Below are positions 1 through 64,000 of a stretch of DNA of 64,000 nucleotides, piece by piece. Numbering within the stretch: the stretch's first letter is position 1; the number at the start of each line of letters is the position of its first letter. The notes below the pieces were generated by a model. The model was given only the letters and a program-made list of their open reading frames with translations. It was not told where the DNA came from and ran no database searches. The stretch covers positions 33,542,001 to 33,606,000 of the forward strand of contig NC_042998.1 in the NCBI RefSeq assembly GCF_006345805.1, in the 5' to 3' direction. This DNA comes from Octopus sinensis. Taxonomy: Eukaryota. The position numbers were made by a program, and so were the translations under genes.

Positions 1-49
1 AAGGCGCGATATCTCGTAAGCTGGGATTTCCGTAAAGTGAAGATGGTAT

Positions 50-438
50 GCAATTCGTGGCACTCCGCCGGTTACGACGTCGGGGGTTCCTATTGATCCG
101 ATCAACGGAACAGCCTGCTCGTGAAATTAACGTGCAAGTGCCTGAGCACTCCACAGACACGTGTACCCTTAACGTAGTTCTCGGGGAGATTCAGCGTGAC
201 ACAGAGTGTGACAAGGTTGGCTCTTTGAAATACAGGTACACCAGAAACAGGAAGAAAGAGCGAGAGAAAGTTGTGGCGAAAGAGTACAGCAGGGTTCGCC
301 ACCAGCCACTGCCGGAACCTCATGGAGCTTTAGGTGTTTCCGCTCAATAAACACTCACAACGCCCGGTCTGGGAATCGAACCCGCGATCCCACGACTGCG
401 AGTCTGCTGCACTAACCACTGGACCATTGCGTCTCCAC
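50..438 (-). mobile_element. tRNA-derived SINE, family A (tail type 1)
   Basis: Minus strand begins GTGGAGACGCAATGGTCCAGTGGTTAG...GGTTCGATTCCC (A and B boxes). Head and body recur at 14995, 16870, 21601 and 62081. Confidence 0.85.
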
Positions 439-1016
439 TGTGTGCAATTAATTAGAAGCTGAAGCATCTTAGTAAAAGCACTCCCTTCTCTTTATCACTC
501 TCTCTCTCCTCTCTCTTACACTCTCTCTCTTTTCTCTCTTTCTCTCTGTACATTCGTTCAAAACGCGTAGTCGTATTTGATGGTGACAAAGTTACCTCCC
601 TTATAATATGAGCTTGGTTTATATTACATGAAAATATGTTGTATTACCTCCCCTGCTCAAATCAAACCTATACGCTATAGGTTTGTGGTCCTCTCAACCT
701 CTGTTGTGCCCCTGGTTTTATAGCTGATTGCGCGGTGAAATGGGTTCACTGCTGCGCAGCTTTTCTTATCCACTCAAAATAAATTCACACATAGGAGCCT
801 CGCTATGTTTGCACAGATCTACTGAGCTTTTAAGAATCGGTCACGCGTTCGCTTCCACATACTTATAAATGAATGAATGAATGAATGAATGAATGAATGA
901 AAGAATGAATGAATGAATGAATAAATGAATGAATAAACACACATACACACACAAACACACATAAACGCGCGCGCGCACACGCACACACACACACAACTAA
1001 GGGTATAAGTCTAAAA

Positions 1017-1360
1017 TGTTAGTTAGTTAGTTAATTTTTTGGCTCAAACAGCAAAAAGCAAGGCCATGTAGGGGGATATGGAGTTATGTACAGGATGGTG
1101 TTCATGTAAAGAGTTCAGGCCACTTGTGATCAAGGGAGACTTTGAACCGAGCGGTCGTCGGCATCTTCACTATCTCGTCCGGCAGCTTATTCCACGGATC
1201 TGCAAACCGGGCGGAGAAAGCCCCTCTCCTTCGATTGAGATGAAATCGTCGCAGATAGAGCTTTTCGGAGTGACCCCGCAGCCGACGCTCTGGAGCAGGA
1301 GTGAAGAACAGCTCTTTAGAGGGGTTACACTTTCCGCTTATGATGTTGTGAGCACTCTTC
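1017..1360 (-). mobile_element. CR1/L2-group LINE, 5'-truncated 3' end
   Basis: Minus frame HNIISGKCNPSKELFFTPAPERRLRGHSEKLYLRRFHLNRRRGAFSARFADPWNKLPDEIVKMPTTARFKVSLDHKWPELFT* (stop 1102-1104) has the RGH..KL / WN.LP / FK..LD motifs of CR1 ORF2 C-termini. Short 3'UTR and (CTAA)n tail. Confidence 0.85.
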
Positions 1361-1859
1361 TTTCAGTTTACGACATTCATGACCCCTTTTGATCTTCCGC
1401 AAGGTGTAAATTTTGCTGCAACTCTTTTCATTCGCAATTCCCTTACTCAAAATTCGTTGGGAAGAACTCCAGGACACACCATTCAAACTACAATTTTCGT
1501 ATCGAGAAAGCTTCTTGTAGAGATGTATTGTATCAAAAAGCGCAGAAGCGCTTCAGTAGCTGATGGAGGCATGCTGAACGATTTTCGTTTGCTAGTAATA
1601 AACCTCTGTGCTTTTCAGTATTATATTTCTATACGAAATTCTTTCTCGAGACGAATGACGGAGTTTCCTGGCTTTCTACAGGATATCCACATTATGTCAA
1701 ATATACAGAATGATTTTTCTATTGGCAATATGACAAATGTAAATTCTGTTCAAATTTGTATACATGTGTTCAGATGCACATCTTATAATTCTGTGTTTTT
1801 TTTTTTTTTAGCTATTTATCTATTTATTGTAGGTATTTATTTATTCTGAAACAAGTTAA

Positions 1860-3361
1860 AATGTGTGTGCTACCTGATTTTCAAGGAGGACAAATTGTTT
1901 GAGAGCAGATAGCTGGAGAATATATATTTCTTTATTGCCCACAAGGGGCTAAACATAGAGGGGACAAGCAAGGACAGACAAAGGGATTAAGTCGATTACA
2001 TCGACCCCAGTGCGAAACTGGTACTTTATTTATCGGCCCCGAAAGAATGAAAGGCAAAGTCGACCTCAGCGGAATTTGAACTCAGAACGTAACGACAGAC
2101 GAAATACCGCTAAGCATTTCGCCCCGGCGCGTTAACGTGTCTGCCAGCTCGGATCGCAAAAATGTTTCAAGGAGCATAGACTCTAAAATCCTGTTGGCAT
2201 AATGCTGGACGAAATGCGAAGGTCGCGGAGGGAAAGCATAGAAGAGTGAAACGTATTCTGCCTGAAACCCATCATCAAAATGACAGCTGGGCTAAACTAC
2301 CACTTTACTAGTTGTGTCTCTGCCAAAACCCTACGTATTGAGCTCCATAAGACTGGGTACCTTAGGCAGACTGTAATTGGTACAGCTCATCTGCCCCTAT
2401 CAACACTGATAAGCGGATAAAATGGAGTCTAGACTATCAGAAGTCGTGCAATGGAACAAAGTCCTCTTCGTCGACGAACTCACTCCACTTTGTGGTAAAT
2501 TTTATGTCCGGAGACAGTTAAAAAAATGCTTTCAACCCTGACTGTTTGACCCTTACCGTGAATCATTGGGGTGATTTGAGCAGCCATATCAAGGAATTCT
2601 CTTGGCCTTTTAACTGTTTTATGTCAGAGTTAATAGTAAGGATTATCGGTGTATTCTGGCTAATCGTGTTTTTTCCTATGGTACAAACATTGTCCTCTGA
2701 TGATAGTGCAATCTTCCAGGAAGATTATGCGCCGATTAACAATATTTAAAAGTGTGACAATAAACACAAAAATAAAGCAGACAATTTATAACTTGGAAAT
2801 AAATTTGGGGAATAATCGAAATTAATTGCGAAATCGAGCGATTATTTTTCGGCGATTGTTTTAACGTTTTTTAACGTGTATTTTTTTTTTGCTTTTTTTT
2901 TTGTTTTGTTTTTTGGGGGGTTTTGGGGTTTTTTTTGCGACGAATATGATCATCATCGGGATTTGGACTATGGAAGAAGTAATTGCAACAAATTCTTCAA
3001 AACAGAATTAAGTCCTGGGGGTCGATTTGCTCCACAAAAAGACGGTGCTCCAGTATGGCCGCAGTCAAATAACTGAAACAAATAAGAGAATAAAAGAATG
3101 AAACAATCACCTGATCTCAATATGATCGACTATTTATGGTAGAATCAAGAACAGCAAGGGAGAAACTGTTTCCCTTCAATGTCGTCACTGGAAAAAAAGC
3201 TAAAGTGAAGATTGACTATTCCTATACCAACTGTTCAGAACGTTTATATGTGAATTCTGCAACATATTAAAGCTGTGATTGATACTAAAGATTGACCAAA
3301 ACTGTGTTAAATAATGTAACTTCTATTTAACAAGACGTTTCCATTATTTTGTCCCAGGCTG
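1860..3361 (+). mobile_element. Decayed Tc1-like DNA transposon, interrupted by SINEs
   Basis: Hand translation of pieces: DFQGGQIV, VSAKTLRIELHKTGY, QWNKVLFVDE, IFQEDYAPI, SPDLNMIDYLW, KAVIDTKD. Right TIR-like GTTTCCATTATTTTGTCCCAGGCTG abuts (TATG)n. Confidence 0.7.
1925..2150 (-). mobile_element. tRNA-derived SINE, family C
   Basis: Reverse complement of the GAGCTGGCAGA...GAGTTCAAATTCC...GGTCGACTTTGCCTTTCATCCTTTCGGG...AATAAAGAAATA consensus seen more than 10 times in the window. Confidence 0.85.
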
Positions 3362-3690
3362 CATGCATGCATGTATGTATGTATGTATGTATGTATGTAT
3401 GTATGTATGTATGTATGTATGTATGTATGTTTGTATTATGCTTGTATGTATGTATGTATGTCTGTATGTATGTATGTATGTATGTATGTATGTATGTGTG
3501 TGTGTATGTATGTATGTATGTATGTATGTATGTATGCATGTGTGTATGTATGTATGCATGTATGTATGTATGTATGTATGTATGTATGTATTTATGTATG
3601 TGTGAATGTATGTTTGTATATATGTATGTATGTATGTATTATGTATGTATGTATGTATGTATGTATGTATGTATGTATGTATGTATGTAT
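3362..3690. repeat. (TATG)n microsatellite
   Basis: Direct reading; source of the MYVC/HTYI pseudo-ORFs. Confidence 0.95.
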
Positions 3691-4117
3691 GAACGTGTAT
3701 TGTGGGTGCGTTCGCCTATGTTGATCGGCGAAATATGTAAAACAATGGAGAGGAAACTGGAAAAAAAATAGGTTCGAGCAGAAGTTTCCTTGGACAATCC
3801 CTTGACTCTCTCATCTTGAGGAATGCCGGAAATGTAGCGAATGACGTCAGCGGAACCGCAAATCAATGATCCTATTGTTCAACAATTGTGCTACGAAAAG
3901 AAAATTACTATGAATAATTTTGAAATAACCGAAGAAATGGCCGACACAGCTATTGTATAGATTCAAACGTAATATAAAGGAAAAAGTGCAGCAAAAGAGA
4001 CGGAAATGAACCCGATATAGAAACTGGTTCTCGGTAATTTCACTCCCTGTGTTTTGACTCCGGTAATTTGAACCCTGGTAACTTGATTGCCAGTCAATTT
4101 CACTCATTTAACAATAT

Positions 4118-4142
4118 GTTTCCATTATTTTGTCCCATGATG
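4118..4142 (+). mobile_element. Second Tc1-like right TIR end
   Basis: GTTTCCATTATTTTGTCCCATGATG matches the TIR-like end near 3340-3361 and again abuts (TATG)n. Confidence 0.5.
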
Positions 4143-4326
4143 CATGCATGCATGCTTGTATGTATGTATGTATGTATGTATTATGTATGTATGTATGTAT
4201 GTATGTATGTGTGTATGTATGTATGTATGTATGTATGTATGCATTTAAATATAACGTTGAAAGTCTTTATTGTTGTTGTTGTTGTCAGCGGCGGCGGCGG
4301 CGGCGGTGGCGGCGGGCGGTGGCGAT

Positions 4327-4775
<449 letters not shown>

Positions 4776-4964
4776 CTGACGTGCGGCAAATGTGAGAGAA
4801 AAAGAAACCAAAGCTTTTCGAACTAAACACAATGTTATTTAAGTTGTTTAGTGCAAAAATAATCCGAGAATACGTCGATGTCGGCGTCGATGACAACTGG
4901 AAATGCCAACCAATTACGCAAAGATGTCTGTATTACGGAGATGGGTGGTTTACAAACTTTAAAA

Positions 4965-5205
4965 TACAATGAGCTGGCAGAAACGTTAGCGCGCCGGGCG
5001 AAATGCTTAGCGGCATTTTGTCTGCCGTTACGTTCTGAGTTCAAATTCCGCCGAGGTCGACTTTGCCTTTTATCCTTTCGGGGTCATTTAAATAAGTACC
5101 AGTTACGCACTGGGGTCGATGTAATCGACTTAATACCTATATCTATCCTTGTTTGTCCCCTCTATGTTTAGCCCCTAGTGGGTAATAAAGAAATAGGTAT
5201 TCGTA
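4965..5205 (+). mobile_element. SINE family C monomer
   Basis: Full head, body and tail, ending AAAGAAATAGGTATTCG. Confidence 0.85.
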
Positions 5206-5306
5206 AAGTAAATTTGTTGAAGTCGGCAGACAATAAAACAGTTACAGATTTGATAATCTGAGTGAAAAGTACCATAATTTTGGTACGTTTTAACAAGACA
5301 TGCTCT

Positions 5307-5712
5307 TTACTCTTTTACTCTTTTACTTGTTTCAGTCAGTTGACTGTGGCCATGGTGGAGCACCGCCTTTAGTCGAGCAAATCGACCCCAGGAATTATTC
5401 TTTGTAAGCCTAGTACTTATCCTATCGGTCTCTTTTGCCGAACCGCTAAATTACGGGTACGTAAACAAACCAGCATCGGTTGTTAAGCGATGTTGGAGGG
5501 ACAGACACACACACACAAACATATACACACACATACTTATATACATATATACGACGGGCTTCTTTCAGTTTCCGTCTACCAAATCCACTCACAAGGCTTT
5601 GGTTGGCCCGAGGCTATAGTAGAAGACACTTTCCCAAGGTGCCACGCAGTGGGAATGAACCCGGAACCATGTGGCTGGTAAGCAAGCTACTTACCACACA
5701 GCCACTCCTGCA
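5307..5712 (-). mobile_element. SINE family B, full length
   Basis: tRNA-like head, CORE-like CTTGGG(A/C)AAGTGTCTT segment, internal (TA)/(TG) microsatellite and (TAAAAGAG)n tail. Confidence 0.85.
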
Positions 5713-6637
5713 CGAGAATGCACGAGAATACCTGATAATCCAGCATGACCTTGTCGCGAAGTGCGTTGGCGTGGAAGAACTGTACTATATAACTGAAATA
5801 TGATTTAAAAACATTCTTGAACACACACGGTATTTTACGCTATGAGAAAAAACATCGCGATAGAACTTGAACTTATAACATAATTGACTAGCGAATGCCA
5901 TTTTTGTCTGGTTCTCTAGGAATTCTACCATCCTCGTCCACCAGGAAAGACGCCATATTAAAATCATAAGAAAAGTGTAATTAAGCTTTTGGACCTGTTC
6001 TCATATTTAGTGTCTGTGTCTGGCTTCTTCGACGAAAACTTGTCTCTAAAAGTAATCTTGGTTTAAATAATCACTGATTAAAGAATTTTTTGACAAGATC
6101 TTCAAACTAAATAGTAATTCACATAAAGAATAAATCCCATAGAGAATCTAAAATGCTTTTTAATGTTTTGTATTCAAAAGTCTAGTTGGTTGAAGTGGGG
6201 AAGAAAGACTACATGTTCTAGACTAACGAAAAATTTGTTTTCTTCCTTGTGAAGATGTTGTTTATATGACTTCTTATATTTGGTACATAAAAAAAAAACT
6301 TGTACCAAACATCTGAGGTCAAAACAGTGATATAAAGGATATTTTGCACAAATATGTCACTGCTTCCGTTAAAAATTGGAATGTCAGCGTTTCACCAACG
6401 TCTGTATCGTTAAATATGCCATATTCTTGCCAAGAACTAATCTAATTAAGTTAGTTTTAATTTATCAAAGGATTTTGATAATTGATTTTCGAAAGGATGA
6501 ATGTTATTATTTTCATGGCGCTAAGAAAAAAAGAATCAAATTTGGGAAAGTGTCGTGAAATTTATTCTGTAATATGTACTTATGTATGTGTGTAAGCATG
6601 TATGCATGCATGTGTGTATGTATATATATATATATAC

Positions 6638-6958
6638 CTTCGAAACACGCATTGAGTCGAACCAGGGGCAGCTGATGAAGGGGAATATTCTTTGTATTGT
6701 TTGTCTTGTACTGTTTTTTCGTTGTTAAAAAAAATTCGTTTCTTTGTTTTTATGTTTTCGTTTCTTTTTATGTTTTCGTTTCTCGTTGTATTCTACGTTT
6801 ATTTGTGGTGTCCTGTACTCATATATATATGCATGTATATATACATATAGATGTAGGTATGTACATATATGTATGTATGTATGCATATGTTTTATTTATT
6901 AAATTGTTATTATATGATTGAACGCCTCGCGTCACTTTCTTATTTCTCCAAGTAAGTT
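6638..6958 (+). mobile_element. Penelope-like element terminal (pLTR-type) repeat fragment
   Basis: CTTCGAAAC...CTGATGAAGGGGAATATTC...CAAGTAAGTT. The same family occurs at 11050-11825, 18430-19540 and 25949-26187. Penelope assignment is inferred from its tandem/inverted organisation. Confidence 0.55.
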
Positions 6959-6977
6959 TATATATATATATATATAT

Positions 6978-7764
6978 AGCAATAATAATTCTCTAAATGA
7001 GATATAGACAGTGACTGCTCCATAACATAAGGGACATTAGCCAACTGAATATGGCTAGGGACAGGGCAGGGTGGTGGGGGTGTCACTGTTGCATTTAGCC
7101 CCAGGCGAACATCAACGTCACCAGATAGGCCGACGCCATCACGGCGTCCTCTATCTTGCAAAGGGAGATCATTCCCCAAGAAGCGGATGCCACATACGGA
7201 CCTAGGTTTCAAGGTGTATTGCCTATTATCAACGTATGGTAGGCACCGCCTCTCGACGAACAACTCACCGTGCAAGATATATATAAAGATTTTCAAGTAA
7301 ATACATTTACTGATTTCGAAAATCTGTTCGACAGCAATAATAATTCTCTAAATGAGATATAGACAGTGACTGCTCCATAACATAAGGGACATTAGCCAAC
7401 TGAATATGGCTAGGGACAGGGCAGGGTGGTGGGGGTGTCACTGTTGCATTTAGCCCCAGGCGAACAGATTTTCGAAATCAGTAAATGTATTTACTTGAAA
7501 ATCTTTATATATATCTTGCACGGTGAGTTGTTCGTCGAGAGGCGGTGCCTACCATACGTTGATAATAGGCAATACACCTTGAAACCTAGGTCCGTATGTG
7601 GCATCCGCTTCTTGGGGAATGATCTCCCTTTGCAAGATAGAGGACGCCGTGATGACGTCGGCCTATCTGGTGACGTTGATGTTCGCCTGGGGCTAAATGC
7701 AACAGTGACACCCCCACCACCCTGCCCTGTCCCTAGCCATATTCAGTTGGCTAATGTCCCTTAT

Positions 7765-7765
<1 letters not shown>
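6978..7765. repeat. Complex local duplication: direct 134 bp plus inverted 305 bp
   Basis: 6978-7111 = 7333-7466. 7461-7765 is the reverse complement of 7026-7330 (one mismatch seen). CGAACA microhomology at the switch. Confidence 0.9.
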
Positions 7766-7831
<66 letters not shown>

Positions 7832-8158
7832 ATGTAGGTAGGTAGGTAGGTTGGTAAGTAGGTAGGTAGGTAGGTAGGTAGGTAGGTAGGTGTATATATG
7901 TACATGCAATCCCGTGGTTTGATGCTCGGCGTCGTACCGCAGTGATACTTACCATAATTACCAACGAGCAATTAAAACCAACTCCATTCAAAACGGTGAG
8001 AGGCATAATCTCAGAGTTCAGGAATTCTTTGAAGTGACATGTCATCTAGAAAACATGAAGCTTCTCTTAATCTCCGTTTGGTAATTACGAAGCATCTCCA
8101 AGAGGCAGAGGTAATTGTAAGGAATCAAGAATTTGTTGTATGACATGGGATATATCTC

Positions 8159-8194
<36 letters not shown>

Positions 8195-8263
8195 TGTGTG
8201 TGTGAATGTGTGTGTGTATGTGTGTGTGTGGTGTATGTGTATATGTGAGTGGGTATGTATATG

Positions 8264-8298
<35 letters not shown>

Positions 8299-8343
8299 AG
8301 AAGAATATTACTAACGATTACTACGAAGTGGCATAGCATTACC

Positions 8344-8754
8344 AAGGCGGCGAGCTGGCAGAAACGTTAGCAAGCTGGGCGAAATGCTTAGCGGTATTTC
8401 GTCTGCGTTACGTTGTGAGTTCAAATTCCACCGAGGTCGACTTTGCCTTTCATCCTTTCGGGGTCGATAAAAGAAGTACCAGTTACGAACTGGGGTCGAT
8501 GTAATCGACTTAATACCTATGTCTGTCCTTGTTTGTTCCCTCTGTGTTTAGCCCCTTGTGGGTAATAAAGAAATAGGTATTTCGTCTGCCGCTACGTTCT
8601 GAGTTCAAATTCCGCCGAGATCGACTTTGCCTTTGATCCTTTCGGGGTCGATTAAATAAGTACCAGTTACGCACTGGGATATAATCGACTTAATCCGTTT
8701 GTCTATCCTTGTTTGTCCTAACTGTGTTTAGCCCCTTGTGGTAGTAAAGAAATA
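8344..8754 (+). mobile_element. SINE family C tandem dimer with 14-bp TSD
   Basis: One head and two bodies joined at GGTATTTCGTCTG, flanked by GGCATAGCATTACC at 8330-8343 and 8755-8768. Confidence 0.9.
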
Positions 8755-8778
8755 GGCATAGCATTACCTTTAATCCTT

Positions 8779-8816
<38 letters not shown>

Positions 8817-8836
8817 ATATATATGTGTGTGTGGTG

Positions 8837-8873
<37 letters not shown>

Positions 8874-8897
8874 ATATATATATATATAATATATATA

Positions 8898-8930
<33 letters not shown>

Positions 8931-8949
8931 ATGTATGTATACAGCTTTA

Positions 8950-9760
8950 CACAGACCTACACGTGTTTCAACTGCTCCGGTTAGTAACCGTTGTAATTGC
9001 AAACCTACTATAATACCGATGCAGTTTCTTCAGAGTTTTTACTTTAATATCCTTCGATTTAACTGTTTAAAGTGTTTCATTTATCTACTCTGCGTTGTAT
9101 GATGTTGTTCGTTAAGTTAGACACCAACTATCTTCAATTCAAGTTTTGATTGGATAATCACTTATAATCCGTTATTTCAAAACATTCTGTTGTTGAAATG
9201 TTTATTATTCATTTAAACCGGGCAAACGTGAATTTCTTCATGAGCAAGTATTTCAAAACTTGTTCCTGTCTAGAATTTATTACATTATACTTAGATGTAA
9301 AAATCTGGTACAATTCTCCTAAACATAAGTCACATGTTTTAGTTCCAGGTCTGTATGGTTTTGCAGTATAAATCACTTCCCAATTGATAGTATAGTCTTT
9401 GTTTTTGTCTTTAATAGACCAGACTCATTTACTAAAACTTGTGTGGAATCTTTTATTTTTATCTCTAAATGAACTCAAATGATTTTCCAGTCTCCTCTTG
9501 AAAATTACCTTCAGATGTAGTTCTTGAAGGTATTTGTTCTTTCTAAGAGAAAACTTACAAAATTTTATATTTTTAACGATTCTCCAGAGTTCATCTTCGA
9601 AAGGTGCCAGATGTTGGTTTATGTGGTGGATATTTCCGTGTTTTAGAATTTTGCTGTATTTCATCATCAGTTGTAGCATTTTTAGGATCTCTTTTTTTAT
9701 CATGAAAGTAAGCTTCCGTCTCATACGGTGTATAAAAGAATTTATCTATATATATATAAT
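8950..9760 (-). mobile_element. Penelope-like element remnant, internally deleted (N-terminus joined to GIY-YIG C-terminus)
   Basis: ORF 9425-9724 has LAPFEDELWRIVKNIKF and FKRRLENHLSSFRDKNK. It continues past a stop as WSIKDKNKDYTINWEVIYTAKPYRPGTKTCDLCLGELYQI...KKFTFARFK* (stop 9209-9211), resembling Penelope endonuclease C-termini (W..I...A.PY..G...C.LCL.E). Confidence 0.75.
8955..9036 (-). ncRNA. Type I hammerhead ribozyme motif
   Basis: Minus strand ACU-CUGAAGA-AACUGC...GCAGUU-GAAA-CACGUG-UA-GGU: intact core, perfect 6-bp stem II base, palindromic stem III, GUA cleavage triplet, 3-bp stem I. Confidence 0.7.
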
Positions 9761-10017
9761 GTTTTGTCTGTTAGTTCCCTATGCATTCCCAAACGGCTTG
9801 ACCAAATCAAATCAAATTTTACAAGGTAATAGTATCGGATCCCGTGAGTGTCAACATGTAATTTATTTTTGTTTCTTTTTTTATTTTGATTAAAGCAATA
9901 TAACATTGGCACTAGTTCGGTATCACGTGTCAAAAGTGAAAGAATAAGATCTATATTGTAATGTGATATAATATTGTTTCACTTTTATTCTTTCACCTTT
10001 CATTCTAAGCCCATAAT

Positions 10018-10415
10018 AAGGCGGCGAGCTGGCAGAATCGTTAGCACGCAGGGCGAAATGCTTAGCGGTATTTCGTCTGTCTCTACCTTCTGAGTTCAAA
10101 TTCCGCCGAGGTCGACTTTGCCTTTCATCCTTTCGGGGTCGATTAAATAAGTACCAGTTACGCACTGGGGTCGATGTAATCGACTTAATCCGTTTGTCTG
10201 TCCTTGTTTGTCCTCTCTGTGTTTAGCCCCTTGTGGGTAGTATAGAAATAGGCATTTCGTCTGCCGTTACGTTCTGAGTTCAAATTCCGCCGAGGTCGAC
10301 TTTGCCATTCATCCTTTCAGGTTCGATAATTTAAGTGCCAGTCGCGTACTGGGTTCGATCTAAACGACTGGCCCCCCTCCCCAAAAATTTCGAACCTTGA
10401 GCCTAGAGTAGAAAA
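10018..10415 (+). mobile_element. SINE family C dimer with two different tails
   Basis: First body ends with the GTTTAGCCCCTTGTGGG tail, second with the GGCCCCCCTCCCCAAAAATTTCG tail. Degenerate flanking repeat TAAGCCCATAATA / TAAGCCTCTAATA. Confidence 0.8.
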
Positions 10416-10799
10416 GATTGTAAGCCTCTAATATTGTTTCCCTTTTATTATTTCACTTTTAATACTAATGTTGTAACACTAAAATCATCTTATTTCTATT
10501 CTATTTGAAATAAATGAATTATTTATATCCAAATATGAACAACTTCCCGTCTTTATGGCCACGACTGTCAGTGTATGCGTGTTGACTGTCAGGAATGGTG
10601 TGTCAGTGTATGTGTTGACTGACATAACGAACGGCTGGAGTTGAAACTCTTGACAAAAAAAATGAGGTAGCAGGTCCAAGGTATATAATAAGCATTTACC
10701 GTTCAGTTACCAGTTAATAATTATCGCTGCAGTTGCAAGGTTGCAAGGGATTTACAATTACGTATTTACCCTTAAATTAACATCTAATACATGTGCGTA

Positions 10800-10845
<46 letters not shown>

Positions 10846-11049
10846 AGATTTATCTATAATAATTATTGTGGCATTTACCGTTAAATTAGTTGTTCATACA
10901 TGTGCTTCTATTTGGTTAACGTGCTTATCTTTGGTTAATTTATGCTGCATGCAAAAGTAAAGACATGCTACATACATACAACTGCTTACAAAAATAGGGT
11001 TTCATGTATAATTTTGGGTTTACAATATTGAAAATATATAAGAAAAGAC

Positions 11050-11825
11050 GTACTCTCTCCACAAACAAGTATAAAGCAAGAACGTTTTCATGATTAGACA
11101 GAGGTTCAATTGAATAGCTCTCAGAAACAGACTATGTAAAAATTCGTTCTTCTCCCTCTCTTGTTCTTCATCCTTTCTGGTTTTCTCTCCCAACCTTCCC
11201 TATTCTTCTCTTCTCCCTTTCACCGTTCCCTCTCTCTTATTCATCTTCCTCCTTCTCGTCACTGACACGTGATCAGAGGGAAGCTTTCTTTCCGACTGCT
11301 ACCTTCAACAAGTCAACACGTCTTATCCTGTCCTTCTCATAAGCCGTCCACTCTATGCGTTCAAAATAATTTTTCCATCGTCTCGGCTTAACAGCCCTCA
11401 TCGTTTGTTTTTACTATGTTATTCTCCTCCTCCTGTCTTTTACTGTTTTTATTAGTATTGGTTTTACTGTCTTGTTTTGCTTTTACTGTCCTGTTCTTGT
11501 TACCACTTTTACCCCTCCGCAAAATATCCAAATTTTATTTAATTTGCTTTGCGGAAAGGATTGTTTCAACGAAGTCGCGTCATGTCCTTACTTTCGAAAC
11601 GCGGAGTAGTCGAAGCAGGGGCAACTGAAGAAGGGGAATACTCCTTGTGTTGCATGTCTTGTACTCTGTTTTTTCGCTGTTTGAAAAAAGTCCTTTTCCA
11701 TGTTTTTGTTTTTGTTTTCGTTTCTCATTGTGTTCTACGTTTTTTTGGTGCCCTGTACCCATATATGCATGTATATATACATATAGATGTAGCTATGTAC
11801 ATATATGTCTATATGCATATGTCTA
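11050..11825 (+). mobile_element. Penelope-like element terminal region
   Basis: Colinear with 18800-19460 (pyrimidine-rich tract, CATCGTCTxGGCTTAACAGCCCTCA, TTCGAAACGC, CTGAAGAAGGGG). Confidence 0.55.
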
Positions 11826-11828
11826 TAT

Positions 11829-11938
11829 ATCACCGTGACCGATCAGGCTATCAGATGTTGCTACACATCGCTGGTTACAACGTGCTTCGCATTGTTTTAG
11901 CCTTCAAATGACGCCACCCCGCTGGTTAAGCGAGCAGG

Positions 11939-11941
<3 letters not shown>
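11829..11941 (-). mobile_element. SINE family A tail type 3 fragment
   Basis: Reverse complement of approximately 62270-62389. Confidence 0.7.
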
Positions 11942-11975
<34 letters not shown>

Positions 11976-12079
11976 GACATATATATATGTGTGTGTGTGT
12001 ATATGTACATATACATATACACATATATATATGTTTTATATATATCTAGAGAGAGAGAGGGGGGATGGAGGAAAGGAGG

Positions 12080-12146
<67 letters not shown>

Positions 12147-12237
12147 GAAGGCTTAGATCATGGACATGTATGCATAATACACGCATACATGCATACATAC
12201 ATACAAACATACATGCATACATACATACATACATACA

Positions 12238-12268
<31 letters not shown>

Positions 12269-13074
12269 TTACATACATATACGTACATATGATAGCAAAC
12301 GTGTGTTTTGAATAAATATATCTCAGTGTTATATGAATGTGTCACGTGTGTGTATTTGATAATTTGCACTCAGAAAAGAAAGAGAAAATTGGTAAAAAGG
12401 ATGTTTATACTGATGATGTCAACGCATTAATTTGTGACTCCGTCATTTGGGATGTTAATAACGGTCACAGCGTGCTGACAGTTTCAAATAACAAACTATT
12501 TGATCATGAAATGAGAGATAAGTAGCAAATACTCAGGGACACGCTCTGAATGAAAACCAAGTTGTAAAGGTTGGTGTTAACGTAGTTCACATTGTGAGCT
12601 AAAAACAAATTGTATCTACCAAAAATTTCACATGTGGCGAGGGAAAAGAATCATTAAGCGATTAACTCTAGACAAGAAAGGCAAGGGAGATAATTCCTCA
12701 GTGAACTAATGTAAGCAATGCAGTGGAGGGTGAGTATGTATGTATGTATGTATGTATGTATGTATGTATGTATGTATGTATGTATGTTTGTATGTGTGTA
12801 TGTATGTTTGTTTGTATGTATGCATGCATGTATGTATGTATGTTTGTATGTATGTATGTATGTATGTATTTATTATGTATGTATTTATGTGTATGTGTGT
12901 TTGTGTGAAAAAAAATTCAATTAAAAATACAAGTTTAAAATGGGAAAACAAAAGAATATGAAAAATAAAAAATATTACAAAATAAATAATAAAAAATTAA
13001 AATGAAAAATATAAAAGATTATATGAATAAATCAGTAGCAGAAATAAATTAAAAAAACATAAAAAAAAAGAATT

Positions 13075-13478
13075 AGGAGTGGCTGTGTGGTAAGTAGCTT
13101 GCTTACGAACCACGTGGTTCCGGGTTCAGTCCCACTGCGTGGCACCTTGGGTGTCTTCTACTATAGCCTCGGGCCGATCAAAGCCTTGTGAGTGGATTTG
13201 GTGGACGGAAACTGAAAGAAGCCCGTCATATATATATATATATATATATATGTATATGTGTGTATATGCTTGTGTGTCTGTGTTTGTCCCCCCAACATCG
13301 CTTGACAACCGATGCTGGTGTGTTTACGTCCCGTAACTTAGCGGTTCGGCAAAAAAGAAACCGATAAAATAAGTACTAGGCTTACAAAGAATAAGTCCTG
13401 GGGTCGATTTGATCGACTAAAGGCGGTGCTCCAGCATGGCCACAGTCACATGACTGAAACAAGTAAAAGTAAAAAGAG
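13075..13478 (+). mobile_element. SINE family B
   Basis: Full consensus match from head GGAGTGGCTGTGTGGTAAG to tail GTAAAAG. Confidence 0.85.
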
Positions 13479-13489
13479 AAAGGTGTTTT

Positions 13490-14025
13490 TTTAAGGTGTG
13501 TGGGAAAAGTCACTGAAAGGAGGGGGTTTTGTTGAGTCCGAAAGGAGTTCGAGTACGTAGAGTGAACATGTAGCCTTGTTCCGGGCAGAGGCTAGTGTTG
13601 GTGGATCCATGGCGTAGGGCAGGGCCGAAGACGGTGAGGCCTGAAGAGGAGTGGTCGGCCAAGCGAAAATGATGGGCGACAGTGGCGTTCTTAAGTATAT
13701 GGACATCTCGTAGGCGTTCGGTAAACCGGTCGGTAAACGGACGGCCAGTCTGACCAATGTAAAGGATGCAGTAAATAAGGCTTGAGGAAGTGCAGAAGAA
13801 GGAGTTCCTAATGTAGAGGGTGTCCTGGTTGGATCCAGTGAGGGAGGTAGTCTTAGTGATGAAAGAACAGATGTGGCAACGGGGTCTGGAGCAAGGGAAG
13901 AGTCCGCGTTGGATGGGAATGAAGGAGGGGAGGGAGCTATGGACAATTAGATCGATTAGGTTACGGGCGCGTTTGAAGGAGAGCAAGGATGGGTTGGGGG
14001 AAATAGGGAGGGTGGTGGGATCTAA
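13490..14025 (-). mobile_element. Penelope-like element GIY-YIG endonuclease C-terminal fragment
   Basis: ORF 13510-14040: SFKRARNL, PCSRPRCHIC, CTSSSLIYCI..YIGQTGRPF.DRF.E, VAHHF, TRTPFGLNK*. These are the Zn-motif plus GIY-YIG layout of Penelope elements. Confidence 0.85.
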
Positions 14026-14214
14026 CACACACACACACACACATAATTTACTTTCCTTTTAATGTAAGAGAAAAACATATTTTTTTATGTTTAAAGAGAC
14101 TCTTTAAACCTTTTTTTTTTACCTATGGAGCCCTTTCATTTTCCTGCCGTGGACGCTTATAACCATTCGATGTTTTAAAAACTCCAGTTATGTCTTTATC
14201 ATGGATTGTATTAA

Positions 14215-14400
14215 AAAAGGACGCATGTCCTAGCGGTTAGGGGTTTTCTCTCACGATCGCGAGATTGTAGTTTCAATTCCTAGACCTGGTGATGCGTTGT
14301 GTTTTTGAGCAAAACACGTCTTCTAACGTTGCTCTGCGACACCTGAATGATGCGTGGGACATCGTGCGCCTGTTCAGACAACGTCGGGGGTAGGGAGCTA
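14215..14400 (+). mobile_element. SINE family D, degenerate
   Basis: tRNA-like head followed by GCGTTGTGTTxTTGAGCAAAACAC, shared with 16466 and 39998. Confidence 0.6.
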
Positions 14401-14994
14401 ATGTACAGCGCATACATTTGATCGCTATAAACAAATCATTTGTGCAGATCGTTCAGCAAAAAAGCTGAACACTTCCACGTCGTCTTCGACGGGGGAGGTC
14501 ATCATTAAAAAAATAGTTTAAACACTTTGGGTCTTGTCGGAGTATAACCAATTTATAGCGCATATATTTTAGCAACAAAACCTTATATGGACCCCTTAAG
14601 GGTCATGTGGATCTCTGTGGAGAACCGATGGTTTAACAGATAAAGCGCGACGAGCAACGATTGTGGCCCAGACGGATGCATTTAATTTATGGGCGTTTGT
14701 TGGGGTCTAATGTCACTCAAACGCTCCGATACCCCCATCCCCTAGAATGCAAGAGGACTAATATTTCAACTAATGACTTTTCAGATGATTTAAAACTTGC
14801 CACCATTATATTCTAAGAAGATATTTTAACTATTTTTTTGTTTTTTTTATGACTGTGCATCTCATTTTTATAAAATGTGCTCAGCAGGCCATGCTATGTA
14901 AATGCAAATCTCAGCGCTTTAGGGGTTAAACATTTTCTTCTCATTTTCAGTCTTACTCTAATGTGTTGCTGTTGTTTGTTCCTTTTTCGAGCAA

Positions 14995-15280
14995 TGCCTG
15001 GCTCATAAGAGCCGGTTTCCCGGTTTCCTTGGCGCATAGGTTCCCCCACATGGATGGGCCGCCGGTCCGTCGCAGGTGAGCTGCTAGATGCAGGAGGAAA
15101 GAGTGAGAGAAAGTAGTGGCGAAAGAGTCAGCAGAAGTTTGCCATTATCTTCTGCCGGAGCCGCATGGAGCTTAGATGTTTCGCTCACAATCACACACAC
15201 ATCGCCCGGTCTGAGATTCGAACCCACGATCCCTCGACCGCGCGTCCGCTGTTCTAACCACTAGGCCATGTGTCTCCACC
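14995..15280 (-). mobile_element. SINE family A (tail type 2)
   Basis: Reverse-complement match to 21601-21900. Confidence 0.8.
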
Positions 15281-15510
15281 TTGCTCTAATGTAGTGCATC
15301 GATTTTGTTAATAAGCCGTGAATTTTCTGCTCACATTTGTTATAGACGTCAGTTTTGCGAGTCAGAGTAAAACCGATTTCTTCGTCCACTGTCGCCATGT
15401 GCAATCTGTTAAATTATCGGAAAATAAAGTGTAATACGTTGGAACTAATTTGCAAAATTTTGAGAACACTCACGCACACAAATCTAATAAATAAAGCTTT
15501 CATATGCAGT

Positions 15511-15583
<73 letters not shown>

Positions 15584-15675
15584 TGCTCTCTCGCTCAGCG
15601 CAAACACACACATGAACACACACCATATATATATACAAACACATACACATATATATACACGTATACATATATACA

Positions 15676-15910
15676 ATGCGGCGAGCTGGCAGAAACGTTA
15701 GCACGCCGGGCGAAATGCGTAGCCGTATTTCGTCTGCCGTTACGTTCTGAGTTCAAATTCCACCGAGGTTGGCTTTGCCTTTCATCCTTTCGGGGTCGAT
15801 AAATTAAGTACAAGTTACGCACTGGGGTTGATGTAATCGACTTAATCCGTTTGTCTGTCTTTGTTTGTCCCTTCTATGTTTAGGCCCGTTGTGAGTAGTA
15901 AAGAAATACA
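15676..15910 (+). mobile_element. SINE family C monomer
   Basis: Consensus match. Confidence 0.85.
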
Positions 15911-16465
15911 TATACATATATACGTATGTCTGCACGTGTGCGTGTATGTGTATTTGTGCACACGCACACGCTCACACACATACAGTGCACATACACACAT
16001 CCAAAATATTTATAAAGTGTGTGTGTATATATTCAAGCGTATATCGCATTGTGTGTGTGTGTCTTTCAGTGTGTACTCACGCACTGCGCGGATACAATTG
16101 TGAGTGCGCTCGTGTTTGCGTGTCGAATTTTTTGTTTAATTCATAATCTTGAAGCACTGGAATGACATTAGCCCCAAGAGAGGAAGTGCATGTGAATAAT
16201 GTTTTTGCTCTCCCCAGCATTGTGAACCTTCAAAATTATGGTAACTATTCGCCTTTTTCAGAAACCTAATATCTTATTGAGGCACAAAAATGTTTCTTAT
16301 AATGTAGTCTGAGAAAGCGGGACACGGCCCTTAACGCCAACTGGTCCTCAGTGCTGGTGTTGTTGGTACAGTTTATGTTTAGTTTGTACTTCTGTAGGTC
16401 AATGTACAGAAATGGGAAGTTAGGATTAGGTAAAACATTTAGCACGCGGTTCAGGATGGTGGTGG

Positions 16466-16710
16466 GGGCGCGTGGCTTAGTGGTTAGGGCGTCAGCATCA
16501 TGATCGTAAGATTGTGGTTTCGATTCATGGACCGGGCAACGCGTTGTGTTCTTGAGCAAAACACTTCATTTCACGTTGCTCAAGTCCACTCAGCTGGCGA
16601 AAATGAGTAACGCTGCGATGGACTGGCGTCCCGTCCATATGGGGAACACATACGCCATAGAAACCGGGAAACCGGGCCCATGAGGCTGGCTAGGCTTTAA
16701 AAGGGCGCGT
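16466..16710 (+). mobile_element. SINE family D
   Basis: GGCGCGTGGCTTAGTGGTTAG (A box), GGTTTCGATTC (B box) and CTGCGATGGACTGGCGTCCCGTCC body. Confidence 0.8.
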
Positions 16711-16869
16711 TTACCAATTTTTTAGGATGGTGAGTCATAGTAAGAAAGAGATGGAGTAGAGAAGCGGATATTTTGTAAGGGTTTCGATCTGCAGGCAACA
16801 CTGGTTCTGAAGAGAAGGAAGTTTGTGTCTTTCTTTATAATCACTTTCATAGGCTTTTTTTTTTTTATG

Positions 16870-17108
16870 CGCCCTTTTCAAACCTAGCCAGGCTCATGGA
16901 CCCAGTATGTGTTCCCTCCAGTCAGAAACAGGAAGAAAGAGTGGGAGAAAGTTGGGGAGAAAGAGTACAATAGGGTTCGCCACCACCCACTGCCGAAGCC
17001 TCGGGGAGCTTTAGGTGTTTTCGCTCAATAAACACACACAACGCCCGGTCTGGGAATCGAAACCGCGATCTTCCGACCGCGAGTCCGCTGCCATAACCAC
17101 TGGCTATT
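16870..17108 (-). mobile_element. SINE family A, internally deleted
   Basis: Head matches 350-438; the body jumps to a tail shared with family D. Confidence 0.7.
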
Positions 17109-17233
17109 GAAACTTATTCATTTATTTAAAACAACAGCTCAAAGATATTTACAGCATACAGTTGAAATTAAGTGCTGGAAAAACTGTAATGCAATCACAA
17201 TAATTCTTTCATTCAGAATATATCTCTCCCAAA

Positions 17234-17400
17234 CAGGGCCGGCTCAAAATCCCGGCAACCTCGGGCTGTCGCCTGGGGCGCCGTGTGCTTTTTACTCTAC
17301 ATTTTCAGATTTTCTCCTTGTGAAAGTTTAAAAAATTATGCTTGTAAGAGCACCGAAATTCCGCTTGCTCGGGGCGCGAGCAACCCTAGGACCAGCCCTG
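17234..17400. mobile_element. hAT-type MITE
   Basis: Ends CAGGGCCGG / CCAGCCCTG; 8-bp TSD CTCCCAAA / CTCCCAGA (7 of 8 match). Confidence 0.7.
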
Positions 17401-18429
17401 CTCCCAGATTCCCCTTCAACTCCACTCATATTTCGTCTGTAACAGTTTTTGTTCGTTTTCTCCATTAATATTTCCGAAATTTTAAATTTAATGTAAATAC
17501 AAATTTTTTTTTAACCTCAATGTGACGTCGGTAATTTTATATTTTGAAGATCAAGAAACGGGTGAAGGTATATAATTTTGACAAAGCAAAAACTCCCTAT
17601 AATTTTCAGAGAGAAGGGGTGAAACATACTAATATACATCTTAGCTTCCCTGAAATTTTACCTGTTCTGGGGAGGTCTGCAAATTGTTAGTTTGATGGAG
17701 TTTTAGCAATGTTTCAACAAGGCGGCAAGATTTACCTCAGTGCAAATAGGATGTCGCAATGTATTTGCGACATAGCATAAAGCGAAATAGCATAATCCGA
17801 AAACTAACATTGAGTCGCGCCTTTGGCTGGTTTTGAGCTACGGTCCTCTTCTCTTTACGACAAAAAAATGAATTTTCTACATGCGGAAAGCCTTATGTTT
17901 ATGGAAATAGAAAACTTTTCTTAAGAATTTTAGTGGGCTGTATAAAGTGAAATGGCTTTCAAATTACATCAGTTGCATCATGATCACATCATATTTCTAA
18001 CCAACCTCGTCAATGATTTTTTTAAAAAAATAAATGAAAATAATCATGTCCTAACCTACACTTCTTTTTTTATTACCCATAAAGGGCTACATAGAGACAC
18101 TTTACAGAACAAAACGACAATACAATACATAACATCGGGAAACTAAAAATTACAAAAAGGAAATCGAGTAAAGAAGAAAAAATAAAATAAGCGAATGAAA
18201 TTATGAAAGAATGATTAAAATAGAGCGCAATGCCCACTCGAACCCGAAGTCCAGTGGTTACATTTATACATGATTTTTGACAGTCTTTCCTCTATCCCCC
18301 CCCCGCCCCACTTTTTGAAAACAAAAATACCAGCTGAACATTGGGGTTGGTGTAATCGACTCATCCCCCACCTTACCCCACCCTACCCCTCCCCACCCCA
18401 AGCTGCCCCTGTGGCAAAAAAATTCTGGA

Positions 18430-19540
18430 TACCAATATATATTTAATTTGCTTTCCGGGAAGGACTGTTTTAACAAAATCGCGTCTTGTCCTAACCTTCG
18501 AAAACGCGGAGTAGATAAAACAGGGTACAACTGATGAAGGGAATGTTTTTTATGTTGCCTGTTTCGTTTCTCTGTTTCTTTGTTTCTTTCATTGTTCGAA
18601 AAAAAAGTTCGCTTTCTATGTTTTTGTTTTTTATGTTCTCATTTCTCATTTTGCCAACGTTTTTTGATGTCCTGTGCCCATTTATGCATGTATATATACA
18701 TATATATGTAGGTATGTACATATATGTATGTATATATGCATATATTCATATATTATTTATATGATCGAACGCCACACATCCATTTCCAGGTAAGTTTTAT
18801 CTTAATAATTACGATGCGCACTCTTATTCTATCTCTATTCTTTCTATCTCCCTCTCTTGCTCTTCTTCCTTTCTGTTTTTCTCTCCCACCCTTTTCCCAT
18901 TCTTCTCCTCTCCTCTTCACCGTCCCCCCTCTCTCTCTCTCTCTCTTTCTCTCTCTCTATCACTCTTCATCCTTGACTCTCTCGTTGTTCACACGTGTCC
19001 AACGGCTATCCATCTTTCTTTCTTCCTCTTTCTTCCTGAAGACAAGACGTGCTTTTGCCTGTCTCTTCTCAAAGCTCGTTTTTCCAGCGTTCACCACTTC
19101 ACATCGTCTTGGCTTAACAGCCCTCACCGTTTGTTTTTACTGTTTTGTTCTTACTGTCCTGTTTTTGTTACCACTTTCACCCTCCGCTAAAAATCCCAAA
19201 TTTTATTTAATTTGCTTTGCGGGAAGGACTGTTTTAACGAAGTCGCGTCATGACCCTACCTTCGAAACGCAGAGTAGATAAAACAGGGGACAACTGATGA
19301 AGGGAATGTTCTTTATATTGCCTGTCTTGTTTCTCTGTTTGTTTATTTCTTTCGTTGTTCGAAAAAATTTCATTTTCTATGTTTTTGTTGTTTATGTTCT
19401 CGTTTCTCATTTTGTCTACGTTTTTTTATGCCCTGTACCCATATATGCATGTATATACACATATAAAACCGAGCTTTGAGAAGAGAGGGGTAAAAGCATG
19501 TCTTGTCTTTAGGAAGGAAGTGGAAGAAAGATGGATAGCC
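18430..19540 (+). mobile_element. Penelope-like element partial tandem with inverted segment
   Basis: Unit at 18430-18760 is repeated at 19190-19460. About 19464-19540 is an inverted copy of about 19000-19085. Confidence 0.6.
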
Positions 19541-19672
19541 GTTGGTCACATCTTTTTGCCTTCCCTTCATTCTAACTTTCCCTCCTTTACCTCTCTGTAC
19601 ATATATGTACGTATATATGCATATAATTATATATTATTTATATTATATATATATATATATGTGTGTGTATTG

Positions 19673-19706
<34 letters not shown>

Positions 19707-19859
19707 ATATATATATATATATGTGATTGTGTGTATGCGTATTTACATTACTTAATTTTATGCTCGTACACAGACGCGTACATGTACATGCAATCATGCG
19801 TATACTTACATATACACGTATTAAATACATGCTTTTATAGACACGCACAGACACACACA

Positions 19860-19890
<31 letters not shown>

Positions 19891-20024
19891 TACACCATAT
19901 CACACAATAAATATGCCGTTATTTTTTTTCTTTGTCCTACTTTCAGCCACAATAAAAATATATAAAACATACGTTCATGCATTCCTCACAAATGTCTATC
20001 ATCTCATACCCGCGCACACTATAT

Positions 20025-20191
<167 letters not shown>

Positions 20192-20809
20192 GTGTAGATC
20201 GTCACCCTACACTCGCACACATAAGCAGGCACATGAATAATTCCTCGGTGACATATATGTTTGCCTAAACAGATCTTTTGGGGATGTTTTTTTGAGTGGG
20301 TTGTTTTGTTGGGGTTTTTTTTCGTAGTCTTCCTTACTGTTTTTATTTATTTATTTACTTTTATTGTTATTTATATGTTTTTTTTAAGCAGTAACGAAAA
20401 TGTAAAAGGTGAGGAATGAATGTTAGTCGCACTAAATGGAAGGAAAAGAATAAAAATACCAAAAAAAAGAAAAAAAGGGGTCTCAAATGTAATTGAGACC
20501 AGTTTCTGTTAATACCATCAGTTTAAACTTCGTATATTTATCCAGGATGGACAAGACGAACCGATGACGCCACTCTATGTCGCCGTCTGTTCTCTATCAC
20601 AACAAACTACTTGCATTCCTCTGCGCTTAATACGTCATCTTCGAAATTTTGACAGGGCTCTTTGAATACGGTCGAGTGACATCAATAAGCAGCTTCATCA
20701 CAAGCATAAACAGCAAAATGGATTATAAAATTCGAATAATGATATCCCCCCCCCGCCTCCCGCTACCCTATTTTTTAAAAGATTTATTTTGTTTATTTAC
20801 AATAAACTG

Positions 20810-20922
20810 TTGCTTCGTCAATACATATGCTGCAGCTGAAACGATACGGAGAAGATAAGATAAACATGGCCTCTGTGCAAAGGATGATGACACGCAAATT
20901 CGTGATGCGTTCCGTAATCTTT
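20810..20922 (+). pseudogene. U6: U6 snRNA pseudogene, near full length, diverged
   Basis: TTGCTTCGTCAATACATATG...GAAACGATACGGAGAAGAT...CATGGCCTCTGTGCAAAGGATGATGACACGCAAATTCGTGATGCGTTCC aligns along U6. The invariant ACAGAGA box is mutated to ACGGAGA and there are small insertions. Confidence 0.9.
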
Positions 20923-20923
20923 A

Positions 20924-21054
20924 TAGGCACAGGTGTGGGCTGTGTGGTGAGATGTTTGTTTGCTTCCCAACCACATGGTTCCGAGTTCAGTACCGACGGC
21001 TGACCAAAGCCTTGTGGATCGATTTGGTAGACGAAAACTGAAAGAAACCCATCG

Positions 21055-21137
<83 letters not shown>

Positions 21138-21334
21138 TATGTGCGTTTGTCAGTATTAGCGTGTTTACGCTACCCGTAACTTAGCGATTCGGAAAAAATG
21201 GCCGCCGATAGAATAAGTACGAGACTTGACAAAAGAAAAAAAGTAGTGTGGTCGATTTCTTCAACTAAAAATTGTTAAAGGCGGTGCCCCAGCATGGCCA
21301 CAGTCTAATGACTGAAACAAGTAAAAGATAAAAG
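20924..21334 (+). mobile_element. SINE family B directly fused to the U6 copy
   Basis: Head GGCACAGGTGTGGGCTGTGTGG starts immediately after the U6 3' end; tail (TAAAAGA)n. Confidence 0.85.
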
Positions 21335-21600
21335 ATAAACTGAAGACAGCTTCTTTTTTTAATTTTAACTTTTATATCTGCTGTGGTCGGGCTAGCAACG
21401 GCAGGTTTAGAGATGAGATCACCGGCAATCAGCGTTCACAACACTCTTCTCAATTGGTTCTGTCCTTCACTTGAGCCGTGTCTCAATGCGACAGCATTCC
21501 TCTGAGCAGAATCCGGAAAAGGGGTTTCATTCTTACAATAAATCTCTGGTCTTGTACCTATTCAAAAGAAATTCTTAAAGGTTATATATAAATCACATGT

Positions 21601-21900
21601 GTGGAGGCACATGGCCTAGTGATTAGAGCAGAGGACTCGCGGTCGAGGGATCGCGGGTTCGAATCTCAGACCGGGTGATGTGTATGTTTATGAGCGAAAC
21701 ACCTAAACTCCACGCTGCTCCGGCAGAAGGTTATGGCGAACTTCCGCTGACTCTTTCGCCACAACTTTCTCTCAGTCTTTCCCCCTGCATCTTGCAGCTC
21801 AGCTGCGATGGACCGGCATCCCGTCCAGGTGGGAAACCTATACGCCAAGGAAACCGGGAAACCGGCCCTATAAGCCAGGCATGGCTCGAGAAGGGACAAA
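21601..21900 (+). mobile_element. SINE family A (tail type 2)
   Basis: GTGGAGGCACATGGCCTAGTGATTAG head, GGTTCGAATC B box, GACTCGCGG anticodon-arm remnant (Arg-like). Confidence 0.85.
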
Positions 21901-21985
21901 CAGCATAAATCACATTAGAAATTACAGAGATGTACTTGCGTAGCAAGTGACCTGATCTGTGATCGTGTGCTGGAACGAAAACACT

Positions 21986-22063
<78 letters not shown>

Positions 22064-22610
22064 CGACGGGCTTCTTCCAGTTTCTGTCTACCAAATCCAC
22101 TCACAAGTCTTTGGTCGACCCGATGCTAAATTAGAAGACACATGCCCAAGTGCCAAGCAGAGGGACCGAACCGGAAACCATGTTGTTGAGAATACCATGA
22201 AGTCTTCACAGCTTCGTATGATCAACTAATGTCGACTGGTGTGTTTCAGTATCGTCTTCTCACCCTACGGCGAGACATAACAGAACGTGATATCCTCATG
22301 GGCAACCGCTACCCAGTTCAATAACAATTATCTCAATGTTTTGCACAGACTTGAATTTCGGATCTGCAAGCGATACACACATACTGTTGTCGGTCTACTG
22401 TAGTTATTTCTGAACTTCACGCGTAGACTGTCACCGCAGCACCGACCGTTTTCAACGTCATGCCAAGCATGGTTTGGAAGTAGTCGGTTTTCCATTATGT
22501 CTGGAGCCGGTGAAGTTAAACGGGGGCAGTGGAGGGACGGAAGCACAAACGTTCGTTGCATGGCGGCAAATCTCTAATGACGGATACGACATGCAGCGAT
22601 ATTTTCTGAA

Positions 22611-24360
22611 ACTTAAATCATGTGAAATTGGGATCTGAGCCGAACGTTGTCGCCCAACAGACTGTGAATCATAAAACGTGGCTGAAATCATGTGAAATTG
22701 GGATCTGAGCCGACCTTTGTCACTCAACAGACTGTGAATTATAAAACGAGGCTGAAATCATGTGGAATTGGGATCTGAGCCGAACTTTGTCGCCCAACAG
22801 ACTGTGAATCATAAAACGAGGCTGAAATCATGTGAAATTGTGATCTGAGCCGACCTTTGTCGCCCAACAGACTGTGAATCATAAAACGTGGCTTAAATCA
22901 TGTGAAATTGGGATCTGAGCCGAACTTTGTCGCCCAACAGACTGTGAATCATAAAACGAGGCTGAAATCATGTGAAATTGGGATCTGAGCCGACCTTTGT
23001 CGCCCAACAGACTGTGAATCGTAAAACGTGGCTGAAATCATGTGAAATTGGGATCTGAGCCGACCTTTGTCGCCCAACAGACTGTGAATCATAAAACGTG
23101 GCTGAAATCATGTGAAATTGGGATCTGAGCCGAACTTTGTCGCTCAACAGACTGTGAATCATAAAACGAGGCTTAAATCATGTGGAATTGAGATCTGAGT
23201 CGACCTTTGTCGCCCAACAGACTGTGAATCATAAAACGAGGCTGAAATCATGTGAAATTGGGATCTGAGCCGAACTTTGTCGCTCAACAGACTGTGAATC
23301 ATAAAACGAGGCTGAAATCATGTGAAATTGGGATCTGAGCCGACCTTTGTCGCTCAACAGACTGTGAATCATAAAACGAGGCTGAAATCATGTGGAATTG
23401 GGATCTGAGCCGACCTTTGTCGCTCAACAGACTGTGAATCATAAAACGTGGCTGAAATCATGTGAAATTGGGATCTGAGCCGAACTTTGTCGCTCAACAG
23501 ACTGTGAATCATAAAACGAGGCTTAAATCATGTGAAATTGGGATCTGAGCCGACCTTTGTCGCTCAACAGACTGTGAATCATAAAACGTGGCTGAAATCA
23601 TGTGAAATTGGGATCTGAGCCGACCTTTGTCGCCCAACAGACTGTGAATCATAAAACGTGGCTGAAATCATGTGAAATTGGGATCTGAGCCGAACTTTGT
23701 CGCTCAACAGACTGTGAATCATAAAACGAGGCTTAAATCATGTGAAATTGGGATCTGAGCCGACCTTTGTCGCTCAACAGACTGTGAATCATAAAACGTG
23801 GCTTAAATCATGTGGAATTGGGATCTGAGCCGACCTTTGTCGCCCAACAGACTGTGAATCATAAAACGTGGCTGAAATCATGTGAAATTGGGATCTGAGC
23901 CGAACTTTGTCGCTCAACAGACTGTGAATCATAAAACGAGGCTTAAATCATGTGGAATTGGGATCTGAGCCGACCTTTGTCGCCCAACAGACTGTGAATC
24001 ATAAAACGAGGCTGAAATCATGTGAAATTGGGATCTGAGCCGAACTTTGTCGCTCAACAGACTGTGAATCATAAAACGTGGCTGAAATCATGTGAAATTG
24101 GGATCTGAGCCGAACTTTGTCGCTCAACAGACTGTGAATCATAAAACGAGGCTTAAATCATGTGGAATTGGGATCTGAGCCGACCTTTGTCGCCCAACAG
24201 ACTGTGAATCATAAAACGAGGCTGAAATCATGTGAAATTGGGATCTGAGCCGAACTTTGTCGCTCAACAGACTGTGAATCATAAAACGAGGCTTAAATCA
24301 TGTGGAATTGAGATCTGAGCCGAACTTTATCGCTCGACAGGTTGTAGATCATAAAATGAT
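22611..24360. repeat. Minisatellite, 25 copies of a 70-bp unit
   Basis: Consensus GCTGAAATCATGTGAAATTGGGATCTGAGCCGACCTTTGTCGCCCAACAGACTGTGAATCATAAAACGAG at an exact 70-bp period with no indels; terminal units are degenerate. Confidence 0.97.
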
Positions 24361-25470
24361 AATGCGCCAGTCTGCTCTCTAGATGTTTCTTTTTTTACCT
24401 TTTGGAACCTATAGCAGTATAAATATCTGGTGTTCTGTCCCACCCCTACCTTCTTTCATCTGATCGGAATAGAAATGAATCTCATATGGTGAAATTACTC
24501 TTTAAGGGCACCGTCTTCGCCATTTTTCCTGGTAACGCATTCGCATTTTGTCTGTCGAGAATTTAAGACATTTCATGACACGATGTAATATAATGAAATA
24601 TTTATTAATTGTTCTAAGCTAAATATAAAGGACCAAGTGATTATCTTGAGACTTTTGCAAGAAAAAATATTGCATTCTTGGAAAGCATTGAGTGTTTATT
24701 TCTTAAGCAGACCAGCTCGAAACTATTATTTAAGCTTCTTTCAGTTGAAGTTTCGAAAGGGATATACGATCTATTGAAGTTTTTCTCTTTTTATTTGTAA
24801 TATTCAGACATTTGCGAAGAACGATAAAAACCCGTTATGAGGAAGAATTTTTCGGCTAACATATGCACCATTTAAAAAAATGTACATCTTTCAGAAACTA
24901 AAAAAGAGTATTGGAAACTTCTAAATGCTTCATAATTCTACAATTATCTGGAAAAAAATTCAAAGTAACAGAAACTAAACATTTACATGAAACATAAAAA
25001 CTCATTTTTCTAGATAATTAATTTCTAAAGTACCAGCAATTTGTTAAAAATCATTGAAGCTTTAAAACTAAGCGAGAAACTAATTTTGAATTCAGAATGA
25101 GTTCTTTTATGCTGTAAGATTAATTAAATACAGCAATGAAATGATCTAAAGTTCTCTACTTTTTATAATTTACTCAACAACCAATTCTAAATGGAATGGC
25201 ATATGATATAATAAAATAGTAACATTAAATGTACGAATGCTTTCAAAATAGTTTTATTTGTTTACAATTCTTGAAGTTTCAGCCCACTATGAACAGGGTT
25301 TTGGTGTAAATAAGTCTAATCGGTGAAGTGAAAGAAACAGATGTTCAGTTGAAATAATAATATGCGGGCTTTTATATATTTCAACTTACAATATACTTGT
25401 TTTGGGTAAGTTTTTAAAAAAATTAAATAACTTTTTTGCTGAAGAAGATAAAAAGAAAACATAAAATATA

Positions 25471-25712
25471 CATTTCGTTTTTGGATTTGGTTTGCAAGAT
25501 TCTTTATATGAGTTCGTGTGTTGAAGCATATTCTGTTGTGTCTGGGGAGAGTCATTTTCTTTTTGTGCCGGTCAAAACTATTGAAAAGGTTGCAAGACGC
25601 AACGAAAATTTTAGGACAATAAAAATAAGAAAAAAAGTGGAAATTTTACCGGCGAGTGTGTTACATTATAAGGCACAAAAAGAAAATGACTCTCCCCAGA
25701 CACAACAGAATA
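25471..25712. mobile_element. MITE-like foldback element
   Basis: TATTCTGTTGTGTCTGGGGAGAGTCATTTTC... is inverted about 150 bp downstream. A related copy at about 38970-39180 carries the outer arm. Confidence 0.6.
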
Positions 25713-25948
25713 AAATATACAATTTTAAAGAATTAAAATTGCTCAAAAACTGAATATTTATCGTAACACTGCAATGTTCAATAATGAATTGTAAAAATAT
25801 GGATGTTAAAACTTATTTAGAGCACTTGTAACAACGATTTCAACATTATCGTCAACGATTCAAAGAGTAACACAGTTTAACCACTATCTCAAATAGCTTA
25901 CTGTTATGAAGTTATATATCTGTAAAGCTCAAAATTTATTTTGTTCTT

Positions 25949-26187
25949 TAAAGTTCATGCAGATGGAAGGAAATGTTCTCGTATATACATTTATTTGTAT
26001 CGTTTTTACGTCCTGTTTGTATTACATTTTTTGTTCTTTCTTTGCGAAGTAATTTTATTTAATTCTCTCGCAGGAAGGGCTAGTTTGACGAGTCGTGTTC
26101 TGTCCTACCTTCGAAACACGCTGGAGTTGAACTAGGGACAGCAAATAAAGTTCATGCAGATGGAAGGAAATGTTCTCGTATATACAT
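25949..26187 (+). mobile_element. Penelope-like terminal fragment bounded by a 41-bp direct repeat
   Basis: AAAGTTCATGCAGATGGAAGGAAATGTTCTCGTATATACAT at both ends; interior matches the 6638/11050/18430 family. Confidence 0.55.
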
Positions 26188-26236
26188 ACATACATACATA
26201 CATACATACATACATACATACATACATACATACATA

Positions 26237-26750
26237 CCGTAAATCCTCGAGTATAATACGCATTTTTTTCCCAAAATTTAATGCTCAAAATCCCAAGTGC
26301 GTACTATATACGAGGTTAAAAATGAAAATTATTTTCTAAGCAATGTCCGAGTCTCTATTTGCTGTCCGGCAATGTTTATTCAGGCGCATTTTGTGATGTC
26401 GGGCGCTAAAATACTTTAAGCTAAGCCTGAAAGCAACGAAGTCATAAAAGAATCATCCATAACTTGCAGTAAGCAGCATTTATTAAACGTTATTACTGTT
26501 ATTTCTTTATTTTCTGCAAACAAAATGCACAAAAAAGCTACATGTTTGCATTATGTTATATATATACAATAATAATAAAGGACGTTACCGCATACATTTT
26601 TACAAACCAAGGACATTATATAGACCTCCTTGACTCAAGTTAGAGAAGGGGTGCGTACTATACACAAGGTTTAGGTTTTTCAGAGGTACAGCCCCCTAAA
26701 AATCCCCTGCGTATTATACTCAAGGGTGGACTATACTCGAAGATCTACGG
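26237..26750. mobile_element. pogo/Tigger-like (Tc1/mariner) MITE inserted at a TA in (CATA)n
   Basis: TA-CCGTAAATCCTCGAGTATA ... TATACTCGAAGATCTACGG-TA: TIRs with 2 mismatches and TA TSD. Confidence 0.8.
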
Positions 26751-26961
26751 TACATACATACATTACAAATACAATCTGTAAATGGAACAGTAAAACTCTG
26801 CAAGACTTTTCTTGAGTTTAAAATGTGACGTTGTTTTCGTTGTCTACGTTCCAGCAATGGAGCTTTGTATCTTTGTTAGAAACCAGCTTCTTCACCAGAG
26901 GGAGAATTTACATAATTTAAATCACAAGAGAACATACATACATACATACATACATACATAC

Positions 26962-27353
26962 GAGTGGCTGTGTGGTAAGTAGCTTGCTAACCAACCACAT
27001 GGTTCCGGGTTCAGTCCCACTGCGTGGCATCTTGGGCAAGTGTCTTCTGCTATAGCCCCGGGATGACCAATGCCTTGTGAGTGGATTTGGTAGACGGAAA
27101 CTGAAAGAAGCCTGTCGTATATATGTATATATATATATATAAGTGTGTGTGTATATGTTTGTGTGTCTGTGTTTGTCCCCCTAGCATTGCTTGACAACCG
27201 ATGCTGGTGTGTTTACGTCCCCGTCACTTAGAGGTTCGGCAAAAGAGACCGATAGAATAAGTACTGGGCTTACAAAGAATAAGTCCCGGGGTCGATTTGC
27301 TCGACTAAAGGCGGTGCTCCAGCATGGCCACAGTCAAATTACTGAAACAAGTA
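26962..27353 (+). mobile_element. SINE family B, young subfamily
   Basis: Near-identical to the copies at 41278, 60425 and 63333. Confidence 0.85.
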
Positions 27354-27412
27354 ATACATACATACATACATACATACATACATACATACATACATACATA
27401 CATACATACATA

Positions 27413-27465
<53 letters not shown>

Positions 27466-27851
27466 TTCGATTCAAAATATACGGGTCTTTTCCTCTTGTT
27501 CCTAGCTCTTTTCCTCTTGTTCCTGGAATAACAATTGTAATTACGGACACTTTATACGGAATCGTGCTATCCTCACTAAACACCCAAAGTACCACTAGAA
27601 TTAGTACCGTGTTGGTGGCCTCGAATTCTATTCTGCGAAAACTCAACGAAATACCTTTTCGATCAATGGAAACACTGCCAAGTCACGTGCTGCTAAAACA
27701 TTTCAGACCACGAATCATCAAAGTAATCGTTACTCAAAGGATGAACCCGCAAGAAATAACAGCCAAGTTTTTCAAATAACCCAACCATCTTAAAAAATTA
27801 AAAAATTAAAAATATATTGTTATTCTTCCAGATACAATCTGGGTAAAAACT

Positions 27852-28203
27852 ACCGTGGTCATTCGGAGACCCCCTTCGGCCACGACACAGACCATGGGAT
27901 TGCACCTAGAAAGTTACCCTCCTAGACACAAATCCGGACGAGGTTGTTTATGGAAGACCAGCAGTCGCCCATGCATACCAGCCTCCCCTCTCCACGCCAC
28001 CAGTGTTATCCAAGGGAAAGACAAAGGCCGATACAGCTTGGCACCAGTGACGTCGCAACTCATTTCTACAGCTGAGTGAACTGGAGCAACGTGAAATAAA
28101 GTGCCTTGCTCAATAACACAACACGCAGCCCGGTCCGGGATTCGAGCTCACAACCTCATGATCGTAAGCTCGACGCTCTAACCACTGAGCCATGCGCCTT
28201 CAC
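27852..28203 (-). mobile_element. SINE family D with long tail
   Basis: Minus head GTGAAGGCGCATGGCTCAGTGGTTAG...GAGCTCGAATCCCGG, then the GTGTTATTGAGCAAGGCAC body. Confidence 0.75.
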
Positions 28204-28349
28204 TGGTCATATGTGAAACATTATTGATCATAGGTTTTTTTTATTAATCAGACCTGTCTTTTAGTTAAAGCAACATTTTAAATATCATTTTAGCTCAAGA
28301 GAATGACCAACTCTGTCTATATTCATTATTATAAATGAATCTAAATGTC

Positions 28350-28575
28350 TCCTTCTCGAAGCATGCCAGATTCATGAAGGGACGGATTCCCGGTTTCCTT
28401 GGCGTAATAAATTCCCCTGCCGGTCCGTCGCAGGGTTACTCATTTCTGCCAGCTGAGCAACGTGAAATGAAGTGTTTTGCTCAAGAACACAATGCATCGT
28501 CCATTCCAGAAATCGAAAGCATAATCTTACAATCGTGAGTGCAACACCCTAACCACTAAGCCACGCGCCTCCACA
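28350..28575 (-). mobile_element. SINE family D
   Basis: Minus head GTGGAGGCGCGTGGCTTAGTGGTTAGGG. Confidence 0.7.
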
Positions 28576-28579
28576 CTAT

Positions 28580-31050
28580 TATTTATATCACCCTCAAATG
28601 ATATCTTCTGTACCGGATCCCATTCTCATTAAACTTTTCCATCTTGTACGCTCAATCTCACTGAGAACTAAAAAGTATCCAACACAATCCAGAACGCTAC
28701 TACAACCCTGTTTTAAGAACCTCCAATCGTGACAAACACAAAAATCGCTTACATACCAAAAATGCAGTAGAACCAACAACGTCGTTCACCACAAACACTC
28801 TGTTGGAATATTTATCATTTACAAGTGTAAAGAAACAACTTTGGCTTTCTGGCTGTATTCACATTCCTCGCATTTGCTGTGTCTATCAACGGAACCTATT
28901 GGTAAACTGCAACAGTCGAAATAGTGAGAAAATATTAAGCTCCCTACAACACTCTCCCATATGACAAAAGTATTATAACCTAGGAATGAACAGTGTCATA
29001 TTCATAGAGGCATGATGTGTCTGAAGAAGTAAGAATTCGAAACATAACAATTTGATCAAGCGACAAATTACATTCAATTTTCTGGACGATTAAGGATAGC
29101 CGGCATTACAAATTAGAAACTCAATGTTTCCCTCTCTTCTAGTTTTCACTGGACTGTTTTTGAAATACACAACAGCGTGAGTCATAGCAGAGATGAGAAA
29201 CTTCTCTGCCCCTAACAACTACTTATTTATTATCCTATCTTATAGTATCTAAAAGATGACAGAGAGAGTGGTAAACCACAAATTTCTCTATCGTTTTGTG
29301 TCTTTCATTCCAGTGAACTCTTAAATTTCCATAAATCGAAATCAACTGGAAACCTACTTCGATGAAAGCGATGTTGTTGTCAAAAAGCTTACAATTTCTT
29401 CCACTGTCGTTCATAATAATGATAAGGTTTTGCTGACGTCCGTCACAGAAAGTGTCGTCTAAGCTCCTTCTTGCTCATATTCGCATTCTATTAAACCTGG
29501 GGTATCCCAAGCTTTGATCACTATCATTGCATTCATCCTACGCTATATCAAGAATCTGTCTCTAGTCAAACAGTCTTACCAGTTGTCCATAGACCTTTCA
29601 GTACTCAATATCTGCTGGGAAGCGTAGAACACACACAAGCTAGAGACCTCACTGCAGATATACACTAGTTATATGAGTCTCAACATTGAAAATATATTTC
29701 CAATGAGAATATAATCTAAACTCCATAAAGAACATTAAAACTCAGTCACGAGACTTCAAAATGTAACTGACTTTCATCACCTCACCGACGCTGATTTTGA
29801 TCCCCTCACAACTAAAACCATCACAAATCATTTAAATACTAAAGGCGGTGAGCTGACAGAAACGTTAAGCACGCTGGGCGAAATGCTTAGAGGTATTTCG
29901 TCTGTCTTTACGTTCTGAGTTCAAATTCCGCCGAGGTCGACTTTGCCTTTAATCCTTTCAGGGTCGATAAATTAAGTACCAGTTGTGTACTGGGGTCGAT
30001 CTAATCGACTGGTCCCCCTCCCCAAAATTTCGAGTCCTGTGCCTAGAGTAGAAAAGAAAAGATTATTCCCAATATCTGTAAAATGGAATAAAATACTCCT
30101 GACCACAGCAGTTATCAATAAAATAAATATTCTGCTAAATTTCATAGAAAGCGGTATTTCACAATTTTGACAGCGTCTTCCAAAACGTTTGCTGGTGTAT
30201 TATCACTTGCGATATGATTTCTACGAAATCAACGCTGCCATACACTTCAGATTTTCTATAATGATTCCGCTTTCTTACTGTCAGGCAATTCTTGACACAT
30301 TTCATACTACTTATCAAGATTTCACATCAATGATGTCAAGAGTAAATATTTCTGTATCCTGGTCAAGAATAACTTTTGCTATAAATGCCACTTGTATTCA
30401 ATGCAATCGTCATAATGATATGGCACCACCAAGAAAGGGCTGAACCATCTCGTTATCACAGATAGTTATTCAAAAGTCGACAATTGTTGAGAGAGCATTT
30501 AATAGTACCAATTGACTAATAACCTACCTCCGGTATGTATTTATTATTTATTTGACGAATTAGCTTTTGACGAAGTTTACTTCTACTCTGTCAGGTTAAA
30601 TTTCAAAGAACTGGGAGTGCACCGCTGGCTCTTATCAATAACCTTTACAACTGCTGTGCTGAAATGTCTGAAAAACAATCATATATTTGACTGCAGATAA
30701 CACAACATGGAACAATAACAACGTATCGTCCTGCAATATCGAGATACACACAGACACGGACACCTCACTAGCAATCCGTTCATATTGTCATGGAAATTAA
30801 CACAATATTTCACTCCCAAACCACCAGGCAGATGTGATACACGTAATACTTGTCAAGAAACTCAAGCCGCCCATGGGGAAACTTTACGTGACTGTCTCCG
30901 GAACGATGCATAGCAATGGAAAGAGAACATTAAAAGACTTCTGCTATTCTGGTAAATTATAATGTAAGGCTTCAAAACCAAATTGGACACATTCTCCAAA
31001 ATAAGATTGGTGGGGGATAGGACATATAACAGAATTGCATCAGTACAATC
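28580..31050 (+). mobile_element. Possible very old CR1-like LINE remnant
   Basis: Only weak motif echoes: VCIYYLFDELAFDEV (30512-30700) resembles the RT motif VIYLDFAKAFDKV, and GFKTKLDTF near 30965 resembles the CR1 C-terminus. Many stops. Confidence 0.3.
29840..30058 (+). mobile_element. SINE family C (alternative tail)
   Basis: Consensus match with GGTCCCCTCCCCAAAATTTCG tail. Confidence 0.8.
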
Positions 31051-31059
31051 AATGCCATA

Positions 31060-32642
31060 GATCCATCTGAGACACATCTGATGGAAACGTTCCAGATGTT
31101 TAAGGTGGTATCGATATGTGACCCACGTCTCGCAGACATAGAGAAGAGAAGGGAGCACACACGCCTTGTACACCTTTATCTTTGTCTTTCTGCATATGTC
31201 TTGCCGACTCCAGAGGTGCCTTTCTAGCCTTCCGAAAGCATCACTTGCTTTCTTAATTCTGCATGGAATTTTATTATCCAAATTGTTATATCTATTAACA
31301 GTGCTTCCCAGGTAGACAAACTGATCAACTACATCAAGTCGTTTACCATATATATAGATATTTGATTCACTATACTACTTACCAGGGGCGGGTTAGTACA
31401 TGACAACAGTTTTCTTGAGACTGACTGTCAATCCTACGACAATGCAAGCATCAGAGAATGCATTCAAAATGAGTTGCATATCAATCTCTGTGTGCGCTAC
31501 TAGATCACAATCATCTGCATACAAAAGGTCTCTTATGATAGAGGTAAATACCTTTGTTCTTGCAGCAAAGCGCCTGATACTAAATATGCTGCCAGAGGTT
31601 CGATAATGGATGTAAACACCATATCTGCAGTTTCTGAACGCAATACAGAAAACCATCGCAAAATATATGGCAAATAGGGTCGGTGCCAGAATATCCCCTT
31701 GTTTCACTCCATTTTGTATTGAGATAGGCTCCCATATTTTCCCTCTAACATTAACCCTACCCTTCATGTCTTCATCAAAAGACCTAACCAAAGGAAGGAA
31801 CTTTTCAGGACACCCAAGTTTCTGGAGGACATTCCACAGTGCATTTCTATTAACGGTATCAAGGGCTTTTGTCAGATCCACAAAAACCTGATTTAAATCC
31901 AGACCCTGTTACACACCCTTCTCTTGAAGCTGTCTAGCTGCAAAGGTCACATCAGCAATGCCGCGTCCCACACGAAAGCCAGATTGACTTTCTGGAAAAA
32001 CACAATCTGCAACGTGTTTCAGCAGACGATCCAGAAGTACCCTGCATAAAACCTTTCCTACGACAGAAAGCAATGATATTCCCCTATAGCTACCACAATC
32101 ATTCCTGTTGCCCTTTACCTTATATAAGACCACCATCACTGTATCTCTCCAGTTCTCAGGTACAGATTCACTAGCCCATATCATACCAAACAAAGAGTGA
32201 AGTTGCTGCAGAAGTTTCTCACCACCATGATGTAACAACTCCGCATGTATGCCATCCATACCCAGAGACTCCCCATTATTCATCCTTGAGACAGCCACTG
32301 CAACTTCTTCCAACTTTAGTGGTTCTGCGAGAGCTGCCTTCACAGGTAATTCGGGGATGAGATTGAGAACATCCTCACTAACTACAGACTACTGATTCAA
32401 AAGTTCATCAAAGTGTTCTTGCCACCTTCGCGGAATTGCTTGTGAATCACAAAGAAGTTCTTTACCATCCCTGCTTCGAAGTGGTGTCATCAGAGAAGTC
32501 GGTCCATAAACTTCTCACAAGAGACCATACAACAGATTTGTGTTATTGGAATCTGTATCTCATCAGCCTTCTTATTCCACCACGTATCCCTCATTTGAGA
32601 GAGCCTTCGCCTCACACGTGATTTCACATCTTTGAGTTCCCT
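31060..32642 (-). mobile_element. RTE-clade (BovB-like) LINE ORF2 fragment, reverse transcriptase domain, with stops and frameshifts
   Basis: ORFs 31909-32343, 31393-31881 and 30862-31281: YRGISLLSVVGKVL, PESQSGFR, DLTKALDTV, GVKQGDILAPTLF, LLYADDCDL, RIKKASDAFGRL, KIKVYKACVLPSLLY.CETW. Confidence 0.93.
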
Positions 32643-32719
32643 ATACATACATACATACATATATACATACATACATACATACATACATACATACATACAT
32701 ACATACATACTTACATACA

Positions 32720-33121
32720 TGTACCATCATAGAGGTCAGCTGCTCTGCAGATATAAATATCTTTTTGAAAATCAAAGAAAAAGAGGATATCTATGGAAAA
32801 CTGCTTCGAAACCTCCAGCTTCTATATCCAGACTATGAATTCATATTCATACCAATAGTAATTGGAGCATTAGGTTTTATTAGTGAATGCTTCAGGGAGA
32901 ATCTGGATTAACTGGGATTTTCAGAAAGAAAAATCGTCCGGCTGATTCGGGCATTACGAGTGCATACTGTGAGTGGAACAGTACAAATATGTAAGACTTT
33001 TTTCAAGTTCCAAATGTGAATTTGTCTGTGTTAACTACAGCCCATAGATGGAGCCTTGTATCATTGTCGGAAACCGGTTCCTTCCTCGGTGGAAGATTTA
33101 TAATAATTAAACAATAGAAGA
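32720..33121 (+). mobile_element. REL non-LTR retrotransposon 3' fragment in (CATA)n, copy 1
   Basis: CTIIEVSCSADINIFLKIKEKEDIYGKLLRNLQLLYPDYEFIFIPIVIGALG...GTVQICKTFFKFQM* (32720-33019, one premature stop): REL-type E-x-S-C..D and KE-K..Y motifs plus PIVIGALG. 3' end AGAC then (ATAC)n. Confidence 0.85.
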
Positions 33122-33179
33122 CATACATACATACAAACATGCATACATACATACAAACATGCATACATACATACATACA

Positions 33180-34193
33180 ATGATTTGGGATAGAGAAGAG
33201 AAACTCTGCACAGTTGTAGAAATTAACATAAAGCTGAAGATTAGTGAAAAAAAAGAACACCTATGCTGAACAATAGAGAAATCTGCAGTTACTCTACCCA
33301 GATTACAAGTTCAGGTTTATACCTGTAATTATGTAACACATTGCCTAAATACCAATCTTGAGAAATTTGGATTTCTCAAAACCAGAAAGGAGAAAACTAA
33401 TTTGAAGACTACATCAGATCCATCACTGGAACTGTAAAAATCTGTAAAACTTTCCAGAAGTTTATCATTTGAATATATATGCGTGTGTTTAGATATGCAA
33501 CTATATGCATAAGAATACATACATACATACATACATACATACATACATACATGCATACATACATACATACATACATACATACATACATGCATACATACAT
33601 GCATACATACATGCATGCATACATACATACATACATGCATGCATACATGCATACATACATACATGCATACATACATACATGCATGCATGCATGCATACAT
33701 ACATACATACATGCATGCATGCATGCATACATGCATGCATGCATGCATACATACATACATGCATACATATACATACATACATACATACATACATACATAC
33801 ATACATACATACATACATACATACATGCATACATACATGCATGCATACATACATACATACATACATACATACATACATACATGCATACATACATGCATAC
33901 ATACATACATACATGCATGCATACATACATACATACATGCATGCATGCATACATGCATGCATACATGCATACATACATACATACATACATACATACATAC
34001 ATGCATGCATACATACATACATACATACATACATACATGCATACATACATGCATACATACATACATACATACATACATACATGCATACATACATACATAC
34101 ATACATACATGCATACATACATGCATACATACATACATATATACATGCATGCATACATACATACATGCATACATACATACATACATACATACA

Positions 34194-34227
<34 letters not shown>

Positions 34228-34364
34228 CATACATATATACATACATACAAACAAACAAACAAAAATACCCTGTTGTTGATGTTGAAATTCCAATGAAGGA
34301 ACCTTGGATCTAGGTTAGAAACCGGTTCTTTTTTCCACTGGCAAGAAATAAACTGAATAAAGAC
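33180..34364 (+). mobile_element. REL retrotransposon 3' fragment, copy 2, 3'UTR split by an expanded (CATA)n
   Basis: MIWDREEKLCTVVEI...RNLQLLYPDYKFRFIPVI...GTVKICKTFQKFII* (stop 33470-33472). The UTR halves are joined as in the compact copy at 39208-39402. Confidence 0.8.
33516..34260. repeat. (CATA/CATG)n array, about 740 bp
   Basis: Direct reading. Confidence 0.95.
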
Positions 34365-34426
34365 ATACATACATACATACTACATACATACATACATACA
34401 TACATACATACATACATACATACATA

Positions 34427-34531
34427 CCTTGTTATTGATGTTGAAATTCCAATGGAGGAACCTTGGATCTAGGTTAGAAACCGGTTCCTTCTCTATTGGC
34501 AAGAAATCTTGAAATAAAACTAAATAAAGAC
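34427..34531 (+). mobile_element. REL retrotransposon extreme 3' end, copy 3
   Basis: Highly similar to 34266-34364; flanked on both sides by (CATA)n; ends AATAAAGAC-ATAC. Confidence 0.8.
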
Positions 34532-35321
34532 ATACATACCTACATGCTTCCTTTTTGTCTTACAAGTCTACAACTCATAGAATAGAAGACCTCAACGTGT
34601 AGGGATTTCGTGAAGGTCAAAACCATGCTTATCGTTTACACACTTAATCTGATCTCAAAATATAGGTTAGTAGGATTTCAACGTAGATTTATTTTGCGGT
34701 TTCATTTGTGTATTGAGATGATGGTTCAGTAAGCGCTTCATATATCGGGTTGCCACTCTCAACTTTGCCCTTTCTCATTCTTTTCTCTTCTCTTTCTCTA
34801 AATTTTCTTTCTTTTACTTCTTGTTTTTCTTTTCAGCCTACATTTTTTTTTCATTCTCCACCCGTCCCCCCCTATCCCAGATAATATTGTTTAATTAAAT
34901 TCTTCTGTATACAATCTATTCAATCTAAATCTGTGAAGTGATAAGTTGAGTCTACTGTTGACTGACAATGTACGTTAGCAATAGTATTGAAAGCTATTGT
35001 ATGTCAATATTTTGTATGAACGTAATTCTAGTATCCACTGTGTTGTGTTGCTCATGGTGAAAATAAATATTTCCATTCTCCATGAAGCGAAAAATTCACT
35101 AATGATTAACATTCATGAATTATTTATCAAATATTTTGTGTCTGATGGAGATAGGGGGCGCTCAGCTCCTAATGAAATCGTGCAGTAACTGTTACATGGC
35201 TCGTCTTGTATGTATTAAAAGTGGAGGAGCTCATCATTTTTCCGGTCTGGACACGGCAGATTTCTTCCAGAAAGAGACAAAACAAGACCGAGACAAATCG
35301 ATCTCCATATTTACTGCTACT

Positions 35322-35893
35322 AAGGCGGCGAGCTGGCAGAAGGGTTAACACGCCGAGGTCGACTTTGCCTTTCATCCTTTCGGTGTCGATAACTTAAGTA
35401 CCAGTTGCGTACTGAGGTCGGTCTAATCGACTGGCCCCCTCACCCAAAATTTCGGGCCTTGTGTCTAGAATAGAAACAAATATTTACAGGTACTAAGGCG
35501 GCGGCTGGCAGAAACGGTAGCACGCCGGGCAAAATGCTTAGCGGTATTTCGTCTGTCGTTACGTTCTGAGTTCAAATTCCGCCGAGGTCGACTTTGCCTT
35601 TCATCCTTTCGGGGGCGATTAAATAAGTACCAGTTGCGTACTGGTGTCGATGTAATCGATTTAATCCGTTTGTCTGTCCTTGTTTGTCTCCTCTGTGTTT
35701 AGCCCCTTGTGGGTAGTAAAGGAATGGGTATTTCGTCTATCTTTACGTTCTGAGTTCAAATTCCGTCGAGATCGACTTTGCCTTTGATCCTTTCGGGGTC
35801 AATAAATTAAGTACCAGTTGCGTACTGAGGTCGATCTAATTGACTGGCCCTCTCCCTCCAAAATTTCGGGCCTTGTGCCAAGAGCAGAAAAGA
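35322..35893 (+). mobile_element. SINE family C cluster (deleted monomer plus dimer)
   Basis: Consensus matches; dimer junction GGGTATTTCGTCT near 35727. Confidence 0.8.
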
Positions 35894-35997
35894 ATGGTCA
35901 GTATGCGCGCGCATGTGTGCGTGCGTGGGTGTGTGTGTGTCGTAGTATCTGTGTGCGTGTGTGTTTGTGTTGATACGAGCAATGTAAGTATACGGGA

Positions 35998-36605
35998 GGA
36001 TGGCGAGCTGGCAGAATCGTTTGCACGCCGGGCGAAATGCTTAGCGGTATTTCGTCTGCCGCTATGTTCTGAGTTCAAATTCCACCGAGGTCGACTTTGC
36101 CTTTCATCCTTTCGGGGTCGATAAAAGAAGTACCAGTTACGCACTGGGGTCGATATAATCGACTTAATCCGTTTGTCTGTCCTTGTTTGTCCTCTCTGTG
36201 TTTAGCTCCTTGTGGGTAGTAAAGAAATAGGTATTTCGTCTGCCGGTACGTTGTGAGTTAAAATTTCGCCGAGATCGACTTTGCTTTTCATCCTTTCGGG
36301 GTCAATTAAATTAAGTACCAGTTTCGCACTGGAGTCGATGTAATCGACTTAATCCGTTTGTCTGTCCTTGTTTGTCCTCTCTGTGTTTAGCCCCTTGTGG
36401 GTAGTAAAGAAATAGGTATTTCATCTGTCATTACGTTGTGAGTTCAAATTTCGCTGAGATCGACTTTGCCTTTCATCCTTTCGGGGTCAATTAAATTAAG
36501 TACCAGTTACGCACTGGAATCGATGTACTCGACTTAGTCCCTTTGACTGTCCTTGTTAGTTCCCTCTATGTTTAGCCCCCTGTGGGTAATAAAAAAATAA
36601 ATATA
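35998..36605 (+). mobile_element. SINE family C trimer (one head, three bodies, period about 185 bp)
   Basis: GGTATTTC junctions at about 36046, 36230 and 36415. Confidence 0.85.
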
Positions 36606-36722
36606 AGTGTAAGGGAGTGGCGCTAACAGTTTAGTAGCTATGCAGTAACCTCTCGTCTATTCTATGTGTTACGTTCCAAAATCCTCCGCGATAGGTGATT
36701 ATCTGCGAAGGAGAAACAGCAC

Positions 36723-36770
<48 letters not shown>

Positions 36771-36932
36771 AGTGATATGTACTCTTTTATTCTTTTACTT
36801 GTTTCAGTCATATGACTGCGGCCATGCTGGAGCACCGGCTTTTAGTCGAACGAATCGACTTATTCTTTGTAAGCCTAATACTTATTCTCTTTCGCCAAAC
36901 AGCTTAGTTACGGAGACAAACACAGACACAAT

Positions 36933-36968
<36 letters not shown>

Positions 36969-36994
36969 AGATCACCATGTTGATTCGCTAGCCT

Positions 36995-37209
36995 CTGCAC
37001 GCATTTGTTTTCTCTCCTTCTTTCTGTGTTTCTTCTCTGTGTATCTTTCTGTTGAAGAGCGTAGGCTCGAAACGTTAAAGACTTGTTTTATTTATATTTC
37101 CTGAGCGCCATACTAATACAATTGTTTGTTTGTATTCCACCTGCCTTCGTCTTTTGTTTATTTCCGTAAACCTGCCTTCGTCTTTTGTCTATTTTCATAA
37201 AGCTTCCCG

Positions 37210-37210
<1 letters not shown>
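36995..37210 (+). mobile_element. Penelope-like terminal fragment with minimal hammerhead-like motif (37044-37081)
   Basis: TCTTT-CTGTTGA-A-GAGC-GTAG-GCTC-GAAA-CGT-T-AAAGA. A second copy lies on the minus strand at about 60085-60260. Confidence 0.55.
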
Positions 37211-37251
<41 letters not shown>

Positions 37252-37334
37252 TTTAATTGTTATAATTTGTATAGATTTATTTTATTATGAATGCAAAACA
37301 ACGCCACAGAAGAAATGACATAAGTTTAAGTAAT

Positions 37335-37403
37335 TAACCGCGATAGGTGAACCGCGATAAGTGAACCGCGATAAGTGAACCGCGATATGGCGCTGGATTA
37401 CTG
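37335..37403 (-). mobile_element. pogo/Tigger-like TIR end with 14-bp subterminal repeats
   Basis: Minus TA-CAGTAATCCAGCGCCATATCGCGG followed by repeated TTCACTTATCGCGG. Confidence 0.5.
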
Positions 37404-37764
37404 TAGTTAGATGTGGTGGTGAGAGGCGAAGTGATATGTGTGTGTGTGTGTTTGTAAGTGTTGCTGTGTGTCTATATATGTGATTGTGTGTGCACGTATG
37501 AATGTGTGTGAGTGATATGTACTCTTTTATTCTTTTACTTGTTTCAGTCATATGACTGCGGCCATGCTGGAGCACCGGCTTTTAGTCGAACGAATCGACT
37601 TATTCTTTGTAAGCCTAATACTTATTCTCTTTCGCCAAACAGCTAAGTTACGGAGACAAACACAGACACAATGACACACGCACACACACACACACACGCA
37701 CGCACGCACACACACACACACACACACACACGCACGCACACACACACACACACATGCACACACA

Positions 37765-37808
<44 letters not shown>

Positions 37809-38024
37809 GACAGGTTTCTTTCAATTTCCGTCTGTCAAATCCACTCACAAGGCTCTGGAGGAAGACACTTGCCCAAGGTGCCACGCAGAAATCTTTGTAA
37901 ACCTAGTACTTATTCTATCGGTTTCTTTTGCTGAACCTCTAAGCTACAGGGACATAAACACACCAACACCAGTTGTCAAGCGATTTTGGGAGAACAAATA
38001 CGGATACAAAGACATAAATGTGTG

Positions 38025-38545
38025 ACTGTGTGGTAAGTAGTTTGCTTACCAGCCACATGGTTCTTGGTTCAGTCCCATTGCATGGCACCTTGGGCTAGTG
38101 TCTTCTGCTATAGCCTCGGGTCGACCAAAGCCTTGTGAGTGGATTTGGTAAGCAGAAACTGAAAGAAGCCCGTCGTATATGTGTGCGTGTGTGTGTGTGT
38201 GTGTTTGTCCCCCTACCATAGCTTGACAACCGATGTTGGTGTGTTTACGTCCCCGTAACATAGCGGTTCGGCAAAAGAGACTCATAGAATAAGTGCTTAC
38301 AAATAACAAGTCCTGGGAGCATGGCCGCAGTCAAATGACTGAAACAAATAAAAGAATATATATGAGTGTGGGTGTGTGCATGACGGGTTTCTTCCAGTTT
38401 CCGTCTACCAAATCCACTCACAAGGCTTTGGTCGGCCCGAGGTTATTGTAAAAGACACTTTGCTCAAAGTACCACGCAGTGGGACTGAACCCGGAACCAT
38501 GTGGTTGGGAAGTAAGCTTCTTACCATACAGCCACCCCTGCGCCT
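38025..38545. mobile_element. Two SINE family B copies in opposite orientation
   Basis: About 38025-38357 (+) and 38375-38545 (-), consensus matches. Confidence 0.8.
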
Positions 38546-38827
38546 ATATATAAATATTCATATACGTTTTTCCGTATTCTAATGTTAGTCAGCTATGTTT
38601 ATAAATTTCCAAACAGTATTAGACTATATTTGGTTTAAAGATGGGGAAATCCAGACAGCAGCTGATGAGAGAAATCCCTGGTTATATGGAATGTGCCGCT
38701 GTCCTATTTCTTTCAAGTATTTAAGATAGTATCGGTTCTTTTTAGTTTTTTTTTCTTTATTACTCATTGATAAAATATTAATTATAGTTTAGACAAGAAA
38801 GTTAATCCTCGGTGGTTGCACAAGTGA

Positions 38828-38878
<51 letters not shown>

Positions 38879-39207
38879 TCGCAAATGTCTGACGTACAAT
38901 CACGTGAAACTCACCGAGTAACAGTTTATGAAAACAGTTTTTCGACTTTAACAAATGGTATGAATTTAACACACTCACCGGTAAAGACTATTGAAAAGGT
39001 TGCCAGACGCAACGAAAATTTTAGGAAAATAAAAATAAGAAATAAGTGGAAATTTTACCGGTGAGTGTGTTAAATCATAAGGCACGAAAACAAAATGACT
39101 CTCCCGAGACACAACAGAATATGCTTCAACACACTAACTCACATAAAGAATCTTGCAAACCAAATCCAAAAACGAAATGGTGTGAATGTATGTATGTATT
39201 TATGTAT

Positions 39208-39402
39208 GTCATAATTCAGGTTTATTTTAAGATTTCTTGCCAATAGAGAAAGAGCAGGGTATTTTTGTATGTATGTATGTGTGTAAATTTGTATGTTTTG
39301 TTTTATGTATGTATTCTCATGCATATAGTTGCATATCTAGACATGCTCATATATATATTTAAATGATAAACTTCTGGAAAGTTTTACAGATTTTTACAGT
39401 AC
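39208..39402 (-). mobile_element. REL retrotransposon 3' end, copy 4, in (TATG)n
   Basis: Minus strand TVKICKTFQKFII* plus 3'UTR ending AATTATGAC-ATAC; microsatellite on both flanks. Confidence 0.85.
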
Positions 39403-39477
39403 GTATGTATGTATGTATGTATGTATGTATGTATGTATGTATGTATGTATGTATGTATGTATGTATGTATGTATGTA

Positions 39478-39508
<31 letters not shown>

Positions 39509-39997
39509 ATGTGTGTATGTATGTGTGTATGTGTATGTATGTATGTATGTATGTATGTATGTATGTATGTGTGTATGTATGTGTGTATGTATGTATGAAT
39601 GAATGTATGTATGTACGTAACTAAATAGGATTCGGGTGAAAAGCTTTTAGAATTCTATTCGAAGCTCAATGTAGCAGAGGTGTACAAATATGTACATATA
39701 TGTATATATACGTATATACATACGTATGTGTATATATATATGAATGTATGTATGCATGCATGTATGCAAATTAAATTGAGTAAATTAAACTGTGGAAACC
39801 TGTTAGACGGTTTGTACCAGTAATTTAATGGTACACGCTAGTCAGTTTACGTCATACTAATTCTTTCTAAGAATTATGTTAAGTGTCCACACGTCTGAGA
39901 AACACTCAACCACTTACACGCTAATTCATTGAACAGAAAATTCAGTTGATCGAACACTTGATCGTCGAAACATAGGGAAATCCATAATGAGTGTGAA

Positions 39998-40210
39998 TGG
40001 AGGAGCGTGGCTCAGTGGTTAGGGTGTTGGACTTAGGATCCTGAGAATATGGTTTCGATTCCTGGATCGGGCGAGGTGTTGTGTCCTTGAGCAAAACACT
40101 TCATTTCACCTTGTTTCAGTCCACTCAGCTGATAAGAATGAGTAATCTAGCAAATGGACCGGCATCTCTGGGAAACCGACCGTATGGGTCTCTGTGACTC
40201 GGGAATGGAC
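39998..40210 (+). mobile_element. SINE family D
   Basis: GGAGGAGCGTGGCTCAGTGGTTAGGG head and CCTTGAGCAAAACACTTCATTTCAC body. Confidence 0.75.
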
Positions 40211-40232
40211 TATAATTCTTTTGTAATGAATG

Positions 40233-40303
<71 letters not shown>

Positions 40304-40927
40304 GTGTATATGTTCTCTTTCTCCATTTGCAGCTGTCTATTATTTTGAATAAGATTCATTATCAAGTGACTTGTCTAGTGTAATGTCGACGACAGGATAT
40401 TTCGCCGTTGTAGTAGTTCCGTATTGACTCAGCTGATTGCGACTCAGTTCTCGTATTTTACAGAGGAAGACTACAAAATCAGAACTAAACAACAAAAATA
40501 AGAAATGTTTATCGAATTATGCTTTTGATATAGAAAAAAAATATATTACGCAGTATAATTTCCCAGTAATAATCAAAGGGATTGGCTGTTTGCTTTTAAT
40601 TGAAAAGAAAAAAAGAAATGAAATAAATATTTTAAAACACATCAAGAATTAAATCTGTCAGTTCAACTCCTGTCTTTCAAAGATAAAAAGTATAGCATTT
40701 CCAAAGGTTTTCAATTACAAAGTGACTTTTTGCTAAGTTCATACGAAATAAAAAGTTTCTTTGATCCCTTTTCATTTTTAATTCATTGAAGTATCCGATT
40801 CATTTTACTTTTTTTTATATTTCTCTACCCCCCAGTTCCTGTCTATTTAAGGTAAGACTGACATAGTTGAGAGTTGCTTCAATAAGATACCCCTCTTTCT
40901 ACACGTGTGTGAGCGCACACACACACA

Positions 40928-40983
<56 letters not shown>

Positions 40984-41277
40984 CACACACACACCACACA
41001 CACACACACACAGTGTCTCATCGTTTGATCAGCGATTCTTCGTAGAACACGACGAACTGCCAAGTGAAAAAACGTAACGGAAATAAAGATTCTTCAAACT
41101 TCGCCCTAGAAATAGTTGGTTAGAGAAGAAACTTAATTCTTATTTCTTGATTTGATATTTGAATAATTAAAGGCGGCGAGCTGGCAGAAACGTTAGCACG
41201 CCAAGCGAAATGCTTAGTGGCTTTTCGTCTGTCCTTACGTTCTGAGTTCAATTTTTTTTTAAAGTTCACAACAACAT

Positions 41278-41449
41278 AGGCGCAGGAGTGGCTGTGTGGT
41301 AAGTAGCTTGCTAACCAGCCACATGGTTCCGGGTTCAGTCCTACTGCGTGGCATCTTGGGCAAGTGTCTTCTGCTATAGCCCCGGGCCGACCAATGCCTT
41401 GTGAGTGGATTTGGTAGACGGAAACTGAAAGAAGGCTGTCGTATATATG

Positions 41450-41482
<33 letters not shown>

Positions 41483-41692
41483 TTGTGTGTCTGTGTTTGT
41501 CCCCCTAGCATTGCTTGACAACCGATGCTGGTGTGTTTACGTCCCCGTCACTTAGCGGTTCGGCAAAAGAGACCGATAGAATAAGTACTGAGCTTACAAA
41601 GAATAAGTCCCGGGGTCGATTTGCTCGACTAAAGGCGGTGCTCCAGCATGGCCGCAGTCAAATTACTGAAACAAGTAAAAGAGTAAAGAGTA
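41278..41692 (+). mobile_element. SINE family B, young subfamily
   Basis: Full consensus, (GTAAAAGA)n tail. Confidence 0.88.
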
Positions 41693-42022
41693 AAAAGGGT
41701 AACAAACAGTTATTTGATAAAATAAGTAATTATTTCTCTGGACTATGGACAAAGGAAATACTGAATCCAATGTGGGACTCTCGTGCTTTCATACTTTCCC
41801 AAAATAACATCTTTTATCTTTTAGTTGTTTTAGTCATTAGACTGTGACCATACTGGGGCAACGCCTTGAACAATTTTTTGGTCGAATGAATCGGTTCAAG
41901 AATGGTGTTTTTAAAGCCTGGTACTTATACTATCGATTTCGTTTTACGAACCGCTAAGTTACGAGGACGTAAACACCAACACCGATTGTTGAACAGTGGG
42001 GGAAGGAACAGACACGCACGCT

Positions 42023-42065
<43 letters not shown>

Positions 42066-43357
42066 ACACACACATACACATACACAAATATAATACGGAC
42101 TTCTTTCAGTTTCCGTCCACAAAAGCCACTCACAATGCTTTATTCGGTCCGAGGCTACATTTGCCCAAAGTGCCACACAGTGGGACTGAACCCGGAACCA
42201 TTTTGTTAGGAAGCAAACTTCTTACCACACAGCCACCCCTTTGCCTATATTTGTTGCATCATTAATCAACCAATCAAAATCCGCCACGTAGACAGCCAAT
42301 CCGTCGTTCTTGGTCATTAACTAACCTCATGTTTTCCACAATCTTCCACCGTATCCTTTCCTTAACATTGCTCAACCATTCCTCTTACGATATTCCTATG
42401 CATCTTCTGCCATGGGTTTGTCCATGCATGACACTAAACATATGGTGTTATGGTGGCATTATGCTCTATGACTACACCAAAACATTCTCAAAGCATTTTA
42501 ACAACTAACGGGAAATTTTCGTGGTTTACAATTCTCCGAAACTTCTCAACAAATGGCAGAAATAAAATATTAAAATCTCACCACAGTTTACTTCCATTCT
42601 ATGGTGCACATCAATCAAGCTAAATATTATATACCTATTTTAATCTGATTTAATTAGATTATTAAGATCATAGACGTGATATCTCGCTACTTCACTGCGC
42701 TTGACATTTCTATTTTGGTCTAATGACATTCTTAAAATGCAATAAAGTAACAGGCTAATGATGTAGGAGAATTGGGCAAAGAAACTAGTCATTCAGACTT
42801 TGTTATTGATTTAGAGGATAGCTCATACCATGAAAGTGAAACTGGGGTACAAATACACAAGCCCAGTATACCCATCATGACAACTTGTCTGATAAGAGTA
42901 CAACAGGCACATGCATCGCAACCATATGTGCACGACATGGTGATTTCATATCAAGATAAACCGTACATGACCTTGCAGATGGGGCCCTGTTAGAATTTTC
43001 TTCAAGTTAAGTAGCCCATCCCGCTCAAAAGGTCCCTGAATAAAGTTTGTTTAAGGATGTTGAACGAAACATACAGATTTTCCAGAGGAGAATTTCCTCT
43101 AGACATAGGGCTATGATGCTCCTTCACTACTTCTACCCGTGATCAGAGATGTACATTTCGTCAGCCATCAAAGGACATGCTCAACTGGTTATGGTCAAAC
43201 AAGTGACAAGCATATCTGTTGTATTGGGCAGAAAATCTGCTGTAGTCCATCTTTTATACCAAGACAAGACATACATGATGGCACTTCCGATCAGTTGAGT
43301 GAGATCAGAAGCCATGATAGACAGTGCCTAGTACTGTATATTATTATTATTATTATT

Positions 43358-43714
43358 CAGTAGTTTTATTTTTATAGCGTGCTTTCACTTCACTACCGAG
43401 CGCAGCTCTGTGTGCCTTGGGTATGTGCTGTGATTTGTTGTGATGCTCTGATAGTTATTGTATGGAAAGTGTTCTGCGTAGGATGTGTGCAGTGCCTAGC
43501 AGTGCAATTTTCTGTATGTTATATGTGTTTGTAAGTCCTGGTGTTTTTGTTATGTATTTGTCTGAATATTTTTTTATCATGCCTAATGCACCTACTATGA
43601 TAGGAATTGTTTCTGTTTTCAGATTCCACATTCTAGTTACCTTTATTTCCAGGTCTTTGTATTTTGAGAGTTTCTCCATTTCTTTTAGAGACACGTTGTC
43701 ATCTGCCGGTATTG

Positions 43715-43716
<2 letters not shown>
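43358..43716 (-). mobile_element. R4/Dong-like REL retrotransposon 3' fragment 1
   Basis: SIPADDNVSLKEMEKLSKYKDLEIKVTRMWNLKTETIPIIVGALG...IQKIALLGTAHILRRTLSIQ*; (TAA)n on both sides. Confidence 0.88.
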
Positions 43717-43809
<93 letters not shown>

Positions 43810-44082
43810 TTGGTTTGTCTTATTCTTGGTAGGGATTATGTGGTTATGTGCCTGTAACCCTAAGTATCCACGAATTTCAAGCACTTAGGACCCTCCTTAT
43901 AATCCTTACTGTCCCTAAGAGACAAACTTTCTATAGGAGCTCCACCGGGTATTTTATGTCAATCTCCTTCAGCTATTTGTCTATACCTCGCTTCATTGTT
44001 CCCAACTCACCAATTATTATAAGCACGACTTCTACTGTTCGCATGCTCTAAATTCTACCTATTTCAAATTTTAAGGGATTGC
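43810..44082 (-). mobile_element. R4/Dong-like REL 3' fragment 2 (different family)
   Basis: NPLKFEIGRI*SMRTVEVVLIIIGELGT...KVCLLGTVRIIRRVLSA*; distinct 3'UTR; (TAA)n on both sides. Confidence 0.8.
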
Positions 44083-44100
44083 ATTATTATTATTATTATA

Positions 44101-44326
44101 TGAAAACTCACGGCTTATGTTGCTAGGTATGATGGATAGTGTCAGCTGTTCACAGCCAGCTGATTAAGGTGACATTTGTTTACTGGTCATGCTTCAAGAA
44201 CTCTGCGAAGAATTCTTGCAGCTCCAAGCAATGCTGATTTTTGTAGGTGTTCTACCTTCACACTTGCACCAATCTTTTTCAGCCATGTTGATAGCTGAGT
44301 GCTTTTCAGCCACGCTGGTAGTTGAC
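44101..44326 (-). mobile_element. R4/Dong-like REL 3' fragment 3 (different family)
   Basis: STWLKKIGASVKVEHLQKSALLGAARILRRVLEA*; third distinct 3'UTR, followed by (TAA)n. Confidence 0.8.
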
Positions 44327-44327
44327 T

Positions 44328-44399
<72 letters not shown>

Positions 44400-44550
44400 G
44401 TTGTTGTTATTATCATCATCATCATCATTATTATTATTATTATTATTATCACTATTATTATTATTATTATTACTATTATTATTTTTATTATTTTTATTAT
44501 TATTATTATTATTATTATTTTTGTTATTATCATCATCATCATCATCATCA

Positions 44551-44581
<31 letters not shown>

Positions 44582-44622
44582 TATTATTACTATTATTATT
44601 ATTATTATTTTTATTTTTATTA

Positions 44623-44692
<70 letters not shown>

Positions 44693-44831
44693 GTTGTTAT
44701 TATCATCATCATCATCATCATTATTATTATTATTATTAATATTATTATTATTTTTGTTATTATTATTATTATCATTGTTGTTGTTGTTGTTGTTGCTGTT
44801 GTTGTTGCTGTTGTTGTTGTTGTTGTTGTAG

Positions 44832-44878
<47 letters not shown>

Positions 44879-44880
44879 AT
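44327..44880. repeat. Compound trinucleotide array (TCT/TAT/CAT/TGT)
   Basis: Direct reading. Confidence 0.95.
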
Positions 44881-45707
44881 TAAAACACTTTAAGGAACAA
44901 AATGCTTTACGTCACATCTCAAGTGACTGCTGACCTGAAAGCAATCGTAGTCCAATAAGTGTTTCGTTAAGTAATTTGGCTTTTCCCCTTTGAAGTGCTA
45001 AGAACAATATATACTACATAGATATTTTTTGTTTTGCGAGAGGTGTATGCGTTTGTGCGTGCGTTTGTGTGTGCGTTTGTGTGTGTGTGTGTGTTTGTGT
45101 GTGTGTGATCCTCACTCTGAGAGTTTGAGTGTATGAGTACATGTGTGTTTGTGTGTGCTTGTGTGCCTGTGTTCGTGAGAAATAGACAGATAGAAAGTGA
45201 AAAAGAAGGAAAGAAATTGAAAAGAAATAATGAATGAATGAAATGTGAGTGAGTATTTGTGTTCAAGTTATGTTATCTCTGTTCCTAAAAAAAGATTGAG
45301 TCTGTACTTGTTCACGTCTCTATGTTTGTCTAATTGTGCATTCAAGTACAAGATTCCATATTAGTCTTAAGATGTTTTTTCTTGCCTTTGTTTATTTTGT
45401 TTTCTTTTAATATTTTTTTTTCGAGTGGGAGTTCATAATTTCTTCACAAGCTACGTTGCCTTTATAAAACTTGGTATTTGGGGGGGGGGCTAGACTCATT
45501 TATGTTTTGCGGAGGAAAACGGGTGAATTTTCTCTTGGATTAACGACCAATATTTTTCGAAGACCATTCCCAAGAGATATTTCCGGCAACTATAATAGAA
45601 GAAAATGATCTGACCAAAGAAAAAAAAAGAAAAAAGAAAAAAAGTTTTATGTTAACAAGTAAACTTATACCATTTTAATTCGCATATTTTGCAGTTCTTG
45701 AGAAAGG

Positions 45708-45738
<31 letters not shown>

Positions 45739-45889
45739 GTGGTGGTGGTGGTGGTGATGTTGAGTGAAGGCACTATGTGTGACTTCTATTATAGCCTCTA
45801 TTCTAATAGCTTCTATTAGGCATGTGACCTCGGGCCAACAAAAGCCTTATGCGTGGATTGGGAAGACGGAAACTGAAAGAAGCCCGTCG

Positions 45890-46452
45890 TACATATATGC
45901 GTGTGTATGTGTGTGTATGTATGTGTGTGTGTATGTTTGTGTGTGTGTGTTTGTGTGTGTATGTGTGCGTGCGTGCGTGTGTATGTGTGTGCGTGTCTGT
46001 GTATGTGTGTATGTGTGTGTCTTTGCGTGTGTATGTGTGTGTGTATGTGTGTATGTGCTTGTGTGTGTTTGTGTGTGTGCGTGTGTGCTTGTGTGTGTAT
46101 GTGTGTGTACGTGTGTATGTGTGTGCTTGTGTGTTTATGTGTGTGTGTGTGTGTTTGCGTGTGTATGTCTGTGTATGTGTGTATGTGCTTGAGTGTGTAT
46201 GTGTGTATGTGCTTGTGTGTGTATGTGTGTATGTGCTTGTGCGTGTATGTGTGTATGTGCTTGTGTGTGTTTGTGTGTGTGTGTGTGTTTGTGTGTGTAT
46301 ATGTGTGTGTGCGTGTGTATGTGTGTGCGTGTGTGTGCGCGCGTGTGTGTGCGCGCGTGTGTGTGCGCGCGTGTGTGTGCGCGCGTGTGTGTGTATGTGT
46401 TCACGTGTATGCGTGTGCGTGTGTGTACGTGTATGTATGTGTGCGTGTGTGA
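45890..46452. repeat. Degenerate (GT)n-rich array inside a SINE B remnant
   Basis: Follows a SINE B 5' half at about 45770-45890. Confidence 0.9.
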
Positions 46453-46604
46453 GTACCAGTGGAATATATAGGTGGTAACTTACGCTTGTTAAACCAAACG
46501 AAAAATTTCGAGTGAATTTCCTCTTCCGTACATTTTTTCTTTTTTTTTTATCTGCCTTCCCCCATCCCAGCCGTTCTGCTCAAATACCTGAGGAGAGATT
46601 TGAA

Positions 46605-47270
46605 GGATCTTTTCCTTTTGAACGGCAGATGTCAACACAATTTCTAGTTAACTAAACACTTTTAAACTTCGTATACTGGTAGACATCATTTTCTCTTGGT
46701 TTTATTGAGAAAATTCTATAGTTTGTAAGATATTTCGTCTGAATATCCGAGCATTTCGGCAATTTTAACCAATCGATTACCTCCATTCAACTAAAATCAT
46801 TTGCTGCGTCTAAAACTGAGACAACATTCTGTAACTAACCCTAAACCTCCCCCCTAACCCTAACCCTCACTCTAATTTTTTTTTCTTAATTGTTAAATTA
46901 ATTTAATTCCATTGCTTTAGTTTTTTTACACGCGTAACAATTAAATTTATTTAACAATTAAGAAAAAAATTTAGGGTTAGGGGGGAGGTTTAGGGTTAGT
47001 TACAGGATGTTGTCTCAGTTAGGGGGGAGGTTTAGGGTTAGTTACAGGATGTTGTCTCAGTTTTAGACGCAGCAAATGATTTTAGCTCAAAAGAAAGCAT
47101 AGGATTGGTTAAAATTCGAAAAATTAAACTACGTTAAACAAACAAATTACAATTTTCTCAAGAAAGCCAAGAGAAAAAAAATGTTTTATTTTGACACATT
47201 CTACCAGTATACGAAGTTTAAAAGTGTTTAGTTAACTAGAAATTGTCTGCCGTTCAAAAGGAAAAGATCC
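46605..47270. mobile_element. Foldback-type non-autonomous DNA transposon, possibly Merlin-like
   Basis: GGATCTTTTCCTTTTGAACGGCAGA...TCTGCCGTTCAAAAGGAAAAGATCC with long imperfect inverted arms and a perfect 8-bp TSD GATTTGAA (46597-46604, 47271-47278). Superfamily inferred from 5'-GG TIRs plus the 8-bp TSD. Confidence 0.8.
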
Positions 47271-47889
47271 GATTTGAACAACGTTCATTGCTCTCAGACT
47301 GAAAAACCTACTCGAAATTTTTATTGCATTTAAACATTTTGAACGTAAGTGAAAATTAAGTATCATTCATTCAGTGTTCGAATCTCTGCAATAATTTAAA
47401 CGTTTTATTCTTTTCTGAGAACAATAAAACATGATAATTAATACAAACAAATTATTGTCATCTGACCTTTCTCCGCCCTGGGCTATTTGAATTTAACACA
47501 ATGAATGCCTGGTATTTTGCACTGACCTAGGACGGTATCGCAAAATAGCTGCCTGGGGGTATGGATAATTAAATATACATATGAAAACCTTTTGAGAACG
47601 AATTAAATATCATTATGCGTTTAGAATCAACAAAGTAATGCATGCGCTCGCTTTGTTCGGTAGATGTTGATGGTTGATAGTGATTCATGATGGTTAATGA
47701 TGACTCATGATGATTGAATTAAGGATAGAGTAAAAGTATGAAATAATTATAATAAATGCGATAGATTGAAAACGTGTAATTGGTTAGAATTTATTTAAAA
47801 CAGGCTAAGGTCAGGACATGCTCAATTTATTGTACTGCTGCTATGACTGCTGCTGCTTATAATGATAATAAGAATAGTTCTTTCTTCTA

Positions 47890-48410
47890 AAGGCACCAGG
47901 GGAAGGAGTAAGTCGATTAGATCGACCTCAGTACGCAACTAGTATTTGATTTACCAACCCCGAAAGAATGAAAGGAAAACCTCGGCGGAATTTGAACTCA
48001 GCACGTAGCGGCAGACGAAATACCTATTTCTTTACTACCCACAAGGGACTAAACATAGCGAGGACAAACAAGGACAGACAGACGGATTAAGTCGATTATA
48101 TCGACCCTAGTGTGTAACTGGTACTTATTTAATCGATCCCGAAAGGATGAAAGGCAAAGTCGACCTCGGCGGAATCTGAACTCAGACAATAAAGACGGAC
48201 GAAATACCACTAAGCATTTCGTCCGGCGTGCTAATGATTCTGCCAATTCGCCATCTATTTTTTTTATTACTATAGGCACCACGCCATCATGTTTTAGGGA
48301 AGGATGATGGTAAAGTCAACCTCGGTAAGATTTGAACTCAGAACATAAGGACGGGCGAAATGCCGCAAAGCATTTTGTCCGGCGTGCTAACGATTCTGCC
48401 AGTTCCACTT
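47890..48410 (-). mobile_element. SINE family C cluster/multimer
   Basis: Reverse-complement consensus matches, tandem bodies. Confidence 0.75.
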
Positions 48411-48554
48411 GCTTTAACAATATTAATTCTTTCAAGTATAGACAAAAGGCCAGCAGACATTTGAGGGAAAGAGCATAATGGATTACATTGACTCTAGACC
48501 AGCGTCCCGACGATTCTGTCAGCTCTTGCCGAAGCGCTTATGTGACGAGAACGT

Positions 48555-48990
48555 AAGCTCACCAACATCGGTTGTCAAGCGATGTTGGGGGGGGGGGACA
48601 AACACAATCATATATATATATATATATATATATACGACAGGCTTCTTTCAGTTTCCGTCTACCAAATCCACCCACAAGGCTTTGGTCGGCCCGAGGCTAT
48701 AGTAGATGTGTCTTCTACTATAGCCTCGGACCGACCAAAGCTTTGTGAGTCGATTTGGTAGATGGAAACTGAAAGAATCCCGTCGTATATGTATGTGTGT
48801 GTGTGTTTGTCCCCAACCACCACTACTACCATCGTTTGACACCGATGTTGGGGTATTTACGTCCCCGTAACTTAGCGGTGTGGCAAAGACGACCGATAGA
48901 ATAAGTACTAGGCTTGCATAGAATGAGTCCTGCAGTCGACTTGTTGGACTAAAGGCGGTACTCCAGCATGGCCGCAGTCAAATGACTGCG
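48555..48990. mobile_element. Back-to-back pair of 5'-truncated SINE B copies
   Basis: Minus copy to about 48700 and plus copy from about 48705, meeting at GAGGCTATAGTAGATGTGTCTTCTACTATAGCCTC. Confidence 0.8.
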
Positions 48991-49023
48991 CTATTGCACA
49001 TAGCTTTATCTCTTATGTCTTAG

Positions 49024-49096
49024 CATTGTTGATGAAGTGTGGGCGTGGCTCGATAACACACGGGTATTTTACACCTGATTATTCCCATCTACGCAG
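49024..49096 (+). other. Candidate 73-nt exon (unverified)
   Basis: Acceptor CTTTATCTCTTATGTCTTAG and donor CAG/GTGAGT; one open frame LLMKCGRGSITHGYFTPDYSHLR; no recognisable homology. Confidence 0.3.
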
Positions 49097-49303
49097 GTGA
49101 GTATATTATGTGGTGAGAATGAGACAGGGGCAGGACGACAAAGCGGGAAAGAAAGAGAGAGAGAGAAGAAAGGAAGACGGATAGAATGAAAGCAAGAGCA
49201 CGTGAGTAGCGGTGTGAGACACAAGTGTTTAATTTCCACCGGTGTAAACGAAATTCTGCATCTTTGTATTTAGTATGAATGTTCTTACGGGCTGTACAGG
49301 TGT

Positions 49304-49348
<45 letters not shown>

Positions 49349-49765
49349 CGATCTATGTAAACGGGATCGTAAGTTAGCTACGCTGTTATGCTTTTATCTG
49401 CGCGGGTGAATTTTTTTGCTTGCTTGTGTGTTTCGGTGACCCTTTGACCTGATCAGGGGATAATATAGACAGTTAGTCTTCTCCAAATCCCGAGTGTCAT
49501 AGTTCACAAGGTCATATATCGCTAAGATACCGTCTGATGCACTATTATTCAGTAAAAAAAAAAATCATGAATGAATGAACGAACGAATGAATGAATGAAT
49601 GAATGAATGAATGAATGAATGAATGAATGAATATTCAGACAGCGACAGACTTATAAAGACAAAAGAGACAGATTGTCAGGTAAGCTGGTAGACACGTATA
49701 TAAACGGAAATACGCTCCTGTGCAGGTAGTATCTATCCTCCAGGCTAACTAGTTAGTGAGTCAAC

Positions 49766-49842
<77 letters not shown>

Positions 49843-49843
<1 letters not shown>

Positions 49844-50297
49844 TGTTTCTTTATTAGCCACACAGGGCTGCACACAGACAGGACAAAATTACAAGGTAGA
49901 GTTTTTCTTTTGGGGGTAAAAGAAGGGGGTTTGGTTTTCGATCAAAAGGGATCGTAAAGGGAAAGAAAGAGGACAAAAAAGGGGGGAATAAAATTTTTTT
50001 TTAAAGGGGGGGAGGGAAAAAAGGGAAAGGAAAAAAAATTGATCAATAGGGATCGGTATCACAGAAATGTCAATATGAAGTGTAAAGGGGAGGACAGGTG
50101 AGGTTTACCCGTGGAAAGAAAAGCTTACGGAAAAGACCACGGTAACCTCAGTCAATGAAGTCACATGTTATATTTCTCTTTTTTTTTTTTGCAAATAAGC
50201 AATTCTCTGTATTAATTTTTACAGTTCATAGAATCATAGTCAAGGTGGCTTCGTCATTCATACGTGCCATCCTTGCTACATTCACCCATCTTTTTTT

Positions 50298-50299
<2 letters not shown>
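49843..50299 (-). mobile_element. L1/Tx1-like LINE 3' fragment in (AGAT)n, copy 1
   Basis: Minus KKRWVNVARMARMNDEATLTMIL*, 3'UTR ending GGCTAATAAAGAAACAT then (ATCT)n; microsatellite on both flanks. Confidence 0.65.
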
Positions 50300-50366
<67 letters not shown>

Positions 50367-50367
<1 letters not shown>

Positions 50368-50720
50368 TGTTTCTTTATTAGCCACACAGGGCTGGACACA
50401 ATGGGGACAAATTACAAAGTAAAGCTTTTCTTTGAGGTGGGGGAGAAAAAGAAGTGGGGTAGGTTTTCGATCAAAAGGGATCGTAAAAAAAACCATCAAT
50501 AGGGATTGTGTATCACAGAAATGTCATGATGTAAAGTGTAAAGGGGGAAGCAGATAAGGTTTATCCGTGGAAAGAAAACCCTACGAAAAAGACCACGGTA
50601 ACTTCGGTCAATAATGTCACATGTTAACACATTTATTTGCAAGTAAGTAACTCTCTGTTTTAAATTTTTCTGGGTTCATAGGCGGTTTCGTCGCTCTGAC
50701 CGCATCTCGGGCAGGTCGGC
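50367..50720 (-). mobile_element. L1/Tx1-like LINE 3' fragment in (AGAT)n, copy 2
   Basis: Minus PTCPRCGQSDETA (start of the ORF2 C-terminal CCHC motif), then a deletion to the same 3'UTR; (AGAT)n on both flanks. Confidence 0.7.
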
Positions 50721-50733
50721 AGATAGATAGATT

Positions 50734-50799
<66 letters not shown>

Positions 50800-50806
50800 C
50801 AGACAA

Positions 50807-50876
<70 letters not shown>

Positions 50877-51059
50877 AAGAGAGAGACAGGCAGACATACA
50901 AACAGGCAGACACATTGATAGATGCATTGAATGAATAAGTGAATGAGAGAGGATCAAAGATTACATACACACATGCACACAAATATGTATATACATACAC
51001 CTAGATGTGTTTTTTTCGTATTTCAGGCTTTAATTTATAATTCCAACAAATTACATACG

Positions 51060-51890
51060 AAGAGTGTTTATTCATTAAAATACATTCCATCATATTCTTT
51101 GGTCTGTTGCCGTCGTTGTGCCAGAAGGGGAATTCCACGTTTACACCATTTTGGCTGGTGTAGAGGAAAAAAAAACTCCCTGCACCCGTTTTGAACCTTG
51201 TTCACATTGTTGTACGTTCGTCTGTGCAAAAAATTAGCCATGGCTCAGAAAAGGCGGTAATCTGATGATGCAAGTTCTGGACTGTAAGCAGGGTGAGACA
51301 GCATTTCCAGTCCCTCAAGTTCCTCTTGGTTACATGAACAGCAGTGAGCGCTGGTGCATCGTCGTACTATAGGGATACGCGTCTTCGACTGACCAATTCC
51401 GGGTAGCGGGCTTTCAAAGCATCGTATATTCGCTGCAAACATTCACTCATCGTTGAGCCTGGTAATTGGTCAGTTCGTGAAGAGCTTCTCGAAAAGTGTC
51501 TGTTTACAAATCCGACCTTATAGTGGTGTCGATTAACGGTGTTTTATGAAGGATTAAGTTCTACCGACAATGTCCGAGTGCTTGAGCTTGGCCGTTGTTC
51601 AGCCATTTCAAGTAAGGCCTCATCTTCCACAACAAAGTGTCTCCCTTACCTTGGTTTGTCTTCGAGGCTGGTGTTACCTTCGTTGAAATATCTGAACCAG
51701 TTTTCTGCCACAGGTTCGTTGACATTTACTGGACCTTCCACACCATTAATTTCTTTTCTCGCTGCCCTTCCTCTGTTTTTTTTTCTTCTTTTCCACAGGT
51801 AGCGTAAAATGGTTCTAATTGCAATATTTTCACCCCTCTTAATCAAACCAGCGGGTAAATTACATTGTATAATGTAACATTCTTCGAAGA
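51060..51890 (-). mobile_element. mariner transposase remnant, internally deleted
   Basis: IRTILRYLW, WFRYFNEGNTSLEDKPR, RTLSVELNPS, HELTNYQAQR, DALKARYPELV, YDDAPALTA, LSHPAYSPELASSDYRLF. Confidence 0.85.
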
Positions 51891-51974
51891 AACCGAAGGA
51901 ATGATGGGTTAATCACACATATCAGACATCTTCTCACCGGTCTTCTCAATTCGTATTGGCCTGGGTTTAAACAG

Positions 51975-52212
51975 TAACTATTTCTTTATTACCCACAAGG
52001 GGCTAAACATAGAGGGGACAAACAAGGACAGACATAGGTATTAAGTCGATTACATCGACCCCAGTGCGTAACTGGTACTTAATTTATCGACCCCGAAAGG
52101 ATGAAAGGCAAAGTCGACCTCGGCGGAATTTGAACTCACAACGTAACGCAGACGAAATACCGCTAAGCATTTCGCCCGGCTTGCTAACGTTTCTGCCAGC
52201 TCGCCGCCTTAA
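51975..52212 (-). mobile_element. SINE family C monomer
   Basis: Consensus match. Confidence 0.85.
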
Positions 52213-52731
52213 ACAGTAATACCAACACAAGAACAACAACATCACACACGTTTTTTTTTTTTTTAAATATTGACTGTTATAACCATTACGCTTCGCAACA
52301 ATGTTTCTTCGAATCAAGTGACGAAAAGCAAAACATTTCGTAACAAAATTTCATACATTATTTGACCCTTTAAAACCTGGCTGTAATAACTGTCCCTACA
52401 CTTCGCAGTCGTGTAACCGATCTAATGTAAACAACCACTGCTACACACATTTCTTCAAGTGACATTCACTTGCGATCTCTTGTTTATCTTTCCTCGGGCT
52501 TAACACATTACTCTATGAGACATTTGTTCATTAGCCTTCAAACAGAAGGTTATTTAAACTTCTCTCTCTCTCTTTCACTCTCAATCTCACTCTCTCTTTC
52601 TTACACATGCACACGCACACACACGTGTATACATATACGCATATGTATATACACATATGTATGTATGTGTGTATATATATATGTGTATATGTATATATAT
52701 ATATGTATATGCATGTATATATATATATATG

Positions 52732-52784
<53 letters not shown>

Positions 52785-52900
52785 TTATGTATATGTAATT
52801 GTATGTATGTATGTATATATATATTATATATGTATGTATATATGAGTATATATATGTATGTATACATGTATATATAGATATATATGTGTGCGTATGTATG

Positions 52901-52936
<36 letters not shown>

Positions 52937-53169
52937 TGTATGTATGTATGTATGTATGTATGTATGAATATATGTATACATCTTTATACATTTGTACATA
53001 TAACATCCAGTCCAATTGTTTTATGGAAAAATAAAGTTCCAGCATAGTTAGAACCAGATTCAACAAGGTATGAGGTAGGGAAGGCAAGCAGAAATAATTT
53101 CAGATGCTTCCACAGATTGAAGTAGGAATTCAATATACTCTGATGGTACCACAAACCTTCTTTGCCCTC

Positions 53170-54290
53170 ACAGCTCTATCACATTGTGGCGTCATTGTCA
53201 TTTTGTAATTCTATCAATTCCTCCTGAATGTCGTCCTCGCAATCCACTGCATCGACCTCAAACGGATTGCTAAACCAATTTGGAATATTCAGCGAAATAA
53301 CGTCTTGAAACCACTCCACTATGTCATCATGCAATGATTGTATAAATATTTGCGATAAGTAGTTAAATCCTCATCAACCAATTCCTCTTTCAAAGAATCA
53401 AGTCATGGAAATTGATGGAATTGACGTTTTGCAATGTTAGTCTTCTACAGCACCAATTTCAAAATGAAGTTAGTGATAAATGATTTACAATCACCGAGAG
53501 ATTTTCTGTTCCTCTTGGTTACATGAACAGCAGTGAGCGCTGGTGCATCGTCGTACTATAGGGATACGCGTCTTCGACTGACCAATTCCGGGTAGCGGGC
53601 TTTCAAAGCATCGTATATTCGCTGCAAACATTCACTCATCGTTGAGCCTGGTAATTGGTCAGTTCGTGAAGAGCTTCTCGAAAAGTGTCTGTTTACAAAT
53701 CCGACCTTATAGTGGTGTCGATTAACGGTGCTTTATGAAGGATTAAGTTCGCAATAACTTATTCAAATCATTTAATTTTGTGAATACATCACGAAGAAAA
53801 AACGATATCGCACCTTGCAACCATCAATGAAGCGGATACTGGAGTATCGTCAAAGAAAGATATGATTATATGAAACAGTTCAAACAAAGCGTAAAACACA
53901 GTTTGCTTTTGACAGCTGCTGCACTTCGGTATGGTATAACAGTTTAGTATGGTCCTCATCATTTCTCAGACAAAGTTGATGGAAAATTCGATCAGAAAAG
54001 GGGATAGGGTTCAATTTGTTCACAGTCCTGATAACTAACTATAGCGCATCATTAAATCAACCGTTCATATTTTTTGCCACAAAATGCTGCTGATGCGCCA
54101 AGCAATGAAGTTAGTATCTGGTGAGAAATTTCATGCTTTAGGAGACATGAAAAGCCTCTGCATCTTCCTATCATCGAAGGGGCTCCATCAGATGCACAGG
54201 CAAGAATATCACTAAGTGGGATATTATGTTCAAAAAGGAAAGATTTGAGAATGTGAAAAGTAGTCTGCAACCCTCTGAGATGCAAGAATA
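53170..54290 (-). mobile_element. hAT (Buster/Charlie-type) transposase remnant
   Basis: ACASDGAPSMIGR, ENDEDHTKLLYHTEV, DVFTKLNDLNKLL, PNWFSNPFEV, QEELIELQND; many stops. Confidence 0.8.
53508..53750 (-). repeat. 243-bp duplicate of mariner segment 51319-51561 inserted in the hAT remnant
   Basis: Identical except for one substitution seen; GTTC at both ends of both copies. Confidence 0.92.
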
Positions 54291-55215
54291 TCTAAATATA
54301 TAAAACTCAACTTGTGTGTCTGTGTGTGTATCTGTGTGTGTGTCTGTGTGTTTAACTTCCAGGCACATCTCCTCCTAGCCAACAAATCGTAGAACCACCA
54401 AAAATGGGTCACTTAAAGTTTAGGCGAATGAAAATTGAACTGCGCTATTTCTGTTCCGAAATTCATCTCGCAAGTGCAAAAATCTTTAATATGTTTGTTT
54501 AGGCCTTATCCCATGCATTGAATAGTGAACTTTACTCAGTCAGCTGTTTGGCGTGAATTGTGTTCACCACGCGTGCAAGCATACGGAAATTGCATGAAAA
54601 ATAAAAAAATCAAAATATAAAAACGAATCGCCGTAAACATTGTAGAAATTCCGCAAAGAAATGAATTTTCGGGATGTAGCCCGGGGGAGGGTTCGTATTA
54701 ATCGTTTGAACTTTGTGAACACATACCAATTGTTTTCATAACATTTTTCACGCTTTGAATTAAATGTGACCATTTTGCGTTGAGTCTGCAGTTTGAATCA
54801 CTTTAGCCAAATTTTAGCAGGCCGGATTTTTGCTCATCACGATACATCGCCAACGACTCCCTAAAACTCTCCCCTGAAATTCCCGTTGAGAAATACTGAT
54901 CTAAAAGAATAATTCAACAATGCGATTATTTGATCAACAAAAAATTATGAAACGCTTCTACGTACTTCCTATATATGTGTGTGTGTGTATGTATATATTT
55001 AAGTGTATGTGTGTGACTTTGTTTCTGTGTTTCACCCTCATCACTGCTTCACAATTTGTTCGTTTATTTACATCCCCATAACTTAATGGTTTCACAAGAA
55101 GAAACTAATAGAATAAGTATTTGGTTTATCAACATAAAAAAAGCACTACTCTGTGTCTCATATTTTTGTTTGCCCACTCAGTTGTATCTATCAATTTATC
55201 TTTGTGTATATATAT

Positions 55216-55249
<34 letters not shown>

Positions 55250-55276
55250 ATACACACACACACACGCACACGCACG

Positions 55277-55406
<130 letters not shown>

Positions 55407-55415
55407 ATGTGTACA

Positions 55416-57092
55416 TTCATATTTATTATATCAAAGACAATGTCTTTATGTATTCATGTATTACTTATGCATTCGAAAACTGCTGCACCGATCATAATGA
55501 AATTTGGACCACAAAAAACCCAGAGAGAAGGGTAATGCTGTGTGTTTCATACAATTTCATGGACCAAATTTCTGAATGGATCCTTATGATATTTTAAACT
55601 TAGATTCAATGCATAAGGGCAGGTATAATGCAATATGTTTGGTTTGAATTTCGGATGGCTTAAAGGGGGCAGAACCCACCCCCCCCATGAAAATTCATAA
55701 ATTTTCGATGTTGATGAAATTTCAACCATGGGTAATTGACACACATCAAGAAGTATTCTCAGTTTCCACTTCACATGAGGATTCTAAGACACCCTAATGG
55801 GGGACTTAACTCCCAAATTTTATTCATTTCTTTTATGATCCAAAACTAAGTCAAAAGTACTGAATGGATCTTTACGAAATTTGGAAATTATATTCTATGC
55901 ATAAGGGCCACAACCCTCATGACAATTCATATATTTTTGCTGTTGAGGAAATTTTAACCATAGATATTAGATACAAATGAAGTAATATTTATAAAATTTC
56001 ATCTTCTTACAAGTTAGAAAGACCCTTCATGGGGACTTAACACCCACAATTTTGTCATTTTATCTAAGCAAAGACGAATAGTTGTACTCTTGGAAGCTGT
56101 GGGGTCATCCGAGCATAGAAGGTGAGCATTATTTGTAATTCAATGGTACAACAGTGTAAGAGTTTGCTTTGGCATACACGTAGATTGTGATTTCTGCAAT
56201 GTGGTGCATAAATTGTCAAGTAAATGAGAGGCATCTTTGCCTCCACTGATTCAGTTGCAAAGTATTGAGTAAAGTTATTTGATTGCAGATCACCTTTCAG
56301 TCTTTTTATTATCACTGGGTCACACATAGTCCCCAGATGGTAACATTGATTTTAAGGCCTTCCCAGATGAGTGACTGGTTATTCAAAGACATTTATAGAT
56401 TGTAAATTTATTCTATCCAGTTACATATCAGTATAGTGGTCATTTGCAAACTCCAACTTTCATTTCTCCTTAGCCCTCAAGTCACACAGTTGTTAATGTT
56501 TATTTCAGTTGAGTCACGCCCTTTTAATCGCTATAGATTCGTAATGCATCTTACGGCTGTGCCTGTCACCTGGATGGTGAGGAGTCCTACATTGGGAGTG
56601 GTAACAACTAGGGTAGGGTAACTGACTGCTTATTGTGATCATTCGTCTTTTGGTTTCCTGTAGCTTTGCTCTCTTTTACAAACCCAGTTAACATATATTT
56701 CCTATTTCAAAGAAATTCAAACAATAGATATAAGACCCAAGTTAAAAAGATTCTCAACAATTCAAATTCTCTGGTTGACATTAAGATGCCCACCCCCAAT
56801 AGGGGCGTTAATTCTCACATTTTAGAGCTCCATAACCTCCATTTTTCAGGAGCAAAATACTTTTAACAGGTTCTATGAGACTGGAATTTTGGAATATGCA
56901 CATAAAAATCAGTAATATGGGATATATGTGGCACGATTACAATTTGGGTGGGGGTGTAAAGAGGGAAATAACCCTCATCTGCAATTTTGATGAAATTCGA
57001 AACAGATATTCCAGTTCATTAGAGAAAATATAACAGAAAAGTCTAATTCTTCAATTGTATGTAACACGGGCAACGCCGGGTATCTCTGCTAG
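55416..57092 (+). mobile_element. Non-autonomous Helitron, long
   Basis: 3' end CACGGGCAACGCCGGG hairpin plus CTAG-T at 57089-57093; degenerate internal subrepeats; 5' boundary approximate. Confidence 0.6.
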
Positions 57093-57206
57093 TAGAGGAT
57101 AAAAATATCATGGAAAAACTACAAAGCCAATGATGAAGTCCTAAAAATGGTAAAAACTAAGTAAGTTTTATTGAAACTATATCACTTATTTAGGAAAATA
57201 ATCCAT

Positions 57207-57427
57207 AAAGACTCAGAAATAATTTATTCTCAAACGCATGAGAATGCTAATACAATAGCATGAACAGGGTAAACTATCCATATATTGCAGAAAAAAATCG
57301 TTACCGGCCGTCTCATGGTTGGCCGATAACGATTTTTTTTCTCTGCAATACATGGACATTTTATCCTGTTCATACTATTGTATTACCATTATCATGCGTT
57401 TGAGAATAAAATTATTTCTGTATCTTT
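57207..57427. repeat. Long imperfect palindrome (about 105-bp arms)
   Basis: CAGAAATAATTTATTCTCAAACGCATG...TCGTTACCGGCC / GGCCGATAACGA...CATGCGTTTGAGAATAAAATTATTTCTG. Confidence 0.85.
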
Positions 57428-57696
57428 CAATACATCTCAACGCTTTTAAAGCAAACTTTGTTTACTTTCATCGTAAGTTGAATTTTCTATAAAGACTGTT
57501 AATACAAGTGAAGAGCGCAAAAAGAAAGTCAAAATTATGTCGAAGGGTAACATTAAGAAGTGGATGGACTTCAGATACAGTGAAAGTACAATGACTCTAC
57601 GAGAAAGAGAAACATGGTGTTCAGTTTGCTAGGAGTAGACTAGAGTTGATGACGAACACCAAAGTATTGATTCTTGATGGGAGGGGTTTGATGTTA

Positions 57697-58071
57697 TCTC
57701 TCTCTATATAAACGGCAGTTTGTCTGTCTGTGTGTCTGTCAGGTTGTACCCTCACCCTGACCACGGCTTTCAACCGATTCTGATGAAACATGACACACTC
57801 ATAGCCCAATGTCATAATTCAAAACTAACGCAGCGAAAATTTTGAAAAGTTCCCTCAGTTCTGAAAAGAATCGATAAATTCGACATGGGGTCGAGAATCA
57901 GAAACACAAACCACAGACTGTCTAGGGGACGCAACTCGACCTTTTTAACTCTCAAAAAAATTTACCATCATTTTTTTTCCATTTTTTTGCTATTTTTTGG
58001 CTATAACTCTCTAAAAATGCTTTATAGTTATTTCCCTTACAAACCCGAGCAACGCCGGGCGATACTGCTAG
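57697..58071 (+). mobile_element. Non-autonomous Helitron
   Basis: A|TC 5' end, CCCGAGCAACGCCGGG hairpin, CTAG|T 3' end. A sister copy lies at 62432-62730. Confidence 0.85.
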
Positions 58072-60424
58072 TCGGACATAAAACTTTGTTCGTCGTCGTC
58101 ACGGTTGTGGTTGCTTTTTAAGTGCAGGTCTTCTTTCATTGAGAAGACCCACAATCAAAGATGTTCCAGTCATAACCGTCCCATCTTTTCGTTTTTGTCT
58201 TTTTTTTTTCTTTTTCATTTTTCAAAATGTACCAAGGATTACAGTATACAAAAATGTCTTGACAGACTTCAAAGACCGTATGTTGTATTTTGAAAAAAAT
58301 GTCTGGCTGCAATTTGAAGAAGGTCGAGGAACTATGCAAGGGGGTAGGATAGGGGTTCTTTTTATTTATTGTCTCTTCCATTAACATGCGTGGGGCTTTT
58401 ATGAAATAGAATCTGCTAGTAAATACCACTGCAATACGAGGAAGACAGAGAATCACTGTAGTAGAACCGAATGGATCCACATTTATTTTCAGAAATAGTA
58501 CAAAGTGGAGTAAATGGCACTATATGTTTGGAATGGCAGAATGGAAAGTTCTGTAAAGCAGACGACACTTTAATGGTAATAATCTGACAATGAGTTCTTC
58601 CTGCATTGTTGTGGCTGCCTGGATATTCTATATTTACTTTCGATAGATTTCACGTATAATAGCACGACTCCAAAGTGTATGAACGTCATTTCAAGGATTC
58701 CAACAATATGGAAGAGAACATACATCAAGTACCAAAAATCAGAGAAAGGGTGAAGGTGAAAGAGAGAGAGAAAGAATGGGAGGGAGAGAGAGAGGGAGAG
58801 AGAGAGAGAGCTGAAGCAACAAAATGAAGAAATAATATGGTACAAACTGAATTTTAGTTGTTAATTACAACTTTTTGAAGGAGGACAAAGAAATGTAAAA
58901 ACAATTGTTTCATCCTCTTAGACATAAAACACAGATTACATCCATTTATGAAATTTCTTTTATGGAAATAATTTCCGCAACTTGCCAGCCACAATCTTAC
59001 CATGTTGACAGAACTATTTCTTGTTTATTGCGCACAAAACTTGCCTCTTTGATCTGTCCGTCAAATCACACAAGACCAGAGGCGGTTTCTGTTTTTTTTT
59101 TTTTTTTTCATTCTTTTTCTTTTTTCTTTTCTTTCTTTCCAGTATGCATTTCGCATTGTTCGACCACCTCGAATACCTTGATCATATGTCTGTTTAATCA
59201 GGGTTAAACCGATTATTTAAATCTAAGGTTAAGCAACAACAAAAACAGTAACAACCATACCCAGCTAAGAAGTCACTGCTTCATATCCGGTCACCGACCT
59301 ACTATGTCGTGTCTGTGGCTGAGACACTTAACACTCAACGAACGAGTCCACCTTGCTTTAAAGTAGACACTTCAGAATGCGAGGGCGTGCAGTCTACTGC
59401 AATAAGTAGAGACTCCACTGTAAAACTGACATGTGGGTCGTTACTTGACAGTTCGCTTTAATTTTGTCGCAGATAAACCTCTCATAGACATTGACTCAGG
59501 AACGAAATTTGCTTAGGGGGTGCAAACCCAGCCCCAAAATTTTTACAAATTAGGTCATGCTTTTTTTATGTTCTTTGTTCTTTGAGAAGAAACCTAATTC
59601 AAGTTACTTTTTACAGATCGCATTCTACTCACTGTTTTCTAAACCTGAGAAAGGTAAGAAGGGGGTGCAAATTTTTATTTTGCACCCCACAACAAATTTA
59701 GGGGGGCCCTGGCATTCCTTGCACCTCATGTTTCCGGGACCATGCTCATTACACTACGGCCATACTAGAGCATCACCTTGAGGGAATTTAGTTGAATAAT
59801 TCGACCCCAGTACTTACACTTTTTAAGCCTGTTACTTATTCTATTGGTCTTTATGCCGAACCGCTAAGTTACGGGCATATAAGCTCACCAACACCGGTTG
59901 TTAAGCGATGGGGAGTGGGGCAAACGGAGACACACACACACAAATACATACATACATACATGCATACATACATACATGCATACGTACATACATACATACA
60001 TACATACATACATACATACATACATACATACATGCATACATACATACATACATGCACACAGACACACACATGCACACACACGCACACAAAGACGAAGACA
60101 ACACGCAAGTTTAATAGTTTGACGCTCGGGAGAAATGGAAAAGTCTTTTACATTTCGAGCCTACGCTCTTCAACACAAAGGAATCAGAGAAAATAAACAG
60201 GGGATGAAATAAAAAAATTGTTGAATTCAGTAAATTCAATAAACAAAAAGGTAAAAAGAAGAAAAAAAAAAAAAAACGTGAGGACGTAGCACAAGCAATG
60301 GACTTTCCTGTTTTTCGTGATTCCGACAAAGAGCTATGCTCGAAATGTAAAACAACATCTCTCTTCTATGAATTCATAGTCTGGATATAGAAGCTAGAGG
60401 TTTCGAAGCAGTTGTCCATAGATA

Positions 60425-60825
60425 GGTGCAGGAGTGGCTTGCTAACCAACCACATGGTTCCCGGTTCAGTCCCACTGCATGGCATCTTGGGCAAGTGTCT
60501 TCTGTTATAGCCCCGGGCCGACCAATGCCTTGTGAGTGGATTTGGTAGACGGAAACTGAAAGAAGCCTGTCGTATATATGTATATATATATAAATGTATG
60601 TGTGTGTGTGTGTTTGTGTGTCTGTGTTTGCCCCCCTAGCATTGCTTGACAACCGATGCTGGTGTGTTTACGTCCCCGTCACTTAGCGGTTCGGCAAAAG
60701 AGACCGATAGAATAAGTACTGGGCTTACAAAGAATAAGTCCCGGGGTCGATTTGCTCGACTAAAGGCGGTGCTCCAGCATGGCCACAGTCAAATGACTGA
60801 AACAAGTAAAAGAGTAAAGAGTAAA
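60425..60825 (+). mobile_element. SINE family B, young subfamily
   Basis: Consensus match with a short head deletion. Confidence 0.85.
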
Positions 60826-61019
60826 GAGATATCCTCTTTTTCTTTGATTTTCAAAGAGATATTTATATCTGCAGAGCAGCTGACCACTAGAACGTACATA
60901 CCTCTGCCCTTCTGTCCCAAACTACAATATCCAGCCTGTTGTGCTTACATTTGACAGAAGTTTTGATGGAAATATTCCCCCAGTATTCCTTGAGTAGTTG
61001 TTTTATGTATGTATGTATG

Positions 61020-61241
61020 TATGTATCTTTTATTTTACTTGTTTCAGTCAACTGCGGCCATGCTAAAGCACCGCCTTTTAGTCGAACAAATCGACCCCCG
61101 GACTTATTCTTTGTAAACCTGGTTCTTAATCTATATATCGCTTCTGCTGAACCGCTAAGTTACGGGAAAGTAAACAAACCAACATCGGTTGTCAAGCGAT
61201 GATGAGGGGAAACACAGACATAAACACACACGCACACACAC

Positions 61242-61272
<31 letters not shown>

Positions 61273-61307
61273 TACATACATATATACATACATACATACA
61301 CACATAC

Positions 61308-61364
<57 letters not shown>

Positions 61365-61540
61365 ATATATATTTATATATACACGACGAACTTTTTCAGT
61401 TTCCGTGTACAAAATCCACTCACAAGGCTTTGGTCAGCCCGAGGCTATAGTACCATCCACTTGCCCAAGGTGCCACGCAGTGGGAATGAACCCGGAACCA
61501 TGTGGTTGGGAAGCAAGTTTCTTACCACACAGCCACGCCT
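61020..61540 (-). mobile_element. SINE family B
   Basis: Reverse-complement consensus with an expanded internal microsatellite. Confidence 0.8.
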
Positions 61541-62005
61541 GCTGTATGTATGTATGTATGTATGTATGTATGTATGCATGCAGTGTGTGTATCTATGTGT
61601 GATTTCGCTTACAGGCCGTTAGTGAGCCCGAGACTTTAGTTAATGATACTTTCCTGATCAAACCCGGAATCAAATATTTACGAAGCGCGCATTTGTCACT
61701 CGTGCTCTGCCCTGACCAATTGTCTCATTTTATAAAAACAATACGATTGTATAAATATTATTACAAACTGATAAAAGGGAACGCAAGGAAAACAAAAGTG
61801 TATCAAGTTTATAATATCATACAAAGGATTAAATTGTTCCGCCAAAACAAAGTGTACCAGATTTCGGTGAGAAATGTATAAAAATTGATTCACATTGATT
61901 AAATTAACTCCAATCATTTTTTAGAGGCGATAATGTGTGTGGACGTATTCATACGTTTGTCATAAAATAAGTGGACGTACGTACATGTATATGTAACCCC
62001 CCCTC

Positions 62006-62047
<42 letters not shown>

Positions 62048-62049
62048 GT

Positions 62050-62080
<31 letters not shown>

Positions 62081-62082
<2 letters not shown>

Positions 62083-62384
62083 GCGCAATGGCCCAGTGGT
62101 AAGGGCAGCGGACTCGCGGTTGTAGGATCACGGTTTCGATTCCCAGAACGGGCGTTGTGAGTGTTTATGGAGCGAAAACACCTAAAAGCTCCACGAGGCT
62201 CCGGCAGGGGGTGGTGGCGATCCCTGCTGTACTCTTTCGCCACACCTTTCTCTCACTCTTACTTCTGTTGTCCTGCTCGCTTAGCCAGTGGGGTGGCGTC
62301 ATCTGAAGGCTAAACAATGCGAAGCGCATTGTGACCAGCGATGTGTAGCAACATCTGATAGCCTGGTCGGTCACGGTGATCACG

Positions 62385-62389
<5 letters not shown>
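62081..62389 (+). mobile_element. SINE family A (tail type 3)
   Basis: Head GTAGGCGCAATGGCCCAGTGGTAAGGGCAGCGGACTCGCGG; tail ends CACGGTGATCACGGTGAT. Confidence 0.85.
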
Positions 62390-62428
<39 letters not shown>

Positions 62429-62431
62429 AAA

Positions 62432-62730
62432 CTAGCAGTATCGCCCGGCGTTGCTCGGGTTTGTAAGGGAAATAACTATATAAGCATTTTTAAAGAGTTA
62501 CTTCCCTTATATAATAGCGAAAAATGCATTAAAATGGGAAAAAAATTATGGTAATTTTTTTTTTTTTATCGTAGACTCATCGTAGACGCGCGCTAATACC
62601 CAGAAGGGCTCGATATGAATCACGACTATAAGATACCCGGTTTTGGTTAAACTGCACCGCAAAATGTGGGAGTAGTTAGGAATCTAAATCGTAGGAGACA
62701 GACACACAACTTGACTTTTATATATAAAGA
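62432..62730 (-). mobile_element. Non-autonomous Helitron
   Basis: Minus strand 5' TC and 3' hairpin plus CTAG; matches the ends of 57697-58071. Confidence 0.85.
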
Positions 62731-62890
62731 TTATAACTTGGGGTATCTACGAGATACCGCCATGCTGGAAATAGCAGTCATAATCTCACTCTAAAAAACC
62801 ACATTAATTGTTCATATAGTATTTTTTAGAGTCAGATTATGGCTACTATTTTCAGCATGGCGGTATCTCGTAGATACCCTAAGTTATAAT
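62730..62890. repeat. About 160-bp hairpin/MITE
   Basis: ATTATAACTTGGGGTATCTACGAGATACCGCCATGCTG ... CAGCATGGCGGTATCTCGTAGATACCCTAAGTTATAAT. Confidence 0.85.
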
Positions 62891-63033
62891 TTTAAATAAT
62901 TATTACCTTTGAAAGTTGTTATTTCCATGCTGGCCACTTGATTAGATCGTTATTTAATTTAAATTAACCATCTCATCCTTATTTACATCTTATTCTTTTT
63001 TATATAAAGATTATATATATATATATATAATAT

Positions 63034-63071
<38 letters not shown>

Positions 63072-63139
63072 TATATATATTATATATATATATATATACG
63101 TATATATGTATATATATATATATATATATAGATGTATAC

Positions 63140-63174
<35 letters not shown>

Positions 63175-63244
63175 TATTATATATATTATATATATATATA
63201 TATATATAATATATATATATATGTATATATATATATATGTATAT

Positions 63245-63332
<88 letters not shown>

Positions 63333-63335
<3 letters not shown>

Positions 63336-63720
63336 CGCAGGAGTGGCTGTGTGGTAAGTAGCTTGCTAACCAACCACATGGTTTCCGGTTCAGTCTCACT
63401 GCGTGGCATCTTGGGCAAGTGTCTTCTGCTATAGCCCCGGGCCGACCAATGCCTTTTGGGTGGATTTGGTAGACGGAAACTGAAAGAAGCCTGTCGTATG
63501 TATGTATATGTGTGTGTGTGTGTGTCTGTGTTTGTCTCCCCAATATCGCTTGACAACCGATGCTGGTGTGTTTACGTCCCCGTCACTTAGCGGTTCGGCA
63601 AAAGAGACCGATATAATAAGTACTGGGCTTACAATGAATAAGTCCCGGGGTCGATTTGCTCGACTAAAGGCGGTGCTCCAGCATGGCCGCAGTCAAATGA
63701 CTGAAACAAGTAAAAGAGTA
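63333..63720 (+). mobile_element. SINE family B, young subfamily
   Basis: Full consensus, between (TA)n tracts. Confidence 0.88.
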
Positions 63721-64000
63721 TATATATATATATATATATAATTTACCATTTGCCTGTTTCACACATTAGACTGCGGCCATACTGGAACACCACCATAAGG
63801 AATTTTTAGTTGAATAATTCGACCCCAGTACTTACACTTTTTAAGCCTGTTACTTATTCTATCGGTCATTTTTTTGCTGAACCGCTAAGTTACGGGCATA
63901 TAAGCTTACCGACACCGATTGGTGAGCGATTGGGAGTGAGGCAAGCGCAGACACACACACAGATATATATATTATATATATATATATATATATAGAGAGA

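What the first reader, a model, noticed from the sequence alone, without database searches (positions are those of the whole stretch)
32642..34545. Candidate (CATA)n-microsatellite-specific REL retrotransposon family, stacked co-directionally
Seen: three 5'-truncated fragments (32720-33121, 33180-34364, 34427-34531) all lie on the + strand. Each begins inside a (CATA)n run and ends at the same junction, GAC|ATACATAC. Two encode diverged versions of one REL endonuclease C-terminus (IIEVSCSAD...KEKEDIY...PIVIGALG...GTVxICKTF). A fourth copy at 39208-39402 lies on the - strand and has the same geometry in (TATG)n. Established: REL-encoding non-LTR elements (R2, R4/Dong, NeSL) are often sequence-specific, and Dong targets (TAA)n. 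Inference: this lineage targets (CATA)n, a specificity I do not recall being described, and repeatedly re-targets its own flanks.
Basis: partly seen in the sequence, partly recalled or inferred. Interest (0 to 1): 0.8.

Follow-up and report, generated by a model that had tools for sequence, protein, structure and literature searches.

The report
CATA-repeat-targeting Dong-like retrotransposon fragments
These are dead, 5'-truncated copies of a jumping gene (a non-LTR retrotransposon with a restriction-like endonuclease) that inserts, always in one orientation, into (CATA)n simple repeats; this is a new repeat target for a known kind of repeat-targeting element, not a new kind of element.

Summary
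Fragments A (32720-33122), B (33180-34364) and C (34427-34531) on the + strand, and D (39208-39402) on the - strand, are related. They are truncated at different 5' points and end at GAC|ATAC in (CATA)n. I found two more copies: E (26763-26933, +) and F (60367-61004, -).

The encoded C-terminus is a CCHC knuckle plus an R2-type restriction-like endonuclease. The AF2 model has pLDDT 92.6, and its best Foldseek matches are the R2 endonuclease domains (TM 0.72). Relatives carry a reverse transcriptase, no N-terminal zinc finger and a small N-terminal three-helix domain. That is the published R4/Dong architecture.

Target specificity is supported:
- All four unambiguous 5' junctions in the window abut (CATA)n in the sense orientation.
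- Seven full-length relatives from other assemblies have (ACAT)n on both sides, three of them in long-read contigs.
- Co-directional stacks recur in those other assemblies.
- A sister lineage is flanked by (ACTT)n instead.
- The same window holds a classical (TAA)n stack of a more distant relative.
- A 3'UTR hairpin is conserved with compensatory changes.

Microsatellite-targeting elements of this type (Dong, some HERO families, Togen) are known, and Waldo (a different endonuclease type) targets ACAY repeats. I found no paper that describes (ACAT)n for this type. Verdict: new member of a known kind, moderate interest.

The parts
32643..32719 (+). (CATA)n array upstream of copy A. It is the remnant of the target array. 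Its left neighbour is an unrelated minus-strand LINE fragment.
32720..33122 (+). Copy A. It is 5'-truncated just after the PD motif. Its ORF remnant (32720-33019) reads IIEVSCSAD..KEKEDIY..PIVIGALG..GTVQICKTF with one internal stop. It has a 3'UTR and ends GAC|ATAC.
   Evidence: 66% identity to P0001 over 99 aa
33050..33081 (+). Conserved 3'UTR hairpin motif (CCUUG, 5 bp, loop, 5 bp, CCGG) in copy A, partly decayed.
33123..33179 (+). (ACAT)n between A and B. It is both the 3' flank of A and the 5' flank of B.
33180..34364 (+). Copy B, of a second subfamily. It is 5'-truncated inside the RPDIVVWD codons and its ORF has decayed. It carries an internal 3'UTR microsatellite at 33515-34261 and a hairpin at 34298-34329, and ends GAC|ATAC.
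34365..34426 (+). (ACAT)n between B and C.
34427..34531 (+). Copy C, 3'UTR only, with a hairpin at 34457-34488, ending GAC|ATAC. It is followed by about 14 nt of repeat and then unique DNA. Its 5' junction is ambiguous because it falls where the subfamily's internal microsatellite ends.
39208..39402 (-). Copy D, same subfamily as B and C. It is 5'-truncated at the GTVKICKTF codons and has a short internal ACAT run and a deletion that removes the hairpin. On its own strand it is preceded by the array 39403-39619 and followed by the array 39186-39207.
26763..26933 (+). Copy E, A-type and 71% identical to A. It is 5'-truncated at the QIQSVNGTVK codons, has a hairpin at 26859-26890 and ends GAAC|ATAC. 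Its 5' array (26180-26238 plus 26753-26762) is split by a TIR element. Its 3' array (26934-26961 plus 27347-27412) is split by a SINE.
60367..61004 (-). Copy F, 93-96% identical to A. It reaches furthest 5' (..KHNRLDIVVWD..), is interrupted by a SINE (about 60425-60827) and is cut off at 60367. On its own strand it is preceded by (ATAC)5, then a SINE, then (CATA)7.

Best explanation
The block is a pile-up of dead, 5'-truncated copies of a non-LTR retrotransposon family that integrates specifically, and in one orientation, into (CATA)n microsatellites.

The intact element, seen only in relatives, is about 4 kb with one ORF. It encodes a small N-terminal three-helix (Myb/SANT-like) domain without zinc fingers, a reverse transcriptase, a CCHC knuckle and an R2-type restriction-like endonuclease. 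This is the R4/Dong-type architecture.

Inferred mechanism is target-primed reverse transcription:
1. The endonuclease nicks the (TATG)n strand of an array.
2. The freed 3'-OH primes cDNA synthesis at the 3' end of the element RNA. That end is held by the protein through a conserved 3'UTR hairpin, and probably carries a few AUAC units that can pair with the target.
3. Incomplete reverse transcription gives 5'-truncated copies.

Each insertion leaves repeat on both sides, and recognition is strand-specific. New copies therefore land next to old ones in the same orientation, which produces the co-directional stack.

What reads the repeat is unresolved. By analogy with R2 I favour the N-terminal domain (roughly 55%) over pairing of the RNA tail with the target (roughly 30%). 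Both may contribute.
For: SHOWN IN THE WINDOW
- Six related copies are truncated at six different 5' points. Five of five preserved 3' ends run into (ATAC)n at (G/A)AC|ATAC. All four unambiguous 5' ends abut (CATA)n in the sense orientation.
- Only about 1% of positions would do this by chance.
- 9 of 11 SINE heads do not touch such arrays.

SHOWN FOR THE PROTEIN
- P0001 is 68% identical to the A+F composite.
- 1,910 relatives were found. The long ones carry RVT_1 plus the same C-terminus.
- A profile of the C-terminus aligns to the CCHC and KPDL motifs of R2 (E = 1e-3).
- The AF2 model has pLDDT 92.6. Its best Foldseek matches are the R2Tg, R2Pm and R2Bm endonuclease domains (E = 1e-6, TM 0.72).
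- Nine full-length relatives have no N-terminal C2H2 motif and a single CCHC.
- The N-terminus is predicted as three helices.

SHOWN IN OTHER GENOMES
- Full-length relatives L003, L004, L008, L009, L006, L013 and L015 have (ACAT)n on both sides. L006, L013 and L015 are in long-read contigs with unique DNA beyond the arrays.
- L005, L012 and L014 have (ACAT)n at the 3' end.
- Co-directional stacks separated by the repeat recur in L013 and L015.
- A sister lineage (L007, L010) is flanked in the same way by (ACTT)n.

RNA SIGNAL
- A 3'UTR hairpin 40-70 nt from the 3' end has 7 of 7 pairs with compensatory changes. 91.7% of cells are paired, against 23-37% in the slid controls, and 0 of 500 shuffles reach the observed value.

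ESTABLISHED KNOWLEDGE
- R4/Dong elements have RT plus a REL endonuclease, a diverged N-terminal Myb, no zinc fingers, and insert into rDNA or microsatellites (PMC7998251).
Against: - No intact copy, empty site or polymorphic insertion was seen. Cleavage and priming are inferred, not shown.
- The window holds only a handful of copies. Two 5' junctions (C and F) are ambiguous because the element carries internal ACAT runs.
- The short-read contigs L003, L004, L008 and L009 could be collapsed tandem arrays rather than single insertions.
- One relative (L014) has no array within about 700 bp upstream of its ORF.
- Two SINEs and a TIR element also sit inside these arrays, so the arrays attract other insertions as well.
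- The N-terminal fold match to Myb domains is not significant (E > 1), and Pfam finds nothing there.
- Placement in the R4/Dong clade rests on architecture and on homology to a (TAA)n-associated relative. It does not rest on an RT phylogeny with reference sequences.
- I derived the hairpin by eye from these same sequences.
Confidence: 0.8

Rival explanations
1. Tail only. The element merely ends in a (CATA)n tail, as many LINEs end in simple repeats, and integrates at random. The upstream arrays are coincidence or the tails of neighbouring copies.
For: Every copy has the repeat at its 3' end. B and C are preceded by the 3' arrays of A and B. The 5' junctions of C and F can be explained by internal ACAT runs.
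Against: A, D and E are preceded by arrays whose far sides are unrelated DNA; the chance is about 0.01 per site. Full-length elements in long-read contigs (L006, L013, L015) have 80-260 bp of the repeat upstream of their 5' ends with unique DNA beyond. Random integration would not stack copies co-directionally in three different genomes.
Confidence: 0.05
2. Passive accumulation. (CATA)n arrays are fragile or tolerant sites that collect insertions of many elements, and this family has no recognition of its own. This is the explanation proposed for Drosophila Waldo-A/B near CA repeats.
For: Two SINE copies and a TIR element lie inside the same arrays. Arrays make up 3.35% of the window. PMC3812793 describes such passive accumulation for Waldo-A/B.
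Against: The orientation is always sense. The 3' junctions are base-precise ((G/A)AC|ATAC). 9 of 11 SINE heads lie outside arrays, whereas all unambiguous junctions of this family are inside them. Relatives in other genomes show the same flanks at 40-63% protein identity. A sister lineage is tied to a different repeat, (ACTT)n, which a generic hot spot would not explain.
Confidence: 0.07
3. Local duplication. The stack arose by tandem duplication or unequal crossing-over within a long microsatellite, not by repeated insertion.
For: TRF reports a 159-bp period, 2.1 copies and 84% matches over 34211-34545, which is the 3' end of B plus C. Microsatellites promote slippage and unequal exchange.
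Against: A and B belong to different subfamilies with different 3'UTRs and different truncation points. D, E and F are at separate loci, two of them on the other strand. Stacks of different subfamilies occur in L013 and L015. At most this explains C.
Confidence: 0.05
4. Same behaviour, different clade. The family belongs to HERO (some families are reported to be microsatellite-specific) or to a NeSL/Togen-like group, not to R4/Dong.
For: PMC4640811 reports microsatellite-specific HERO families and (TG)n-specific Togen. I could not obtain reference sequences for an RT phylogeny. The octopus repeat census lists Hero families too (PMC13282606).
Against: The architecture matches the published R4/Dong description: no N-terminal zinc finger and a diverged N-terminal helical domain (PMC7998251). 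NeSL/Utopia have 1-3 N-terminal zinc fingers (PMC4640811). The C-terminus is homologous (hhalign 95.6%, E = 1e-8) to a (TAA)n-stacked element in the same window, and (TAA)n is the hallmark Dong target.
Confidence: 0.25

Closest known systems
Dong (Bombyx mori) and Dong-like elements of the R4/Dong clade (DongAg, DongBg and others)
   Same: Single-ORF non-LTR element with RT, CCHC and a C-terminal restriction-like endonuclease. No N-terminal zinc fingers, and a diverged N-terminal helical (Myb/SANT-like) domain. Oriented insertion into a microsatellite, with the repeat on both sides. 5'-truncated copies. (PMC7998251, PMC3812793.)
   Different: [quoted passage not shown] This family sits in (CATA)n and a sister lineage in (ACTT)n. 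A separate, more distant (TAA)n-associated relative coexists in the same window. Clade membership by RT phylogeny was not tested.
Microsatellite-specific HERO families (leech; Kapitonov & Jurka 2014, cited in PMC4640811) and Togen, (TG)n-specific and NeSL-related
   Same: Non-LTR elements with a restriction-like endonuclease that target simple repeats.
   Different: They are different clades by RT phylogeny according to PMC4640811. The motifs targeted by the HERO families were not available to me. Togen targets a dinucleotide repeat.
Waldo (WaldoAg1/2, WaldoFs1; R1 clade)
   Same: Sequence-specific insertion into ACAY microsatellites, a class that includes ACAT (PMC3812793).
   Different: Waldo uses an N-terminal apurinic/apyrimidinic-type endonuclease. 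This family has a C-terminal restriction-like endonuclease and no APE domain. The shared target is therefore convergent.
R2 (28S rDNA-specific; R2Bm, R2Tg)
   Same: Closest solved structures for both the RT (E = 1e-24) and the endonuclease domain (TM 0.72). The mechanistic model comes from R2: target-primed reverse transcription, recognition of a 3'UTR RNA, and target choice by an N-terminal DNA-binding domain.
   Different: R2 has N-terminal zinc finger(s) plus Myb and targets one site in 28S rDNA. This family has no zinc finger and targets a tetranucleotide repeat.

Membership tests
Non-LTR retrotransposons with a restriction-like endonuclease (R2/R4/NeSL/HERO/CRE group) | Reverse transcriptase domain in the same ORF | tested here: met
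   The window copies are too truncated to hold it. The relatives P0002 (61% identical to P0001), P0152, P0156, P0041 and P0105 carry RVT_1 upstream of the same C-terminus. The best PDB matches are R2 proteins.
Non-LTR retrotransposons with a restriction-like endonuclease (R2/R4/NeSL/HERO/CRE group) | CCHC motif followed by a PD-(D/E)xK restriction-like endonuclease, C-terminal to the RT | tested here: met
   CRLC..H....C, then RPDIVVWD, IIEV and K..Y. The profile aligns to the CCHC and KPDL motifs of R2. The AF2 model has pLDDT 92.6, and Foldseek's best hits are R2 endonuclease domains (E = 1e-6, TM 0.72). Window copies keep IIEV/KEKE (A), and F has RLDIVVWD (P to L).
Non-LTR retrotransposons with a restriction-like endonuclease (R2/R4/NeSL/HERO/CRE group) | No APE endonuclease, no LTRs or TIRs, frequent 5' truncation | tested here: met
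   RVT_1 is the only significant Pfam domain in full-length relatives. Six window copies are truncated at six different points.
R4/Dong clade | No N-terminal zinc fingers, and a diverged Myb/SANT-like domain near the N-terminus (PMC7998251) | tested here: inconclusive
   No C2H2-like motif in nine full-length relatives. A conserved N-terminal block (W..EL..D...G..KR.K.LWD..HP) is predicted as three helices with pLDDT 75. Myb domains are among the top Foldseek hits but E > 1, and Pfam is silent.
R4/Dong clade | Site-specific insertion into rDNA or a microsatellite | tested here: met
   (CATA)n on both sides, in the sense orientation, in the window and in seven full-length relatives.
R4/Dong clade | RT domain groups with R4, Dong and Rex6 in a phylogeny | not testable with these tools
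   No reference sequences of Dong, R4, HERO or NeSL could be fetched. Indirect support only: the C-terminus is homologous (hhalign 95.6%, E = 1e-8) to a (TAA)n-stacked element in this window.
Dong proper | (TAA)n as the target | tested here: not met
   The target is (CATA)n. The (TAA)n arrays of the window (43341-44900) hold a different, more distant family.
Waldo (R1 clade, ACAY-specific) | APE-type endonuclease N-terminal to the RT | tested here: not met
   There is no APE domain, and the endonuclease is C-terminal and restriction-like.
NeSL/Utopia | One to three zinc fingers at the N-terminus (PMC4640811) | tested here: not met
   No N-terminal C2H2 motif in nine full-length relatives.
HERO clade | RT phylogeny with HERO references | not testable with these tools
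   No reference sequences were available.

The most novel reading that the evidence does not exclude
The window has sampled an old and widespread sub-clade of Dong-like retrotransposons that, as far as I could find, is undescribed. It is specialised on tetranucleotide microsatellites and shows at least one natural switch of target, (ACAT)n to (ACTT)n. It coexists with a (TAA)n-specific relative in one genome. If so, this is a natural series of closely related site-specific integration machines that differ in the short repeat they read. It could be used to work out how the N-terminal helical domain, the endonuclease and the RNA 3' tail share the job of target choice.
Probability: 0.4. Interest if true: 0.55.

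Novelty: new member of a known kind. Interest (0 to 1): 0.4.

Why it matters
- Annotation. It explains part of the (CATA)n load of this region and why short 'unclassified' repeats sit between the arrays. Such fragments should be annotated as Dong-like LINE 3' ends.
- Biology. It adds tetranucleotide targets, (ACAT)n and in a sister lineage (ACTT)n, to the repertoire of retrotransposons with a restriction-like endonuclease. It also shows that two or three repeat-specific lineages can partition the microsatellites of one genome.
- Tools. R2-type proteins are being developed for site-specific DNA insertion (PMC13580325, PMC13586686). Related proteins with different simple targets, together with a compact conserved 3'UTR hairpin, make a convenient system for asking what sets target choice.

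None of this changes the picture of how such elements work.

Tried and rejected
- Pfam on the window's endonuclease fragment gave only noise. A single-sequence PDB search with P0001 also gave only noise. A profile and a structure model were needed.
- Pfam on the N-terminal domain found nothing. Foldseek on its model was not significant.
- Rfam on six relatives' loci gave no hit, so there is no recognisable 5' ribozyme of the kind R2 has.
- I tested whether the whole block was inserted into the minus-strand LINE at 30862-32642, which would have meant a non-repeat first target. The right flank 34546-35500 shows no continuation of that ORF and no second copy exists in the window, so this could not be decided.
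- The look-up of the more distant relative P0105 gave a contig without informative ends. P0028 was not on record. An outgroup target such as (TAA)n could therefore not be read from them.
- The host species could not be established with the tools. The SINE looks like the octopus SINE to me from memory only.
- No paper in the library mentions an (ACAT)n or (CATA)n target for an element with a restriction-like endonuclease. Repbase and Dfam could not be consulted.
Full report
WHAT IS THERE

The region 32642-34545 consists of three stretches of unique sequence separated by (CATA)n arrays.

- Copy A (32720-33122) translates in one frame to IIEVSCSADINIFLKIKEKEDIYGKLLRNLQLLYPDYEFIFIPIVIGALGFISECFRENLD*LGFSERKIVRLIRALRVHTVSGTVQICKTFFKFQM*. 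A 100-nt 3'UTR follows, ending GAAGAC|ATAC.
- Copy B (33180-34364) starts about ten codons further upstream, in the codons for ..IVVWD... Its ORF is decayed by deletions and stops.
- In B, a 750-bp (ACAT/GCAT)n block (33515-34261) lies between the stop codon and the last 100 nt.
- Copy D on the other strand (39208-39402) has the same layout with only a few repeat units at that place.
- Copy C (34427-34531) is the last 105 nt of the same subfamily, 82-83% identical to B.

BLAST of these pieces against the window, and tblastn with relatives, revealed two more copies.

- Copy E (26763-26933, +) is 71% identical to A.
- Copy F (60367-61004, -) is 93-96% identical to A. It reaches furthest 5' (..KHNRLDIVVWDRRAEV..), is split by a SINE and has lost its 3' part.

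JUNCTIONS

All five preserved 3' ends (A-E) run into (ATAC)n at (G/A)AC|ATAC. All six copies are preceded by the repeat in the sense orientation.

Two of those 5' junctions are not informative, because the element itself carries ACAT runs there. C starts exactly where the internal 3'UTR microsatellite ends. F starts near a coding stretch that in the relative L001 reads gaaTACATACATACAcat, which encodes EYIHT.

The other four (A, B, D, E) are truncated in ordinary coding sequence and still abut the repeat. For A, D and E the far side of the array is unrelated DNA.

Only about 1% of window positions are preceded by 12 nt of this repeat in a given orientation. As a control, 9 of 11 heads and 11 of 13 tails of the abundant SINE do not touch such arrays. 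The two SINE copies that do are inserted into the arrays next to E and F (Fisher 4/4 against 2/11, p = 0.011).

WHAT THE PROTEIN IS

The A+F composite finds P0001 (176 aa, 68% identity), which reads CCHC .. YLPxRH .. RPDIVVWD .. IEVSCPAD .. KxxxY .. PIIIGALG .. GTVKICKTF. An exhaustive HMMER search with P0001 gives 1,910 relatives. The long ones (P0002, P0041, P0105 and others) carry RVT_1 upstream of this C-terminus.

Full-length relatives (P0152, 1133 aa; P0156, 1083 aa) match R2 proteins best among solved structures (for P0041). A profile of the C-terminal domain aligns to the CCHC and KPDL motifs of R2. Its AlphaFold model (pLDDT 92.6) superposes on the endonuclease domains of R2Tg, the turtle R2 and R2Bm (Foldseek E = 1e-6 to 6e-4, TM 0.63-0.73). 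The restriction-like endonuclease assignment is therefore confirmed.

Nine full-length relatives have no N-terminal C2H2 motif and a single CCHC. They share an N-terminal block (W..EL..D...G..KR.K.LWD..HP) predicted as three helices. Myb domains are among its nearest folds, but not significantly.

This architecture is what Schön et al. describe for R4/Dong: RT plus REL endonuclease, a highly diverged N-terminal Myb/SANT domain, no zinc fingers, and insertion into rDNA or microsatellites (PMC7998251).

DOES IT TARGET (CATA)n?

Evidence from outside the window says yes.

- Contigs L003 and L009 (P0152 type) and L004 and L008 (P0156 type) come from independent ENA and JGI samples. They hold apparently complete elements with a shared 5' end (CGCAG..AGGACGTGTGGATTAYCGCTCT) and (CATA)n at both ends.
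- Those are short-read contigs and could be collapsed tandems. Three long-read contigs remove that doubt. L006 has an element at about 4765-8672, with 260 bp of compound ACAT/CCAT repeat upstream and 92 bp downstream. L013 has an element at about 4707-8325. L015 has an element at about 2819-7725. Each has the repeat on both sides and unique DNA beyond.
- L005, L012 and L014 show the repeat at the 3' end. L014 has none near its 5' end.
- These relatives are only 40-63% identical to P0002 in protein, so the habit is old.
- L013 and L015 contain further, diverged, co-directional copies separated by the same repeat. The stack in the window is therefore the normal appearance of this clade.
- L007 and L010 (49-51% identity to P0002) are flanked by (ACTT)n instead, again with co-directional neighbours. 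In a rough neighbour-joining tree of the C-terminal domain they nest inside the ACAT-associated sequences.

AN INTERNAL COMPARATOR

tblastn also hit 43449-43715 on the minus strand. That locus (about 43341-44340) is a stack of three co-directional 5'-truncated 3' fragments of a more distant element with a restriction-like endonuclease, embedded in (TAA)n. All (TTA) runs of four or more units in the window lie there.

Its C-terminus (..IPADDNVSLKEMEKLSKYKDLEIKVTRMWN..IPIIVGALG..LLGTAHILRR..) is homologous to the CATA family profile (hhalign 95.6%, E = 1e-8). (TAA)n is the published Dong target (PMC3812793, PMC7998251). This ties the CATA family to Dong-like elements. It also shows that the same genome hosts lineages specialised on different repeats.

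RNA SIGNAL

The 3'UTRs are otherwise unalignable across the clade. They share a 24-nt motif 40-70 nt from the 3' end: CCUUG, a 5-bp stem, a 5-nt loop (UUGUU), the other half of the stem, then CCGG.

- On 12 sequences all 7 proposed pairs show changes on both sides, for example CUAUA/UAUAG, CUGUA/UACAG, UCCCA/UGGGA, UUCUA/UAGAA and AUCUC/GAGAU.
- 91.7% of cells are paired, against 23-37% for slid partners.
- No shuffle out of 500 reaches the observed values.
- I derived the structure by eye from these sequences, which favours it somewhat. The compensatory changes are still hard to explain otherwise.
- By analogy with 3'UTR recognition in R2, this is the likely handle by which the protein picks its own RNA.
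- The window copies A, B, C and E carry it in partly decayed form (33050-33081, 34298-34329, 34457-34488, 26859-26890). D has it deleted.

MECHANISM

Shown:
- the anatomy;
- the oriented repeat flanks on both sides;
- the domain content of relatives;
- the conserved hairpin.

Inferred from the R2 paradigm:
- a nick in the (TATG)n strand;
- priming on the RNA 3' end;
- 5' truncation by incomplete reverse transcription;
- regeneration of target on both sides of each insert, giving co-directional stacks.

What reads the repeat is unresolved. It may be the N-terminal helical domain, as in R2 and as proposed for Dong in PMC7998251. It may be pairing between terminal AUAC units of the RNA and the nicked target. 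The second route would make switches such as ACAT to ACTT easy.

WHAT IS KNOWN

Microsatellite-specific non-LTR elements are well documented:
- Dong, (TAA)n;
- Kibi, (TC)n;
- Koshi, (TTC)n;
- Mino, (AC)n;
- Waldo, (ACAY)n (all from PMC3812793);
- some HERO families, and Togen, (TG)n (PMC4640811).

Waldo shares the target class but has an APE endonuclease. Octopus genomes are reported to hold abundant 'Dong-R4' LINEs (PMC13282606, PMC9115989), with no target stated. Whether the window is from an octopus I can only suggest from memory of its SINE.

I found no paper in the library that reports (ACAT)n or (ACTT)n as the target of an element with a restriction-like endonuclease. Repbase and Dfam notes could not be checked.

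VERDICT

The thing itself is a new member, with a new repeat target, of a known kind of element. All window copies are dead fragments. Interest is moderate (0.4). The most interesting aspect is the set of related lineages with different simple-repeat targets, not the stack itself.

Noticed in passing
window 43341-44900, minus strand: A second stack with the same geometry but a different repeat and a more distant family. Three co-directional 5'-truncated LINE 3' fragments with a restriction-like endonuclease (about 44340-44099, 44083-43808 and 43715-43356) are separated by (AAT)n, downstream of a long compound (TAA)n tract. This is the classical Dong-type (TAA)n association. All (TTA) runs of four or more units in the window lie here.
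   Followed up: partly
L007 4387-10895; L010 1-56: Relatives at 49-51% protein identity to P0002 are flanked by (ACTT)n instead of (ACAT)n, again with co-directional neighbours. This points to a switch of microsatellite target within the clade.
   Followed up: partly
window 26962-27346 (+) and 61051-61536 (-): Two copies of the abundant ~385-bp SINE lie inside the (ACAT)n arrays next to copies E and F. They run directly into the repeat and lack most or all of the family's usual (AAAGAGTA)-type tail. Eleven of the 13 SINE tails, including the copy at 60433-60801 that splits F, have the usual tail and no ACAT flanks. Either these are chance hits in arrays, or these two were mobilised differently.
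   Followed up: partly
window 26235-26752: A ~515-bp non-autonomous element with 21-nt terminal inverted repeats (TACCGTAAATCCTCGAGTATA / its complement, 90% match) is inserted into the (ACAT)n array upstream of copy E.
   Followed up: partly
window 30862-32642, minus strand: An unrelated LINE fragment with an RT ORF (..FVDLTKALDTV..YADD..) has its 5' end exactly at the (CATA)n array that precedes copy A. I could not tell whether it is 5'-truncated there or was interrupted by the array.
   Followed up: partly
window 33515-34261: The internal 3'UTR microsatellite of copy B has grown to about 750 bp and is a mosaic of ACAT and GCAT units. The same position in copy D holds only a few units. This is a case of in-situ expansion of a repeat carried inside a transposon.
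   Followed up: no
window 36046-36599: A 185-bp tandem repeat, 3 copies at 90% identity, that appears to be built from part of a tRNA-like SINE (..GGGGTCAATTAAATTAAGTACCAGTTACGCACTGGAGTCGATGTAATCGACT..).
   Followed up: no
window 3371-3688 and 4160-4238, minus orientation: Two (ACAT)n arrays about 800 bp apart are each followed by the same sequence (GCATGCATGCA.C.TGGGACAAAATAATGGAAACG). This looks like a local duplication or another repeat family that begins at ACAT arrays. No similarity to the family studied here was detected.
   Followed up: no
L001 240-262: The coding sequence of the closest relative contains TACATACATACA (EYIHT), a three-unit copy of the element's own target motif. It lies near the point where window copy F is truncated, so it may act as a microhomology for 5' joining.
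   Followed up: no
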